DNA of 64,000 nt from Octopus vulgaris (taxonomy: Eukaryota): contig OX597822.1 of NCBI GenBank assembly GCA_951406725.2, forward strand, positions 16,182,001 through 16,246,000. Direction: 5' to 3'. Numbering within the stretch: the first letter of the stretch is position 1; the number at the start of each line of letters is the position of its first letter. This document shows, piece by piece, positions 1 through 64,000 of the stretch. Below the pieces are notes generated by a model. That model was not told where the DNA came from. It did not search any database and saw nothing but the letters and a program-made list of their open reading frames with translations. Made by a program: the position numbers and the translations under genes.

Positions 1-61
1 ATGTCTGATGGGGATGGACGTGCTAATTGCAAAAAAGAAATCAAATATAGGTATAAATATA

Positions 62-430
62 GGCGCAGGAGTGGCTGTGTGGTAAGTAGCTTGCCTACCA
101 ACCACATGGTTCTGGCATCTTGGGCAAGTGTCTTCTGCTATAGTCTCGGGCCGACCAATGCCTTGTGAGTGGATTTGGTAGATACTGTATATATGTATAT
201 GTGTGTATGTATGTGTATGTATATGTTTGTGTGTCTGTGTTTGTCCCTCTAACATTGCTTGACAACCGATGCTGGTGTGTTTACGTCCCCGTCACTTAGC
301 GGTTCGGCAAAAGAGACCGATAGAATAAGTACTGGGCTTACAAAGAATAAGTCCCGGGGTCGATTTGCTCGACTAAAGGCGGTGCTCCAGCATGGCCGCA
401 GTCAAATGACTGAAACAAGTAAAGAGAGAG
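62..430 (+). mobile_element. tRNA-derived SINE, family A (Octopus-type)
   Basis: Head GGCGCAGGAGTGGCTGTGTGGTAAG, internal TA/TG microsatellite and tail CATGGCCGCAGTCAAATGACTGAAACAAGT. The same sequence recurs at least 8 times in the window. Confidence 0.85.
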
Positions 431-1296
431 ATAAAAAAATTTATGAAACATAATGTGCAATTATAAATAAAAAATATATTTTATTATACAGTCAGTTTTG
501 TGAAGAGAAATTATAAATTCTTTATAAGCTATAGAAGCTATACAAATGTATAAGACTGTATATAAATACATTTAATAATCTACAATATAAAAAATATAAA
601 GATTTCACAGAAATCTAATAAAATATTTCTTCAGAGAAATAAGGATAAGTCAAAATAGAATAAAATAGAATAACGATCATTTTATAAATTATGATACAAA
701 TTATATTGAAAGAATAACTAGATATGTTGTTATTATAAAAATCACCATATAAATAAAAAATATATGTATCAAATATTAATCGGAAAAAATAAAGATATCA
801 ATGGAAATGGGTTTCTAAGATATTTCTAAAATACATCAAATTCACTGCTCTAGGTAGAATAATAACAGATCCTAGGGGTTATGCCTTATACTTAGAGGAA
901 GTGCAAGTTTTAGTAATCCATTGTAAATTTATATGTTATACTATGACCGAAGTGAGTTCCAATACTCAACTGGTAAATTGAGCCGACGTGGAATTGTTCT
1001 CATGTTTCTAATAAAACTTAATTTGTTACCCAACAGTTCTGCTGAGTTATCCTTATTTTCCTTTGTTTCTGAGCTTTTCAAATTTTAAAGGTAATTGACT
1101 GGCAGCCTGTATATTGAAATTACCTGTAAACACCTGCATGCTAAACGGGCTTTACTGACCAGAGTATTTTCAGAGGCATGAAGTGATGGTGGCTGGTTTT
1201 TAAATCGTTTCTATGTTAAATAATGGAGTAAATTTTTGTTGATATAATAAAGGATTATTATATTATACAGGTAGGCAGGTAGAGAGACATGGGGGA

Positions 1297-1300
1297 TAGA

Positions 1301-1375
<75 letters not shown>

Positions 1376-1380
1376 GTAGG

Positions 1381-1461
<81 letters not shown>
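1297..1461. repeat. Compound (GATA)n/(GACA)n microsatellite
   Basis: Directly visible. Confidence 0.95.
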
Positions 1462-2539
1462 TATGAAATGAATTGACAATGAAATGGATTGATAATGACA
1501 TTAGCTGATTGCTTTCATTAGCTTGCTGTGTTCTCACTCTGTCTCGCTCCTTTTTGGTATCTAACAGCAACTGCCCCAGTGTACGATTAATCACGTGTTT
1601 AGCAGCCATATTGTCAAAGCTTAAGCGCAGATTTTCAATTAAAATCGTATTTTGTATGCTAGTATTCTGTGGTGCTTCATTGAAATGTTTCTGTTTTTTC
1701 CTTCCTGCAACCAAAGATTTCCAAATAGTGTTCATTATTCCACTTGGTCTTAGCGAAATTATTTTAATTAGGTTACATTTGATATGTTTACTTTTTGTCT
1801 TCGCACACTACGATCGTTTGAGCTGTTGTTAGAATATAAGTATGTGCATCATAAGCGTTTGTTTCTTGCGAAATATTTGCTTTTTATAGTGTACGCCTCC
1901 GTTATATTCTGTTATATTCTGGTTCTTCTTGCATGCATATTATCGCAATCAAAATTTAAGTAGAAAATAAATGGTATTCCAGCTAACTCGGTGTGTCATA
2001 AACGATATCTATAATGTTTCTGGTCTATAATTCCAGTATATTACAGATTCTAAAATAACTTTTGTGATGGGAATATCCATAGCATGTATTCAGATTAGAA
2101 GGCTACTTTTAATTTTGTCTTTGTTTTTTTTTACATATATATTTTGAAAATAACTACCAATTTCAACGTCTAAGACACGACATATTATTGTAAAATAGCA
2201 GGAAGTGAGATTTGTTATTGTCAAACTTATCATACATGACTTATTACACGGTATGATATTCCGCATATTTTTATGTAAATGGAGGTCAATTTCTCATATT
2301 AGATAGCCATATATATCAGTTTGTAAACTGACTTAATTGTATTTCTCTCGCGATTGAACAGGAGTGAGCTTTTAAGTTTAGCTTCAGCTTCGACCTGACG
2401 TTTATTACAGAGAATTTTTGTTTATGGTAATAAATCGCTGACTTTAAATTCCAGAATGTATGAAGGGTTTTATTTTTGTACGTCTGCCAACATTGAGATA
2501 TGTGCACGACAGATTTATGCAGCACATATATTCTTCTGT

Positions 2540-2629
<90 letters not shown>

Positions 2630-2654
2630 CTATATGCTAGCGTATGCACATACC

Positions 2655-2990
2655 TATGAGGTGCATTCTATAAGTTTTGAGACATTTTAGTAGTTCTAAC
2701 TGTTCTACATTATTGTAATTTGAGTATGTCGTTACTAGATATCTAATAAGCTGAACTGCCAACTTTTCTTATTTCGTGTTAAAGGACAAGACTGCAGCAG
2801 CACTTTGAACTTAACCTGGTGAACACTGTTTCTCATGGCTGACTAATTTGCAAAATATAGTCGAGACGTTTGGAAGTTCGCTACGCAGTGAAGTTTTCTG
2901 TTAAACTGGGCAAGAACACTGCAGAAACTTATGGATGATCCTGTGTAGCGTCGCATGTCTTTCAACAGGCATGAAACTGATGTGTATCCG
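2655..2990 (+). mobile_element. Decayed mariner 5' remnant
   Basis: TA-TGAGG TIR-like start. From about 2870 it translates to LEVRYAVKFSVKLGKNTAETYG, like mariner transposase N-termini (EQRYAIKFCVKLGKSATET). Confidence 0.6.
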
Positions 2991-3026
2991 ACTGAAATCC
3001 TATCTATATAGGTTTCATATTTTGGC

Positions 3027-3224
3027 ACAAAGCCTGCAATTTAGTGAGAGGAACTAACTCGATTACATCGACCCTACTGCTCAAGTTGGCACTTATTTTA
3101 TAGAGCCCAAAATTGTGTCAGATAATGTGAACCTTGGCGGAATTTGAACAGAGGACATAGAGACGAATGAAACGCCGCTAAGCATTATTGTTGCTGGTGT
3201 AACGATTCGGCCAACTCGCCGCCT
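3027..3224 (-). mobile_element. SINE family C (Meta-domain-like), diverged
   Basis: Reverse complement of the GGCGGCGAGYTGGC head, similar to copies at 23470, 54225 and 60098. Confidence 0.65.
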
Positions 3225-4089
3225 TCAATCCTGTGTATAGGAACTGATGTTTATATTTCACTGAATGGAGCCACAGTATTTGTTGATTCCACTAAAAACT
3301 GAGCAATACATTGTATACATATATGTACGTATATGTGTACGTGTGTGTGTGTGTGTGTGTGAGTATGTGTGTGTGTGTGCAATTTGTATATGGTAAATAA
3401 CTTGATACATAGAATATTTACTAAATATACGCTGCACATTTAGCATTAGTGTGTAAGCAAACTCTGAGCGGTCCCCGTAGAATGAACTGAGATTAGTTAC
3501 ACTTAGTTTTTGCTGGTTTATCGGGTTTGTCTTCCCTTCAGATTACGTGTATAACAACGCATTCAAAAGACGTTTATGAGCGTGTGCTTAATAGAGAAAC
3601 ATCTTTACTCACTATAATATTAAACACTTTCATTAAAGAAGGTAGTCTCTGCTCTATTGTCTAAAGAGCAATGTGTTGTAAGCGCATAATCTATTGACTT
3701 AGGGAATGCTAAACGTATACATTTAATATTATTTTTATTTTACCTTTGGTCAGTACTTTAGTCAATAAACATACAGTTAGTGAACGCACTGATATATAAA
3801 TGAATAACATGCAAATTAGCGTCTGTTCGTCGTGTAGCTGCGAGTTGTTTTCTACAAAACAAAATGCAGGGATTCTTCATCCGCCAAAAAAACATGTGGT
3901 CTTACTTAATTGAGATTTTCTCTGATTCTTGCTGGGGGAATTTCCATGTTGTTCAAAACTGGTGTTTTTTACTCAACGACGCTAAAGATATGGATATGAC
4001 ATATATACGTAAATAACCTTATTTACAATTAATTCACACGATGTCTCCGTACTTTTGTTAAGTACGTATATATAGATACACATATATAT

Positions 4090-4157
<68 letters not shown>

Positions 4158-5529
4158 GTACGCGTGTGTGTCTGTGTGCGCGCGTGTGTGTGGTAGTCAA
4201 CTTGTAATTTGAATTCGTTATTCACAGAAATTTATCTTCAGATTCATAAATTTTTGAATACATTCTTCGGTTTGTTGCCAATTAATTTTACCTTCGGTTT
4301 CCTTTGAAATTATTCTGCCTGAAAGCAACGAGAACCAAGATACTAACGAGCGTGCTATCCACGCTCTCTAGAATTAACCAATCAGTTCAATTGCCAAAAA
4401 TGTCATTTCTTGTCAGAATTTCCACCAACGTTCTCCAGTATTATTATAATTTAACAGGAATGCTTCCATCGGTATTTGAAAAGATGTTGGTTTTACAGCT
4501 TTTGTATGTTTGTTATTGTTGTTGTTGTTGGTGGTGGTGGTAGTGCTGGTGGTGGTTTTTGTGTTATCGTTGGTGGTTGCCGCTGTGAGGATTTTGATAA
4601 CGATGCTGACGAAGTCAATATTGATTCTGCTTAGCTAAGTGAAAAGAACTGTTATAAAACATGTCTAATGATATATTATTGAATTGAAATGCTCAATATT
4701 GATATATACTACAACTTTTCCATTGTGCTTCTAAGCAGTCTTTTTCATGTCTTCGTTAATTTTTATCCTATCGGGAAATAAACGTGATAGATTGTCGTGA
4801 TATTCATTAGGTTCTTTCGGATGTATCTGTCTAACAACGTGAAATTGCATGCTTTAATATTTATCTCATCTTGCAGAGGTGTGTTGAAAATAATAGAAAA
4901 TAAATTTGACCTTTACACTTATCTCTCACTCAATTTATATAACATATTAAGTCTTCGAAATAATTTGTTTAATTTGATTGTAACTGCCTCGATACTTTCA
5001 TTCTTAACTTCAAACGTCTTTTTAACTAATCTGTTGGAATAATTTATTCACCAATAATTGTTTAAAATCAAGGGCGGTGACGTGACAGTGTTGTTTAAAG
5101 TAATCAAACATATTGTTTTGGAATGCGATTATTGAAAGTTTGTAAAGCGCATATGATACAGCATAAGGAAATGTTAAAAATCCATTATCTTCTAATTAGC
5201 TAGTTATTAATTAGCTATGATTGCAATATTTGAAATTACTTACAAATGATAATGTAAAAATCCACCAAAAGAAAAATGTTTTAAAAAGCTCATTATTTTC
5301 TAAATATAAATTACAACCGTTCATTTCGTAACAAATATTGGTTCAGAGTTTAGTTCCAAGTCATTATCAGCCCAGCAGATCATATTAAGGAAGTCTTTCT
5401 ACCCATGGCTATTCTATAGGCGGTCTCGTTAGCTAATTACACATTTCCTTTTTTTTTTTTTTTTCTAGTAGCTGTGTTTGGAGAAACGAACTGTGTCTAT
5501 CATCTTCGCAGTTCCTCGTAGACCTGCCA

Positions 5530-5830
5530 TGATTGCTGCCATGAAATGGCCATCTTGAAACCGAAGCGAGAAAGACATAGACCGGAAGAGAAATCAAAAT
5601 TACAAGCATTCTGGGAATGAAAGGAAGTGTGTTGTGATTAGTGCGGCAACTGAAAATTGAACATAGAAAAGAGTAATGGCGGGAAGAGAAGCATGTGTAC
5701 CGGGTCGTCAGTGGCGGTAGGATGAGTCCAATCTGCTCCAAGGAATAAAGGACAACATATCAGCGGTAGAAAGACAAAGAGAGGAAATAGTGCATCTGAA
5801 GGCCGATTAGTCGGTATTTAAGAGGATAGA
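5530..5830 (-). mobile_element. Decayed CR1/L2-group LINE 3' fragment
   Basis: Minus-strand peptide pieces such as ISSLCL.YR...LILPPLTTRYTCFSSRHYSF...CRTNHNTLPFIPR resemble the C-terminus of CR1/L2 ORF2. Confidence 0.5.
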
Positions 5831-6302
5831 AGATTTGAGGGACATTTCGTTCTTTGTTGTTATTCCTGTTTTATTGATTACGTAGATGCTCTGATGTTAG
5901 TTCATACAACAAAATAAGTTCCACCATTTCTGTAATATCCTCTGCTCCTCAGAGTAGAATGAGCTTATGTCCCTTCCACTCCAGCATTCTTCCCGCAATA
6001 AACATATATATTAAATTCAGTAAGTAACAGTAAAACAGTTTATTAACTCACAGATGTACTCATGGCTATATTGTTAAGAAGTTCGCACCGCAAACACTTG
6101 GTGTCGGATTAAGATCACAGCGTGGCACACCAGAAAGACGAAGGGTCCTCATATAACTACAAGAAACGTGCGTATCAAATACAATCAAAATATCAACATT
6201 AAACTTTATCTTTATTCTCACACATACACATATTGATATTATGGCCACTATTATCACATACCCTTTTGGGAATAAAACGGGCAGATAAAGGGTTCATTCT
6301 TT

Positions 6303-6504
6303 TACTTTTTATTTGTTTCAGTCATTTGACTGAGATCATGCTGGAGCACCGCCTTTAGTCGAAAACACCGACCCCAGGACTTATTCTTTGTAAGCCTGGT
6401 ACTTATTCTAACAGTCTCTTTTGCCGAACCCTAAGTCACGAGGACGTAAACACACCAACATCGGTTGTCAAGCGTTGGTGGTGGAGACGAACACCGAAAC
6501 ACAA

Positions 6505-6547
<43 letters not shown>

Positions 6548-6710
6548 CGACGGGCTTCTTTCAGTTTCTATCTACCAAATCCACTCACAAGGCTTTAATC
6601 GGCTCGAGGCTATAGTAGCAGACACATGCCCAAGATGCCACGCAGTGGGACTGAACCCGGAATCATGTGATTGGTATGGAAGCTACCTACCACACAGCCA
6701 CTCCTGTACC
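6303..6710 (-). mobile_element. SINE family A, full length
   Basis: Reverse complement of the 62-430 family, with both head and tail present. Confidence 0.9.
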
Positions 6711-7703
6711 TTATATTATAGAATAAAAAAATAAACAGAACTAACTCCATTTTAATTGCATTCCGAACCCCCACCCCAACTACCCAGTCCTCTAACCTCC
6801 GTCAGTGCTATAAATCTTAGGTATCCCCTACCCAATTATGACATCGCGTAGTCTTCTGCTATAATACTACTTACGGGAACTAACAAATCCATTGTACGAC
6901 TAGCAAGGCTCGCAGAATCTTCAAGGCAGTTGGTTTTTGAATGTTTTGGTTTGTGTATTTACCTAATGAAAAGGTATTTTTCTAATGATATAATGCTTCC
7001 ATTAATTAATTAAGAGTTGTTTTCTAAGTGCAGTATTTATGTATTGTTATTTGTTCATAATAATTACAGCAGTTTATCTGATTCCATTATAACAATGCTA
7101 TTATCGTTTTGTTTTTGTTGTCTTTTTAGGTCAAATATTCTTTTCCATTTTCTTCCATTTGTATTGGACTTTGGTTTCGGAAGATGGAAGCTCATTGTAT
7201 GGGAAGGGGAATATCAACGCACGAAATTTATCAAGAGTTTTCTTCCTATTTTTTGGGTTTTAGTCGTCTTTGTTTCCTTTAACGAATAGTTCTGACGTTA
7301 TCCTTAATATTCCGCAGAAATTCGAGATGTCATCTCGTACTCCATTGACTTTAAGATACTATGGTGACGGGGTAAATTTTACAAGTTTTGTGTCTTTTCT
7401 TTTGCTTCTCTTTTGCTTATAAGAATTTCAAGTAAATATAAGATTACGTTAACACATGAAAGATGGCTAATCAATCTATCCATTGAGAGATAGCGTTCTA
7501 CACACATTCTTTCTACAAAACAAAAGACAATATTTACAACAAAGCCCAGAAAATACACAGTTTTCAGCACAGCGCCATATGCAATACACGCTTGAGAATC
7601 AACTTCATTCATAGATTTAAAAATCTAAATAAATTCCCTGTGCATTTTCTCTATGCATTTTCAAATTCTTTTCCTTGTTCCTGTCCCTGTCTGTTTGTCT
7701 TTC

Positions 7704-7734
<31 letters not shown>

Positions 7735-7875
7735 TTTGCCTGCGTTGTTTGCCTTTTTAAGTGCTGTGGTTTTACTGGGATCTCCCTTTTAAGTAGAAAG
7801 AATAGCCATAACTCTTTGACAGCTATTTCTAAATTCGGTGTGTGGTGAGGCAAATCGTTGCTAAACCCTTAATTA

Positions 7876-7912
<37 letters not shown>

Positions 7913-7915
<3 letters not shown>

Positions 7916-8199
7916 CGTGGTCACCGTGACCGACCAGGCTATCAGATGTTGCTACACATCTCTGGTCACAATGGACTTCGCATTGTTTTACCCTTCATAT
8001 GACGCCACCCCGCTGGCTAAGCCAACAGAAGAAAGAGTGAGAGAAAATAGCGGTGAAAGAGTACACCAGGGATCGCCACCACCCCCTGTCGGAGCCTCGT
8101 GGAGCTTTAGGTGTTTTCGCTCAATGAACACTCACAACACCCGGTCTGGGAATCGACACCGCGAATCCGCTGCCCTAACCACTGGACCATTGCGCCTCC
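7913..8199 (-). mobile_element. tRNA-Arg-like SINE family B (OR-type), alternative 3' tail
   Basis: Head TGGAGGCGCAATGG..CAGTGGTTAGGGCAGCGGA is shared with the 24109 copy but the 3' part differs. Embedded in (TA)n. Confidence 0.8.
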
Positions 8200-8254
<55 letters not shown>

Positions 8255-8604
8255 AAATGCTCTAAAACAAATTTATAATGCATATTATATTACGCTCCAA
8301 TATGTTTCCAATTACAAGAAGAATTTAATGCGCTTTACCGAAATATGCAACCGCGCGGTGCTTGTATCTATAACATTTTCTAAGAGGTGTATGACAAATA
8401 TTGTCCTATAATATATAAAAGATAAGCATTGAAATGTATCGTAATCTTGTCAGTTATATCAAAAACATGAAAAGTATTTTATTACCTTTGCAGTTGAGTA
8501 TATAAACTGAAATAGGAAATACAGTTTATATGCTAAGGGATTTTGCGTATAATGACATATCCATACATACATACATTTATGCATACATGTAAACATATAT
8601 ACAT

Positions 8605-8675
<71 letters not shown>

Positions 8676-9092
8676 AATATACTGAAAGAGGGTGAAAAAG
8701 AAAGAGGTATATATATATATATATATAATACAAAGTAAGATAGGGGTTATGGGTGTAACCCAGTAAGGGATAGCATTTATCCAATATGCTGTTGGTAAAG
8801 TACCCAAATTCTTAATACATAAATGTCTTAATTACAATGCAATTAACTTATTTATTGTATTAAACTGGTGAAGGTAAAGAAATATTTTTACCGTAAATTT
8901 ATAATACAAATAAGAAAATGGGGAAACAAATTTAGTTTGTTCATCGACTTTCGATATTAGAATGTCGGATTATTTATTCATTCAACAAAATGAGAACCTC
9001 AATATCATACATATATATCTTATAATTCAATACATATAAGATAAGAATACAAGTTATAAAAATCAATATAATTTATTGAAATCATTAAAATC

Positions 9093-9229
9093 ACTTCTTA
9101 CAACTGTTTCAGCCTATGGCTAAAAGTAGTTATTTTTATTTTTATTGCCTATAGTTGTCAACATAATGATGTTGTAGGCATTTTAAAATATGGTGCTTAT
9201 ATATATAACAATAGGCTTCGTCAGAAGTT
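9093..9229 (-). ncRNA. Type I hammerhead ribozyme motif with long stem II
   Basis: Minus strand: actt-CTGACGA-agcctat..(about 90 nt)..ataggct-GAAA-cagttg-TA-agaagt. Stem I is imperfect. Confidence 0.65.
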
Positions 9230-9451
9230 ATAAGGAACTTTAAAAATATTAATATTAATACATTAAACATGATACACGTATTATTTAATATATATAAATA
9301 TATATAAAAAATATGAACATATATCCATATAGACATATATACATATACATATATACACATATACATTCCTAAGCAAAGTGTATGTACTGTTACAAGTGTA
9401 AAATATATAAATAAACACAATTAAACAATAGGTCCAAGTAGATATACCATA

Positions 9452-9878
9452 TGGTCTAGCATATAGAAAAATCTGAAGATTCAGAAAAATTATATTACAT
9501 ACATATAAGGAGGATGACCACTAAGTGGACATCCATTATCCTAGAAGTCGACCCCCTATGGACATACCACTAAGAAAGGAATGTTCTCAAGAAAATTTAG
9601 CAAACGTCAGAACTTAAGTGAGCAGGACAAATGAAAAGATACAAAATATACAGACGAAACCGGGTTTGTGATTAATCTGTATATTTTGTATCTTTTCATT
9701 TGTCTTGCTCACTTGCGTTCTGACGTTTGCTAAATTTTCTTGAGAACAATCCTTTCTTAGTGGTAAGACTATAGGGGGTCAACTTCTAGGATAATGGATG
9801 TCCACTTAGTGGTCATCCCTCTTATATGTATGTAATATAATTTTTCTGAATCTTCAGATATTTCTATATGCTAGACCA
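9452..9878. repeat. Inverted repeat of about 203 bp (9452-9654 / 9676-9878), probable 5'-inverted PLE pLTR remnant
   Basis: Arms are near-exact reverse complements with a 21-bp spacer. Lies 5' (on the minus strand) of the 9093-9229 hammerhead. Confidence 0.85.
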
Positions 9879-9939
9879 CTGGTTTTAAATTGATATTAAT
9901 CAAATTAATATTCAATTTTCACCCTTATTATTTTGAATT

Positions 9940-10085
<146 letters not shown>

Positions 10086-10411
10086 ATTATTTGTTTCAGT
10101 CATTTGACGGCGTCCATGCTGGAGCACCACATTTTACTCCAGTAAATCGACCCCAGGACATATTCCTTGTAAGCCTAGTACTTATTCTAACGCTATCTTT
10201 TTGCCGAACCGCTAAGTTATGGGGACGTAAACACACCACCATCGATTCTCAAGCGACGGGCTTCTTTCATTTTCCGTCTATTAAATCCACTCATAAGGCT
10301 TTGGTCAGCCCGAGGCTATAGTAGAAGACACTTTCCCAAGGTGCCACTCAGTGGGACTGAGCCAGGAACCATGTGGTTGGTAAGCAAGCTACTTACCACA
10401 CACCCACTACT
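10086..10411 (-). mobile_element. SINE family A (internal microsatellite deleted)
   Basis: Matches the 6303-6710 copy. Confidence 0.85.
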
Positions 10412-10807
10412 AAGCATATATATATAGTCACACATATGCCACATACGCATATAAACTGGGAATTTGTGCTTGTGTATGCAAATATAAGCGTGTGCGATAG
10501 AAAATATTTTGCTTTCTCAAGGAAGAAACAATATGATGTGAGTTATTTCTATGCTTGCTGTGTGAGCTACGTGTCTCTGTATGAAGCCTATTATGTTTGG
10601 CTTCTCATTTCTAACGTATCAGAGAGAATTTATCACGTGGAGGTGCATACAAATTCATTTATATTACAATCACACAAATACGTACAAATACAAACGCTCA
10701 CACACATAATTATGTATATATATATTTATGGGAATTCCTTTTCACTTTTTAATATACGCATGTAAATATGTGTGTGTGTGTGTTTATGCATACATATAAA
10801 TGTGTGA

Positions 10808-10865
<58 letters not shown>

Positions 10866-11639
10866 ATATATGATTCCTAAGACTTCTTGTTACTTTATCT
10901 CCGTCGTTCTTAACTGTATATTTTCCGTCTCGCCATCGACATATTTACTTTGAAAGCACTCCATTGCAAGAACTCGGTAAAACAAGAAAGATTTCAGGTA
11001 GAATAGCTGTACTTTTAATGAACATTTGAATATTGACAGTTAGAATCTCTAAAGCTGTATCAGATTTATTGAATAATTTCAGAATATTCTGGTTGTTGAA
11101 GCGAAGAACTTCAGGTTCTCCATCCGAGGTTTGTTCAGGACTAACATACATAACGTAGTGGGGCAAAAAATTGTAATTAATCAAGAACTCCCCTCTCCCC
11201 CCAACGAAGAGTAAAAATGCTTAGCTTCCTGCTTAAATTGGATCAAGGCAGGAAATTAACGACTTCGAAATCTCAATTAATTAAAATTCGAATTACGTGT
11301 GCGATGAGGGGAAGGGAAAATATTTGTGGTTTATCGATTTCAAACTACAGTGCCTTTCATTTCTGGTTTTACAGATATCTGGTTCTGGTTCTGAACAATT
11401 TTATACAATTTGATAAATCAATACCGTAAATATAAATACATCTGAGAATAATTTATGTATGCCGAACTTGCGATGCAACATGTCAGAATGTTTCGATCTC
11501 ATACAAAATTTTATAATCTAATATGTGTAATTATGTTTGTACAAATTCAATTAAACAACAAATTATATATCATTTATTCAGCAGAATAAATCTGTTAAAT
11601 ATTGGCAACATTGTTGACATTCTCATATAACTTAAACAT

Positions 11640-12400
11640 TTTGGAATCTTTTTGATAGTTGCTGATACGCTTCAATAATGTTTAGTTCCATCGCAGATGT
11701 GAGTATCTATAGAATCATGAAGATTGATTCGAGGATGTTTGAAATGAACATTCAGATGTACAGAAAAGCTCTTTGTAAATCGAGTGGTTATTGAAGCAGG
11801 AACTACAAGGAAACAAAACCTGGGGTCGCTGTTAATTAATTACTGGTGATTTTCTGACATCTTAACAAATTTCTTGATGTTATAACCAATACATACAGAG
11901 AATGCAGAATGGAATGTATTAATCGTACTATAACATAGAGGAAAGGTAATAAAAAACTTGACTAAGCCTTATAAGAAGAGCATTTTTCAGGGGACTCTGT
12001 ATTCCCAATTAGATTTGATACAACCCTTACTTTGTTAACAAATGCGCTAATATAATTGCTAGTGACAGGCTAAAAATATCATCTCTTCTGCATGAATGGA
12101 TTAAAACTATGAATTAGAGAGCGTTCAAATTAGGAAACCTTCATTAAAAACGCATACAGAGAGTTTGCAAAAATATCAAGATGCGTAAAGATTGAGACAA
12201 ATAGCGCACTGCAACGAGAAACAAATTAATTTAAAATATCAACGAATATCTTGATAATACGGTGCAAGACACAATATATTGAGATTAGGAGCATGATGAA
12301 AGCATCGAACTACTAGAAGCTCAAAATTAAAGTTAATAACTATATGAACTCAGACAAATATATAGACGTGTCAACCAGTTATGAATAAAAGCTAAAATAA
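11640..12400 (+). mobile_element. Ancient R4/Dong-like RT fragment
   Basis: Degenerate DNA matches to GIFQGDS (about 11980), NHLxYMDDLKLY (about 12080) and FSDDIKM.GLDKCA (about 12165) occur in the expected order, with many stops and frameshifts. Confidence 0.5.
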
Positions 12401-13097
12401 TTGAAACGATTTCAATCTGAATTTCGGATTCTACGACGCCACATATTTGAACAACTAAACTATCGCGTTAATTGAATCATCGCATAAGAAGCAGAGTATT
12501 CTATTGAAACGTGTGTGTATTATTCATGTTGACGCCAAGAGGAATCATTGTAACACAGTGTAACATGTCTGGACCTTTGAATTACATCGGATGGGCTTCT
12601 CCACAGTTTCCATCTACATATTTTTACTCAGAGTTTATGGGTTAACCTTGCAAAGAAGATGAGAATTTCTCAAGATGCAACGCAGCAGGATCCAAATCGG
12701 ACACTATGATTGCAAAGCAAACATCTTAATCCATCTACCATATTGTATTTACATACGTTTATAAACCAAAGCCTAAAAACTGATTTGTGATTTAGTCTTA
12801 AGGTCAATAATTCTAAAGGAAGGCGGAAGTCGATACTATCGACTCAGAATTTCACTAATTTTATATTTTATCGGCTCCAAGTTGATGAAAACAAAGTTGA
12901 TTTCGACAGAATTCGAAGGCAGAACGAAAAGAACGGAGACAAATACTACAAAGAATATTTGCCGATGATCTCATGATTTTGCCAACTCTCAACCGTAACA
13001 ATATTCGGGATTAGTGAAGAACATGAAGAAGAAAACCAGAAACAGAAAATCTTTCTATGATTTGTGTGCCTCGATGACCTTTAAACAATGCCAGCAA

Positions 13098-13290
13098 ATC
13101 GCCCTGTGGTGATGTGGTGGTTTGTGTTCCTCAGTAACCTTCAGAGCAATGCCAGAGAAGAGCCAGCTCCTGGTAGGGGCTCCCATGCCACACGAGATAA
13201 AGGATAGAGCCTATGGTAATATGAACCACCTCTTCTCAGAGGTAGAAAAGGGTTGGCGTTGGGAGTCAACACCTTTTCTAGAAAAGAAGG
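13098..13290 (+). mobile_element. Degenerate RTE-clade LINE 5' UTR-like sequence
   Basis: Motif run GCCCTGTGGTG..CTCAGTAACC..AGAGCAATGCC..CTCCTGGTAGGGGCTCCCATGCC..GGGTTGGCGTTGGG..CAACACC resembles RTE 5' ends as I recall them. Confidence 0.4.
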
Positions 13291-14338
13291 TCTAAGGTAC
13301 GGAAGCATTGATGGCAATTGAAAGCAAACAAAACATTGAGAGCAAGGGGAAAAAACAGCACCGAATCGAGAATGGTGGAGAAAAGTCCGGAGAGAAGGAC
13401 TAAACTAATGGGAGCTGTGCATAAGGTAGGATATCCTGAAAAAGACTTCTGAGAGGAAAAAATTTATACGGATTTATAGAAGTAAAGGAACAGAACACGC
13501 TATAGATAACATGAATCGATAATCTAACAAAACATTTAAAGTTTGAGAGGAAAGATTTCTTACGGCCAAAACCTGACAAGGAACCGGTATTACAGACAGA
13601 TAAAATGAAAAGGCATCTTTGCACCACACCTTTCAGAATTATAGAAGTGCAGGAGGAACACTTTTATGAAATGCAAATAAATTACATATACGGTTTGTGA
13701 ATATAAATAGCAATAACAACTATTCATAAACTGGAAATAGTAAGAGAACACACCAGAAAAGAATACCACGTACCGTACGCACGTTGCAAATATGTTTTTA
13801 AACTAGAATCTTTTTAGACACATCACATAATCCACTTAGAAACTCTCAACAGAGTACGCCAGACCTCATAACATACATGCTTTATGCAGTTTCCTGGCGA
13901 TGATAGGAATTTTTTCTTATCAAACAAAAATACGACTACAGCAAGACAAGGCAAAATATGAAACAATTTCTACAAGATATAAAATCATCACTATCACAAT
14001 CATCATCATCATCATCATCTTCATTATAGTCTTCTTCATCATCGTCATCGCCATCTTTATTTTAGTCAGCCGTCTTTCTTTCACTGCACAACGGATTGCT
14101 CTTTTGTATTCCTTTGGCACGTGCTGCGTTTCTTGCTCATATTTTCAAAGTATCTTAATATATTTAACATACACGACAGCATCGCGAGATTTTGTGTGCT
14201 ATATATTTCCTTTTTATTTATTTTTGTTAATCTTTCTCTCCTTAATATTTTTTATCATGTTTGTATCCATATCTATCTTCATATCTATCTCTCCCGCCTT
14301 CCCTCTCTCTCACTTTCTTTCTTTCTCTCTCTCTCTCG

Positions 14339-14374
<36 letters not shown>

Positions 14375-16099
14375 AGTTATTAATTTCTTTTCATGAAGAT
14401 TGTCTTTGCTTTTAATCTTCTCGTTTTAGTTACCACTTTTTGTAAACTTTATAAACAATAGTTTGTTAATATGTTGATATTTGCTTTTCAATTTCTTTGA
14501 GATTATTATTGTCTCTTTTGAAAATGATATATTGATTGTGAGACAGTTGTGATCCAGTTTGTCTTTGGCAATAATATCTGGTTGATTTACTTTAAGCTGT
14601 CTGTCTGTAAGAGTGGGTAAAGATTCTCGGCTTCGAAAATTCTAGCCTGACAGTCCCAGATTATCGTAGTCACATTCGTGTCATATTTTATGTTTTGCAC
14701 ATGGCTCTATCATTTCCTCTTGTTTGCTGACTTGACCAAGTCCGAGGACATATATAGTTTCTGTTTCTGGAAGGTCTGCTTAGAAACTATTCTCTATTCT
14801 CTTTACGTAAACAGCGGATTGCATTCACCTATTTTTTCTTATTTCATATCTGTACTATTCTTTATATACATATAGTTATTTATATATACACGCACATGTG
14901 TGTGTATGTATGTATGTATGTATGTATGTATGTATGTATGTATGTATGTATGTATGTATGTATGAACGTATGTATGTATGCCTGTATGTATGCTTGTAAT
15001 GGTGTCCGATTCCATCTGTAATGTTGGAATTATTTTCTCCTATACTACATTATAATTTTTTTCAAAATGCTATTGAATTTCTCGCGTCGACGCATTCCCT
15101 CTCATGTTAATTCCACTCCTCAACGCTGTAGTCAATAATGTGTTATTACTTAAAAGAATTATTGATGCTTCCATAATTTTTGTTGAAGCAAAAGCTGTTG
15201 ATAGTTTATAAACTTTATTATGTATAATTTCGAGATGTGACGCCTGCAGCATAATTGAATAAACTTAAATATTAGAAGTTTATATATAGTAAAAAAAACA
15301 TTGAAACTAAAAGGAAACACATCTCTTCAACAAACGCACAGTACCTTAAAACCGAATGATAGAGAAATTATAAATATATCATTTTAGTGAGGAATTACAT
15401 GTCTGCATTCTTGTCACGATTGTGTCTGGTTAAGTACCATAAAGTATTTTAAGCAAATACTCGATAAAAAAGAGAAAAGAAAACATACGTGTAAGGAGAG
15501 ATATTATATTTCTATTTTAGAAATGACAAAAACAATTTTTCTGCATATGGTCAAAGAAACTGGTTCCGCTCTCTTGGCAACGCAATTTAATAATAGCATT
15601 AAAACAAATGTTCTACATTGTGACCGACTGATTACATGCCATTGTACAAAAATAGAGACGAGAAACAGATAAAAAATATTTAATTGTATTCTTTGTCGTG
15701 ATAGGCACATGATTATGTTTTCTGGATTACTAATATCGTATTTAGTAACTGATACTAAATCAAGTTACTAAAATAAAACGTATGAAATCCTACACGTCTA
15801 CTAATTAAAACTGGGAACAGCTAAATGCGTAATACATGGAGATAAAACCTATTCATATATTTGATTCAGTTACAATCTAATGAGAGAATGCGTACTATTT
15901 TGATAATATAGATAATGTTTAAATAGCGAGTATTTCCATAAATAATGTCCGAGATTTGTTATTTTACAATATCTGAATAGAAACAACTTACATATTATTC
16001 TGACATATTATGACACTGCGCTGTTGTCAAGTAACAATTTATGTCATTACAATATAAAGTAATAATTCAGCTACTACTTTGATCCCCCCACTTACAGAT

Positions 16100-16790
16100 G
16101 GACGTGTGACGGAGCGTTTAAGACGTAGAATGCTCTGAGGCTTTACAAACGGCAATAATGCATCGGAAACGATCTGAAATATTCGCAGTATTTGTGGGGA
16201 AGACAGCTTTGAAGAAAGAATCAGTTGGGTGGTTTAGGAAGGGTGATTTCATCATGAAAGGTGCTTCACGAACGAGTCATCTAGTTCAGGTTCATGAAAA
16301 CCTACTTTTATCAAAACCTAATCTAAATAGTGGTTACAGTCGAAGAATTGGCAGAAAAGCTCAATTCAAGCTTTTCAACAGTTTACCGACATCTTCAAAA
16401 ACTTGGCGTAATGCACAATCTGGGGAAATGGATTCCTCAAAATTTGTCAGGAACCAACCATTCAGTATGAGCTGAACATCTCCATTTCTATAGACCCTCA
16501 TAGAATGGTTTTACCATTTCTGCACACTTCGGTCACTGATTATGAAAGATCAATCCCTTACAAGAATATCAAACGATGCGGACAAAGACTGAGTGAAGGT
16601 GAACTGGCTGAAACACAGCAGCAAATGAAACCTCCATCGCAGAAGAGAGCTGGTTAGATTTTAATTTGATATCAATGGTGAGGTCCACTTTAAATTGTTC
16701 CCAGTTATTAAAGCAATGCTTAAACATTCTGTGTTGCAGTGTTTGCGCAAATAAGTGCAGGCTTTGGGCTGCATTGCTGTAAAGCAACGA
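16100..16790 (+). pseudogene. Decayed mariner transposase
   Basis: Fragments GNNASETI, WFRKGDF, TVEELAEKLNSSFSTVYRHLQ, GKWIP (WVPHEL motif) and VTDYE (TGDE motif) occur in order. Confidence 0.65.
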
Positions 16791-17749
16791 AAGCGATATT
16801 ATCGTAGTCGATAAATTAAGTACCAGTTGCGTACTGGGGTCTATCTAATCGACTGGCCCCCTCCCCTAAAATTTCGGGCCTTGTACCAAGAGTAGAAAAG
16901 AATATTGAATTTTAATAGACAATGTTCACGTTAGTCTCAACATTATTTCACGTAGTTCCGTTCCTGTCCAAACAATATTCTCGTCCGATCAACCTCCCGC
17001 CTTGATTGTATTACTGATTCCAGTTCATTTGTACTTAACATTGTGCTGTGTGATTAAACCAGGTTTTCGTGAAGCGAACACGTTAACTTAACCGCATAGC
17101 CATGTCTATGTCCATATTATTTTCGATATTAAATTTTAATACACCACTCTCAAGTCAGATTTGCCATTATTTCAAGACACTTTCTTTCTTTCAAGGAAAT
17201 ACACTTGTCAAATAAACAACCGACATCGATTAATTGATCGATTCTGATTGACTGCTATTTGACATTCTCTTGTTTACCTCTGATTTTTATATTTCTAATA
17301 TTACCAAATAACTAATAACAACCAATACTAGCGTTATTTATTATTCAAACACTCGTATGCTATTATCAGTTTTGCCTTTTTTTGTCGAAATTCGATAACT
17401 TGCATAAAAGTAAAAATACAGTAAGTTATTTATACAACTTCCTATAGCGAATTTAGGTTTCACTTAATTCGAGTTAGAATAACTGTGTGTATTTTATGTT
17501 ATTGGTAAGTGTAATTTCAAATTATAGCTCTGTATTGAGTATTATAACTTCCAGATGCAAAAGTCGGTTTCTAATTCGTTTTTATGTAATAACATATAAA
17601 TTACATAAAAGGTGTGAATGATTCTGTTCATTTATCGAAAATATGACAACTTTTACACAAAAACATTGAACAGAACACATTTTATCTCATCATAAAAAGG
17701 AAACCGAAACAGAATTTAAAACGTTTTTTTTATTATTTATTTATTTATA

Positions 17750-17751
<2 letters not shown>

Positions 17752-17807
<56 letters not shown>

Positions 17808-17828
17808 CTTCTCTCTCTCTCTCTCTCT
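17752..17828. repeat. (CT)n microsatellite
   Basis: Directly visible. Confidence 0.95.
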
Positions 17829-19521
17829 TTCGCTTTTATTGATTTCTATCGTTTTATTTTTTCTTTATAAATATTAATGGTTCTGATTATTAAAAATATA
17901 ATTTTCTCCGTGGTCTTGTTTGTTAGGTCAGTAAATATGTCAGTTAGCGGTGATTGCAGATACCATTTCTATTGTTCTTGTCGATGTTGTTGTTGGTTTT
18001 TGGAAGCTAACGTTGATAGCAGCAATCAACTTTCGTAGTGTGCATTTCATGTCTACATTGTTTTCATAACTGACTTCACAGCAATGAAAACCAACCAATA
18101 ATCAGCTCTAATTCTTCATACTCCATAACATTGTTTTGTTTACTTTCGGTGTGTGCGTGTTTTTATTTTAATAATATTTTCTCTTTCTCTGTTCTGCCCA
18201 TACACAAACGGCTTCTGCATGGCGCCACAGTACTGGCCGAAACCATCGAAGTCAGTGTTGAATTATTCACTGAACTCCAACCCAACTTTGAGCAAGTGGG
18301 ATTACTTTATATTGTTATTGTTTGTGTTGTTGTTGTTTTGTGTGTGTCTGTGGTGTTTATGTGTGTGTATGTGGTTTTTATTTGTGTGTACGGGCGTTGG
18401 TTTGTGTGTGTCTAAGTGAAAATTTGGCTCCGGATGCAGGAGAAGAAGGAAAACTCAGGTTTCATGGCGCTACAAGCATAACATCATTAATTTTTTTTTT
18501 AAATCATAAAGTAATGTAGAATAAGAATGTAATAATGTTAAAATAATACCATAATGAAAGATAAATATTAATGGGAATTTTATCCATTATCGACAAAGAA
18601 AAATGAGATTTGAAAGAGTTATTAGATAAATTAGAAAGAGACGGTAAATATTCATTTAATGCATTCTCAAAATATTTGTGTTACCAAAGCGTTGGTTTGG
18701 AATAAACAGTACAGTTCTATACAAAATTTATTGTGGTATTTAGTGACATTCCTTTATGTTCAGAGTTCGTATTCCACCAGGATTGAAGTTGCCTTTCAAT
18801 ATTTCATAACCGATAATATAATTACTAATCAAGTAAATACAGAAGTTAATATAATAATTAAGGACACTTTCTCATAGTGTGTTGCCTTGTACCTATGAGA
18901 CAAATCCCAATATATCTGAATTATAAATCAAAGATGAGAAAGCTAGACTGAAGGACTAGGCCGAGCCTTGGTTAGGCTTCCTGGTGTTTTAGCTTCAAAT
19001 CTCACAAATGCTAAATAGGATTTCAGTTATTCTGAGTCGATAAAATAAATAACTAATTGAAAATTAGTAGCGTAGATTGAATCTGCAGTATTCCTCAAAC
19101 GTGTTGGCTTTGTTTCCTCTTTATGAATTACTACAACGGCACTGGTTAAGGTAAACCTGGCTGAAATTAAACTTGCACAAATCGAAACTTTCATCTGGTT
19201 ACAATACAGAATCGATTTTTATTCACTGCACTCAAACCGTTTATAGCATACTGACAGCCCCATTGCTTCGAAAAGTTTGATTATTGCATTTAAGTTATGT
19301 TAATGTTTTTACTGAATATTCGCGTGAAGCGAATGGTACCCCAAAAAACTAAATTGTGAAGTTCTACCCACCTTCTCTACGGAATCTTTTCATTAATGCC
19401 ATACAAATCTTATTTCTACTAACATAGAGAACCACTGCATTGAATCACATGATAATATAATTAACTCCGAATCTACATTCTTAAATATATAAAAAAAGAA
19501 TTAAATAACTATGCTATAATA

Positions 19522-19791
19522 CAATTGCAGCGTGGAAGGTGTTTATAAGCCATTTAAGAAACCGTTAGATTCACTTCAAAATTTTAATTTAATTTGCCAA
19601 AATATTTTCGTCGCTTTGTGACCGCGACCTGTTCACTGATAAAATTCCGTGCTGCCATATTCCAGTGAACAGGTCGCGGTCTCAAAGCGTGTTTCTGAAA
19701 TGGCTTATAAACATCTTCCACGTTGCAATTGTTTTCATTCCAGCACACGATCTCAGATCAGGTCACTTGCTATGCAAGTACACCTCCGCAA
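19522..19791. mobile_element. Small fold-back hammerhead-bearing element (probable non-autonomous PLE derivative), copy 1
   Basis: Nested inverted arms, a unique 3' tail and a 12-bp TSD TATGCTATAATA (19510-19521 / 19792-19803). Same family as 24077-24674. Confidence 0.8.
19596..19640 (-). ncRNA. Minimal type I hammerhead motif, G3:C8 variant
   Basis: atca-GTGAACA-g-gtcgc-ggtcacaaa-gcgac-GAAA-atat-TT-tggc. Confidence 0.6.
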
Positions 19792-19800
19792 TATGCTATA

Positions 19801-19848
<48 letters not shown>

Positions 19849-20174
19849 CAATGATATAAAAATAATGACAACAATAATAACAATTATCGAAATAAGTGCA
19901 GCATCAATAGCAATGGAATAACTAATAATGATATTGATATTAATAGGAATAATAATAATGATAATAATATGAGCAATACAAATAGAAATAATATCGGGAA
20001 TGAAGATAACAATGATATCTATAGCAGTAATAAGCATTCGGATATTAATACAAACAATAATAATAGCAATACCAATAATGTTGATAATTATGATATGGCT
20101 ATAGTAGATCTAAATGATAGTATAAATGGATCGATAAATGGTAACACAACTTCAGATAACAATATTATCTATAA

Positions 20175-20688
20175 CTAGCAGTATCACCCGGCGTTGCTCG
20201 GGTTTGTAAGGGAAATAACTATATAAGCATTTTTAGAGAGTTACTTCCCTTATAGATGCCAATTCGGGCTTTCTTAGCCATTTCTGTTTTGGTGTCTTCA
20301 AGCCATGAAGTCGTTGTTCTAAAAGAACGCTGGTCTCCTTGACAACGCATTACGACGTTGATTTCCTTAAACTCCCTTCCCCACAGCTTCACGAGGGAGG
20401 GAAGAAGGGGAGAAGCAAACAGGTGCAGGTGTTTGAGCGTGGACGCCAACTCCGCCGACATCGACACACGAAAAATTATGCATTAAAATGGAATAAAAAA
20501 TGATGTTAAATTATTTTTAAAATCGTAGACTCATCGTAGACGCGCACTAATAGCCAGACGGGCTCGATATTAATCACGACTATAAGATACCCGAATTTGG
20601 TTAAACTGCACCGCAAAATGTGGGAGGAGTTAGGAATCTAAATCGTAGGAGACAGACACTCACACAACTACAGTTTTATATATATAGA
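20175..20688 (-). mobile_element. Non-autonomous Helitron
   Basis: Minus strand starts TCTATATATATAAAA and ends with the hairpin CCCGAGCAACGCCGGG followed by ...CTAG. Inserted between host A and T with no TSD. Confidence 0.85.
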
Positions 20689-20713
20689 TAACGAAAATAA
20701 TACTCATAATAAT

Positions 20714-21202
20714 TTGAATAGCAGCAATATGAAAGATCTATCCTTAAATAATTCTAAATCTGAAAATTATCCCCCTAGTTGCAATTGTAGAATTAAGTCA
20801 AAATGCCCGGCATCTGGTCTGTGTGGGGCCCATAATGTAATCTATAAATGTACTATAACTACTGCGAATAGCAAATTCTTTTATCTGGGTTGTACTATAA
20901 AATTTTAGCAAAGAATTAGCAATCATCTCTTCTCCTTTAAGTTATGTCATAAAGCTGGCTGTACCACACTTTCCAGTAAGATTTGGGAACTCAAAACTAA
21001 TAATATTAAATATAACCTAAAATGGGAAATAGTTAGAAAGGCAATGCTTTATAAAAATAATAGGGTAGGTTTCCAACTCTGCTCCATGGAGACATATGAA
21101 ATTCTAAAGCATAGAAAAAATAAAAACCTATTGAATAACCGTATAGAGTTAGGTGGGTCTTGCATTCATTCAAAAATCAAAACTCTAAAATATTTTAAAT
21201 AG
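20714..21202 (+). pseudogene. PLE GIY-YIG endonuclease remnant (Nematis-like), one in-frame stop
   Basis: CNCR..CPASGLC..NVIYKC..FYLGCT.KF*QRISNH..TTLSSKIWELK..KWEIV..LCSME..LLNNRIEL..CIH reads on in frame through the TAG at 20906-20908. Confidence 0.8.
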
Positions 21203-22187
21203 AAATCGTATAGAATAACCGTATAGAGTTAGGTTCTCTTGTATTCACTCAAAAATCAAAACTCTAAAATATTTTAAATTGAAATCTGTAGGCTCTTCCA
21301 CTGGTGTTCTTTCTTTCTACCTGTACCTTTTAATTATAAAAATAAATAGTATTTGTACGATGCTAATTTAATTGTCTATATAGTCAATTTGATTAACCTA
21401 ACTTAAATCATATAAATGTTGATAATATTCCCTAATTCTATTCTAAATTTAATAAATAATACTATTCCCTTAAGGATACAAGTAATTTTCTCTATATACT
21501 TTGAATAAACAAACTTCTCCCGCCATTTACTATTGAACTTATTTGACCTCTAGATGTTGACCAAAATTCTTTCTTACAATATATACATATGTTAAAATAG
21601 AAACAATAATAAATAAATAACCTTCTATTCTAGTGTTACCGTTAACTTTCTTACTGTATCTTCCTCTACTGATAGCCTTTGACCCCTTTAATGTTTTCCT
21701 TTGATATCTCTGTATTCTTTATCCTACCATTAACTCTGTGAGGGTCTCAGTTCTTAGCAGGTGGTGGTCAAACTTAATGTTCCTTTATAAATCTAAGATT
21801 CCTTCAACACTGACCTAGATTTTCTGTCACCACAGAAATAAACTAACCTTTGTCTATGGTATATTTATGTCTTCTTACTCCTCTACTCCCTTCCTCCCAT
21901 TATGTCCTTTATTTGGGCTGAATCTGCTTCGCTGACTTTCTTGCTACTACAACCAAATTCTGTTTGCAACAGCTTAGTTGTGAAATGAACCGGTGTGTGA
22001 CCAGCAGCTTTCCTCATGTCACCTTCTCTGGGAAGTTAATCTTTTTAAAAACTTTTTATAAAACTGTGCATCATTAGAAAGCATTTTAAGTCTACTTATA
22101 ATTTGACTTTAAATTTCATAGAACTCACTCCTAATACTTCATGAGGATAATCAAACTATCTAGGATGTCTGGAAAACATATATGTGA

Positions 22188-22276
22188 TTTAGCTGATGAA
22201 TACTGGACATTTGTATTTGCTGCAATATTTGCAGCTTCAAATAAAATTGTTCTTAGTATGAAACAATTGTACTAAA
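22188..22276 (+). ncRNA. Type I hammerhead ribozyme motif (canonical core) in PLE 3' pLTR
   Basis: tttag-CTGATGA-atact..agtat-GAAA-caattg-TA-ctaaa. Stem III is palindromic. Lies about 1 kb downstream of the GIY-YIG remnant on the same strand. Confidence 0.8.
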
Positions 22277-23469
22277 CTACTAATCCATTCTTGTTGCTTT
22301 TTTCTTGGTTATTACAATGATATACATAGAAAATTCGCAGGAGCATGGAGTGTTATATTCACATGTATCTCCATTATAAGCAGATTGGGAATGCATATGA
22401 AATCAACTATCTTCCTTCTTAAACGAGCTTACAAATACAAATTTAGGTGATAAGACGTTTCGGTATCGAACTTGCTCATGTCATTCTCAAGTGACTATAC
22501 GTAAAGGTTAATGTATATCTTTACGTTTCGGTTTATGCAGGAAAAGTTTAAATCATACTTTAATATAACATAATATATAAATATTTTGTACTGTACGAGA
22601 TTGCAGAAGAATTTCTTATTTTACGGAGCGCCTTATCTGCTGGCAAGTGTTTCAACAATGCACGGATGTTTCTGAATGCAAAAACAAACTGTGTATGTTT
22701 TCAAAAACAAATTCATTTTTATAGTAAATAATTCTTTCTGCTAGAGGTACAAGATCTGAAATTTTGAGGTTAATAATAAGTCGCCCCCCTAAGTGTTCAG
22801 CTGTTACTTATTTTATTGACCGCGTTAGTAAAGTCTGGCGTGATGGAATTTGAAGCTCAACATTTCATTTTAATTAGTTAATGTTTCTTTCCTACTGAAA
22901 AATAGTATGTTAATTCAACGACTCGTAGACAACTTCCACCTTTTGCAATAATATTGATGTGACATTTTGGCACAAGGCAGTCAGTTTCGGAGGAGCGGCC
23001 AAGTCGATTAGGTTGACTCCATTCTAATTTGTTTTTATTTTGTCGATTCGCGAAAGGATGAAAGTCGACCCCGGCAGAATGGGAACTCAGAACGGGAAGA
23101 CACACGAAATGCCGTCCTTTCGAAACAATATCGGAATTAATATTCTTTTCAAGGGTTTAATGACAACACTGGGAATTTATTATCGATCATATTTCTCAGC
23201 TACATTTTATGTTGCAAAAATACTATAAAATAATCCCATTAACCTTCATAACATTTGAACTTGCCGAGAGGGTTTCTCAGTTTACTTATATCACCTTCAA
23301 GTTTCATTTATTACCTGTAATGTTTGTTTAAGTGCTTCATTCCCATTTCAACGGTAAGAAGCTGCACACTTACTGAATTTTGAATATCTGTTGATCTCTC
23401 AAATATATCTTTATGTTTACTGCGAAAAGAGTATTATATTCTTTCCTACTCAAGGCCAGACATTTTTTT

Positions 23470-23696
23470 TTACTACCCACAAGGGGCTACACACAGAGGG
23501 GACAAACAAGGACAGACAAACGCATTAAGTCGATTATATCGAACCCAGTGCGTAACTGGTACCTAATTTATCGACCCCGAAAGGATGAAAGGCAAAGTCG
23601 ACCTCGGCGGAATTTGCACTCAGAACGCAACGGCAGACGAAATAATGCTAAGCATTTCACCCAGTGTGCTAAAGGTTCTGCCAGCTCACCGCCTTA
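23470..23696 (-). mobile_element. SINE family C (Meta-domain-like)
   Basis: Contains the reverse complement of GAGGTCGACTTTGCCTTTCATCCTTTCGGGGTCGATAAATTAGGTACC, resembling the MetaSINE central domain. Partial copies at about 12800, 16800, 22740, 22970, 59000, 60500 and 63810. Confidence 0.8.
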
Positions 23697-24108
23697 CGAA
23701 AGGTGTTACATTACGAAAAAGAAAAAAAATTGCAGTTGTTTCAACGAATTCTATTAAAGTTCTTTAATACAAACCTAATAATCTCTGTATCTATGAAGGA
23801 TCGAGAGAGACGCTTCGTTATATTTAGTTCCATCTTATGTTACAAGTTCGAATCCAACCATAACGGCTATTGTTCGTCATTCTGAGTTCGATAAAATTAT
23901 TATACTGGACATTTATTGTAAATAACATTTAAATTTAGATATTTCTTGACTATTAACCAAGGTTGACAGAAAAGGGTATAAGTCAACCCTGCATTTTTGT
24001 TTCAGCTCCATTTTGTTTGTTTCTTTTTTTATTTAAAAAATGTGACGCGTATTTTACCGAAAAATATTGTTTTTTACAATTGCAGCGTGGAAGGTGTTTG
24101 TAAGCCAT

Positions 24109-24459
24109 GTGGAGGCGCAATGGCCCAGTGGTTAGGGCAGCGGACTCGCGGTCATAGGATCGCGGTTTCGATTCCCAGACCGGGCGTTGTGAGTGTTTAT
24201 TGAGCGAAAACACCTAAAAGCTCCACGAGGCTCCGGTAGGGGATGGTGGTAATCCCTGCTGTACTCTTTCACCACAACTTTCTCTCGCTCTTACTTCCTG
24301 TTTCTGTTGTATCTGTATTTCAAGGGGCCGGCCTTGTCACTCTCTGTGTCACGCTGAATATCCCCGAGATTACACGTTAATTTCACGAGCAGGCTGTTCC
24401 GTTGATTCGGATCAACCGGAACCCTCATCGTCATATCCGACGGAGTGCTTCCTCCTCTC
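24109..24459 (+). mobile_element. tRNA-Arg-like SINE family B, full length, with TSD
   Basis: A box TGGCCCAGTGG and B box GGTTTCGATTCC. 10-bp TSD TGTAAGCCAT (24099-24108 / 24460-24469). Confidence 0.9.
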
Positions 24460-24486
24460 TGTAAGCCATTCAAGAAACACACAAAA

Positions 24487-24531
24487 GTCAGTGAACACGT
24501 CGCCGTCGTAAAGCGACGAAAATATTTTGAC
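24487..24531 (+). ncRNA. Minimal type I hammerhead motif, G3:C8 variant
   Basis: gtca-GTGAACA-c-gtcgc-cgtcgtaaa-gcgac-GAAA-atat-TT-tgac. Stems I and II pair perfectly and stem III is the palindrome AATATT. Confidence 0.7.
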
Positions 24532-24699
24532 AAATTAAAACTTAAATGTTGAAGTGAATCGAACGGCTTTTGTGTGTTTCTTAAATGGCTTACAAACACC
24601 TTCCACGCTGCAATTGTTTTCATTTCAGCACACGATCTCAGATCAAATCACTTGCTATGCAGGTACATCTCCGTAATATTGTTTTTTATCTTATCTTTT

Positions 24700-25079
24700 A
24701 CCCGCTTCAGTCGTTGCACCGCTGGAGCACCGCCATCAAGAATTTTTAGCCAAATGAATCGATCGCACTAATTTCTTTTAAAACCTGGCACATTTTCTAT
24801 CGGTCACTTCTGCCGAACCTCTAGTTTTACAGGATGTAAACAACCAACACTGGTTGTCAAGCAATGGAGGGGGTGGGGACAAATACAAACAGAATCGAAG
24901 ACACACACATACAGGTAGAGAGAGACGACAGGCTTCTTTCATTTTCCGTCCACCAAATTTACTCACAAAGCTTTAATCGACCCGAGGCTATACAAGGAGA
25001 TATTTGACTAAAATACCATTCAGTGGCACTGAACCCAGAGCCATGGGATTGGGAAACAAACTCAGCCACATCTGTCCCT
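24700..25079 (-). mobile_element. SINE family A, diverged
   Basis: Similar to the 6303-6710 copy. Confidence 0.75.
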
Positions 25080-25654
25080 GAAGAATACAGAGTTTAATTA
25101 TAATTTTCTGAAAAAGAAAATGGAAAAAGGAATAAAATGATCTTTTTTTATCCTTTCTGAGAGGAAAATCAAAATACGGAGAATTTTTATAAAGAAATCT
25201 GATAAGTAATTACTGGATAATATTTATCTCCTAGGGTAATTTTGTGGAGGTGGCGTAGACCCAAAATGGACGATGACGAATCATATTTTATACATAAGTG
25301 ACGCTGATCGTATCAACTACATGTCGTAGATGGATAATAGAGTTCGATAATCATAAAATGTCGTAGTTGTAAAACCAACCCCAAAGAAATATGATAGATG
25401 GTGCGGAAAAGTAGCTTGGACCAAGATATTAAAACTTGGAAACATAATTATTTTTAAAGGAATCGACAACAGATTCCACATCAAAAATCCCAACTCCTCG
25501 TATCTGTGAAGAAACATTCCTGCTGTTCAATAATGTTATTCCAATTGTTCGAAACAGTAAAAATAAAAGTAAAATTTTGAAAAGTATTTAAATTCAATTC
25601 TATGCTACTACACATACGGACTCCACAAAAGACAAAGGCAGTTTGTCTGTAATA

Positions 25655-26560
25655 TGAGGGTGAATCAAAAAAGTAATGCCATTTTGTTTAGGACAGGTAT
25701 AATTACCAACACAGGAACATGTATCATACATCAAAAGGAAGCTGGTCCTCTGAAGTTCACATCCCTACTTCTCAACATAGTCACCGTCTCTGTCAATAGC
25801 AATGTTCAACCTTCGAATGAGAGTATGTATCCCTGCCCCGCAAAATTCTGTTGACTGTTCTTTGAGCCACTTCCTCACTACAGTTTTCATTTCCTCGTCA
25901 CTGGAATAAGGTTTGCCTCAAAACCTCCTTCGTGGTGTTGTCTCTTTGACTTTGTTCGAGAAGTTCAATGCAGACATTGATCCTGTCAGTCTTGCTTTCG
26001 GTAGTCAGCTCTCAGTACCCAACGGGCACACAATTTTGAAAAGCCAAGTGATTCGACAATGTTGTAAGCACTTCCATGGTTCACTTCAAGGTTTTCTGCC
26101 AACTCATCAAGAGTTATGCGCCTGTCTTCTCTGATCAGAGCATTTGATTTTGCTTTATTGGCAGGATTCACAGAAGCGGATGGACGGACGGACGGCCAGA
26201 ACGGGGTTTATCGGCTGCACTCGCGGTTCCCAGCTTTTCATCTTTCAGACGGCGGACCCACCTGCATACATTGCCATAAGCTAAAGTATTGTCCTCAAAT
26301 ACATTTTGTAATCGTCGGAGAATGTCTACAATTGTTTCCCTCCAAGTAACAAGAAATTCCATCACTGCTCTTTGTGTTTGGCGTAACTCTAAAGGGGCAA
26401 CCATTTTGAATTTTCCTCACCAGTCTGAAAACCCGAAAAGTAAGAAACAAAATATTTCAGATTTTATAATCATTTATAGTTGGGAAAATTTTCAGTTATG
26501 TTTATAAAACAAAAATTCCCATGAAATAAAGAAAACGGCATTACTTTTTGACTCACCCTC
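25655..26560 (-). mobile_element. Internally deleted mariner DNA transposon
   Basis: TIRs GAGGGTGAATCAAAAAAGTAATGCC / GGCATTACTTTTTGACTCACCCTC with TA flanks. Frameshifted transposase pieces QRAVMEFL, DKPRSGRPS, IREDRRITLDELA, KLCARWV and C-terminal DGDYVEK. Most of the catalytic domain is missing. Confidence 0.9.
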
Positions 26561-26600
26561 TACAATATCTAAGAGATGTGTATGCAAATATGCAAATTGG

Positions 26601-26670
<70 letters not shown>

Positions 26671-27109
26671 GCGCGCGTATGTTTGTATATATATGTTTGT
26701 ATACATGCATATTTGCATACATACATACACATATATATATATTTATATATACATGTATATATGTATGTATATATATGTGTATATATCGAGAGAAAGAGAT
26801 AGTATAAATTGGGATTATGCAATAGAAACAGTTTTATAATGTAAAAATTATCGCTACCACGTACTCAAAGTACGTGGGTTTTTAAACGCCAAGTACTGCG
26901 ATCTATCGTCCGAGAAAAATGCCTTTAAATACCTATACTGTTAGAAATTTCGTATATTAAATGATCTTTCCCGAACAATGAACGAGAAAACACACTATTA
27001 TCAAAGATATATTTTAACAATAAAAATTAAAATAAAACAAATAAAATGATCCGTACTAATATTTAATTATTAATACAATTTTCATCATTATCATAGGTAT
27101 GGGATGCAT

Positions 27110-27420
27110 TAGGTTTTCTTTTGATATTATTTGCGTTAGTTGAATTAAGTTTATTGTTTTGTAATATGCTAGGGGATGCAGAGAATCTTATTCCGGGAAA
27201 TCCTTCAGTTACTTCTTTTCATTTTAAGCCTGAAGAGTATTTTGTGCTTGCGTATGTCATTTTACAGTTGATGTCAAATAAGTGGGGGATTGTTATTTGA
27301 GAAATATCCATTATTGTTTTGTTAGTTTGTCCTACAATTTATTAACGTAATGGATTACCGGGACCCCGTTCATGTTAGTAAATTAAGTGTTTATAATCAT
27401 GTATCTTAATTACTTCAAAA
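27110..27420 (-). pseudogene. Possible highly decayed PLE GIY-YIG fragment
   Basis: Minus-strand LIY...IVGQTNKT spacing resembles the GIY-YIG motifs of the 41590 ORF. Many stops. Confidence 0.3.
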
Positions 27421-29157
27421 ACCTCGTTATAGGCAGTATTCACAGCGGTATTCATTCGACGATAAAACCCCATATAGATGTGCCGTGTTTAAAAACACAT
27501 TACGTGTATATTGGTGGGATGTGGTACTCTTTCTAGATGCGGCGAACGAGGACTTCTGCCTCCATGGGCTTAAACAATCGGATGGCGGATGCCGCACTAA
27601 ATTTTACCTACAACGATGTTTTTACATTAAACATGAAGCATTAAAAGCTACTATTTTAAGCTAAAACTTGCATTGCATATAACATATATGTGCGAGTGAT
27701 GTATGTGTGTGTGTGTGTGTGTGTGTGCGTGTGTGTGTGTGCGCGTATGTGTGTGCGTGTGTGTGTATCTGTACATCTTTATGTTCGTACATATATGCAT
27801 GTATCCGCATGCGCTCAGTGTTACGTGCGTTCTAATCCTTTTTCTAAAAGGTTTCCTATCATCATATCAACCAGTGTTGTATATTTGCTACAGTTCGACC
27901 TTCGGGCATTCAACACGCTATAACCTAATAATAGTATAGCTTTTATGTTTTATTTTCTACATAAATGAAAACATCTAAAGAATATAGAAAAAAGTATTCT
28001 TTAATATACAAGCTCCGCTAAAAGCCACCGTTTAATTCTTCTCAATCATTTACTATGCGACAGAACGAGTGTCTGGTGCCAACAAACTTGAATAAATCTA
28101 CATATTTTTTTATTGATATTTGGATCAATACAGAGAAAGATCAAGAGAGGGAAAGAAAAGCACATCGAAAGCTCTATGATTACACATATGTATGTGTGCT
28201 TGTGTATTTAGAGAGATTGATAGCTAGATAAGTAAGATTGGAGAGAGAGAGAGAGAGAAATAAAAGGAAAGTAAGAAAGAGAGAGAGAACAGAATCAAAG
28301 AGATTTTAGTGAACAAAAATAGGCATCATTAGGGTTATTCGTTTGGCTTTTACAATTGTCTGTTTTACAATTTGGTGTTTTCATTCTTCAATTTAGCTGT
28401 GAAACTACGTTTGATCAACGCTTTGCTTTTACCACTTTAGTATGCATCTACTCCAGATGTCTAGACTGTAATTTATCACAAGATAAGACATTCTCATAAT
28501 TAATGATGTAATAAACTATTTCAACAAATTCTTGTCTTTATTGTGGATTTAAACTCTAGCACTCTTTACTATTATTGTCACTTGAATGTCTCGCCGAATT
28601 TCATCATCAGCGACGACCGCTTCGCCCAAACAACTTTGAGAATATAAACGACTCTTGAAGAAGTAAATTTACAATTCCCTTAGACAATTGTCACTAGCAT
28701 CTTTCTCCCCAGAAAAATAAAACTAAACACAATCTATTCACAATAATAATTTTAAGTATTTTTGGTCAACTCCAAAATAACAAATGCAGATGTATACATC
28801 TTTCAGACAAACAAATAAAGTACATACAAAAATATTGCAGCGACGAAGTTTCTCTCACAGACATTCACACAATGATTATACATATGGCGGCGGAGATTGT
28901 GTGCGTTGCATATGAACTTAGAGTTGATGTACAAATATATTAAGTGATAATTAAATATAAAGAAGTATTTATATGTTAATTAGTATACATTGTCGCCCCT
29001 GAATGTTTCACGTGCCGTCGTCAGGAGTTTTAATCCCTGCCTTTGTGTATAGTTCATTCTATCAATTTCTCTTTCTCTCCTCTCTTCTTCCCTCACTACT
29101 CTTTCCCACTCTCCCTGGCAAAATTAGCATTCATTTTGTTAGGTCGTACTATTTGCC

Positions 29158-29232
29158 TCAATCGATGAATAGACAAGTTGAGTAAACTTATCAGTAATGT
29201 ACCTATAAATTCTACTGAAAACAGCTGTATGA
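29158..29232 (+). ncRNA. Degenerate hammerhead-like motif (PLE pLTR remnant)
   Basis: tca-atcGATGA-ataga..tctact-GAAAa-cagctg-TA-tga. The core is damaged. Confidence 0.35.
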
Positions 29233-29475
29233 CAGATTTGTTCCAATAAAGGAATTAATTATATTAATAAACATCATTTTTAACTTGTTTCGTATATACC
29301 ACTAGGTAAAAGCCAGTTTATCGGGATCCCATACACGGATTTACAAAACAGAGGAACTTGGAAACCCACCAAAAGAGTTATTCACTAATCTCACTAGTTT
29401 TGTTAGCCTGGTGTTCCAACAGACAGCTTATGATGTATTTTTCCCGGATCGATAGTCCCTCGCTATTTTTATTAA

Positions 29476-34659
<5,184 letters not shown>

Positions 34660-34750
34660 GGGAATGTTACTTCCGAGTACACATGAAAAAGACATTCAAA
34701 TTAGATGTACTAAAATGAACATCACTCAATGTTTAATTCGTATATATATA

Positions 34751-35041
34751 AAGTAGTTTTAGAGACAGAACCACCTTCAACTCAATCAACACTGAAAGAT
34801 TTTATACCCGACCAGTCCATAACATGTTAAAAATCAAATCTTATACTAACTATATCTATTCTGAATCCCGTGTTTTCAGTTTATAAGACTACACGTGTTT
34901 CATGAAAGTACGTCATGAAACACGTGTAGTCTTATAAACTGAAAACACGGGATTCAGAATAGATATAGTTAGTATAAGATTTGATTTTTAACATTTTATG
35001 GACTGGTCGGGTATAAAACCTTTCAGTGTTGATTGAGTTGA

Positions 35042-35042
<1 letters not shown>
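34751..35042 (-). mobile_element. Fold-back PLE pLTR remnant: 130-bp palindrome (34776-34905 / 34913-35042) plus 25-bp tail, in (TA)n
   Basis: Near-perfect inverted repeat with a 7-nt spacer. Each arm carries the hammerhead 3' half GAAA-cacgtg-TA-gtct. TA arrays on both sides. Confidence 0.8.
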
Positions 35043-35097
<55 letters not shown>

Positions 35098-35156
35098 TTA
35101 TATACTTATATATATATATATCATATATATACTTATATATATATATATATATATAT

Positions 35157-35255
35157 CATCGACGTGTTACCTAGGTAGGCAAGGTAGGTAATGCCTACCT
35201 TGAATAAAATAGATCGATAGCAAAATGTATATATATATATATATATACTTATATA

Positions 35256-35288
<33 letters not shown>

Positions 35289-35296
35289 TATATATA

Positions 35297-35333
<37 letters not shown>

Positions 35334-35403
35334 TGGACGTGTTACCTAGGTAGGCAAGGTAAGTAATGCCTACCTTGAATAAAATAGATCGATAGCAAAA
35401 TGT
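35157..35403. repeat. Direct duplication of a unit of about 72 bp with adjoining TA tracts
   Basis: GACGTGTTACCTAGGTAGGCAAGGT..GATAGCAAAATGT at 35157-35228 and 35331-35403. Confidence 0.9.
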
Positions 35404-36520
35404 TCCTTTTATGGCAAAATGTGCACTTAATTCAAAAATGTTATGAAGGTTACTGTGATTACATAAAATAGTGCAAGTGGTCATCCGAAACTCCATTGAA
35501 TGGGAAACCATGGTGACTGGGCTAAAACAATGTCAGCGTAAGGCTATTAAGAAAGGTGTAAATATTGCGGAAGATATTACAAGCTGGCTTCAGTAGAATC
35601 CACCATATTCTGTTGTCTGGATAACACTGGCAGCTTTGGTATAGAACCCCACAAAAGATCATATTTTGGTGAAGTACTAGATTGACAGTGGCTGCCAAGG
35701 ACCAAAAACATACACATGCATATGTACACGGACACACACATGCACACATGCATACACACACACAAAGACGTACACACACATGCACAAACACCCAGACACG
35801 TTCATATATCGTTCAAAAAATAAGAGATTAAATAGCTAGTATTTCAGAAATAGTTTATTTGGTAGTTTTGATACACCAACTATTTGTTTTCTGGTTGTTC
35901 CTTTAAACATACATGCAACATACATACACACATACACATACATATATACATACATACATACTTATACATACATACACATACATATACATATCTACACTCA
36001 CACACACTGCGTGTATGCACCGCTTACCATGCACTACACACCCACTCACCCTCACTCGCGCGCGCGCGGACACATATTTGTCTTTGCATGATTTACGCGA
36101 AACATAACTCATTCTAAAATTTTGACAAGTGAATCTCTTTATTCTTCTTTGTTTTTCCTTCTCTCCCGCTAAAATATTTATTAACATTGACTTTTATTTA
36201 TACTTTAAGCAATACATTTTACAACAATCAGGTGGTTTCCATTTAGACTGGGATACTGCCAACTTCGATTGTGTGCCATCTATAGTTACAGTATCAAAAT
36301 AAAAGGGAGAAGCTATCGGAATTTTTTTTCCTTTCCTATCTCAAAGGAGAAAACTGAATTGAAATTGAACCAGATTAGAAATAAAGATAAGGAAATGGAA
36401 TATTTGTATCTGAGCAGAAACTATAAAATTTCAGCGCAGTTCGATCCGTTTCTTTAATTTCTTCCGTTTATTTTCTTTCACTTTCCATATAACTTATTTA
36501 TCTCTCACTTATACACACAC

Positions 36521-36660
<140 letters not shown>

Positions 36661-36661
36661 G

Positions 36662-36694
<33 letters not shown>

Positions 36695-37420
36695 ATATAT
36701 ATTTATATCTATATATATATATATCTATATATATTTATATTTATATATATATATATTTATATATGTATGTATATATATATATATGTGTGTGTGTCTATAT
36801 ATATGTGTGTTTGTGTGTAAGTATATATATATATATATATATATATACGCCCATACATACATATATATACATATATATATACACACATGCATACATATAT
36901 ATGCGCATACACACACATATGCATACATAGACAGGCAGCCAGACATTCAGATACACATGCTTATTTACAAGCATACTTATTGATAGAAAGGTTTTCCATC
37001 CGAATATCCTTGAAAGAAGAATTTACGACATTCTAATCCAAGTCGTTTCTTGCTGAGCAAGTAAACTTTATCATTTGTGTATTTGCTGTTTCTGTTGTTT
37101 CCCCACCCCCACCCCCAGTCTAAGATATTTATGGAAACATCGAAGAAGTACACTCTGAAAATAGATTAGTTTCAACAAATGCCAGGATTGGAAGAAGGAA
37201 CCAAGAGACGGGATAAGGATTTAAGAGAGAATATTATTGGATGCAGGGAGGGAATTAGAACGAAAAGGAAGATGAATCTAGTCGGACTGTGTAAGGCAAC
37301 GGGTTAGCTTACTTGTCGTTTCTAGGTCACTCGCTTATAAATAGTCTGCGCATAAACAAATGTTGGCAAATACGCAGGAGGATCTACATACGCACATACA
37401 TACATACATACATACATACA

Positions 37421-37453
<33 letters not shown>

Positions 37454-39148
37454 GTGCACGTGTATGTTTGTGCGCCTCTTTGTGAGTGAGAGTGTGTATA
37501 AAGAATTGAATAAAGTCGGAAATACACTTAGCGTGAGATTTATTTATATTAATTTGAATGCATTTAACCGGTTTCACGTTTATGTGACTTTCAGACGAGT
37601 AAGAGATGTGAAATGTGGAGCTATGTCACAAACTATGACATTTCTCGACGTCCTTCCAATATTCGTTGGTTCTTTTATAGGCAGAATGTGGATTAGATTG
37701 TTCTTATTTAACATTCAGATTGACTGGTTGAAGATGTTCACGTGGTAAGATAAGGGTATCCTTTTTGTCAGTTCCCTGCTACGGCCGTGTACTAAAGCCA
37801 TGTGATATACCCACTTGTGGGGATCGGGCCAAATGTTTAGTCGATTCAATAAGTCATGTAACAGTCGCAGGAATAGCTAGAAATGGTGGAAATCGCGCTC
37901 GAATGATGGCTTGGTTGGCCCTGGAGGTTGTGTCAAGCAGATGTTATTTTCATTTACTGAATGGTTAATTATCTCCCACAATCTTGCACGTGTGCACATA
38001 CATATACACGCACACATATATTTACTTATATGTGTACGTGTATGTGTCCATATTTAAGGAACATTTCAAACAGCTGGTGATAATAAATTACGTTTCAAAA
38101 GGTAATTCTAAGGGATTTAATAAAATGAGAAGGTAGCAAAAGCAATGTAATATTTTAAATGGTGAAGCAGTATGAAGGCAAAATTAAGCTATAATTGTTT
38201 GCGTCTCAAATTTTGACAAACTTTAGTGATACCCCTTAAAACGTTATTTTGACCACAACTGTTCGTAATTTTCCCTCTATATTTAAAACTATTGACTTTT
38301 AACTGAACAATGCAGACTTCAGACGTTATGCTCGATTCCAATAAGTCCAAAAATGTCCAAACTTGAGCTTTGCTCCCCCTTTGCATGTAATCAGACTCAA
38401 GAAATTTCCTTTTATACATAAATTCATTCGGGGAATTCTTGAAGTTATCCCTTGTTTTAAAGAGTTGTTGCTACTACTAGCATTTTGAGTTCTTTCTCCA
38501 ATTAAAAGGGAAATACTAATTCATTGAGTAGTTTTGTGTCTGTCCTTTAGTACATCGACCTTTAATCTGTTCTATATGCACCGCTTACCACGCACTCATA
38601 TGTTAGAGAGCATCAATGAAAATAGGCCAAAGAAAGGATTATATTTTAACTCTTCGCATGGTTGTACGGATGTAAAGGTTCCTAATATTATTGGCTAGCT
38701 GTTTGCAAATAACTGATACCTGGGGCATCCCCCATCGACACACACATCAAAAACAAAACAATCCCCTGCGCATAATAAAGTATAAGTCCATCTGTTGCTT
38801 CATGATGTAGAATCCTCTTTCCATTTGGTGTCTTTAGTCGCATTCCCATCTCTCTAATCACCACTTACACAGGAAATAATTCTTTACTATTTCACGAAAG
38901 GAATTAGCGTATTTGGGGGCATATAAAAGTCATTTCCTTCTTCCTCTCAATATGACCTCCAATACAGTGATTAATATTTTCATGGACTAAAACCAAAGGA
39001 GAAACTATATCTCTCATCCCAAACATAACAACTTCTGATGGCGCAGATCGCTAGTTTACCATCACTCCGCTAACTGTGAGATATATATACATGCATGCAT
39101 TCATATATTCATACATATGTGTGTGTGTGTTTACTGAACCCTAATTAT

Positions 39149-39197
<49 letters not shown>

Positions 39198-39254
39198 CCA
39201 TATATATATACATACATATATATACATATATATATATATATACATATATATATG

Positions 39255-39319
<65 letters not shown>

Positions 39320-39596
39320 TTTTGTGTGTGTTATATAATTAGGGTTCAGTAAAATAATTTACTTTACCACACACCGTACTTTTAGAAATAGCAGCCAAAA
39401 AATCTTAGCTATTTCTTCTACTATAAGAAAAATCTCCCAGACAATGCATACTCAAAAATAATTCACACAGGTATAGAGGGAAAAATAACGAAAGATCACA
39501 CGTACATAAGATTATACCGTAATTGGTCTTTTTACATACTGAACACTACTTGGTAAAATTAATTAACAATTAATTAATTTTACCCTTTTATTATTG

Positions 39597-39631
<35 letters not shown>

Positions 39632-39701
39632 ATATGTATATATAGTTGTAAAATCTCAAGAAGAGAGAGAGAGTAGTAACTCTCCTAAACACTAAATCCA
39701 T

Positions 39702-39897
39702 TCACTACATCAAAGTGGCTGTGGAATGTTACTACCCTTTTAACCCCAGGCAGGTTCTCCACCAGCTGGTCATCGGTGCAAAACTCTGCACCCTTTATAT
39801 ACATTATATTGTTAACAAAGTGACCATCGGCCACTGATTTACAACATGCCTAGGGTTAAACTAGAAGTAACATGGAACGGCCACTTTGATGTGGCGA
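39702..39897. repeat. Imperfect 55-bp inverted repeat (39702-39756 / 39843-39897)
   Basis: ACATCAAAGTGGC..ATGTTACT..TTAACCC.AGGCA versus its reverse complement, with an inner GGTGCA/TGCACC hairpin. Confidence 0.7.
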
Positions 39898-40222
39898 CTG
39901 ACTTCACTATGCATGTATGAACAATGTGTGTATATTTATATACATGTGTCGTGTATTCGAAGGTTTGTGAGCCCTGGGGTAGATTTGTTCAACTAAAGGC
40001 GGTGCACCAGCATGGCCGCAGTCATATGACTGAAACAAGTATAAGAATAAAAGAATAAAAGGATTTTTACACTCAATAAAATATAAATAAATGTAACTCG
40101 GAAAATAATTCAGATATATTGCCACACACACACTAAGGCATATATGTACATAGTCTTATAAATATATGCATAGATAGATACACCAACAAACACAGCTTTG
40201 TACACACACATACACACACATT

Positions 40223-40255
<33 letters not shown>

Positions 40256-40700
40256 TTATATATACGTATATATGTAATTAAATGCATATATATATATGTG
40301 TGATATATATATATATAGAGAGAGAGAGTGTGTGAGAAAGAGAAAGAGAGAGAAGTTATGAGATGTAATGGTGTCAATAAGACCCAAAGGTGTCAGGTAA
40401 TGCTGAGTAAGTGCAATGAACAGAGCATTGTTAAGCTCCAGGTTCTTTGATTATGCGAATGAGGAATCTGTAAATAAAACCCTCGATTCAATAGGACTGT
40501 ATACTTGGAATGACCAATTTTAAATACATTTGGAATTTACTCACAAGGTATTGGAATCTTATATGTATACCATTCTGCCTAAATAATGTATCTACAAATG
40601 CAATATCCCTGCATATCTCACGTCTGTTGTCATTCCTCCACTTCATTCTCTAATTCCTATCTTAACTAAATCAAATATTGCTTAACCACTTTCTCACACC

Positions 40701-40748
40701 GTCTCCAATGAAGGGATATAATAAATATCCTGGAAAAAGCTGTAAGAC
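40701..40748 (+). ncRNA. Degenerate minimal hammerhead motif in PLE pLTR remnant ending at (TA)n
   Basis: gtct-CCAATGA-agggata-taataaa-tatcctg-GAAA-aagctg-TA-agac. Confidence 0.45.
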
Positions 40749-40800
40749 ATTCTATTTATAAATGTTCTAAAATCTTCACAGCCTTGGCTTTTTATCTCCT

Positions 40801-40886
<86 letters not shown>

Positions 40887-41044
40887 GTGTGTGTGATTGT
40901 GTATAGAAGAATATATTAATAAAAGGAATTCCAACCTTGTCTGATTTTCACGTTTTATTTACAATCTTATAATGATATATTATAAGATAATATATTATAA
41001 TAGAATAAAATAAAATAGTAGAATGTTAAATGTTCAATCTGATT

Positions 41045-41087
41045 GAACTAGTACTTTCATGCATTAAATTCTGCAATCTTCGGGTTC
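41045..41087 (-). ncRNA. Minimal type I hammerhead motif (U4C core) in 3' pLTR
   Basis: gaac-CCGAAGA-t-tgca-gaatttaa-tgca-t-GAAA-gtac-TA-gttc. Confidence 0.7.
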
Positions 41088-41589
41088 GTGTAGTAGTGGT
41101 GACAGTCATGCTTCACAATTTTTGGCTGTAGCAAGATGATTGATTCTGTGCTTTAAATACAGCTGGGTAGGCTCCAGAGTGCTAGGTTTTGCAAACTGTA
41201 TTCTGACCAATCAGTGTGTAGTATCACTCAATTACTTAAGCTGATTGATTGGTTGGTTGAGCTGATTGGTTTAGGCGTCACGCTTTGTTGGACATGTCAA
41301 GAGTCCTGTATCTTGACCCTGGCCGAAGCAGCAATTGTTGGGTTATTTTTAGAAATGTTGTAAATAGCCTTTGTCAGAGATTTTTATATTTTTATATTTC
41401 AATTCCCATCATCATCATTGTCAGCACCTTATTTATTGTTGCTAGTAGTGATGGTGGTGGCAATAGAACTTTTAACCCTGAATAAGATAATTTTCCTGCT
41501 ATCTTCATCTTGATCACCTTTAGTATTGTTGTTGTTGTTAGTGGTCATGGTCGTAGCAGTAGAAGTAGTACCTCTCAGTATTATTATTA

Positions 41590-44400
41590 TTATTGCTTAT
41601 TTAGCTCGGGTTCGAATTTATCAATAAAATTCTTTTCTCTGATTCTCCTCTCGATTTCATTTGGGCTGTGTAATTTGTAGAACGGAAATATTATATACAT
41701 TTTCCGGCCACATGTTGCTAGGTGGTTACTCAAAGGTATCTGACGGACCTCTGGGTCTCTAATCTGTTGTCGGTGTACACGTGAGCGTTCTAATAGTGCG
41801 TTTCCCGTCTGACCTACATATATTTCTTCACAATTTTGGCATTTGATGCAGTAAATTAAATTTCTGCTTTTGCAGTTCATATTCGCGTTTGTGAATATTT
41901 TCCCGGTTTTTGTGTTTATATATTGGCCGGTATGTATGAATTGGCATGTGCCACATCGGCTATCATTGCATTTAGATACAGTGAATGTTTGGTCTTTGTT
42001 GTTAAGGTCAAAGTTTGCCTTTGTTAGTAATTTTTTCAAGTTTTTAGGCTGTCTTTTACTAAGCACCATAGCTCGATCCGTGATTATGTCTTTTAATTCA
42101 TTACTTTGGGCAATGATTGGTAGGTTTGTTTTGGCAATGTTGAAGATATTCTGGTGACATGGGTTGTGTGTCACTATGAATGGTATGACTTGATCTTGTT
42201 TTCCTTTTCCTTGGGTTGTCCTAAGTTGTTGTATGGGTATTTTTATAGCCCGCTGTATGCCATTTTCTATAAGTAGAGATGGGTATTTTTGTTTGAGCAA
42301 AAATTCTTTTAGTTCTATTAGGCGTTTGTTCCTGATATTTGCATCTTCTACAATGGTACAAATTCTTCTGGCTAGGCAGTATGGGATGTTACGTTTTGTA
42401 TGTGGTGGATGGCACGACTTAAAATTTAGGTATTGATGTGTGTCTGTGTGTTTATAGTATATATCTGTGGTGATGGTGGTGTCTTTTTTAATTACCATTA
42501 TATCTAGGAATGGTAATTTGGTACTACTCATCTCCTTTGTAAATTGGAGAGATGGGTGTAGGTTGTTCAGGAGGATATTGAACTCTTCCAGAGTATTTAG
42601 AGATTCTGTCCAGATTATGAAGCAGTCGGCAAGGTATCTCTTCCATGCCTTTTCAATATACTTTCTAAATCCAGTGCCATAGTTTACCTCCCCCTTGGTA
42701 GAGTTGTTCTTCTAAGTATCCCATTACAGAGTTGGCGTAAACGGGAGCAAACCTCGTTCCCATCGCCGTGCCTCTAATTTGGATGTAATTCTTTCCATTG
42801 AAGAAGAATGTGTTGTTTTCTAGAATAAGTTTGACTGTGTCTAATATAAATGGCACTGTGAATCTGCTGGGAATCACTTCTCTATGTTTTTCTAACCAGT
42901 ATTTAATCGCCTTTATTCCTAAATCGTGTGGAATATTGGTGTAGAGGCTTACCACATCAAAACTTAGTAAAACTGAATTTGTTTCTGTTGTTTTGGGAAG
43001 ATGGGACAGGAAGTCGATGTCATCCCTGATGAAACTGGGTATGTAAGTACATAGTGGTTTCAAAACAATGTCAATAAAATTGCTTAGACGGTGGGTAGGG
43101 CATGCTGGATCAGCTATAATACATCTCTTTTGGATGTAGTAATTTTATGTACTCACTTTCTTGTTCTTTTACTGCCTGTTGAATATCTTTTGATTTGTGT
43201 ATTTTTGGTAAGCCGTAGAAGTTGCTGGGTTTTGGTTCGAAATTGGTGATGTAGTCTCTTTCATTATCCGTAAGTGAGTTGTAGTGTGTTGAGATCAGGT
43301 TGTTGATCTTTTTCATGATGTGGTGGTCTATATTTGCGGGTATTTCACAATAGAAGGTTGTATCCTTCAGTTGGTCCTCAACCAAATCCTTATAGTATTC
43401 GGTATCCATAATAACAATTGCACCACCTTTATCTGCTTGTTTAATTATTATGGTTTGATCGTTTTATATACGTTTACATGCAGACATCTCTGATTTGCTA
43501 ATGTTTGGCCTAACATTGGTATTGCGTCTAAGGGGAAATTTAGACAGGATATCAATGTATTGATCAAGGTAGTTATTTCTTCCTTTTGGTGGGGTGAAAT
43601 TTGATTTATTCCTTACTAGAGATTCATCAATCTCATTACTTTTGTTAGCGAAGAATTCTACAAGTCGTAATTTTCGACACAATTTTTGGATATCCTCCTT
43701 TAATTCTTGGTGGTTGGCTGTTGGTGTAGGTGTGAATTTCAGTCCCTTTGACAGAAGTTGGATTTCATCATTGTCAAGATCTCTTTTTGATAAATTAATT
43801 ATTTTAGGATCTATACGTTCAGTTGTTTGGGGTATGTTTCCTCTTCAATTTTTTCTTTCTCCGGTGTTTGTTGTCCTGACGTAAAAAAATGGATTTTTTT
43901 CTGTTTAAGATTTATATTCAGTTGATGTTTGCTTGATGTTTTGGCTGTGGTATTTTACTTGGTTTCGTTATGTTTTCTGTCTTGTTTTTGGTTTTAATGT
44001 ATGCTACTTTTCAATTTCTTGTTAGCATTGTTTTTAACCACCTGGAGAAATGATCTGGGTTTACTTCTAGATCTAGATCGGTTTTTTGTCCACTTTCTTG
44101 TGGGTAATCTCTGTTGAGGTCTTGAAAATGATCTGTTATTTCTACTGCTAATGGTCTGTTCAAAAGAATATCTATTTTGTTTGTGCTTTTTGTTCATGTT
44201 GTGTGCATTAGGGTGTTTGCATACAAAAAGGGAAGAGTTCTTACCGTAGTTCGTCTTCGATTCGTGGTGAAACGGGTGTTCATGTTGCCACGTGTTCTGG
44301 TGTATGTTGCGTTGGTGAGGTTGTCCACTTTTAATACTATTTCTCGGAGTTCTGGTGTCTTTACCGTAATTTATAGCATATTTATCGAGAAATAATTGTT
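41590..44400 (-). pseudogene. Frameshifted PLE reverse transcriptase / GIY-YIG endonuclease ORF
   Basis: Pieces ADKGGAIV, FYGLPKIHK, SFDVVSLYTNIPH, QIRGTAMGTRFAP, WKRYLADCF (YxDD changed to YLAD) and LPFLD. Cys-rich linker CNDSRCGTC, then NLIYCIKC..IYVGQTG..ERSRVH..E..PELN. The C-terminal 313 aa (41590-42531) is open. Confidence 0.92.
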
Positions 44401-44544
44401 TCCTCTGTCAAAAATATAAAAATCTCTGACAAAGGCTATTTACAACATTTCTAACAATAACCCAACAATTGCTGCTACGACCAGGGTCAAGATACAGGAC
44501 TCTTGACATGTCCAACAAAGCGTGACGCCTAAACCATTCAGCTC

Positions 44545-44650
44545 AACCAACCAATCAGCTTAAGTAATTGAGTGATACTACACACTGATTGGTCAGAATA
44601 CAGTTTGCAAAACCTAGTACTCTGGAGCCTACCCAGCTGTATTTAAAGCG
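44545..44650 (+). promoter_or_regulatory. Putative pLTR promoter (CCAAT boxes and TATTTAAA) upstream of the hammerhead
   Basis: CCAATCAG at about 44551, reverse CTGATTGG at about 44585, TATTTAAA at about 44640. Mirrored in the left pLTR. Function is inferred only. Confidence 0.3.
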
Positions 44651-44710
44651 CAGAATCAATCATCTTGCTACAGTCAAAAATTGTGAAGCATGACTGTCAC
44701 CACTACTACA

Positions 44711-44755
44711 TGAACCCGAAGATTGCAGAATTTAATGCATGAAAGTACTAGTTCA
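44711..44755 (+). ncRNA. Minimal type I hammerhead motif (U4C core) in inverted 5' pLTR
   Basis: tgaac-CCGAAGA-ttgcagaatttaatgcat-GAAA-gtac-TA-gttca. Confidence 0.7.
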
Positions 44756-44912
44756 ATCAGATTGAACATTTAACATTCTACTATTTTATTTTATTCTATT
44801 ATAATATATTATCTTATAATATATCATTATAAGATTGTAAATAAAACGTGAAAATCAGACAAGGTTGGAATTCCTTTTATTAATATATTATTCTATACAC
44901 AATCACACACAC

Positions 44913-44962
<50 letters not shown>

Positions 44963-44964
<2 letters not shown>

Positions 44965-45241
44965 GTAAAACTGTTATTATTGTCATTACTATATTTTTAT
45001 ATTTATTTTTATACTTTCTAAACTTACCTGTATTTTTTGGTCTTTCCCTACCCTTCTGTCCGCCACTAGCCGCCATGATAGATCGTTAGCCACTACACAC
45101 ATTTTTTTCTCTCCTTGTTTCTCTCCTTATTTTTTCCGTGTCCCTTTCTGTAGAAGAGCGTACGCTCGAAACGTAACATACTTTTTCCATTCCTGACAGT
45201 TATACTAATACATCTCTTTGTTTTATTTCGTAAACTCTCCC
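44963..45241 (+). mobile_element. Short pLTR-like remnant between (TA)n arrays with a hammerhead-like motif at 45144-45178
   Basis: cttt-CTGTAGA-a-gagc-gtac-gctc-GAAA-cg-TA-acat. The core has A6U and stem I is damaged. Confidence 0.5.
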
Positions 45242-45288
<47 letters not shown>

Positions 45289-45463
45289 GTTTAAATATTT
45301 GTTGTGCAAGATTGTTTATGTGAAGTCGTGTGTTGAAACAGATATTGTTATATTTCGGAATGGTCATATTGCCAGTTTAGCCAATAAAAACACACGCACT
45401 ATATATTTGGTGTTATTTTGCTTCAGTGATATTTATTTTTTACATTAATCTTAATCTTATTTC

Positions 45464-45508
45464 GGCCAAAGTTCTTTCGTCACACTCCTGTGACCGCATC
45501 AGTGGTCC
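45464..45508 (-). ncRNA. Hammerhead-like motif (A9C core) in 3' pLTR
   Basis: ggacca-CTGATGC-g-gtcac-aggagt-gtgac-GAAA-gaac-TT-tggcc. Confidence 0.55.
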
Positions 45509-46008
45509 TTTGTTTTCTTCTCACTTACTTGTGTCTCTCCTTACTAACCGTCAGCCATTTTATATTTCTATTGTATGTCTTCATTTGCGCATGTTTATAT
45601 CTCTATGTGCGTCTATGTTTATTTAGTGTGTGTGTGGGGGGGATGCCTGTAATATTTGTATCTTCTGGTTATATACATTCTTGTAATTTGTATTTTGTTT
45701 TTGTTGTTGTTGCTTTTGTTCTAATTTTGTTCATGTGTTTACATCCACCCATTATTATCATTACATATGCTTGTATGTATGTATAACAACAATATTAGTA
45801 ATAATAATAATAAATCTAATCGGAAAAAAAAAAAAAAAAAAAAGAATATACATATACATATATATATATACATACACATACATATACATATATATATATA
45901 TACATATACACACACATATATACACATATACATATACATATATATAGATATTCATTTCTATTTCTTTAATTACCTGTGTATTTATTATGTTTGCAGGATC
46001 CACTATTG

Positions 46009-46812
46009 TCATATGTTGTGGTGTGCGCTATTGCTCCATTCTAGTTTTCTATTCAGGCTAGGTTTATTTTCTATTATATGTGTAGCTTCTGTAATTTGTC
46101 TAATTGTTGCATCTGTTCTATGTGTGGACAATATCTTAATCTCTATGTTATTGATTGATCCCCCGTGTTCTTGTTCGGCGTGTTGGTACAGAATCGATGA
46201 GCTTTTACCTTCCTTGAGTTGTCTCCAATGTTCATTCACCCGCTCACCAATGCTTCTTGCAGTTTCCCCTACGTATGTTACTGTCTTGTTACTGCATCGT
46301 CCCTCTATACATCTTATACTATAGACCACATTTCTGGCTTTACAGTTCGTTTGTGGGCTAAATCTACATACAGTGCAATAGTTATCCGTACAGAGAGTTC
46401 TACTAAAAGGATAGCTTCTACCAATTATAGATCTGATAGGGTTGCCTGGCTTTTCAACAACCTTAATTCTTAGTTTAAGTTTATCTAGGGTCCTTCTAAA
46501 GCGGTACGCTAGTTCACCTCCAGGGGTGGTGTCAACGAACATGACACTCTGGTATTTATGGCTATCATACCAAGAGTTGGCCTTCCCTATTTTCTTTTTT
46601 GTCCTTTCTATAGTGTTCCATGACTTGTTCCTATAGAGTGGGCAAATCCCATTCCTATCATTACATAATATATTATCAAATTTCTTCATGGCTCCTTTGT
46701 ATACTCTGATCCTTTCTTTATGGCTGTAACCTGAGAACTGCATGCGGTGAATGAAGTACTGTATGTGTCTTTTTAATTCTGTAGGCTCGCACATGCGTGA
46801 CACATTTCTCAT
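46009..46812 (-). CDS. PLE thumb/linker plus GIY-YIG endonuclease (5'-truncated ORF, possibly Hydra-like clade)
   Basis: SGYS, PLYR, VMFVDTTPGGELA, CTDNYCTVC, NVVYSIRC..TYVGETARSIGERVNEH, RQITEA, LNRK. RT core is absent. The clade assignment is from memory. Confidence 0.85.
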   Translation of the reverse strand: MRNVSRMCEPTELKRHIQYFIHRMQFSGYSHKERIRVYKGAMKKFDNILCNDRNGICPLYRNKSWNTIERTKKKIGKANSWYDSHKYQSVMFVDTTPGGELAYRFRRTLDKLKLRIKVVEKPGNPIRSIIGRSYPFSRTLCTDNYCTVCRFSPQTNCKARNVVYSIRCIEGRCSNKTVTYVGETARSIGERVNEHWRQLKEGKSSSILYQHAEQEHGGSINNIEIKILSTHRTDATIRQITEATHIIENKPSLNRKLEWSNSAHHNI

Positions 46813-47163
46813 TATTCTGAAGTTATATCAGAATGAGATTTTTTTTTTTTCCATTAGATTTATTATTATTATTACTAATATTGTTGTTATACATACATAC
46901 AAGCATATGTAATGATAATAATGGGTGGATGTAAACACATGAACAAAATTAGAACAAAAGCAACAACAACAAAAACAAAATACAAATTACAAGAATGTAT
47001 ATAACCAGAAGATACAAATATTACAGGCATCCCCCCACACACACACTAAATAAACATAGACGCACATAGAGATATAAACATGCGCAAATGAAGACATACA
47101 ATAGAAATATAAAATGGCTGACGGTTAGTAAGGAGAGACACAAGTAAGTGAGAAGAAAACAAA

Positions 47164-47208
47164 GGACCACTGATGCGGTCACAGGAGTGTGACGAAAGAA
47201 CTTTGGCC
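47164..47208 (+). ncRNA. Hammerhead-like motif (A9C core) in inverted 5' pLTR
   Basis: Identical to the 45464-45508 copy. Confidence 0.55.
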
Positions 47209-47322
47209 GAAATAAGATTAAGATTAATGTAAAAAATAAATATCACTGAAGCAAAATAACACCAAATATATAGTGCGTGTGTTTTTATTGGCTAAACTGG
47301 CAATATGACCATTCCGAAATAT

Positions 47323-47403
<81 letters not shown>

Positions 47404-47419
47404 ATATATACATACATCC

Positions 47420-47477
<58 letters not shown>

Positions 47478-47994
47478 TAGCAATAAAGACTCGTCGTTGA
47501 CGGGTCATAGTGCTAGTGCATGTATATATGTGTATATATATATGAGTACATATTACATGTACATATATATATATACATCTACACATAAAATGCAAAGTAC
47601 AAAGTTATATCATGATATCGCTAGTGATAACAATACTCAAAATATATAACAGACAGGAATTGTTAGCTCTTCTTTTTTCTCTACATTGTATACTTTATAG
47701 ACAATAGTCTTTTCTTTAATTTAATTTTTTATTATCCATCTGGACTATTCCATTTCTGTACGCTAATTTTGTTTTTAATTTAATTCCCATTCATGTGAAA
47801 CCACGTATTGAAGTTCAAATCGTTGATGCAATTTTATACCAAATGCTATTTTTACTTATATTATACTTTAGTTTGATTTTAATTATTACTTACTACATAT
47901 AATTCAATTGTTATTATTTTTATTGTTAAAGTGAAAGTATCTGACATAAAATAGAGAAATATGTTTGTTTCACTTTTAACGCGTAATACTGAAA

Positions 47995-48290
47995 TAGTGG
48001 AGAAGATATAATATTGCTATGGGCTCGCTCAAGGCAAGAAGTTGAACATTGTTTTGCCCATGAAACAACATGGACCTTAAGTAAGGCATGTGTAAAATTT
48101 GAATGAAATTGGTTGTGTAGTTCTCAAGTTTTAGGGAATCGTAGTGGAGAAGATATGTTATTGCTGTGGGCTCGCCCTAGGCAAAAAGTTAAAAAAATTC
48201 TTTTGCCGATGTCACTCCCCGGACCCTAAGTAAGGCATGTGTAAAATTTGAATGAAATTCGTTGTGTAGTTCTCAAGTTTTAGGGAACAC

Positions 48291-48321
<31 letters not shown>

Positions 48322-48349
48322 CAGATTCTCAGTTTTATATATATAAAGA
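47995..48349 (-). mobile_element. Helitron-like 5' end with two internal tandem units of about 147 bp and (CAGA)n
   Basis: Ends CAGTTTTATATATATAAAGA like the 20688 Helitron terminus. Units at 47995-48141 and 48142-48287. No 3' CTAG end found. Confidence 0.65.
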
Positions 48350-49049
48350 TATACGAGCGTGCTCGCGCTCGTGTGTGAGAGTGACTGAGTTTGTGTCAGG
48401 AGATAGAATGAGGGTAAGTAAGAGTGATGTAGGCCCTGATTTACTGCAAATATATATGAGCAAGATAATTAATTAGGCGTAAAAAATATCAAAACTTTTT
48501 AAATATTTGTGAGAAATAAATGCGCATAAAAAGCAGTTTCCACATTTGCACTTAGCGGCATAGATGTATGAACAGCCACAAATACATATTTGCATATATA
48601 CATACATACATACATACATACATGCACGCATTTGTATACATATATTGTATATATATATATATATATGTGTATATATAATGTATGTATGAGTATATATATA
48701 TATATATAAATGCGCATTATACATATTTATAAAGAGTTATAGAGAAACATCAATACTTTATTTGCCTCACTGTACTTTAAAATGTGCCCATTCAGTGAAT
48801 AATTTCTGTATATGTATGTTTAAGTGTATATGTTTGGGGGTTTGTGTGTATGTGTAAGTGGTGGGTGTGTGTTTGTGTGTCTCTCTCTGTGTGTGTATGT
48901 CTGCATGCGCGTGTGGGCTTCCCTGTTGGTAGTAAATTGAAACATTTATAAAATTTTAGAAGTTTTATAACTTCACGCTGAATAATTCCCTGAAAGGTTA
49001 ATACCGAGACATGCACTGACACCGAAAGTTTACGCATAAACACGCGCGC

Positions 49050-49140
49050 ACACACACACGCAGGTTCTTATTATACACACACACACGCGCAGGTTCTTAT
49101 TATACACACACACGCGCAGGTTCTTATTATACACACACAC
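49050..49140. repeat. Three tandem copies of a unit of about 28 bp: (CA)n-GCGCAGGTTCTTATTATA
   Basis: Directly visible. Confidence 0.9.
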
Positions 49141-49844
49141 ACACATACATTCAATAAATATTCATGCACGATCACGTATACTTACAAACTTTTATGTATA
49201 CATGTATACGAGTGTGTACGTAATACAACCGTGTGTGTATGTGTGTGTGTGTGTTTGTGTATGTGTGTGTTCGTGTGTGTGCCTTTATCTCTCTTTATCT
49301 GTCATACACATACACAAACTCACATACAAAGATACATTTCTCAATATATTTGTCTCTACGTGTGCGTACATTCTCTTTTTCTTCCCATATATAACGTATG
49401 TTGCCAAATTTTGTTTACTTATTCGCATGCAAATATACATATATACATTCGTGCAAACACACATACACACACACATATATATATATACATATGAATATAT
49501 ACACACACCTATAGATTTAAAAATAAATAATCACGTGAGTCCCTCTATGCATGTATGCATGTATAATATGTGTGTGTGTGTGTGCATACATTTGTATGTG
49601 TGCATAACGTCTTTCATATGCTTCAACGCCAATTGTAAGGGCACCTTGCAGAGGAATATTCTGCTTTGTTTTGGGGATATAATTTCGACTGTTCAACAGC
49701 ATATATAAAGATCTAATGGAAAAAAATTGTTCACATGATGAGCACTTGGTGCGATATTGTATATGTATGCATGTATATATATAATATACATATATGTATA
49801 TGTATAAATTTATATATATATGTAGAGAGAAAGAGAGAGAGAAG

Positions 49845-50158
49845 TTGCTGTGTTGTAAGACATTTAGCCCCCAACCACATGGTTTTGCGTTCAGTCCCCC
49901 TGCGTGGCACCTTGGGCAAATGTCTTCTACAATAGCTTCGGGCCGACCAAATTGTGAGTGGATTTAGTAGACGGAGGTTGAAAGAAGCCCGCCGTACATA
50001 TGTATATGTGCGTGAGTATGTGTTCGTGAGTGTGTGTGAGTGTGTGTGTGAATGCGTGTGTTTGAGTGATTGGGTGTATTTTTGTACCCGTGTCTGTCCA
50101 CTACCGCCGCTTGAAAACCGGTTCTGGTGTATTTACGTTCTCGTAATTTAGCGATTCT
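49845..50158 (+). mobile_element. SINE family A, 3'-truncated by a LINE fragment
   Basis: Family similarity ends at about 50158, where RT-like sequence begins. Confidence 0.75.
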
Positions 50159-51170
50159 GCGCAAGGTACTGTGTTAGGCCCACTCATTTTCATTATCTAT
50201 CGATATAGATAATGAAGAGGAGAAAGAATGTTTGCAGATGATTCCTATCTCCAGAAAGCCATAAGCGGTATGGGAGAGTCGAATATGTTTGCTGTTGTCC
50301 AATGGGCGGGAAAAAAAACAATATGCTTCAAAATGAAGATAAGTTTAATTTGATCCACTTTGGGAAGGAGGTTACTCTGAAACTATTATATGACCTTACC
50401 TCGGGTGACACCCTAGTGACATCCAACAACACCAGATGCCTTGGAGTAACTGTTAATACCAATCTAAGCTGGAGTACCCACGTAAACAGCAAAGTTGACT
50501 TGATCCGCAAGATATGCTCCTGGATTCTAAGGACTTTCCGGTCTAGAGATGCCCATACTATCATCCTTCTCTACTCTACTTTTGTTTGACCGACCTCGCC
50601 TTGAATACTGCTGCCCACTGTGGTGGTCTCTCCACACGAAGTAACTCATTATGAAAGTAGAAGTACTCCAGAGGTCCATAACAAGAAAGGTAGACGGCAT
50701 GAGATGCATTGATTATTGGGGTCGACTAAGAAAATTCAATCTCTACTCTTTCCAACGCCACCATCATTTGTATGATGTGGAAAATATTCCATCAATATTG
50801 CACAAATGATATTGGCATCAATTTTAAAATCCATTCAAAACTTGGCCCCCATGCTATACCCCCGCTACAAAATCGATCTCAGGCCACATAGCAACATTAC
50901 GTCACAATTACTTTACCTCAACTGGTCCAGCTCCCTTTAATACCAAAATACGTCAAAACGGAAACGGTTCTCATAAAATACAAATGTTCACTGGACAAAT
51001 TTCTTCAAAAAATCCCGATCCAACCACTTACACCCGGATATGTCTTCAACAATAGTAACTCTTTGCTAGAGTGGGCCATGGTGCTCCATATGTGACTAAA
51101 AGACTTCACCAGGTGGTGCTATTAAGTTAGACATGGCCTGGGCTTATACTGGCCGAAACCTATCAAAGTT
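50159..51170 (+). mobile_element. 5'-truncated CR1/L2-group LINE (decayed RT C-terminus and 3' UTR)
   Basis: QGTVLGPLIFIIY, MFADDS, NNMLQNEDKF, LGVTVNTNLSWSTHV and RPRLEYCCPLW occur in order, with frameshifts. Confidence 0.8.
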
Positions 51171-51254
51171 ATATATGTATACATATATGTATACATGTAT
51201 GTACATAGAATTATGCACACATATATACATATAACATAGATAACTTGGATAGCT

Positions 51255-51608
51255 TAGGTATGTTTCGACCAAAGATTAGTCCAGGCCATGTCTAACTTAA
51301 TTACGCCGCCTGACAGGATTAGCTAACTCCTTTTTAAGTCAAGTTTTGTGGTATCACGGTCCATTCGAGTAGGGAGTTCTTGTTGAGTGACTTGTATCCA
51401 GGTATCTGGTATTCCTTGAAGAAATTTGTCCAGATTCCGTTTTCAAAGGTAATGGGATCATCTTCCGCTTTCATCTGTTTCGGGACAATGTTGATTAAGA
51501 CAAGGCCTGTTGAAGAAAAGGAATTGTGTTACAATGTATTTATGTGTTGTGATTCTGAATTGGGTAGGAAACGTATGGCCCGTGGTCCTAGCTTTGCAGG
51601 AATTTTGA
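51255..51608 (-). mobile_element. Second, related CR1/L2-group LINE 3' end in the opposite orientation
   Basis: CCAGGCCATGTCTAACTTAAT is the reverse complement of ATTAAGTTAGACATGGCCTGG at about 51121, with diverged similarity further on. Confidence 0.65.
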
Positions 51609-51684
51609 ATGCATATATATATATATATATACACATATATACATACATACATATATATACACACATTTATATACACATATATGT

Positions 51685-51749
<65 letters not shown>

Positions 51750-52736
51750 TATGTACATACGCATACATACATATACATACATACATACATACATATTGTT
51801 GAGAATAGTTGACTGAAACCTCGTGTTTCCATATAACATGTAAGTTGTAATCTTTTATATTTTATATTATATTTTAAACAATTATATATTTAGCTTTAAT
51901 CATAACAAGTTTCTTATAACTGTTAATTACTGGTATTCTTTTATTAGTTTCTATTTATAAGGATATTTTAGTATTATCTATTAAATTACTGGTATAAGTT
52001 CAACATTAAAGCATGTAATGATAACGAATATTCAATACGTATGTAGTGTTTTAATGATTAACTTTTGGATTATGAAATAGTGTAATTCACTCAGAATTAG
52101 TTATATTATTAGCTAAATTCAACTGAGTTTGTTGTGTTTTGAAAAAATAGAATATAAAAGCTTTCGCTTTTATATAAATAACTATGGAAGACTGGTGGTA
52201 ATATTATCTGTATGGACTTCAAGGGCTTGGTCGCTAGATAATTAAGGAGTTAGAGATTTACTTACTGAAATTATTTACCGATACTGTTTTGCACTTAGGG
52301 TAAATGTGTTTCTTTGTTGAGGTTTAATTAATAATGTTAGCATTTAATCCTTACTAGAATTAAGATTGAATGAATGTGGCTATCTCAAAGATATTTTTGT
52401 TCCCAAGCAACACTTATTTTAGTGCTGTTGACACTACCAGATTGAACGGTACTGCTCCGGTGTCGAAACCATAGTGATATCCGTGGGGCAGCTGATGATG
52501 GAGGTATGTTGAACTGTTGGCATGGCTGATATTCGGAATAGTTTTATAAGACATCCATTTGATGTGTGTATGTGTGTGGGCGTATTTGTGCACGTATGTA
52601 TATATGTATATATGTATGCATGTATGTATGCATGTATGTTTAAAATCTTCCATTTCAAAAATCACTCCATCCCGCATATACCTACTTATGTTTGAACTAA
52701 TATCATCAGCCAGCTATTGAAATATACAGTAACCAC

Positions 52737-52768
<32 letters not shown>

Positions 52769-52984
52769 TGTATGTATGTATGTATGTATGTATGTATGTA
52801 TGTATGCATGTATGTATGCCTGCATGCATGCATGTATGTGTGTGTGTACGTATGTATGTATGTAAGTATGTATGTGTATATATGTATATATGCGTGTATG
52901 TGTGTGTGTGCGTGCGTATTTGTGTATGTATGTATGTATCTATGTTTGCGTGTGTGTATGTAGTCTCTTCTATTTTTTAGTTAT

Positions 52985-53240
52985 TATAAATCTTCTACCG
53001 AGGCGGAAGCCGGTTTCCAACAAAGATACAAGGCTCCATCACATTTTAAACTTGAGAAAAGTCTTGCATATTTCAAGTATCCCAAATGTTGGCACTGCTA
53101 CTATAAATGCTTTGTAGGATATTGTTTTGTTGTATATTTTCCTAAGTCTGGTGTAATATTCTCGGGTCACTCTATCTTTACTCACAGTGATTTCATATGA
53201 AACATTTTCATTTATGCCTAGGTACTTGCAACATTCTTTG
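52985..53240 (-). mobile_element. Internally deleted R4-like LINE remnant
   Basis: Minus-strand CKYLGINE..KDRVTREYYTRLRKI joined to a C-terminus-like GILEICKTFLKFKM*. Confidence 0.45.
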
Positions 53241-53564
53241 TGTGGAATGGGTGAGACAGAGAGACCGCTGATGCACAGGTTTTGGATTTGAGGGACTGAC
53301 TTTCCTCATTCTTATGTATGTATGTGTGTATGTATGTTTGTATGTGTATCTATGCATGTGTGTGCGGCGGGGTGCCTAAATTGGAAAGACTTCTTCTTTC
53401 AAACATGTTATACCGAAACCTAACTAATGAGAAAATATGGAAAATTCTTTAATAAAAACATCAAAATTGAACGAAGTCTACTTTTATTATATCTGTATGC
53501 ATGTGTGTATATTACGTGTGTATGCCTTCAGAAATGGATACATACGTATACTTAGATATATGCG

Positions 53565-53632
<68 letters not shown>

Positions 53633-54038
53633 TATGTTTGTACACAAACACACACATACGTAAAGATACATTATTGGAGGTGTTACCAGTCTATTTCTAG
53701 AACTCCTGACAATTCCGTTGCAATAAGTGCTTTCATCTACTTCCACTTACAAATGACATCCGTGACAAGTAATTACCGATCACATTTATCTGGTAAATAG
53801 ACATATTCAATAAATTCTCCAACGTTAACACAAGTTGTTTTCTTAATATTTGACTTAGTTTTTATCAAGGAATCAGAAATCTCACAGTAATGACGTTGCG
53901 ATATCAACAAGTATCAAAAGTCCTTAACTGGAAATCAGAAGAAATAATTATATTTTAAATTGAAATTCCTGATAGCATGAAATATTTACACTTTACAGTA
54001 GGAATTAAAATGCATATAATACAGATTACTGAAACGCA

Positions 54039-54084
<46 letters not shown>

Positions 54085-54224
54085 ACATGTATTCGAGAAC
54101 ATACGCAATTCTTTCTTCCAGTGATCCTTGTTTTCTGAAGGTTAAATTTTGTGTTTTTGCATATGTAGAAAAAGTTCTTTCTCTTCCTTGCCGAAATAAT
54201 TAAAATAATATTTATTTCTTTATT

Positions 54225-54592
54225 GCACACGGCGGCTAAACATTGAGGGGACAAACAAGGACAGACAAACGGATTAAGTCGATTACATCGACCCCAGTGC
54301 GTACTTATTTAATCGACCCAGAAAGGATGAAAGGCAAAGTCAACCTCGGTGGAATTTGAACTCAGAACGTAACGGCAGATGAAATACCGCAAAAGGTTTC
54401 ACCCGGCGTGCTAACGATTCTGCCAGCTAGCTGCATTTAAATGTTCAGTACAAGGACCGAAATTTGGGGGGAGGGGGTAGTCGATTAGATCGACCAAAGT
54501 TCGCAACTGGTACTTAATTTATCGACCCCGAAGGTATGAATGCCAAAGTCGACGTCGGCGGAATTGGAACCCAGAACGTAAAGTCAGACGAA
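54225..54592 (-). mobile_element. Two adjacent SINE family C copies (54225-54433 and 54446-54592)
   Basis: Match the 23470-23696 copy. Confidence 0.8.
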
Positions 54593-55815
54593 TAATTAAA
54601 ATAATATAAGCCATTGACTAGTATGTTCCTTTATAATAACACAACTATTTCTAATTAGATTGTCCCAGATTAGATTATAAATCAAAACAGAGTGAGACTG
54701 AGACCAGAACCCTGTAGTTGGGAATAAACCTCCTACCTCACATCCACGCTTGCGCCTCTCCTAGAAGATAATTTTATAATTTTCCCACTTTGTTTTTCAG
54801 TGCTATTAAACCTAAAGGCAATTTGCAAGGGAATGAACCCTGAACCTCACGGCAGCGCTTGCACAAACCCTCCAACGTTACACTTACTACACTAGTCTGT
54901 GTGCACTTTGTCAATAAACCATACTGCATTGCAGAAAAGGAAGGCAATACCATATCTCAATGCAATCTCTATTGTCATCTGTATTTCATAAATGCGTAGA
55001 CAATAAAACAAAGAAAAGAAACACTTTCAAAATGAGGCAAACGTTAGAGTTTCTGATTTTTACCAAGGCCTGCGGCGTTCCCGCTCTGACACACAGTGTG
55101 AACATTTCATCATCCAATTTTGATTTATGTTCTTGATTAATCGGATGTGGTTCAGCTTTGTAGATCCCGTGATCTCACAGCTTTCTTCGCATATCTATCG
55201 ATCAGATTTTAGTGTTTCTGCAGGGAAGATATATTATTGAAATAAAATAGTTAAATCTATCGCATATCCTATTTATTTCTTATTCTGTACGTGAAACTCT
55301 CCTCTTTTTCGATTTATGACCAGTAAGTCAATAAATCTATTGTTGAACACTGCAGGGACACGATTTTCTTTTCTTTTGCGTGTATTTCCTTTCGTTTCTA
55401 TCGCTAATGAGAAATGTCTCTCCCCTTAAATCAGCCGCCATATTGCTTCAGTAAGAATCTCTGTTACCAATAGTTTACATTGTAAGGTGGCCGGCACTTG
55501 GCGAAAAAGAAAAGAATGGTAATTTATGGCACAGATGTATTCCATGGTAAATTAAAATATTTATTGCAAATTCTTATATATCATATACAAATATCCAATA
55601 AATATTTCTAAAATTGATGATTTAAAAGTCTAAATTTCTTATTTATGTCATGCTAGAGAGAAACTTGCAAATGGTTCTGAGTTAATTAAGCGAAATCTGA
55701 ATTAAAATTATGTAAGATATTATAATATATTCCGCTGTTTTAAGAGATAACTGCAATTAAAGGAACGTTATTGTTTTGCTCTGGTTTTTTCCAACATTAG
55801 TTCTTTCAGTTGCAT

Positions 55816-55874
<59 letters not shown>

Positions 55875-56146
55875 TGTGTGTCGTTGTATGTATACACACA
55901 CATACATCACACATGCATAAGTGCATACGTATATGAATTCCTCCTTAGCGACGAAATCACTATTAGTTGAATTTAGTAATGTGTATACCATACTTAGACC
56001 ATATCATACTATTGAAATCCTTCTAAGTTCACCTCGGGAAGCAGCTCTAGATTACGGGTAGTGCTAAAAAATTCAGAAATACATCAGCAGCAGGCGAAAA
56101 TTGACTTGCTTGGTATGTATGCTTGAATTATTATGATATTATTATA

Positions 56147-56525
56147 GGCGTAGGAATGGCTGTGTGGTAAGTAGCTTGCTTACCAACCACATGGTTCCGG
56201 CATCAGTCCCACTGTGGGCCACCTTGGGCAACTTTCTTCTACTATAGCCTCGGGCCGACCAAAGCCCTGTGAGTGGATTTGGTAGACGGAAACTGAAAGA
56301 AGCTCGTCGTATATATGTATGTGTGTGTATGTGTTTGTGTGTCTGTGTTTGTCCCCCCAACATCGCTTGACAACCGAAGCTGGTGTGTTTACGTCCCCGC
56401 AACTTAGCAGTTCGGCAAAAGAGACCGATAGAATAAGTACTAGGCTTACAAAGAATAAGTCCTGAGGTCGATTTGGCATTGCTCCAGTATGGCCACAGTC
56501 ATATGACTGAAAGAAGTAAAAGAGT
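56147..56525 (+). mobile_element. SINE family A, full length
   Basis: Matches the 62-430 copy. Confidence 0.9.
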
Positions 56526-57584
56526 ATATATATATATATACACTCGTATACATGCATACATCTGTGTATGTGTGTTTAATCGATGACTATTTGTTCTGTA
56601 TTACTTCTATAAATATTTATTTCAGATTTTGTTTCAACTTTGGTTTCTGCTTCAAACATTCAATAACTATCCAACATAAACTAGAACAGATCCTATATTA
56701 AACATTATACTCCGGTCGGTTCCTTCCTTATTGAAATCATACTTACACACACACACCTAGTAAATATACTTATAAGTATGGAAAAATGGCCTAATATTGG
56801 GGCCTATAAGACCACGACGAAAAGGAAAATTACATTACCATGTGTGGGAATCGAACCTACAACTTTACTTTCACTATATGTACGCTGATTACGCCAACAT
56901 ACTTCCCATCCACTTTTACCCCACCACTAACTTTAGAAACATTCAAATATATCCGTATTCTGCGTAAGTTAAGAAACGGTGACAAGGTGAATTTCTATGC
57001 AAATAAATATCACTCTATTTGCATATAAATCATAGACCGTGAATTCGATTCGTTTCCAAATGATCCGAGTGTGTGGTATTGACGAGCCACAATAACGGTG
57101 AAATATCATTATCTACTCCTCGGTTTTTATTCCGAGGCGAGTTGCCTTGCCTGGTCTGTGACATTTAGCTGTTCTTAAACACAGCGTTGTGTAGAGAGAT
57201 TTCTTATATCACGTCATTATTTCTTATTGTACACGCAACGATATAATGTTATTCTGTCCTAATCCTCTCACATATTCGTCAGCGTTTTCCTATAGCTTTA
57301 TGTCTGTCGCTCTCGTTAGATTACAAGGATATTGGTATTAAATAGCGTGAAACCACTAAGACGTCTCGTAAACCAACCGATGAGAAAATCAAATGCAAAT
57401 GTTCCTTGTATCATGTTTTCGTGTCCCTTTTCTGTCCGTTATGCTTTCACTCAGTTTTCGTCTATTTTCCCCTGCTCTGTCTAACGTTTGAATATACTTT
57501 TTCAAGATCAGTGACTTTCCGTCACTGGGAAAAGGAAATATGTATTTGCATTGGGACCCCTTCGCATCGAAGACCGGTGATTGT

Positions 57585-57629
57585 CGTGCGCTGACGACGG
57601 ATAAATACTCAGAAACCCGGGTCAGTGCG
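57585..57629 (+). ncRNA. Minimal type I hammerhead motif (canonical core, decayed stems)
   Basis: cgtgcg-CTGACGA-cggataaatactca-GAAA-cccggg-TC-agtgcg. Palindromic ACCCGGGT stem III and a GUC cleavage triplet. Confidence 0.55.
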
Positions 57630-57792
57630 TATTACGTCAGGTCGACGATGGGAAGGATGGCTTCTCTTTGCAAATACTGATAGGGGCTCTGAAAGAGTGT
57701 CTAAAGCCAGCTAGAGAAGATGATCTCCTGGGGCTACAAGCTACAGTAGCATCCACCCTTAGTGGTTAGCCACATTTAGGTGGCAAATATAC

Positions 57793-57868
<76 letters not shown>

Positions 57869-60097
57869 CATATAAAGAATGGGTTGTTCAGTGTCCTGTT
57901 CTTACTGACGATGATAGATTGTGATGTGAGAATGTTGCCTGATATTTTTAGCAGATTTTGTCGTATCACGTGGGTTGTGCCTGGCAGGTTCGAAGTAAGT
58001 TTAATTGTTTATTTACAGATGAACCCAGATCGAACAAACGTTTGTTAAAAAGCATCCCAGAGCTGTTTATCTCATTCTGTTTTGTATATTAGGAGCTATG
58101 TATGGTCTCATATATACGTTATGAGACCATATAAAGATAGAGTTTGATTAGAGAAATATAAGCATTTACTTTTATTTAGAGATGAGCTGGTATTTATTAT
58201 GGCACCCGACATGAAGCAAAATATTGTTACCGACGATAAAATAATCATACCAGATGTCTATGAGTAAACACTTTTCTTTCTCACGCCCTCTCGTTCTGTC
58301 TTAACTTTCTGTTTCATTATTTCATAGAGATGATTGGTATACAAGAGAGTGTGCAATACATGTCATTTAAGAAGAATTTTATAAGTAGTGATACGAACGA
58401 TTGACGATATTTCGATTGCATATATTGATATACTTACAAGAGCATCACTATAAAAAGGATGTGCATAATTATTTGACTTCACGAATTTCAAGGAATTCTG
58501 CAGGATTCTTTTTTTTATTTTTACAATTGCCATTAAATATATCCCACGTAGCAGAATATCGTTTATCAATAGACATTATGTGTATTCCAGCCATATGGTG
58601 ACGTAATTAAACCTGCTAATTGAAAGACTGTTCTTAACCAATCGTTCACAGAAAAAGCAATATAAAATATATTGCTCAAACATATGAGAGAATTCTTTTA
58701 ACGATTACCACAACAACGTGCTTCAAAGCGACTTTGTTCAATAAAATTCATGTCCTACAAAGAAGCTCGAAATTCGATTATACATGTCTTGACCACATGT
58801 TACCTTATTTGCAATTGTATATCTATTAATGGTGTTGTTTGTGTGTTTATACAAGTTATTTTAACTTGCGCAGGCGCTAATTTTCATAAGCAGTGAAGTA
58901 ATTAGGAGTTTTCTCTAATGCAATATTACATATAAGAAAGATATATAGATTTATTTGATATTTCTAACTATTTTATTATCGCACTCATCCTTTAGTTGCG
59001 ACACTTTACGTTCTGATTTCAAATCTCGTTCTGGTGAGATTTGGCCTTTCATCTTCTCGTAGTCATTAAAATAAATACCTCTCAGGTACTGAGTTGATAT
59101 AATCAAGTATGGCCACCTTCAAATTTGAGTATTGTGTCTATGGGGGTAATCAATATTTCAATGTAGTGTCTAATGATTAACTTAATGTCGTTAGGGAACC
59201 AGGTAAAAATTGCTACGATGATGATACAGGTCTTTGAAGTGAGTATTTCCACCTCGCTGGAAATGAATTAATTTTGAACACTCAGTATTTATTGAATATT
59301 ACATCGTTTGTGGTTTTGTGCGCCAAACTTAACCCCAAAATTTAGACAGTGACATTAGGAGATGACCATAAATTGTTCACAGTTTAAATTACAATATTTA
59401 GATATCTTTTCCATGTGTTCGTTAGATGACAGGAATTGGTTTAAGTCTAGAGAAATCAATTTATGTTAGCTGTCTTTGCTGTTCCCTCTGATATGGTCTA
59501 TCATTATAATTGCTCCAAAGATGATTAGACGGTCTTCCTTTCAAGCATTGCATATCAAGGACATTTGTTATGAATTTCTTAAGGAAGGAGGAACAGCAGT
59601 ACCGAAGAGTCTTTACAGGATCTTTGATTCTGGTGGAAGAAAAGAGAAAGGTATTCTTAATCCTAAAAAGGTGGGAAAGAGTTAGATGTATGTATCAAAC
59701 AGGCAAAATGGGTAATTTGTATACTTATTTTCAATTTAAATAAGTTGAAAATCTATAACTGTTAGTCTCCCGCACAATAAAATTTACAATCTTATTATGA
59801 AAATATGCCGTAAAATATCCCCATCCATCAATTGATAACGATAGCACTTCACTAATGAAACAAGAACTGATGATGCCCGCCGTTGAAGGATGAAACAGGT
59901 CCGAACTCCGAACAGTTGCATCAGATTTAGTTCTAACAAATTCACTTGAGGTTTTGGTTGTATAGTTAAGCCGAATGACTAGTTAAGTCTCATGCAAGTT
60001 AGCCACTCAAAGCGCAAAGGACGGAGCAAACTTCACAAGATATATTGCCCGCCAGACGATTTGATATTTCTAGCGGTCCACCGCCGTAGATTTTTCT

Positions 60098-60304
60098 ACT
60101 CTAGGCACAAAGGCGGAAAATTTGGAAAGGAGGAAACCAGTCGATTAGATCTACCTCAGAATGCAACTGATACTTGATATATCGACCCCGAAGGGGTGAA
60201 AGGCAAAGTCGACCTCGGTGGAATGTGAACTCAGAACGTAAAGACAGACTAAATACTGCTAAGCCTTTCGCCCGGCGTGCTAACGTTTCTGCCAGCTCGC
60301 CGCT
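60098..60304 (-). mobile_element. SINE family C
   Basis: Matches the 23470-23696 copy. Confidence 0.8.
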
Positions 60305-60905
60305 TTCGCACCGAAATCTTTCGTCGCTTCTTTATAAGTTTGTTCGATTCGTTCAGATGACTGGTTTGTGAGAAAATAAGATATTTGTGAGACTGGTGAA
60401 TTACAATTGTTACACGAGTTTTGTTGTTTGGTTTATTAGGGAGACTCATTATTTATAGAATCAGCTTCTTTGTATTGCAAACTTCTACACATTATGGTTT
60501 CAAAATTTTGGAAGGGAGGAGGCTAGTCGTCTACATTAACCCCCAGTGCACAACTGGTATTATTTTATTGACTCGAAAGGATGAAAGGCAAAGTCGAACT
60601 CAGCAGAATTTTAACTGAGAACGTAAAAACGGACGAAATGACGCAGATAACATAGAACAATGTAAAAGTACAGAGTACTGTGCTGATTATAGTTCGAGGA
60701 TTAATCGTGCTGTGGGAAGGTCGTGGTGGAAGTTCTAATATGGTAGATAGCACATTACAGAACTGTGATAAATGATATCTTACAAGGGATTTATTTTTGT
60801 TTAAATCGCATTTAAAATAATTGAACAACTTTGAATATGACTTATAATTCCATGTCATAAATTGTTTACCATGGCAACATAACAGGAATATATTTATTAA
60901 ACATA

Positions 60906-61078
60906 GGCACAGGAGTGGCTGGGTGGGAAGTAGCTTGCTTACAAACAACATGGTTCCGGGTTCAGTCCCACTGCGTGGCAACTTGGGAAAGTGTCTTCTG
61001 CTATAGCATCGGGCCGACCAAAACCTTGTGAGTGGATTTGGTAGCGGGAAACTGAAAGAAGCCCGTCGAATATATATG

Positions 61079-61143
<65 letters not shown>

Positions 61144-61657
61144 GTCCAACATCGCTTGACAACCGGTGCAGGCAACGGCCGATTGCGGCGGGCATTCGCC
61201 CGCTTTCTACCGCCTTCGCCCGCAGTTCCGCCGCGCTACCGCGAGGCTCGATTGGGACTTAGGCGAAACTCGCGATCGATGCCGTCAGTCGCCGGGAGTG
61301 CGTGGCGATATGCACCGGGTAAAAACAGCGACGTGGTCCGACCCGTGAGCAAGGAGGTGCTCGGACCGTAAGCAAACGGATCGGCCCCGGCTGGATAGTC
61401 ACGCCTCTAGGTGACCGTCGCACCCCAAGGGGGTCCAGACTAATATGTAGGGTTGTGGTTGATCGGCATAGGTTAGCGTCTCGGAAGGATGTCCTCGTAG
61501 CTCCTTTTCTGATGACGGTTAGCTCCCCGTTTGCCGGTGCAAGATCGATTCTACACGGCCGGCGCGTCCTCGAATTTCCGCCGCCGAACCGCCCGCCTTT
61601 TCAGACGTCCCCGTAACTTCGCAGTTCGGTAAAAGAGACCGATAGAATAAGTACTAG
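60906..61657 (+). mobile_element. SINE family A interrupted by a 432-bp GC-rich insert (61173-61604)
   Basis: The family consensus ..ACAACCGATGCTGG|TGTGTTT|ACGTCCCC.. is split here. The SINE resumes at 61605 and stops at 61657. Confidence 0.85.
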
Positions 61658-62811
61658 TTTCCAGGTGACGAGAAGAGAAATAAAGAAAAACGCTTTGCAC
61701 ACACGAGCGACAACGGAGGTTACTGTGAGCCTGGATTATTCGATCCTAATATATCTGTATGTGTAAGGCTTTTCTCGCTTCCGTCAATTGTGTCTCTATC
61801 GGTCCGTGAAAGATGAGAGTGTGTGCTTTGCTTACGTTTTAGTTTTTGTGGATGTGTTTTTTTATGTAATGTTACAAACAGTGGGTGGATGTTATAGATG
61901 GTTTCGCATCGTGTATGCGTAATTTATGTATGTGTGTGTGTGTGTGAGTTTGTGCGTGTGTGTTTGTGAATATGTGTGCGTATGTATGTGTTTGGTACTG
62001 GTTTGTGTGACTTGGTTTTGACTTGATGAATGTATTCGTGGTGTTGTTATGAGAAGGATGTATCTTTGCGTGTGTGTAGATGATTGCACTGTGTCGAGTG
62101 TGTAGGAAATGTTTTATGTGCGCGCGCATATTTTTTTTTTTTTGTGTTATTGACTAAGTGTTTGGTGTGGGTCATGTTCGGTTTTGCGCTATGTTCGGTT
62201 ACATACTCGTGCATGCTGTGCGAAGAACTACGCCGTGAAGACATTTATCAAAACTAACGCAGAATATCTAAATACTTCTAACCAAATAGCACCACGAGCG
62301 CAAAAGTGCACCCCCCGCCACACTACCAACCAACACACGTAACCCAACAGAAACAAACGCACACGCGCACACTCCGCAACTAACAACTCCACTTGTGTAA
62401 ACATGGACAAAACAAACAAACAAAAACACACACACACGCTCCGCTTCCACGCCTTCCTACACACAATCAGTCTCTTACGCATGACGTTGGCAAACACTTG
62501 CCTTGCAGACCTCGTTGCACGTCTACACATGATATACAAATGTTCCCTCACACAATATTTAAACAACACTCTCTACTACAACAAAACAGACACTCAAACA
62601 GGCCAAAGCAAATCTGCACACACACAAACAACCACCGCTAATTTACAGCCACAGACACTGTTTCGAAATTACCTCCCTTTACACATTCATCAAATGAAAA
62701 CTAAATCGTAAAGACGTTCCGTTCAGATGACAACAGACACACACACGCACACACGCACACACACACACACGCACACACAGGAAAATAACATCAACAACAA
62801 ACGATATACTT

Positions 62812-62965
62812 TTTATGCTACTTGTTTCAGTCGTTAGCCTGCGGCCATGCTGGAGCATTGCATTGAACGTATCGATTCCAGCACCTTTTTATGAATGGTA
62901 CTTTTATCTCTCTCTCTCTCTCTCTATTATTGAACCGTTATGTAACGGGGACATAAGCAAACCAA
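62812..62965 (-). mobile_element. SINE family A 3' fragment, degenerate
   Basis: CTTGTTTCAGTC..GCGGCCATGCTGGAGCA matches the family tail. Confidence 0.65.
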
Positions 62966-64000
62966 TATGTGTCTATTCTTTAGGTGTAACAGTCGGTAAC
63001 TGCCGCGGCCTATCGGCCAGAAAGTTCTTCCGCGTGCGCAGGAAAGGTGGCGCCACCTTTCGTTCAAAAGATTTTGCCTAAAACGATTCTGCCCACGCGG
63101 CATTAGTTTTGTCGACAAAAGAATCAAGTCGGATTCTTTGTGAACGCATCCGTACGTACAGACATGCGCACACACTCTATGGTACAGGTTGTGCATGGAT
63201 GTATAGATGTACGTACACAAATACATTTTTAGACATACATTTCAGCCTTTGGACATCCTTTCAATCGTATATTTAAAAAATTCTTTAAAATAAAAGACAC
63301 CAAAGCATACAATATGATTAAGGTACACATGGACTTAATGACTGCAGTGATAAGAATTTAAGCTTGTAATTATCGCTTTTACATAACAGCATAACATACT
63401 AAGTGGTGAAACAATAATTTATTTTTCTGTCAATAACGAAAGAAAATATATTGTTTTCTGAAAATAAACTTGATTAAAAAGTTATAGATCTGTTGTAGTT
63501 TCATAAATAAAATAAATAGCGCGATTTTATCTTCTTAGTTAAGCTATTTATGAAGAAATTTAAGTGCTAAATATTGGAATAGGAACAAACTTGAATACCT
63601 CCGTAGATTAACGAAATATACAGAACCATTACAGCATAAAGCACATTCATGGACATTTGGAGATATTATTTCAACAACTAATGCCGTCATATTAAATGTC
63701 AGACAAAGTAATTCGATTTTCTATCATTGTTAACGTTTCTATTTTTATTGTAAATGTTAAATTACAAAGCATATATTAATAATAATAATAATCATTGTTT
63801 CAACTCCAGGCACAGGCCTAAAATTTTGGGGGAGTGAAATTACATGACTACACCAATACTGTGTTCCACTGTTACTTTTTTATCGACCCAGGAAGGGTAG
63901 AAAGGTGATATTTTAACTCAGAAGAAATGCCGAGTAGCATTTTGTACGGCTTGCTAAAGATTCTTATTTATTTATTGCCCACAAGGGGCTAAACATAGAG

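What the first reader, a model, noticed from the sequence alone, without database searches (positions are those of the whole stretch)
19510..19803. Tiny TSD-flanked fold-back hammerhead retroelement family (MITE-like appearance, PLE-like anatomy)
Seen: two independent insertions (19522-19791, and 24077-24674 once the nested SINE is removed), each 250-270 bp, with 12-bp and 14-bp TSDs. Both start at the same nucleotide with an inverted arm (CAATTGCAGCGTGGAAGG), turn around at different internal points near the hammerhead, and end in a tail of about 65 nt that the inverted arm lacks. No ORF. Established: Penelope elements show inverted partial pLTRs with a 3' tail and carry minimal hammerheads. 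Inference: this is either a non-autonomous retrozyme-like family or the repeated product of extreme 5' truncation, integrating as a hairpin in a single event.
Basis: partly seen in the sequence, partly recalled or inferred. Interest (0 to 1): 0.75.

Follow-up and report, generated by a model that had tools for sequence, protein, structure and literature searches.

The report
Hairpin stubs of a Penelope retrotransposon
These two small hairpin-shaped insertions are the front ends of a protein-coding Penelope-type jumping gene in an octopus-like genome, likely left as dead stubs when the enzyme started copying from both sides of one DNA cut, so they are a new example of a known pattern, with an unusual swapped base pair in their predicted ribozyme.

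Summary
In detail: two fold-back insertions with exact target-site duplications, a shared outer end, a one-sided 60-nt tail and a minimal hammerhead motif. 'No ORF' is wrong. Each tailed arm ends in 30 open codons (7 of 9 differences between copies at third positions, p about 0.007). These codons are the N-terminus of Octopus proteins that run on into a Penelope-type reverse transcriptase. A sister GIY-YIG-bearing element in the same window ends at the same two codon positions. So the unit is the pLTR plus tail of an autonomous Penelope-like element, not a MITE and probably not a retrozyme. In four sequencing runs the family is high-copy (roughly a thousand copies or more), with three modal ends, including a fixed 5' end, and variable turn-round points. 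The likely mechanism is two cDNAs primed from both strands of a 12-nt staggered cut and joined head to head (inferred). The architecture is already described. What is new is the family, its natural G3-C8 core, and clean data for testing the mechanism.

The parts
19510..19521 (+). Copy 1 left TSD (12 bp)
   Evidence: exact match to 19792-19803
19522..19660 (-). Copy 1 inverted, tail-less arm: nearly the whole pLTR from the family's modal 5' end to codon 11 of the ORF; has a private 10-nt deletion near 19562
   Evidence: loose ends pile at 19521 and 19655 in 4 of 4 runs
19593..19643 (-). Minimal type-I hammerhead motif in the inverted arm: core G3-U4-G5-A6-A7-C8-A9 at 19636-19630, one extra base, 5-bp stem II, palindromic 6-nt stem III, U17; one private mismatch in stem I (19640)
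   Evidence: sequence; 98% of depth at 19640 carries the pairing base
19663..19791 (+). Copy 1 tailed arm: starts in hammerhead stem I; a 59-nt deletion after 19689 removes GAAA and stem III
19700..19791 (+). First 30 codons of the Penelope-type ORF (copy 1)
   Evidence: 28 of 31 identical to P0001
19732..19791 (+). 60-nt tail (codons 11-31), absent from the inverted arm; likely lies between the two reverse-transcription start sites
   Evidence: analogy to PMC11167929
19792..19803 (+). Copy 1 right TSD, next to a (TA)n run
24065..24076 (+). Copy 2 left TSD (12 bp; 14 bp, from 24063, if the shared AA is counted)
24077..24487 (-). Copy 2 inverted, tail-less arm, 50 nt in two pieces (24077-24108 and 24470-24487) split by the SINE; 1 difference in 50 from the tailed arm
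24109..24469 (+). Later SINE insertion with a tRNA-like head (label from inspection; ARAGORN calls no tRNA) and a 10-bp TSD; a second copy lies at 8024-8203
24487..24531 (+). Complete minimal hammerhead motif, G3-C8 core at 24491-24497
24585..24676 (+). First 30 codons of the ORF (copy 2); tail is 24617-24676
24677..24688 (+). Copy 2 right TSD
45287..47330 (-). Sister-family element (PLE-B), used as in-window comparison: same fold-back plan with long arms, GIY-YIG 3' part of the ORF (46009-46827), homologous ORF start (ATG 45367 on minus, 47305 on plus), same two end positions, C3-G8 hammerhead core at 47170
   Evidence: (GIY-YIG E 6e-4, below Pfam cut-off)

Best explanation
The two insertions are the 5' end (hammerhead-bearing pLTR, first 30 codons and tail) of a protein-coding Penelope-like retrotransposon, likely laid down as dead stubs when its RT/GIY-YIG protein cut both strands about 12 nt apart and primed one cDNA from each end. 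SHOWN: the TSDs; the two outer ends, both of which are element 3' ends; the ORF start; its identity with Octopus proteins that continue into Penelope-type RT motifs; the same two end positions in a sister element; three modal ends and variable junctions in the family. INFERRED: (i) one cDNA starts at the tail end and the other 60 nt upstream at the tail base, matching the two internal start sites measured for an anole element; (ii) each runs back along the front of the element's RNA and stops at or before a fixed 5' end about 16 nt upstream of hammerhead stem I, probably the RNA start; (iii) the two cDNAs are joined head to head by end joining with little or no homology, and filling the stagger gives the TSD; (iv) the stubs probably cannot move again, because in the anole element activity needed ORF sequence beyond the tail, and a fold-back transcript would bury the ribozyme in a long hairpin. 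Element identity about 0.93; the two-ended, stub-from-autonomous-RNA mechanism about 0.6.
For: ORF: 7 of 9 differences between the copies fall at third codon positions and only 2 residues change; permutation p 0.007. The peptide is 94% identical to the N-terminus of P0001, E 7.6e-10, and matches P0002, E 9.3e-10. P0001 residues 20-225 match P0005 at 78%, E 1.6e-66. Its cluster mate P0006 aligns to the RT of the window's long element at 40836-44963 in two segments, E 1.5e-5 each. P0006's nearest Atlas clusters (feature score 0.94-0.97, plus structure rows) carry DUF8422, some with RVT_1, HTH_animal and GIY-YIG. Sister element: 10 of 25 identical residues, shuffle p 5e-5; its tail-less and tailed ends lie within 0-3 nt of ours. 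Family: 6,605-10,720 contigs laid per run. Loose ends with low agreement (0.44-0.52, against 0.68-0.79 at a known deletion) pile at 19521 (93-171 contigs), at 19655 (81-137) and at 19786-88 (20 and 48, in 2 of 4 runs). 7 of the 15 joints shown link left arm to right arm or tail, each at a different pair of points. The unmirrored spacer belongs to opposite arms in the two copies. All four presumed primer ends finish in TA, and 45 contigs in one run abut (TA)n. Literature: cleavage and extension of both strands, two start sites that define the tail, and a need for the first 172 nt of the ORF (PMC11167929); defined pLTRs of about 200 bp holding the first 12 codons, 22 with tail, with inverted copy and 9-10-bp TSD (PMC3846280).
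Against: No full-length member with RT and GIY-YIG on one stretch was seen. The link is a chain of overlapping gene models, and Pfam finds no RT domain in P0005 or P0006. A search for longer relatives of P0001 found none among 995 candidates. The third-position test rests on two copies, and several of the changes are private to copy 1, so chance or post-insertion change may contribute. A fixed 5' end is also what a non-autonomous family would show. The family data are short contigs with truncated tables (24 of 997 loose-end rows, 15 of 124 joints, 40 of 56 variant rows shown), so the share of fold-backs and the TSD lengths are unknown. Many 5' ends abut unrelated DNA, so many copies are probably not fold-backs. 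No empty site appeared among the joints shown. The biochemistry comes from a different clade with a 30-40-nt tail.
Confidence: 0.62

Rival explanations
1. A pLTR-sized non-autonomous element (retrozyme- or MRC1-like), derived from the same Penelope family, is transcribed by itself and mobilised in trans; the 30 codons are a relic.
For: Fixed 5' end, and depth about equal over hammerhead and tail in 4 of 4 runs, with no shared sequence beyond 19655. One head-to-tail joint (19644 back to 19533) has about 35 and 10 times single-copy depth in two runs. Retrozymes are reported to derive from pLTRs (bioRxiv 10.64898/2026.07.22.740005), and pLTRs can act in trans.
Against: Synonymous bias in the 30 codons; longer copies continue the frame; no tandem array in the window; retrozymes carry canonical hammerheads in tandem, whereas minimal ones mark Penelope-like elements.
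Confidence: 0.18
2. Same origin, but the inverted arm is made by snap-back self-priming of one cDNA (or of an antisense template), and the hairpin is then resolved by the endonuclease at the tail base.
For: Proposed for head-to-head Penelope palindromes (PMC3846280). Copy 2 fits: its arms differ at 1 of 50 bases and the spacer is on the tailed arm. A near-perfect palindrome of another family lies at 34773-35045.
Against: In copy 1 the tail-less arm holds about 23 nt upstream of where the tailed arm starts, and 59 nt that the tailed arm lacks, so it cannot be a copy of that arm as it stands. Junction homology in copy 2 is about 1 base.
Confidence: 0.17
3. A true MITE moved by a DDE transposase.
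For: Long inverted arms; both TSDs can be read as 12 bp; high copy number.
Against: One end carries an unmirrored 60-nt tail; arm lengths and junctions vary; the sequence is a retroelement ORF start with a hammerhead motif.
Confidence: 0.02

Closest known systems
Endonuclease-positive Penelope-like element insertion units with inverted pLTR, one-sided tail and TSD (Pen2a_Av in PMC3846280; figure 2 legend of PMC8557442; passages read)
   Same: Defined pLTR that includes the first codons of the ORF; tail inside the ORF at one end only; head-to-head inverted copy; TSD of about 10 bp; AT-rich or (TA)n targets.
   Different: No element body between the arms (239-270 bp in all); tail 60 nt rather than 30-40; TSD 12 bp; a modal 5' end across many copies.
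PAc (Poseidon of Anolis carolinensis), PMC11167929 (parts 1-2 of 4 read)
   Same: Hammerhead next to the ORF start; two ends inside the ORF that bound the tail; both target strands used.
   Different: Here the hammerhead core lies 94 nt upstream of the ATG rather than at it; the start sites are inferred, not measured; natural core is G3-C8, a pair that paper made only as a partial-rescue double mutant; the clade probably differs.
Minimal hammerheads of metazoan Penelope-like elements, PMC4209133 (parts 1-2 of 4 read)
   Same: Extra base between 9 and 10.1; G10.1-C11.1; palindromic short stem III; pairs on opposite strands 100-700 bp apart were already noted in Schistosoma and put down to truncated elements.
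   Different: That paper and PMC3088659 (section read) report only U3-A8 as natural covariation of the 3-8 pair; this family has G3-C8, with U at position 17.
Non-LTR retrozymes (PMC7229834, passages; bioRxiv 10.64898/2026.07.22.740005, parts 1 and 3 of 5)
   Same: Small size, type-I hammerhead, long TSDs, kinship with pLTRs.
   Different: Not a tandem array here, minimal rather than canonical ribozyme, carries a coding start, inverted arrangement; no circular RNA shown.
L1 twin priming (recalled, not read here)
   Same: Both target strands prime cDNA, giving an inverted segment inside a TSD.
   Different: Here both primings are at fixed neighbouring sites, so the arms overlap in sequence and mirror each other.

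Membership tests
EN+ Penelope-like element (pLTR/tail fragment) | pLTR that carries a minimal hammerhead motif | tested here: met
   variant core, not detected by Rfam
EN+ Penelope-like element (pLTR/tail fragment) | pLTR and tail overlap the start of the ORF | tested here: met
EN+ Penelope-like element (pLTR/tail fragment) | Tail at one end only; inverted 5'-truncated copy; TSD | tested here: met
   family ends
EN+ Penelope-like element (pLTR/tail fragment) | ORF encodes a Penelope-type reverse transcriptase | tested here: met
   indirect: chain P0001 to P0005/P0006, tblastn to the window's long-element RT, Atlas; Pfam negative on these partial models
EN+ Penelope-like element (pLTR/tail fragment) | C-terminal GIY-YIG endonuclease in this same family | tested here: inconclusive
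   seen only in the sister element (E 6e-4, below cut-off) and in Atlas neighbours
EN+ Penelope-like element (pLTR/tail fragment) | Partial head-to-tail tandems | tested here: inconclusive
   2 of 15 joints shown go back on the same strand, plus one in table 5c; none in the window
Named clade (Nematis, Hydra, Neptune, Poseidon) | RT phylogeny and diagnostic motifs | not tested
   no tree built; P0006 shows DKS for DKG and an RW motif, and PMC8557442 gives DKT and RWK for Hydra; a Nematis-like placement is only recalled
Non-LTR retrozyme | Tandem repeats with a complete canonical hammerhead in each unit | tested here: not met
   both window copies are inverted pairs with at most one whole minimal motif
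Non-LTR retrozyme | Non-coding unit | tested here: not met
Non-LTR retrozyme | Unit-length linear and circular RNA | not tested
MITE | Inverted repeats at both termini, uniform structure | tested here: not met
   unmirrored 60-nt tail; arms 139 and 50 nt; variable joints
MITE | Fixed-length TSD | tested here: inconclusive
   2 of 2 can be read as 12 bp; too few
Minimal type-I hammerhead ribozyme | Core bases, stems I and II, palindromic stem III, NUH site | tested here: met
   In one search no shown variant row falls in the core (16 rows hidden); the stem I variant at 19597 (38-60%) keeps the pair; four rows of positions are in loop II; one CpG change in stem II at 6-7%
Minimal type-I hammerhead ribozyme | Self-cleavage | not testable with these tools
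   predicted weak: G3-C8 only partly rescues; the predicted dimer did not form through the palindrome

The most novel reading that the evidence does not exclude
This family is a natural read-out of the Penelope cycle. Thousands of 'strong-stop' stubs are made from the front of the coding RNA and end at its start; both strands of a 12-nt staggered cut prime independent cDNAs at two start sites that are conserved to the codon between sister families; and the family keeps an active hammerhead with a naturally inverted G3-C8 core pair, not found in print in my searches.
Probability: 0.4. Interest if true: 0.55.

Novelty: new member of a known kind. Interest (0 to 1): 0.33.

Why it matters
How Penelope-like elements make inverted repeats and tails is still open: self-priming has been proposed, and two-strand extension has been seen only in vitro. 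A high-copy family of tiny, TSD-bounded stubs lets a genome-wide count decide between the two. It also warns that short Penelope stubs can be mis-filed as MITEs or retrozymes, that standard hammerhead searches miss G3-C8 cores, and that the ORF start contaminates host gene models (P0001 is fused to a methyltransferase part). It is not a new class of element.

Tried and rejected
No whole genome was available, so copies could not be aligned directly. Exact-pattern scans found nothing useful: 0 hits in metagenome and prokaryote contigs; 1 viral hit inside unrelated coding-like DNA; and 119 metagenome loci for a 17-mer, none matching the element beyond 21-36 bases. Rfam gave no hammerhead. ARAGORN gave no tRNA, and T-runs inside the unit argue against a Pol III SINE. 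The two long elements in the window are not the direct partner: no nucleotide match, and the peptide does not align to an open frame at the 5' end of the 40836-44963 element. Pairwise P0005 comparisons with that element were weak (E 0.045-0.09). The Atlas gave no useful hit for P0001 1-225 (best 0.80). P0003 and P0004 are repetitive and were set aside as chance. Folding the ORF-start region showed no unusual structure (z -0.8). A possible short terminal inverted repeat of the monomer was considered; 5-base matches are not beyond chance, and it could not be tested. One arm comparison was out of register (22 differences) and is not used. Look-ups of earlier findings by sequence, place and a first word set returned nothing. 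Lunse et al. 2017 on Penelope hammerhead variants is not held, so it may already report G3-C8. Supplements of PMC4209133, PMC8557442 and PMC3088659 were not read and may list this variant or family.

Full report
OBSERVATION. Both insertions are real. Copy 1 (19522-19791) lies between exact 12-bp repeats; copy 2 (from 24077) lies between exact 14-bp repeats and carries a later SINE with its own 10-bp TSD. A repeat of 12 bp or more at such boundaries appeared about 4 times in 100,000 random positions. Copy 1 folds into a long hairpin, z = -14. These are the only two copies in the window. Corrections: the tail is 60 nt; copy 2 is 239 bp without the SINE; the inverted arms are 139 and 50 nt; the tailed arms start within about 2 nt of each other; and the tailed arm of copy 1 has a 59-nt deletion. 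Because the element's last two bases also begin the 14-bp repeat, both TSDs can be read as 12 bp.

HAMMERHEAD. Rfam lists no hammerhead here. By inspection the sense strand has stem I, a core G3-U4-G5-A6-A7-C8-A9, one extra base, a 5-bp stem II opening with G-C, GAA, a 6-nt palindrome and U17. A descriptor written after seeing this, allowing four 3-8 pairs, gave 1 hit in the window and 0 in 60 simulated windows. It missed copy 1 (a stem I mismatch in one arm, the deletion in the other) and the motifs of the two long elements. G3 and C8 are present in all three arms that cover the core. In the four runs laid, none of the 40 variant rows shown (of 56) falls in the core. The common variants lie in loop II or keep stem I paired: 19597 switches G-U to A-U in 38-60% of depth, and 19640 has the pairing base in about 98%. 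The extra base and palindromic stem III are the described marks of Penelope minimal hammerheads, and opposite-strand pairs 100-700 bp apart were already noted (PMC4209133). Natural covariation reported there and in PMC3088659 is U3-A8. C3G/G8C is described as a partial laboratory rescue. Two searches for a natural G3-C8 found none, but the most relevant paper is not held. Activity is untested and predicted to be weak.

THE MISSED ORF. An ATG at 19700 and 24585 opens 30 codons to the tail end in both copies. Of 9 differences, 7 are at third positions and only 2 residues change (binomial p 0.008, permutation p 0.007). The peptide is the N-terminus of P0001, named by its source as an Octopus sinensis protein (94%, E 7.6e-10), and of P0002 from O. 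bimaculoides. P0001 continues in frame for about 225 residues before a methyltransferase part. That continuation matches O. vulgaris P0005 at 78%, and its cluster mate P0006 runs into motifs typical of Penelope RT (motif labels recalled). P0006 aligns to the RT of the long element at 40836-44963 (E 1.5e-5 twice), and its Atlas neighbours carry DUF8422, some with RVT_1, HTH_animal and GIY-YIG. Pfam itself finds no RT in these partial models, and no longer relative turned up. These gene models are probably translations of other copies: they show that longer copies exist, not that the protein is made. The window is therefore probably from an octopus (inference).

IN-WINDOW COMPARISON. The element at 45287-47330 has the same plan with long arms and a GIY-YIG segment. 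Its ORF start is homologous (10 of 25 identical, shuffle p 5e-5, best non-self hit in the window), and its tail-less and tailed ends fall within 0-3 nt of ours, with (TA)n blurring the exact base. Its hammerhead has C3-G8 and a compensated pair in stem II, with C at position 9. So the two ends are conserved Penelope features, and the tiny insertions are the short extreme of the same process.

FAMILY. Four of 24 listed runs, under four organism labels, were laid on 19380-19820. Each gave 6,605-10,720 contigs. Summed depth is no copy number; dividing peak by flank depth, and by up to 31 for overlap, brackets the count at about 900-3,300 at the low end and 27,000-101,000 at the high end. Loose ends with low agreement pile at 19521 (93-171 contigs per run), at 19655 (81-137) and at 19786-88 (20 and 48, in two runs); ends caused by the known deletion agree at 0.68-0.79, so the former behave as true termini (24 of 997 rows shown). 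The family thus has a modal 5' end about 16 nt upstream of stem I, and many copies abut unrelated DNA there, so many are probably not fold-backs. Seven of 15 joints shown (of 124) link left arm to right arm or tail at different points, each in one contig per run. Six are opposite-strand joints that probably reflect arm ambiguity, and two go back, as in partial tandems. The left junction of copy 1 is spanned without differences in 3 of 4 runs; no empty site was among the joints shown.

MECHANISM. Both outer ends are element 3' ends, so each arm reads as a first-strand cDNA on its own strand. In the anole element PAc the protein cuts and extends both strands, starts at two sites inside the ORF that bound the tail, and needs ORF sequence beyond them (PMC11167929). 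Applied here (inference): a 12-nt staggered cut after TA (all four presumed primer ends) primes one cDNA at the tail end and one at the tail base. Each runs towards the RNA 5' end, and the two are joined head to head. This accounts for fixed outer ends, the one-sided tail, variable junctions and the TSD. It also explains why the unmirrored spacer belongs to the tail-less arm in copy 1 and the tailed arm in copy 2, which simple snap-back from a tail-primed cDNA (PMC3846280) does not. The fixed 5' end is best read as the RNA start, making these strong-stop products of the coding RNA; this is untested, and a non-autonomous pLTR-sized master would give the same end.

COMPARISON AND NOVELTY. Defined pLTRs of about 200 bp holding the first codons, a one-sided tail, an inverted copy and a 9-10-bp TSD are described for rotifer elements and generally. 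Penelope-like elements cover 6.83% of the O. vulgaris genome in 190 families (supplement row of PMC13282606; passages of the main text have no mention of hammerheads). Searches for solo pLTR or strong-stop and for twin priming with Penelope gave no paper stating the two-ended or strong-stop model; I saw only listings for all but PMC3846280. Earlier notes of this scan describe similar stubs, and 5' ends at stem I, in shark- and fish-type genomes; they are unchecked leads, but they suggest the pattern is common. Verdict: a new family of a known kind of insertion, interest 0.33. The G3-C8 core and the testable mechanism are the parts worth following.

Papers seen: PMC11167929 parts 1-2 of 4; PMC4209133 parts 1-2 of 4; bioRxiv 2026.07.22.740005 parts 1 and 3 of 5; PMC3846280 passages and Discussion; PMC3088659 passages and one section; passages of PMC8557442, PMC7229834, PMC6765202, PMC8969392, PMC2377424, PMC3884650, PMC8495972, PMC13282606 (plus supplement rows) and bioRxiv 2022.06.16.496473. 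Lunse et al. 2017: not seen.

Noticed in passing
window 19663 and 24488: Both tailed arms begin inside hammerhead stem I, and one other-copy joint in two runs does too (19585 to 19663): possibly a second preferred 5' stop besides the modal end. It is not the predicted cleavage site. Unexplained.
   Followed up: partly
window 40836-44963: Long, frameshifted Penelope-like element (RT and GIY-YIG) with 558-bp inverted pLTRs, a hammerhead-like motif at 44716 and (TA)n on both sides; a different family.
   Followed up: partly
window 34745-35045: Near-perfect palindrome of another family that turns round inside a hammerhead-like stem II, with about 25 unmirrored bases at the left end and TA runs on both sides; probably another Penelope stub.
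   Followed up: partly
window 9452-9878: Fold-back with 203-nt arms and a 21-nt spacer; no TSD and no clear hammerhead found.
   Followed up: partly
window 29816-33766 (minus): Uninterrupted 1316-codon frame of a non-LTR retrotransposon (RVT_1 E 3e-24); looks young.
   Followed up: no
window 19533-19644 as laid: A head-to-tail joint at about 35 and 10 times single-copy depth in two runs: possibly a small tandem array of the hammerhead region, which would be retrozyme-like.
   Followed up: no
P0001 and P0002: P0001 is a chimeric gene model (element N-terminus plus methyltransferase part). P0002 lacks residues 25-30, a gap that ends exactly at the tail end.
   Followed up: no
window 24773-25062: Just right of copy 2 lies a diverged copy of an abundant interspersed repeat also found near 50-430, 6300-6720, 10090-10420, 56140-56520 and 60900-61170.
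   Followed up: no

What the first reader, a model, noticed from the sequence alone, without database searches (positions are those of the whole stretch)
24487..24531. Natural hammerhead ribozyme motif with a compensatory G3:C8 core swap (GUGAACA)
Seen: a complete minimal type I hammerhead layout (stem I gtca/tgac, stem II gtcgc/gcgac, GAAA, palindromic AATATT stem III, UUU cleavage triplet), with the core reading GTGAACA instead of CTGANGA. The same core occurs in all three copies in the window (19630-19636 minus, 19665-19671, 24491-24497), so it looks like family consensus rather than decay. Established: C3 and G8 form a tertiary Watson-Crick pair in the active hammerhead, and engineered double mutants restore activity. 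Inference: the double change keeps that pair, which suggests selection for cleavage. Standard CUGANGA searches would miss this family. I cannot confirm whether it is already described.
Basis: partly seen in the sequence, partly recalled or inferred. Interest (0 to 1): 0.85.

Follow-up and report, generated by a model that had tools for sequence, protein, structure and literature searches.

The report
Octopus retroelement hammerhead, flipped core pair
A jumping gene present in over 5,000 copies in what is likely an octopus genome carries a hammerhead RNA motif with one core base pair flipped (G3-C8 instead of C3-G8); we found this flip in print only as a lab-made mutant, and the motif likely still cuts itself slowly, which has not been tested.

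Summary
The motif is the hammerhead (HHR) of a Penelope-like element (PLE), in the terminal repeat about 57 nt before the RT/GIY-YIG start codon. G3-C8 is family consensus: 5,040 exact genomic matches against 3 canonical ones, and fixed in four successive subfamilies. Sister families in the same genome carry the homologous HHR with C3-G8, U3-A8, U3·G8 or C3•A8, and with compensatory changes in stems II and III, so the fold is under selection and G3-C8 is likely derived. Mismatched cores (C3•A8, A9C) also amplified, most reverse-transcribed templates were uncut, and the window copy is a decayed insertion. Best reading: a slow, dimer- or protein-assisted ribozyme that trims tandem transcripts (cleavage about 0.55). 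In the papers I could read, U3-A8 is the only natural Watson-Crick alternative and G3-C8 appears only as an engineered partial rescue. Lünse 2017, the likeliest precedent, was not available. This scan has two unchecked notes of G3-C8 motifs behind PLE RT genes in other genomes. Verdict: new variant of a known kind.

The parts
24487..24531 (+). Type I minimal hammerhead motif of PLE family A (subfamily A2), G3-C8 core; predicted cut 3' of 24527
   Evidence: family counts
24491..24497 (+). Core G3 U4 G5 A6 A7 C8 A9
24498..24498 (+). Extra base between A9 and G10.1 (family G; C in this copy, can pair with G12)
   Evidence: PMC4209133 reports this extra base in PLE HHRs
24499..24517 (+). Stem II GTCGC/GCGAC with 9-nt loop
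24521..24526 (+). Palindromic AATATT (2-bp stem III; predicted dimer helix)
24585..24679 (+). First ~32 codons of the PLE ORF (MAYKHLPRC...), which form the element's 3' end; ends fall near 24617-24620 or near 24679 (optional ~60-bp tail)
   Evidence: ATG runs into the ORF in L256 and L257; 72 short, 109 long and 21 other ends among 202
24076..24487 (-). Inverted, 5'-truncated arm of the same insertion (24076-24108 and 24460-24487), split by a SINE
24109..24459 (+). SINE-like repeat inserted later, with 10-bp duplication TGTAAGCCAT (24099-24108 / 24460-24469)
   Evidence: SINE identity is recalled, ARAGORN finds no tRNA
24063..24076 (.). Left target-site duplication AATATTGTTTTTTA (right copy 24675-24688)
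19518..19797 (.). Second family A insertion: minus arm with complete G3-C8 HHR (core 19630-19636), plus arm (core 19665-19671) with a deletion removing GAAA
45466..45505 (-). Homologous HHR of sister family D (C3-G8, C at position 9, stem II GTCAC/GTGAC), about 500 nt after its GIY-YIG ORF end (46012-46827, minus)
47167..47206 (+). Second family D HHR (likely the inverted arm)

Best explanation
This is the hammerhead motif in the terminal repeat of a high-copy Penelope-like retroelement, fixed with a flipped G3-C8 core pair, and it likely works as a slow, dimer- or protein-assisted self-cleaving ribozyme. Shown: the element is pLTR-ORF-pLTR with an RT plus C-terminal GIY-YIG ORF of about 1,070 aa (length inferred from overlapping copies); the HHR lies about 1 kb after the stop codon and about 57 nt before the ATG of the next unit; insertions end about 90 or 150 nt past the predicted cut. 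Inferred: G3-C8 keeps the tertiary 3-8 pair that positions the 2'-OH of nucleotide 8, while U4, G5, A6, G12, A13, A14, A15.1 and U16.1 are unchanged in the family consensuses. Two HHRs, from tandem repeats or in trans, would pair through AAUAUU to build stem III. A cut after U17 would release the unit RNA from read-through or tandem transcripts with a short leader. The cut must be slow or late, because reverse transcription starts downstream and copies through an uncut HHR. The window copy itself is predicted inactive.
For: Element link: 25 of 30 endonuclease-end loci (one is the query locus) carry the HHR unit downstream, as do 8 of 8 long-ORF loci. HHR plus tail is joined to the ORF start in L257, and in L256 from within the HHR. 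Pfam GIY-YIG hit. Fixation: 5,040 G3-C8 pattern matches, reversed control 0, against 3 canonical. Four subfamilies at 7.1, 3.8, 2.0 and 1.4% median divergence all have G3-C8. Their consensus changes hit 0 of 30 core/stem positions against 16 of 114 others, including 5 of 9 loop II positions (p = 0.019). Contigs from four organism labels list no other letter at 5% or more across the core and stem II 5' strand. Covariation: families A, D, B and C form one clade (UFBoot 100) with 3-8 = G-C, C-G, U·G/C-G/C•A and U-A; stem II = GTCGC/GCGAC, GTCAC/GTGAC, GTTGC/GCAAC; pair 15.2-16.2 = A-U or G-C. On 16 hand-picked rows stem II is 97.5% paired and 0 of 500 shuffles reach the covariation score. The HHR lies outside the ORF, so coding does not explain its conservation. 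C3G/G8C partially rescues a PLE HHR that cleaves only with protein present (PMC11167929). Weak hint: 16 of 62 hand-tallied 5' junctions end at the predicted cut or one base before it.
Against: No cleavage data. Sister lineages amplified with non-Watson-Crick 3-8 (C3•A8 9 of 29, U3·G8 12 of 29), and family D, which has long open frames and 3,856 first-look candidates, has C9 (26 of 26). G3•G8 is 32 of 88 G3/non-C8 rows listed (hand count), against C>G at 6 of 76 changes elsewhere, and some insertions carry it in both arms, so mismatched RNAs were probably copied. HHR cleavage was dispensable for PLE insertion in vitro (PMC11167929). In the monomer fold G3 pairs with U17; the AAUAUU duplex is only -0.2 kcal/mol; the two-copy fold does not give the stem III dimer. 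If both 3 and 8 change, a Watson-Crick outcome arises 1 time in 3 by chance. The junction excess is p = 0.012 against uniform but 0.02-0.13 against the neighbouring rate, and microhomology confounds it.
Confidence: 0.58

Rival explanations
1. The fold is kept as a non-cutting structural signal (binding site for the element's protein, RT positioning, or translation leader), derived from a hammerhead. Position 3/8 drifts and G3-C8 was carried along by a successful master element.
For: C3•A8, U3·G8 and A9C families amplified; G3•G8 excess; most templates uncut (5,655 intact-stem matches, against 16 of the first 100 of 644 non-intact matches ending at the cut); cleavage dispensable in vitro and no RNA-seq ends at the cut in PAc (PMC11167929).
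Against: The catalytic-core bases and U16.1 stay fixed across families whose proteins are only 34-56% identical. Three of the fixed 3-8 states are Watson-Crick, and the others are pyrimidine-purine wobble types one step from C-G or U-A.
Confidence: 0.3
2. It is a fast, autonomous ribozyme, and G3-C8 is a fully functional alternative core helped by unseen tertiary contacts.
For: Intact copies fold stems I and II with pair probabilities mostly above 0.9; the palindrome is perfect; G3-C8 has been stable across four subfamilies.
Against: Stem III is 2 bp; PLE minimal HHRs cleave poorly in vitro (PMC4209133); engineered G3-C8 only partly rescues; efficient cutting would remove the template, yet thousands of copies run through the site.
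Confidence: 0.08
3. It is a chance look-alike in a repeat, multiplied by transposition.
For: All family A copies descend from a few masters; no Rfam hit among listed matches; the heptamer is at chance level.
Against: Canonical-core homologues sit at the same place in sister elements with the same or compensated stems; 1 hit in 300 shuffles.
Confidence: 0.02

Closest known systems
Minimal type I hammerheads of metazoan Penelope-like elements (Cervera & de la Peña 2014, PMC4209133)
   Same: In the pLTR; extra base between 9 and 10.1; G10.1-C11.1; short palindromic stem III; solo and opposite-strand copies.
   Different: Core pair. Its Fig. S3 has 53 C3-G8, 2 U3-A8 and 1 U3·G8 among 56 rows, none G3-C8 and no cephalopod.
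Natural U3-A8 core covariant (Perreault 2011, PMC3088659; Schistosoma Cercyon PLEs, PMC4209133)
   Same: Natural compensatory change at the 3-8 tertiary pair; family C here has it too.
   Different: U3-A8 needs two transitions through wobble-type intermediates; G3-C8 needs two transversions and reverses the purine/pyrimidine side.
Poseidon PAc of Anolis (Frangieh 2024, PMC11167929)
   Same: HHR near the ORF start; two 3' ends inside the ORF giving an optional tail; AT-rich targets; engineered C3G/G8C partly active and protein-assisted.
   Different: Natural PAc core is C3-G8 and overlaps the ORF start; here the HHR is about 57 nt upstream, the tail is about 60 bp, and the ORF has a CxxC linker.
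Neptune/Nematis EN+ PLE clades (Craig 2021, PMC8557442)
   Same: RT, then CxxC linker, then C-terminal GIY-YIG; tandem and inverted insertions.
   Different: Short CxxC-to-C spacing looks more like the Nematis rows of Fig. S2 (compared by eye); there is a long insertion between RT motifs 3 and 4; clade not resolved.

Membership tests
Hammerhead ribozyme (type I) | Three-way junction with stems I and II closing the core | tested here: met
   stem II covaries across families
Hammerhead ribozyme (type I) | Invariant U4 G5 A6, G12 A13 A14, A15.1-U16.1, H17 | tested here: met
   triplet UUU
Hammerhead ribozyme (type I) | Literal C3 and G8 (CUGANGA consensus) | tested here: not met
   G3 and C8 in 5,040 matches against 3 canonical
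Hammerhead ribozyme (type I) | Watson-Crick complementarity between positions 3 and 8 | tested here: met
   G-C; sister families C-G and U-A; the 3D pair itself is inferred
Hammerhead ribozyme (type I) | Stable stem III as a monomer | tested here: not met
   2 bp with a 2-nt loop, not formed in the fold; normal for PLE minimal HHRs
Hammerhead ribozyme (type I) | Site-specific self-cleavage 3' of H17 | not testable with these tools
   only contigs were available; junction tally inconclusive
Rfam hammerhead families | Covariance-model match | tested here: not met
   none among listed matches; canonical-core sister loci were also not matched
PLE minimal HHR | Located in the pLTR, with extra base after A9 and palindromic 15.1-16.1 region | tested here: met
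PLE minimal HHR | Cleaves as a dimer | not testable with these tools
   two-copy fold did not favour the stem III dimer
EN+ Penelope-like element | Single ORF with RT and C-terminal GIY-YIG | tested here: met
   1,025-aa open frame with YVDD; PF01541 E 1.8e-05; Pfam RVT_1 not hit, RT motifs read by eye
EN+ Penelope-like element | pLTR-ORF-pLTR, inverted 5'-truncated arm, optional 3' tail | tested here: met
Neptune or Nematis clade | CxxC linker and RT placement against reference PLEs | tested here: inconclusive
   linker present; no named references in the tree
Retrozyme | Non-coding tandem HHR repeats without an ORF | tested here: not met
   the unit is the 3' end of an ORF-bearing PLE

The most novel reading that the evidence does not exclude
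The first natural, catalytically active G3-C8 hammerhead, fixed by compensatory evolution in a retroelement with more than 5,000 copies. One octopus PLE clade would then have walked the 3-8 pair through C-G, U·G, C•A, U-A and G-C, plus A9C, tuning the ribozyme to be slow enough to leave RT templates intact: a natural allelic series for testing what PLE hammerheads do, and a sign that many 'HHR-less' PLEs hide swapped cores.
Probability: 0.35. Interest if true: 0.72.

Novelty: new variant of a known kind. Interest (0 to 1): 0.52.

Why it matters
The C3-G8 tertiary pair was deduced from structure and engineered swaps; the natural Watson-Crick alternative I found in print is U3-A8. A natural G3-C8 family shows evolution crossing the harder two-transversion path. 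What PLE hammerheads are for is an open question, since cleavage was dispensable in vitro. This clade offers five core states at one homologous site, in elements with known copy success, so cleavage rate can be set against transposition directly. Practically, descriptors that fix CUGANGA miss thousands of motifs in this genome, and statements that some PLE clades lack HHRs may need rechecking with a free 3-8 pair. It remains a variant of a well-known ribozyme in a known element class.

Tried and rejected
Rfam: no hammerhead among listed matches. Hypothesis that G3•G8 was the ancestral intermediate subfamily: rejected; the oldest subfamily is mostly G3-C8 (18 of 27 rows) and G3•G8 rows are mostly scattered on the tree. 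Retrozyme or satellite reading: rejected. Naiad: rejected, the endonuclease is C-terminal. Sequencing runs: no RNA holder listed on record; six holders only guessed to be RNA, all as contigs, so no cut-site or expression test. Metagenome scan for outgroup elements: 2 short loci with no usable 3' repeat, so the ancestral 3-8 state rests on published PLE HHRs. First subfamily test was invalid (gap columns counted) and was redone. Family B downstream tree unresolved. Two-copy fold did not show the dimer. Full-length family D 5' ends were not examined. Not available to read: Lünse 2017, Przybilski & Hammann 2007, Nelson & Uhlenbeck 2008, Martick & Scott 2006.

Full report
Observation. The layout is at the stated coordinates: stem I GTCA/TGAC, core GTGAACA (G3 24491, C8 24496), one extra base at 24498, stem II GTCGC/GCGAC, GAAA, palindrome AATATT and U17 at 24527. 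A descriptor with any Watson-Crick 3-8 pair finds only this site in the window and one hit in 300 shuffles. The heptamer alone is at chance level. The 'three copies' are two insertions; the one at 19518-19797 has two inverted arms, and its plus arm lacks GAAA. Rfam lists no hammerhead.

Host element. The genome is 2.8 Gb. A protein named Octopus vulgaris by its source (P0001) matches it at 100%, so the host is inferred to be an octopus. The ~190-bp unit starting at the motif has 1,649 first-look candidates. One copy lay 1.4 kb behind a GIY-YIG fragment. Searching with that fragment gave 4,554 candidates; 25 of 30 fetched loci carry the HHR unit downstream, one carries part of it and four do not reach it. 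All 8 long-ORF loci carry it. The longest frame is 1,025 aa with RT motifs, a CxxC linker and GIY-YIG. In L257 the repeat with HHR and tail joins the ORF start, and L256 does so from within the HHR; the ATG is 56 nt after the predicted cut there. Insertions end about 33 or 93 nt into the ORF (72 and 109 of 202 ends), like the two RT start sites of PAc (PMC11167929). The window copy is a 5'-truncated insertion with a 14-bp target duplication and an inverted arm later split by a SINE.

Is G3-C8 the consensus? Yes. The G3-C8 pattern has 5,040 exact matches and the reversed control none; the canonical core with the same stem II has 3, all from another family. Non-C8 copies number 356. Of 143 aligned copies, 130 fall into four subfamilies at 7.1, 3.8, 2.0 and 1.4% median divergence, all with G3-C8 consensus, although many rows were deliberately chosen for non-C8. 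Consensus changes among them touch 0 of 30 core and stem positions against 16 of 114 others (p = 0.019). Contigs from four organism labels show no listed variant at the core; they are near-identical relatives, not independent origins.

Sister families. The canonical hits led to an old family B with the same stems I and II and the same extra G, but flanks that align poorly with family A. Among 29 BLAST-selected rows (one tandem duplicate left out; two are not homologous over the core), 3/8 is U·G 12, C•A 9, C-G 4, other 4. B units follow related ORF ends in L195, L199 and L203. Family C has U3-A8 with stem II GTTGC/GCAAC (six loci). Family D is young, has 3,856 candidates and frames up to 1,312 aa, and has C3-G8, stem II GTCAC/GTGAC and C at position 9 in 26 of 26 HHRs from 30 loci; two lie in this window. 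A tree on 412 C-terminal columns, using broken fragments with X at stops, gives A sister to (D,(B,C)) with UFBoot 100. On 16 hand-picked rows, stem II is 97.5% paired and the 3-8 pair shows GC 5, CG 4, UA 3, UG 1, other 3; no shuffle reaches the covariation score, but the rows are related and chosen, and stem I of family C is misaligned. Since 53 of 56 published PLE HHR examples are C3-G8, G3-C8 is inferred to be derived in family A.

Mechanism. Established knowledge (recalled, and consistent with PMC8495972): G12 is the general base, the 2'-OH of nucleotide 8 is essential, and the 3-8 pair positions it. G8C kills activity and C3G partly restores it, also in a PLE HHR that cleaves only with its protein. 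I infer a slow ribozyme that pairs with a second copy through AAUAUU or is helped by the element's protein, and that trims tandem transcripts just before the ORF. It cannot cut efficiently before reverse transcription, since thousands of copies run through the site. U17 may matter: an engineered G3-C8 variant did worse with C17 than with G17 (PMC3884650, 'data not shown'), and here G3 can still form a weaker pair with U17. The window copy is predicted inactive: its C at 24498 can capture G12, stem I is cut to 4 bp, and the inverted arm forms a -55.8 kcal/mol hairpin over it.

Against. C3•A8, U3·G8 and A9C families amplified. G3•G8 is 32 of 88 G3/non-C8 rows listed (hand count), while C>G is 6 of 76 changes at other C sites, and several insertions have it in both arms. 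The dimer helix is marginal in prediction. As an in-genome test I tallied by hand the first 100 of 644 matches with a break near the cut. After dropping 38 internal deletions, duplications and point variants, 16 of 62 junctions end at the cut or one base before it: p = 0.012 against uniform, 0.02-0.13 against the neighbouring rate. Microhomology confounds this, so it is only a hint.

Literature seen. PMC4209133: parts 1-2 of 4 of the text and parts 1-2 of 3 of the supplement. PMC11167929: parts 1-2 of 4. PMC8557442: passages, one supplement search and one supplement part. PMC3088659, PMC10085705, PMC3884650, PMC8495972, PMC6765202: passages. Eight full-text searches and these readings showed natural U3-A8, one U3·G8 row and engineered G3-C8, but no natural G3-C8. 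Lünse 2017 on PLE HHR variants, with its supplement, and three biochemical papers on the 3-8 pair were not available, so prior description cannot be excluded. In IMG/VR, one stem II pattern gave 2 of 47 complete G3-C8 layouts against 126 of 135 canonical. Two unchecked notes from this scan describe G3-C8 motifs with an extra base behind PLE RT genes in other genomes; I did not test them.

Verdict. A real, family-fixed G3-C8 hammerhead homologue in a PLE terminal repeat: a new variant of a known kind. Homology to PLE hammerheads about 0.97; slow assisted cleavage about 0.55-0.6; unreported in nature about 0.6. Interest 0.52.

Noticed in passing
window 45466-45505 (-), 47167-47206 (+), ORF end 46012-46827 (-): Young sister PLE family D with an A9C hammerhead core (CUGAUGC) fixed in 26 of 26 copies seen; a second unusual natural core variant.
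   Followed up: partly
L141, L149, L153, L162, L121, L219: Old subfamily with a C3•A8 core (CUGAAAA), 9 of 29 family B rows; a possible intermediate between C-G and U-A.
   Followed up: partly
L080, L090, L094, L174/L175: G3•G8 in both arms of single insertions, and an excess of C8G overall, suggesting mismatched RNAs were used as templates.
   Followed up: partly
L067:5471-8545 (-): The RT has an insertion of roughly 60 aa between motifs 3 and 4 compared with canonical PLE rows, where Craig 2021 describe an IFD only for N-terminal EN PLEs and telomerases; linker spacing looks Nematis-like.
   Followed up: no
window 29819-33766 (-): Uninterrupted 1,316-aa non-LTR retrotransposon frame (RVT_1, weak zf-RVT).
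   Followed up: no
window 41593-43144 (-): Broken RT plus GIY-YIG fragment of another EN+ PLE; no clear HHR found in 1.3 kb downstream.
   Followed up: partly
L004, L045 and other full 3' ends: The ~1 kb terminal repeat is largely (TACA)n/(CA)n microsatellite and copies often abut (TA)n, so the element spreads microsatellites through the genome.
   Followed up: no
L182, L186, L187, L192: Old family A fragments continue into another repeat with CCCTAA-like runs, apparently a captured piece in a different element.
   Followed up: no
L010 and similar copies: Many short insertions start 15-25 nt upstream of stem I (near GATGCAGCACGG), a possible RT stall just past the HHR fold; the sample is biased by the query.
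   Followed up: no

What the first reader, a model, noticed from the sequence alone, without database searches (positions are those of the whole stretch)
34751..35042. 130-bp palindrome whose axis lies inside hammerhead stem II
Seen: near-perfect arms meet at TCATGA-aagtacg-TCATGA, and each arm reads outward cat-GAAA-cacgtg-TA-gtct, the 3' half of a type I hammerhead. The CUGANGA half is absent. Only the left arm has a 25-nt tail, and both ends sit in (TA)n. Inference: the cDNA folded back on the ribozyme's own stem II hairpin and self-primed copy-back synthesis, which would explain inverted pLTRs mechanistically.
Basis: partly seen in the sequence, partly recalled or inferred. Interest (0 to 1): 0.7.

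Follow-up and report, generated by a model that had tools for sequence, protein, structure and literature searches.

The report
Truncated Penelope-type insertion with mirrored arm
The palindrome is in the sequence, but its central hairpin does not exist in other copies of this repeat and was made by the inversion itself, so this is most likely an ordinary stump of a Penelope-type jumping gene, not evidence that the ribozyme's own hairpin primes the mirror copy.

Summary
The 130-bp palindrome is in the window (2 mismatches, 7-nt loop). Contigs of four public runs show the arm is a high-copy repeat. Other copies follow the left arm through the loop and then leave it (46 of 48 contigs in the listed loose ends at 34910-34915). 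So the left arm is the original, the right arm is a copy, and only 2 bp (GA/TC) of the supposed stem II pre-existed. The ribozyme 3' half is probably genuine: it resembles published Penelope hammerheads, and a complete hammerhead of the same build with a 60-nt stem II arm lies at 22193. No CUGANGA lies in the 44 nt visible upstream; a longer arm is possible but unseen. Three other family inversions have arm ends 37-165 nt apart, not hairpins. Best reading: a 5'-truncated Penelope-like insertion whose cDNA stalled, joined through 2-nt microhomology, and was likely bridged to a second, tail-less cDNA. Inverted arm, tail, (TA)n target and self-priming are published. The scan noted similar palindromes in other genomes. 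No listed contig spans this axis.

The parts
34776..34905 (-). Left arm: the original copy of a high-copy repeat (element sense is the minus strand), 5'-truncated
   Evidence: 173-310 contigs laid per run on 34662-34945, family follows this arm through the loop
34906..34912 (-). 7-nt loop: natural family sequence of the left (original) copy
   Evidence: loose ends start only at 34910-34915
34913..34914 (+). 2-nt microhomology (TC, pairs with GA at 34904-34905): last family bases and first bases of the mirrored arm
   Evidence: Window sequence plus loose ends; for energy
34913..35042 (+). Right arm: inverted copy, lacks the tail, ends against TA repeats
34751..34775 (-). 25-nt tail on the original arm only; 34750/34751 is a common family end in TA-rich flanks
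   Evidence: 47 contigs in 6 of the 24 listed loose-end rows (of 199) end there with unlike flanks
34662..34750 (-). Further repeat segment, with (TA)5 at 34741-34750, joined to the element in a minority of copies; abuts (CTT)13(TTA)26 at 34545-34659
   Evidence: tables 2, 7, 8
34890..34901 (-). Probable 3' half of a type I hammerhead: GAAA, palindromic stem III, GUA site (mirrored at 34917-34928 on +)
   Evidence: 5' half not seen
34902..34910 (-). Predicted 3' strand of the basal stem II of a long-armed hammerhead (inferred)
   Evidence: 6 of 7 complementary letters at the far end of the loose end; 4.8% of random window 31-mers do as well
35045..35331 (.). TA-rich target tract

Best explanation
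This is a 130-bp palindrome whose left arm is a copy of a high-copy repeat and whose right arm mirrors it across a 2-base match, likely left by one insertion of a Penelope-like retroelement whose reverse transcriptase stalled early. Shown: the left arm plus loop is family sequence, the right arm is the added copy, the pre-existing inverted match is 2 bp, the tail is one-sided, and the family has a common end in TA repeats. Inferred: the enzyme nicked a TA tract and copied about 165 nt or more of RNA from the outer start site; it stalled 13 nt 5' of the hammerhead's GAAA, likely inside a long stem II arm; the free cDNA end snapped back by GA/TC across 7 nt and was extended; the extension then likely annealed to a second cDNA primed at the opposite nick from the inner start site, which is why the right arm stops 25 nt short. 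The ribozyme structure would act, at most, as a stall site, not as the primer. Odds: Penelope-type insertion about 0.85; this two-cDNA route about 0.45; long-armed hammerhead present in the family about 0.55.
For: Family continuation: 10 of 11 listed loose-end rows behind 34910-34915 (46 of 48 contigs, all 4 runs, 3 organisms) share one sequence unlike the right arm (24 of 199 rows shown). Common 3' end: 47 contigs end at 34750/34751 in unlike TA-rich flanks. Variable inversion points: 3 of 5 listed joints change strand, at 34745/34910 (3 of 4 runs), 34792/34894 (5-nt microhomology) and 34768/34805; offsets 165, 102, 37 nt. Two larger elements in the window with GIY-YIG matches have inverted arms that are their 3'-terminal 560-570 bp, joined far from the mirrored point and 306 and 331 nt from their hammerhead-like cores; plain copy-back cannot make those. 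One has a short hairpin at its junction (-6.2 kcal/mol) and a tail on one arm only. In vitro a Penelope protein nicks and extends both strands and starts at two sites that bound the tail (PMC11167929). The right arm carries the family-majority base at the 34823 mirror and a common family allele (11-26% of depth) at the 34799 mirror.
Against: No RT or endonuclease frame was linked to this family; the 253 window bases are closed in all six frames. Both arms share four alleles that are rare in the laid runs (34815, 34835, 34872, 34878), and the spacer is only 7 nt; both fit single-template copy-back at least as well. The 5' half of the hammerhead was not seen. The second start site at 34775/34776 is not among the 24 listed loose-end rows. 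No listed contig spans the axis; two runs have no depth from 34922 on. The runs hold at most 61% of the words of 33860-35045, so they may be other species or individuals.
Confidence: 0.55

Rival explanations
1. Pure snap-back: one cDNA stalled, folded back on the 2-nt match and copied itself; the arm was later cut 25 nt short by the element's endonuclease.
For: 7-nt spacer; four rare alleles shared by both arms; self-priming proposed for junction palindromes (PMC3846280); second palindrome in the window with a 21-nt loop.
Against: The 2-bp hairpin is unfavourable (+1.7 kcal/mol); 5 of the 7 inverted junctions seen (3 family joints, 2 large elements) are not mirror images at the junction; one arm difference matches a common family allele.
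Confidence: 0.25
2. One reading: the cDNA folded on the ribozyme's own short stem II hairpin (ATGA/TCAT round a 7-nt loop).
For: The axis is 4-13 nt from a probable hammerhead 3' half; 2 of the 3 other family inversion joints (34910, 34894) and the second window palindrome (junction 9654, GAAA at 9656) also lie near such a motif.
Against: Other copies lack the 5' strand of that hairpin and show no CUGANGA in the 44 nt upstream (read by eye). 175 loose-end rows were not shown, so a minor subfamily with the hairpin is not excluded.
Confidence: 0.04
3. DNA-level event after insertion (replication template switch or break repair) mirrored an older, already diverged copy.
For: Both arms share alleles rare in the laid runs.
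Against: The right arm stops 25 nt inside the element and abuts TA repeats instead of running into flank; the same one-sided tail is seen on the element at 45242-47410.
Confidence: 0.07
4. Assembly or library fold-back artefact.
For: No listed contig spans the axis.
Against: Arms differ at 2 sites, each matching a family allele; the outer flanks are unlike; head-to-head joints of this family occur in independent runs.
Confidence: 0.05
5. Palindromic MITE or foldback DNA transposon that moves as a unit.
For: Short, non-coding, TA target.
Against: Family copies leave the palindrome at the axis, ends are asymmetric, and inversion points vary.
Confidence: 0.04

Closest known systems
Insertion units of endonuclease-positive Penelope-like elements (Craig et al. 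2021 PMC8557442; Arkhipova et al. 2013 PMC3846280; passages read)
   Same: 5' truncation, adjacent inverted 5'-truncated copy, tail at one end only, (TA)n target, palindrome at the inverted junction read as self-priming, TATATATA inside the terminal repeat.
   Different: Tail is 25 nt against the published 30-40; unit is a stump with no ORF; clade not determined.
Hydra-clade PLE hammerheads (PMC8557442 File S2)
   Same: 3' halves such as 'tgaa acac a gtgt t' (Hydra-1_cRog; 'gaa acac a gtgt t' in Penelope-17_HM) match the finding's TGAA ACAC GTGT A; (TA)n insertion.
   Different: Listed Hydra loops II are 3-10 nt; here no core lies within 44 nt, so stem II would have to be a long arm, as in PLE-X1_sMoe and PLE-X1_sTam (about 30-nt loops, same file) and the motif at window 22193.
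Poseidon element PAc in vitro (Frangieh et al. 2024 PMC11167929, parts 1-2 of 4 read)
   Same: Two reverse-transcription starts that bound the tail, both strands nicked and extended, AT-rich targets; hammerhead cleavage not needed for insertion.
   Different: PAc's ORF starts at stem II; here the ATG at that place closes after 4 codons. The parts read do not treat inversions.
Twin priming of LINE-1 (recalled, not read here)
   Same: Two primed cDNAs joined by microhomology give a 5' inversion.
   Different: L1 segments do not overlap; here the arms are the same 130 bp, which needs two templates or a tandem RNA.

Membership tests
EN+ Penelope-like element | ORF with telomerase-like RT and GIY-YIG endonuclease | not testable with these tools
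   Stump has no ORF; no genome held; no long family copy found
EN+ Penelope-like element | Inverted 5'-truncated copy next to the 5' end | tested here: met
EN+ Penelope-like element | Tail at one end only (30-40 bp published) | tested here: met
   25 nt, slightly short
EN+ Penelope-like element | Dispersed copies with a common 3' end, in (TA)n for several clades | tested here: met
   47 contigs end at 34750/34751 in unlike TA-rich flanks
EN+ Penelope-like element | Partial tandem arrangement (pLTR) | tested here: inconclusive
   Two contigs go back from 34867 to 34725 or 34751 with letters between (table 5c); none at this locus
EN+ Penelope-like element | Target-site duplication | tested here: inconclusive
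   Hidden by TA repeats
Type I hammerhead | GAAA, stem III, NUH site | tested here: met
   GAAAC + 4-nt palindrome + GTH: 5 hits at 4 places in the window against a mean of 0.44 in 100 shuffles (pattern chosen after seeing it)
Type I hammerhead | CUGANGA core directly before a short stem II | tested here: not met
   None at the locus or in the 44 nt upstream in other copies
Type I hammerhead | CUGANGA and stem I partner further upstream (long stem II arm) | not testable with these tools
   Loose ends are cut at 30 letters; 6 of 7 pairing hint, chance 4.8%
Type I hammerhead | Self-cleavage | not testable with these tools
   Needs an in vitro assay
MITE / foldback DNA transposon | Copies share the inverted structure and symmetric ends | tested here: not met
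   family leaves the palindrome at the axis; joints vary

The most novel reading that the evidence does not exclude
These animals carry Penelope hammerheads with an unusually long stem II arm (one complete example with a 60-nt arm at window 22193), and that arm is a stall site that sets where cDNAs end and invert: this locus (34914), two other family joints (34910, 34894) and a second palindrome (9654) all turn within about 15 nt of a hammerhead GAAA. The ribozyme fold would then shape insertion size and inversion without cleaving.
Probability: 0.2. Interest if true: 0.5.

Novelty: new member of a known kind. Interest (0 to 1): 0.2.

Why it matters
As one locus it matters little: the architecture and the self-priming idea are in print. 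How Penelope elements make inverted ends and what their hammerheads do are still open (PMC8557442), so a genome-wide excess of inversion points inside a long stem II arm would give a testable, cleavage-independent role. The case also shows a trap: every palindrome axis looks like a stem, so a hairpin at the axis must be checked against uninverted copies.

Tried and rejected
No whole genome held. No second copy of the arm in the window and no match to a 21-letter motif of the family's upstream part. No exact match in metagenome contigs, prokaryote genomes (33, 59) or viral contigs (34). No RNA holder listed; this says nothing on expression. Rfam: no hammerhead; the microRNA matches are below gathering score and reflect any long hairpin. 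A core variant CCGACGT 8 nt before the GAAA was rejected: no stem II and no stem I partner. A second candidate 3' half in the loose end (GAAAC, a 7-bp hairpin, ATC) was considered; it has a C-A mismatch at the first stem III pair and its 5' half is unseen, so I rank it below the long-arm reading but cannot exclude it. Alignment of the finding with the 22193 motif shows likeness only around the core. Family motifs were not found in paper texts or in the supplement of PMC8557442 (three window motifs, long lines are cut there). Searches for a printed link of stem II to inversion points showed none in their listings; most subscription papers are not searched. A loose 3'-half pattern is common (83 in the window, mean 64 in 20 shuffles), so only the strict form counts. 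The natural junction was not folded as one piece; it was read by eye. The organism was not identified: one search gives only eukaryotes; a likeness to octopus repeats is recalled and untested.

Full report
Observation. The window holds arms at 34776-34905 and 34913-35042, complementary at 128 of 130 positions round a 7-nt loop, with 25 further bases on the left arm only. GAAACACGTGTA reads outward on both arms and no CTGANGA...GAAA pattern covers the locus. The arm has no second copy in the window. The window is AT-rich, microsatellite-rich eukaryotic DNA; no genome is held.

Family evidence. Twenty of 24 listed public runs hold part of 33860-35045, at most 61% of its words. I laid 4 of them (3 organisms, contigs only) on 34662-34945; 173-310 contigs per run fit. 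Of 199 loose-end rows 24 are shown. Eleven lie behind 34910-34915; ten of them (46 of 48 contigs, all four runs) share one continuation that begins GGTATTG on the plus strand, whereas the window goes on ATGAAAC. So the family runs along the left arm and through the loop, and the right arm is the added copy. The only inverted match that pre-existed across the loop is GA (34904-34905) with TC (34913-34914), plus a possible G-T wobble. As DNA this 2-bp hairpin costs +1.7 kcal/mol, against -7.3 for 26 bases of the finished palindrome centre. Six rows (47 contigs) end at 34750/34751 in unlike TA-rich flanks, which marks the common 3' end. At least 8 of 32 listed pieces (of 1059) run on through the (TA)5 into 34662-34750, so the left boundary at this locus may lie near 34660, beside (CTT)13(TTA)26.

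Other inversions. Three of 5 listed joints change strand: 34745/34910 (3 of 4 runs, at about single-locus depth, so probably one shared locus), 34792/34894 (5 letters fit both sides) and 34768/34805. Their two ends are 165, 102 and 37 nt apart, so none is a short hairpin. The table does not state which ends meet; side lengths (56 in one run) require head-to-head for the first, and I read the others the same way. In the window, two larger elements with GIY-YIG matches (one above, one below the Pfam cut-off) carry inverted arms of about 560-570 bp in TA repeats. Their junctions lie 306 and 331 nt from their hammerhead-like cores, and the arms mirror the 3' end, not the junction. One has a short hairpin at the junction and a tail on one arm. 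A second small palindrome (9452-9878; 192 of 203 aligned arm positions alike, 21-nt loop) turns 2 nt before GAAACCGGGTT; its family was not examined.

Is the ribozyme half real? Probably. The loose pattern is common (83 against 64 in shuffles), but GAAAC plus a 4-nt palindrome plus GTH occurs at 4 places against 0.44 hits in shuffles (chosen after the fact), and it matches Hydra-clade Penelope hammerheads in File S2 of PMC8557442. No CUGANGA lies in the 44 nt visible upstream. Those bases hold a perfect 7-bp hairpin and end in seven letters of which six pair with 34904-34910, in the register a basal stem II would need; 4.8% of 20,000 random window 31-mers do as well. A complete hammerhead with a palindromic stem III, a GUA site and a 60-nt stem II arm with a nested hairpin lies at 22193 (1 of 60 shuffles gives such a hit; fold z -2.3, though the lowest-energy fold is not the hammerhead fold). 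By analogy the core of this family may lie just past what the tool shows. If so, the axis is inside the stem II domain, as the title says, but in an unpaired stretch of a long arm and not at a hairpin loop. This is inferred, about 0.55.

Mechanism. Shown: original and copy, 2-nt microhomology, one-sided tail, TA target, variable inversion points. Inferred: target-primed reverse transcription, a stall 13 nt 5' of the GAAA, snap-back on two bases, then either copy-back along the same cDNA (0.25) or annealing of the short extension to a second cDNA started at the inner site on the opposite nick (0.45). For two cDNAs: the arm stops 25 nt short; 5 of 7 junctions seen are not mirror images at the junction; a Penelope protein in vitro extends both nicked strands from two starts that bound the tail (PMC11167929); both arm differences fall on family alleles. 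Against: the arms share four alleles that are rare in the laid runs (40 of 50 variant rows shown), the spacer is short, and the inner start site is not among the listed loose ends. An artefact is unlikely but not excluded, as no listed piece spans the axis.

Is there a hot spot? Leaving this locus out, 2 of 3 family joints (34910, 34894) fall in the 25 nt round the motif. The stretch laid ends near there, joints need about 30 letters a side, and three events are too few. It is a hint only; an earlier unchecked note on another genome (e1-9850483) calls such a preference mild.

Comparison. Inverted 5'-truncated copy, one-sided tail and (TA)n bias are described for Penelope-like elements (PMC8557442: passages, section 11, one of 59 supplement parts and two supplement searches). 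Junction palindromes were read as self-priming in 2013 (PMC3846280, passages). Hammerhead pairs on opposite strands 100-700 bp apart were noted in 2014 (PMC4209133, parts 1-2 of 4). I also saw passages of PMC8969392 and part 1 of 5 of bioRxiv 10.64898/2026.07.22.740005 (its supplements are closed and may list related motifs). L1 twin priming is recalled. It works like a Penelope insertion; membership is not proven because no coding copy was reached, and a non-autonomous derivative is possible.

Verdict. Real feature, known kind; the specific hairpin-priming claim is not supported. Interest 0.2. The open lead is the long-armed hammerhead as a stall site (probability 0.2, interest 0.5 if true).

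Noticed in passing
window 22185-22276 (+): Complete type I hammerhead-like motif: 5-bp stem I, CTGATGA core, 60-nt stem II arm with nested hairpin, palindromic stem III, GUA site; missed by Rfam at gathering score.
   Followed up: partly
window 40836-44963: Near full-length Penelope-like element (RT and GIY-YIG pieces on minus strand, frames broken) with 558-bp inverted arms in (AT)n, no tail; each arm has a hammerhead-like motif with a CCGAAGA core (41083 minus, 44716 plus).
   Followed up: partly
window 45242-47410: 5'-truncated Penelope-like element with about 570-bp inverted arms, a tail of about 55 nt on the sense arm only, a short hairpin at the junction, and a hammerhead-like motif with a CTGATGC core in each arm.
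   Followed up: partly
window 9452-9878: Second palindrome, about 203-bp arms 95% alike, 21-nt loop that starts with a hammerhead-3'-half-like CGAAACCGGGTT; family not examined.
   Followed up: partly
window 29816-33766 (-): Open 1316-aa frame with RVT_1 and a weak zf-RVT match: a young non-LTR retrotransposon about 1 kb from the finding.
   Followed up: no
window 57591-57625 (+) and 26327-26338 (-): Further GAAAC-palindrome-GTH motifs; 57591 has a CTGACGA upstream but no stem I partner, 26338 has no core.
   Followed up: no
window 34725-34867: Contigs of two organisms return from 34867 to 34725 or 34751 with 10 or 35 letters between: a tandem unit of about 150 bp that omits the ribozyme motif. 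One piece (X15 record 6) aligns 34752-34933 with 15 gaps and is unexplained.
   Followed up: no
window 35049-35403: 175-bp direct duplication of TA tract plus about 70 unique bases just right of the palindrome.
   Followed up: no
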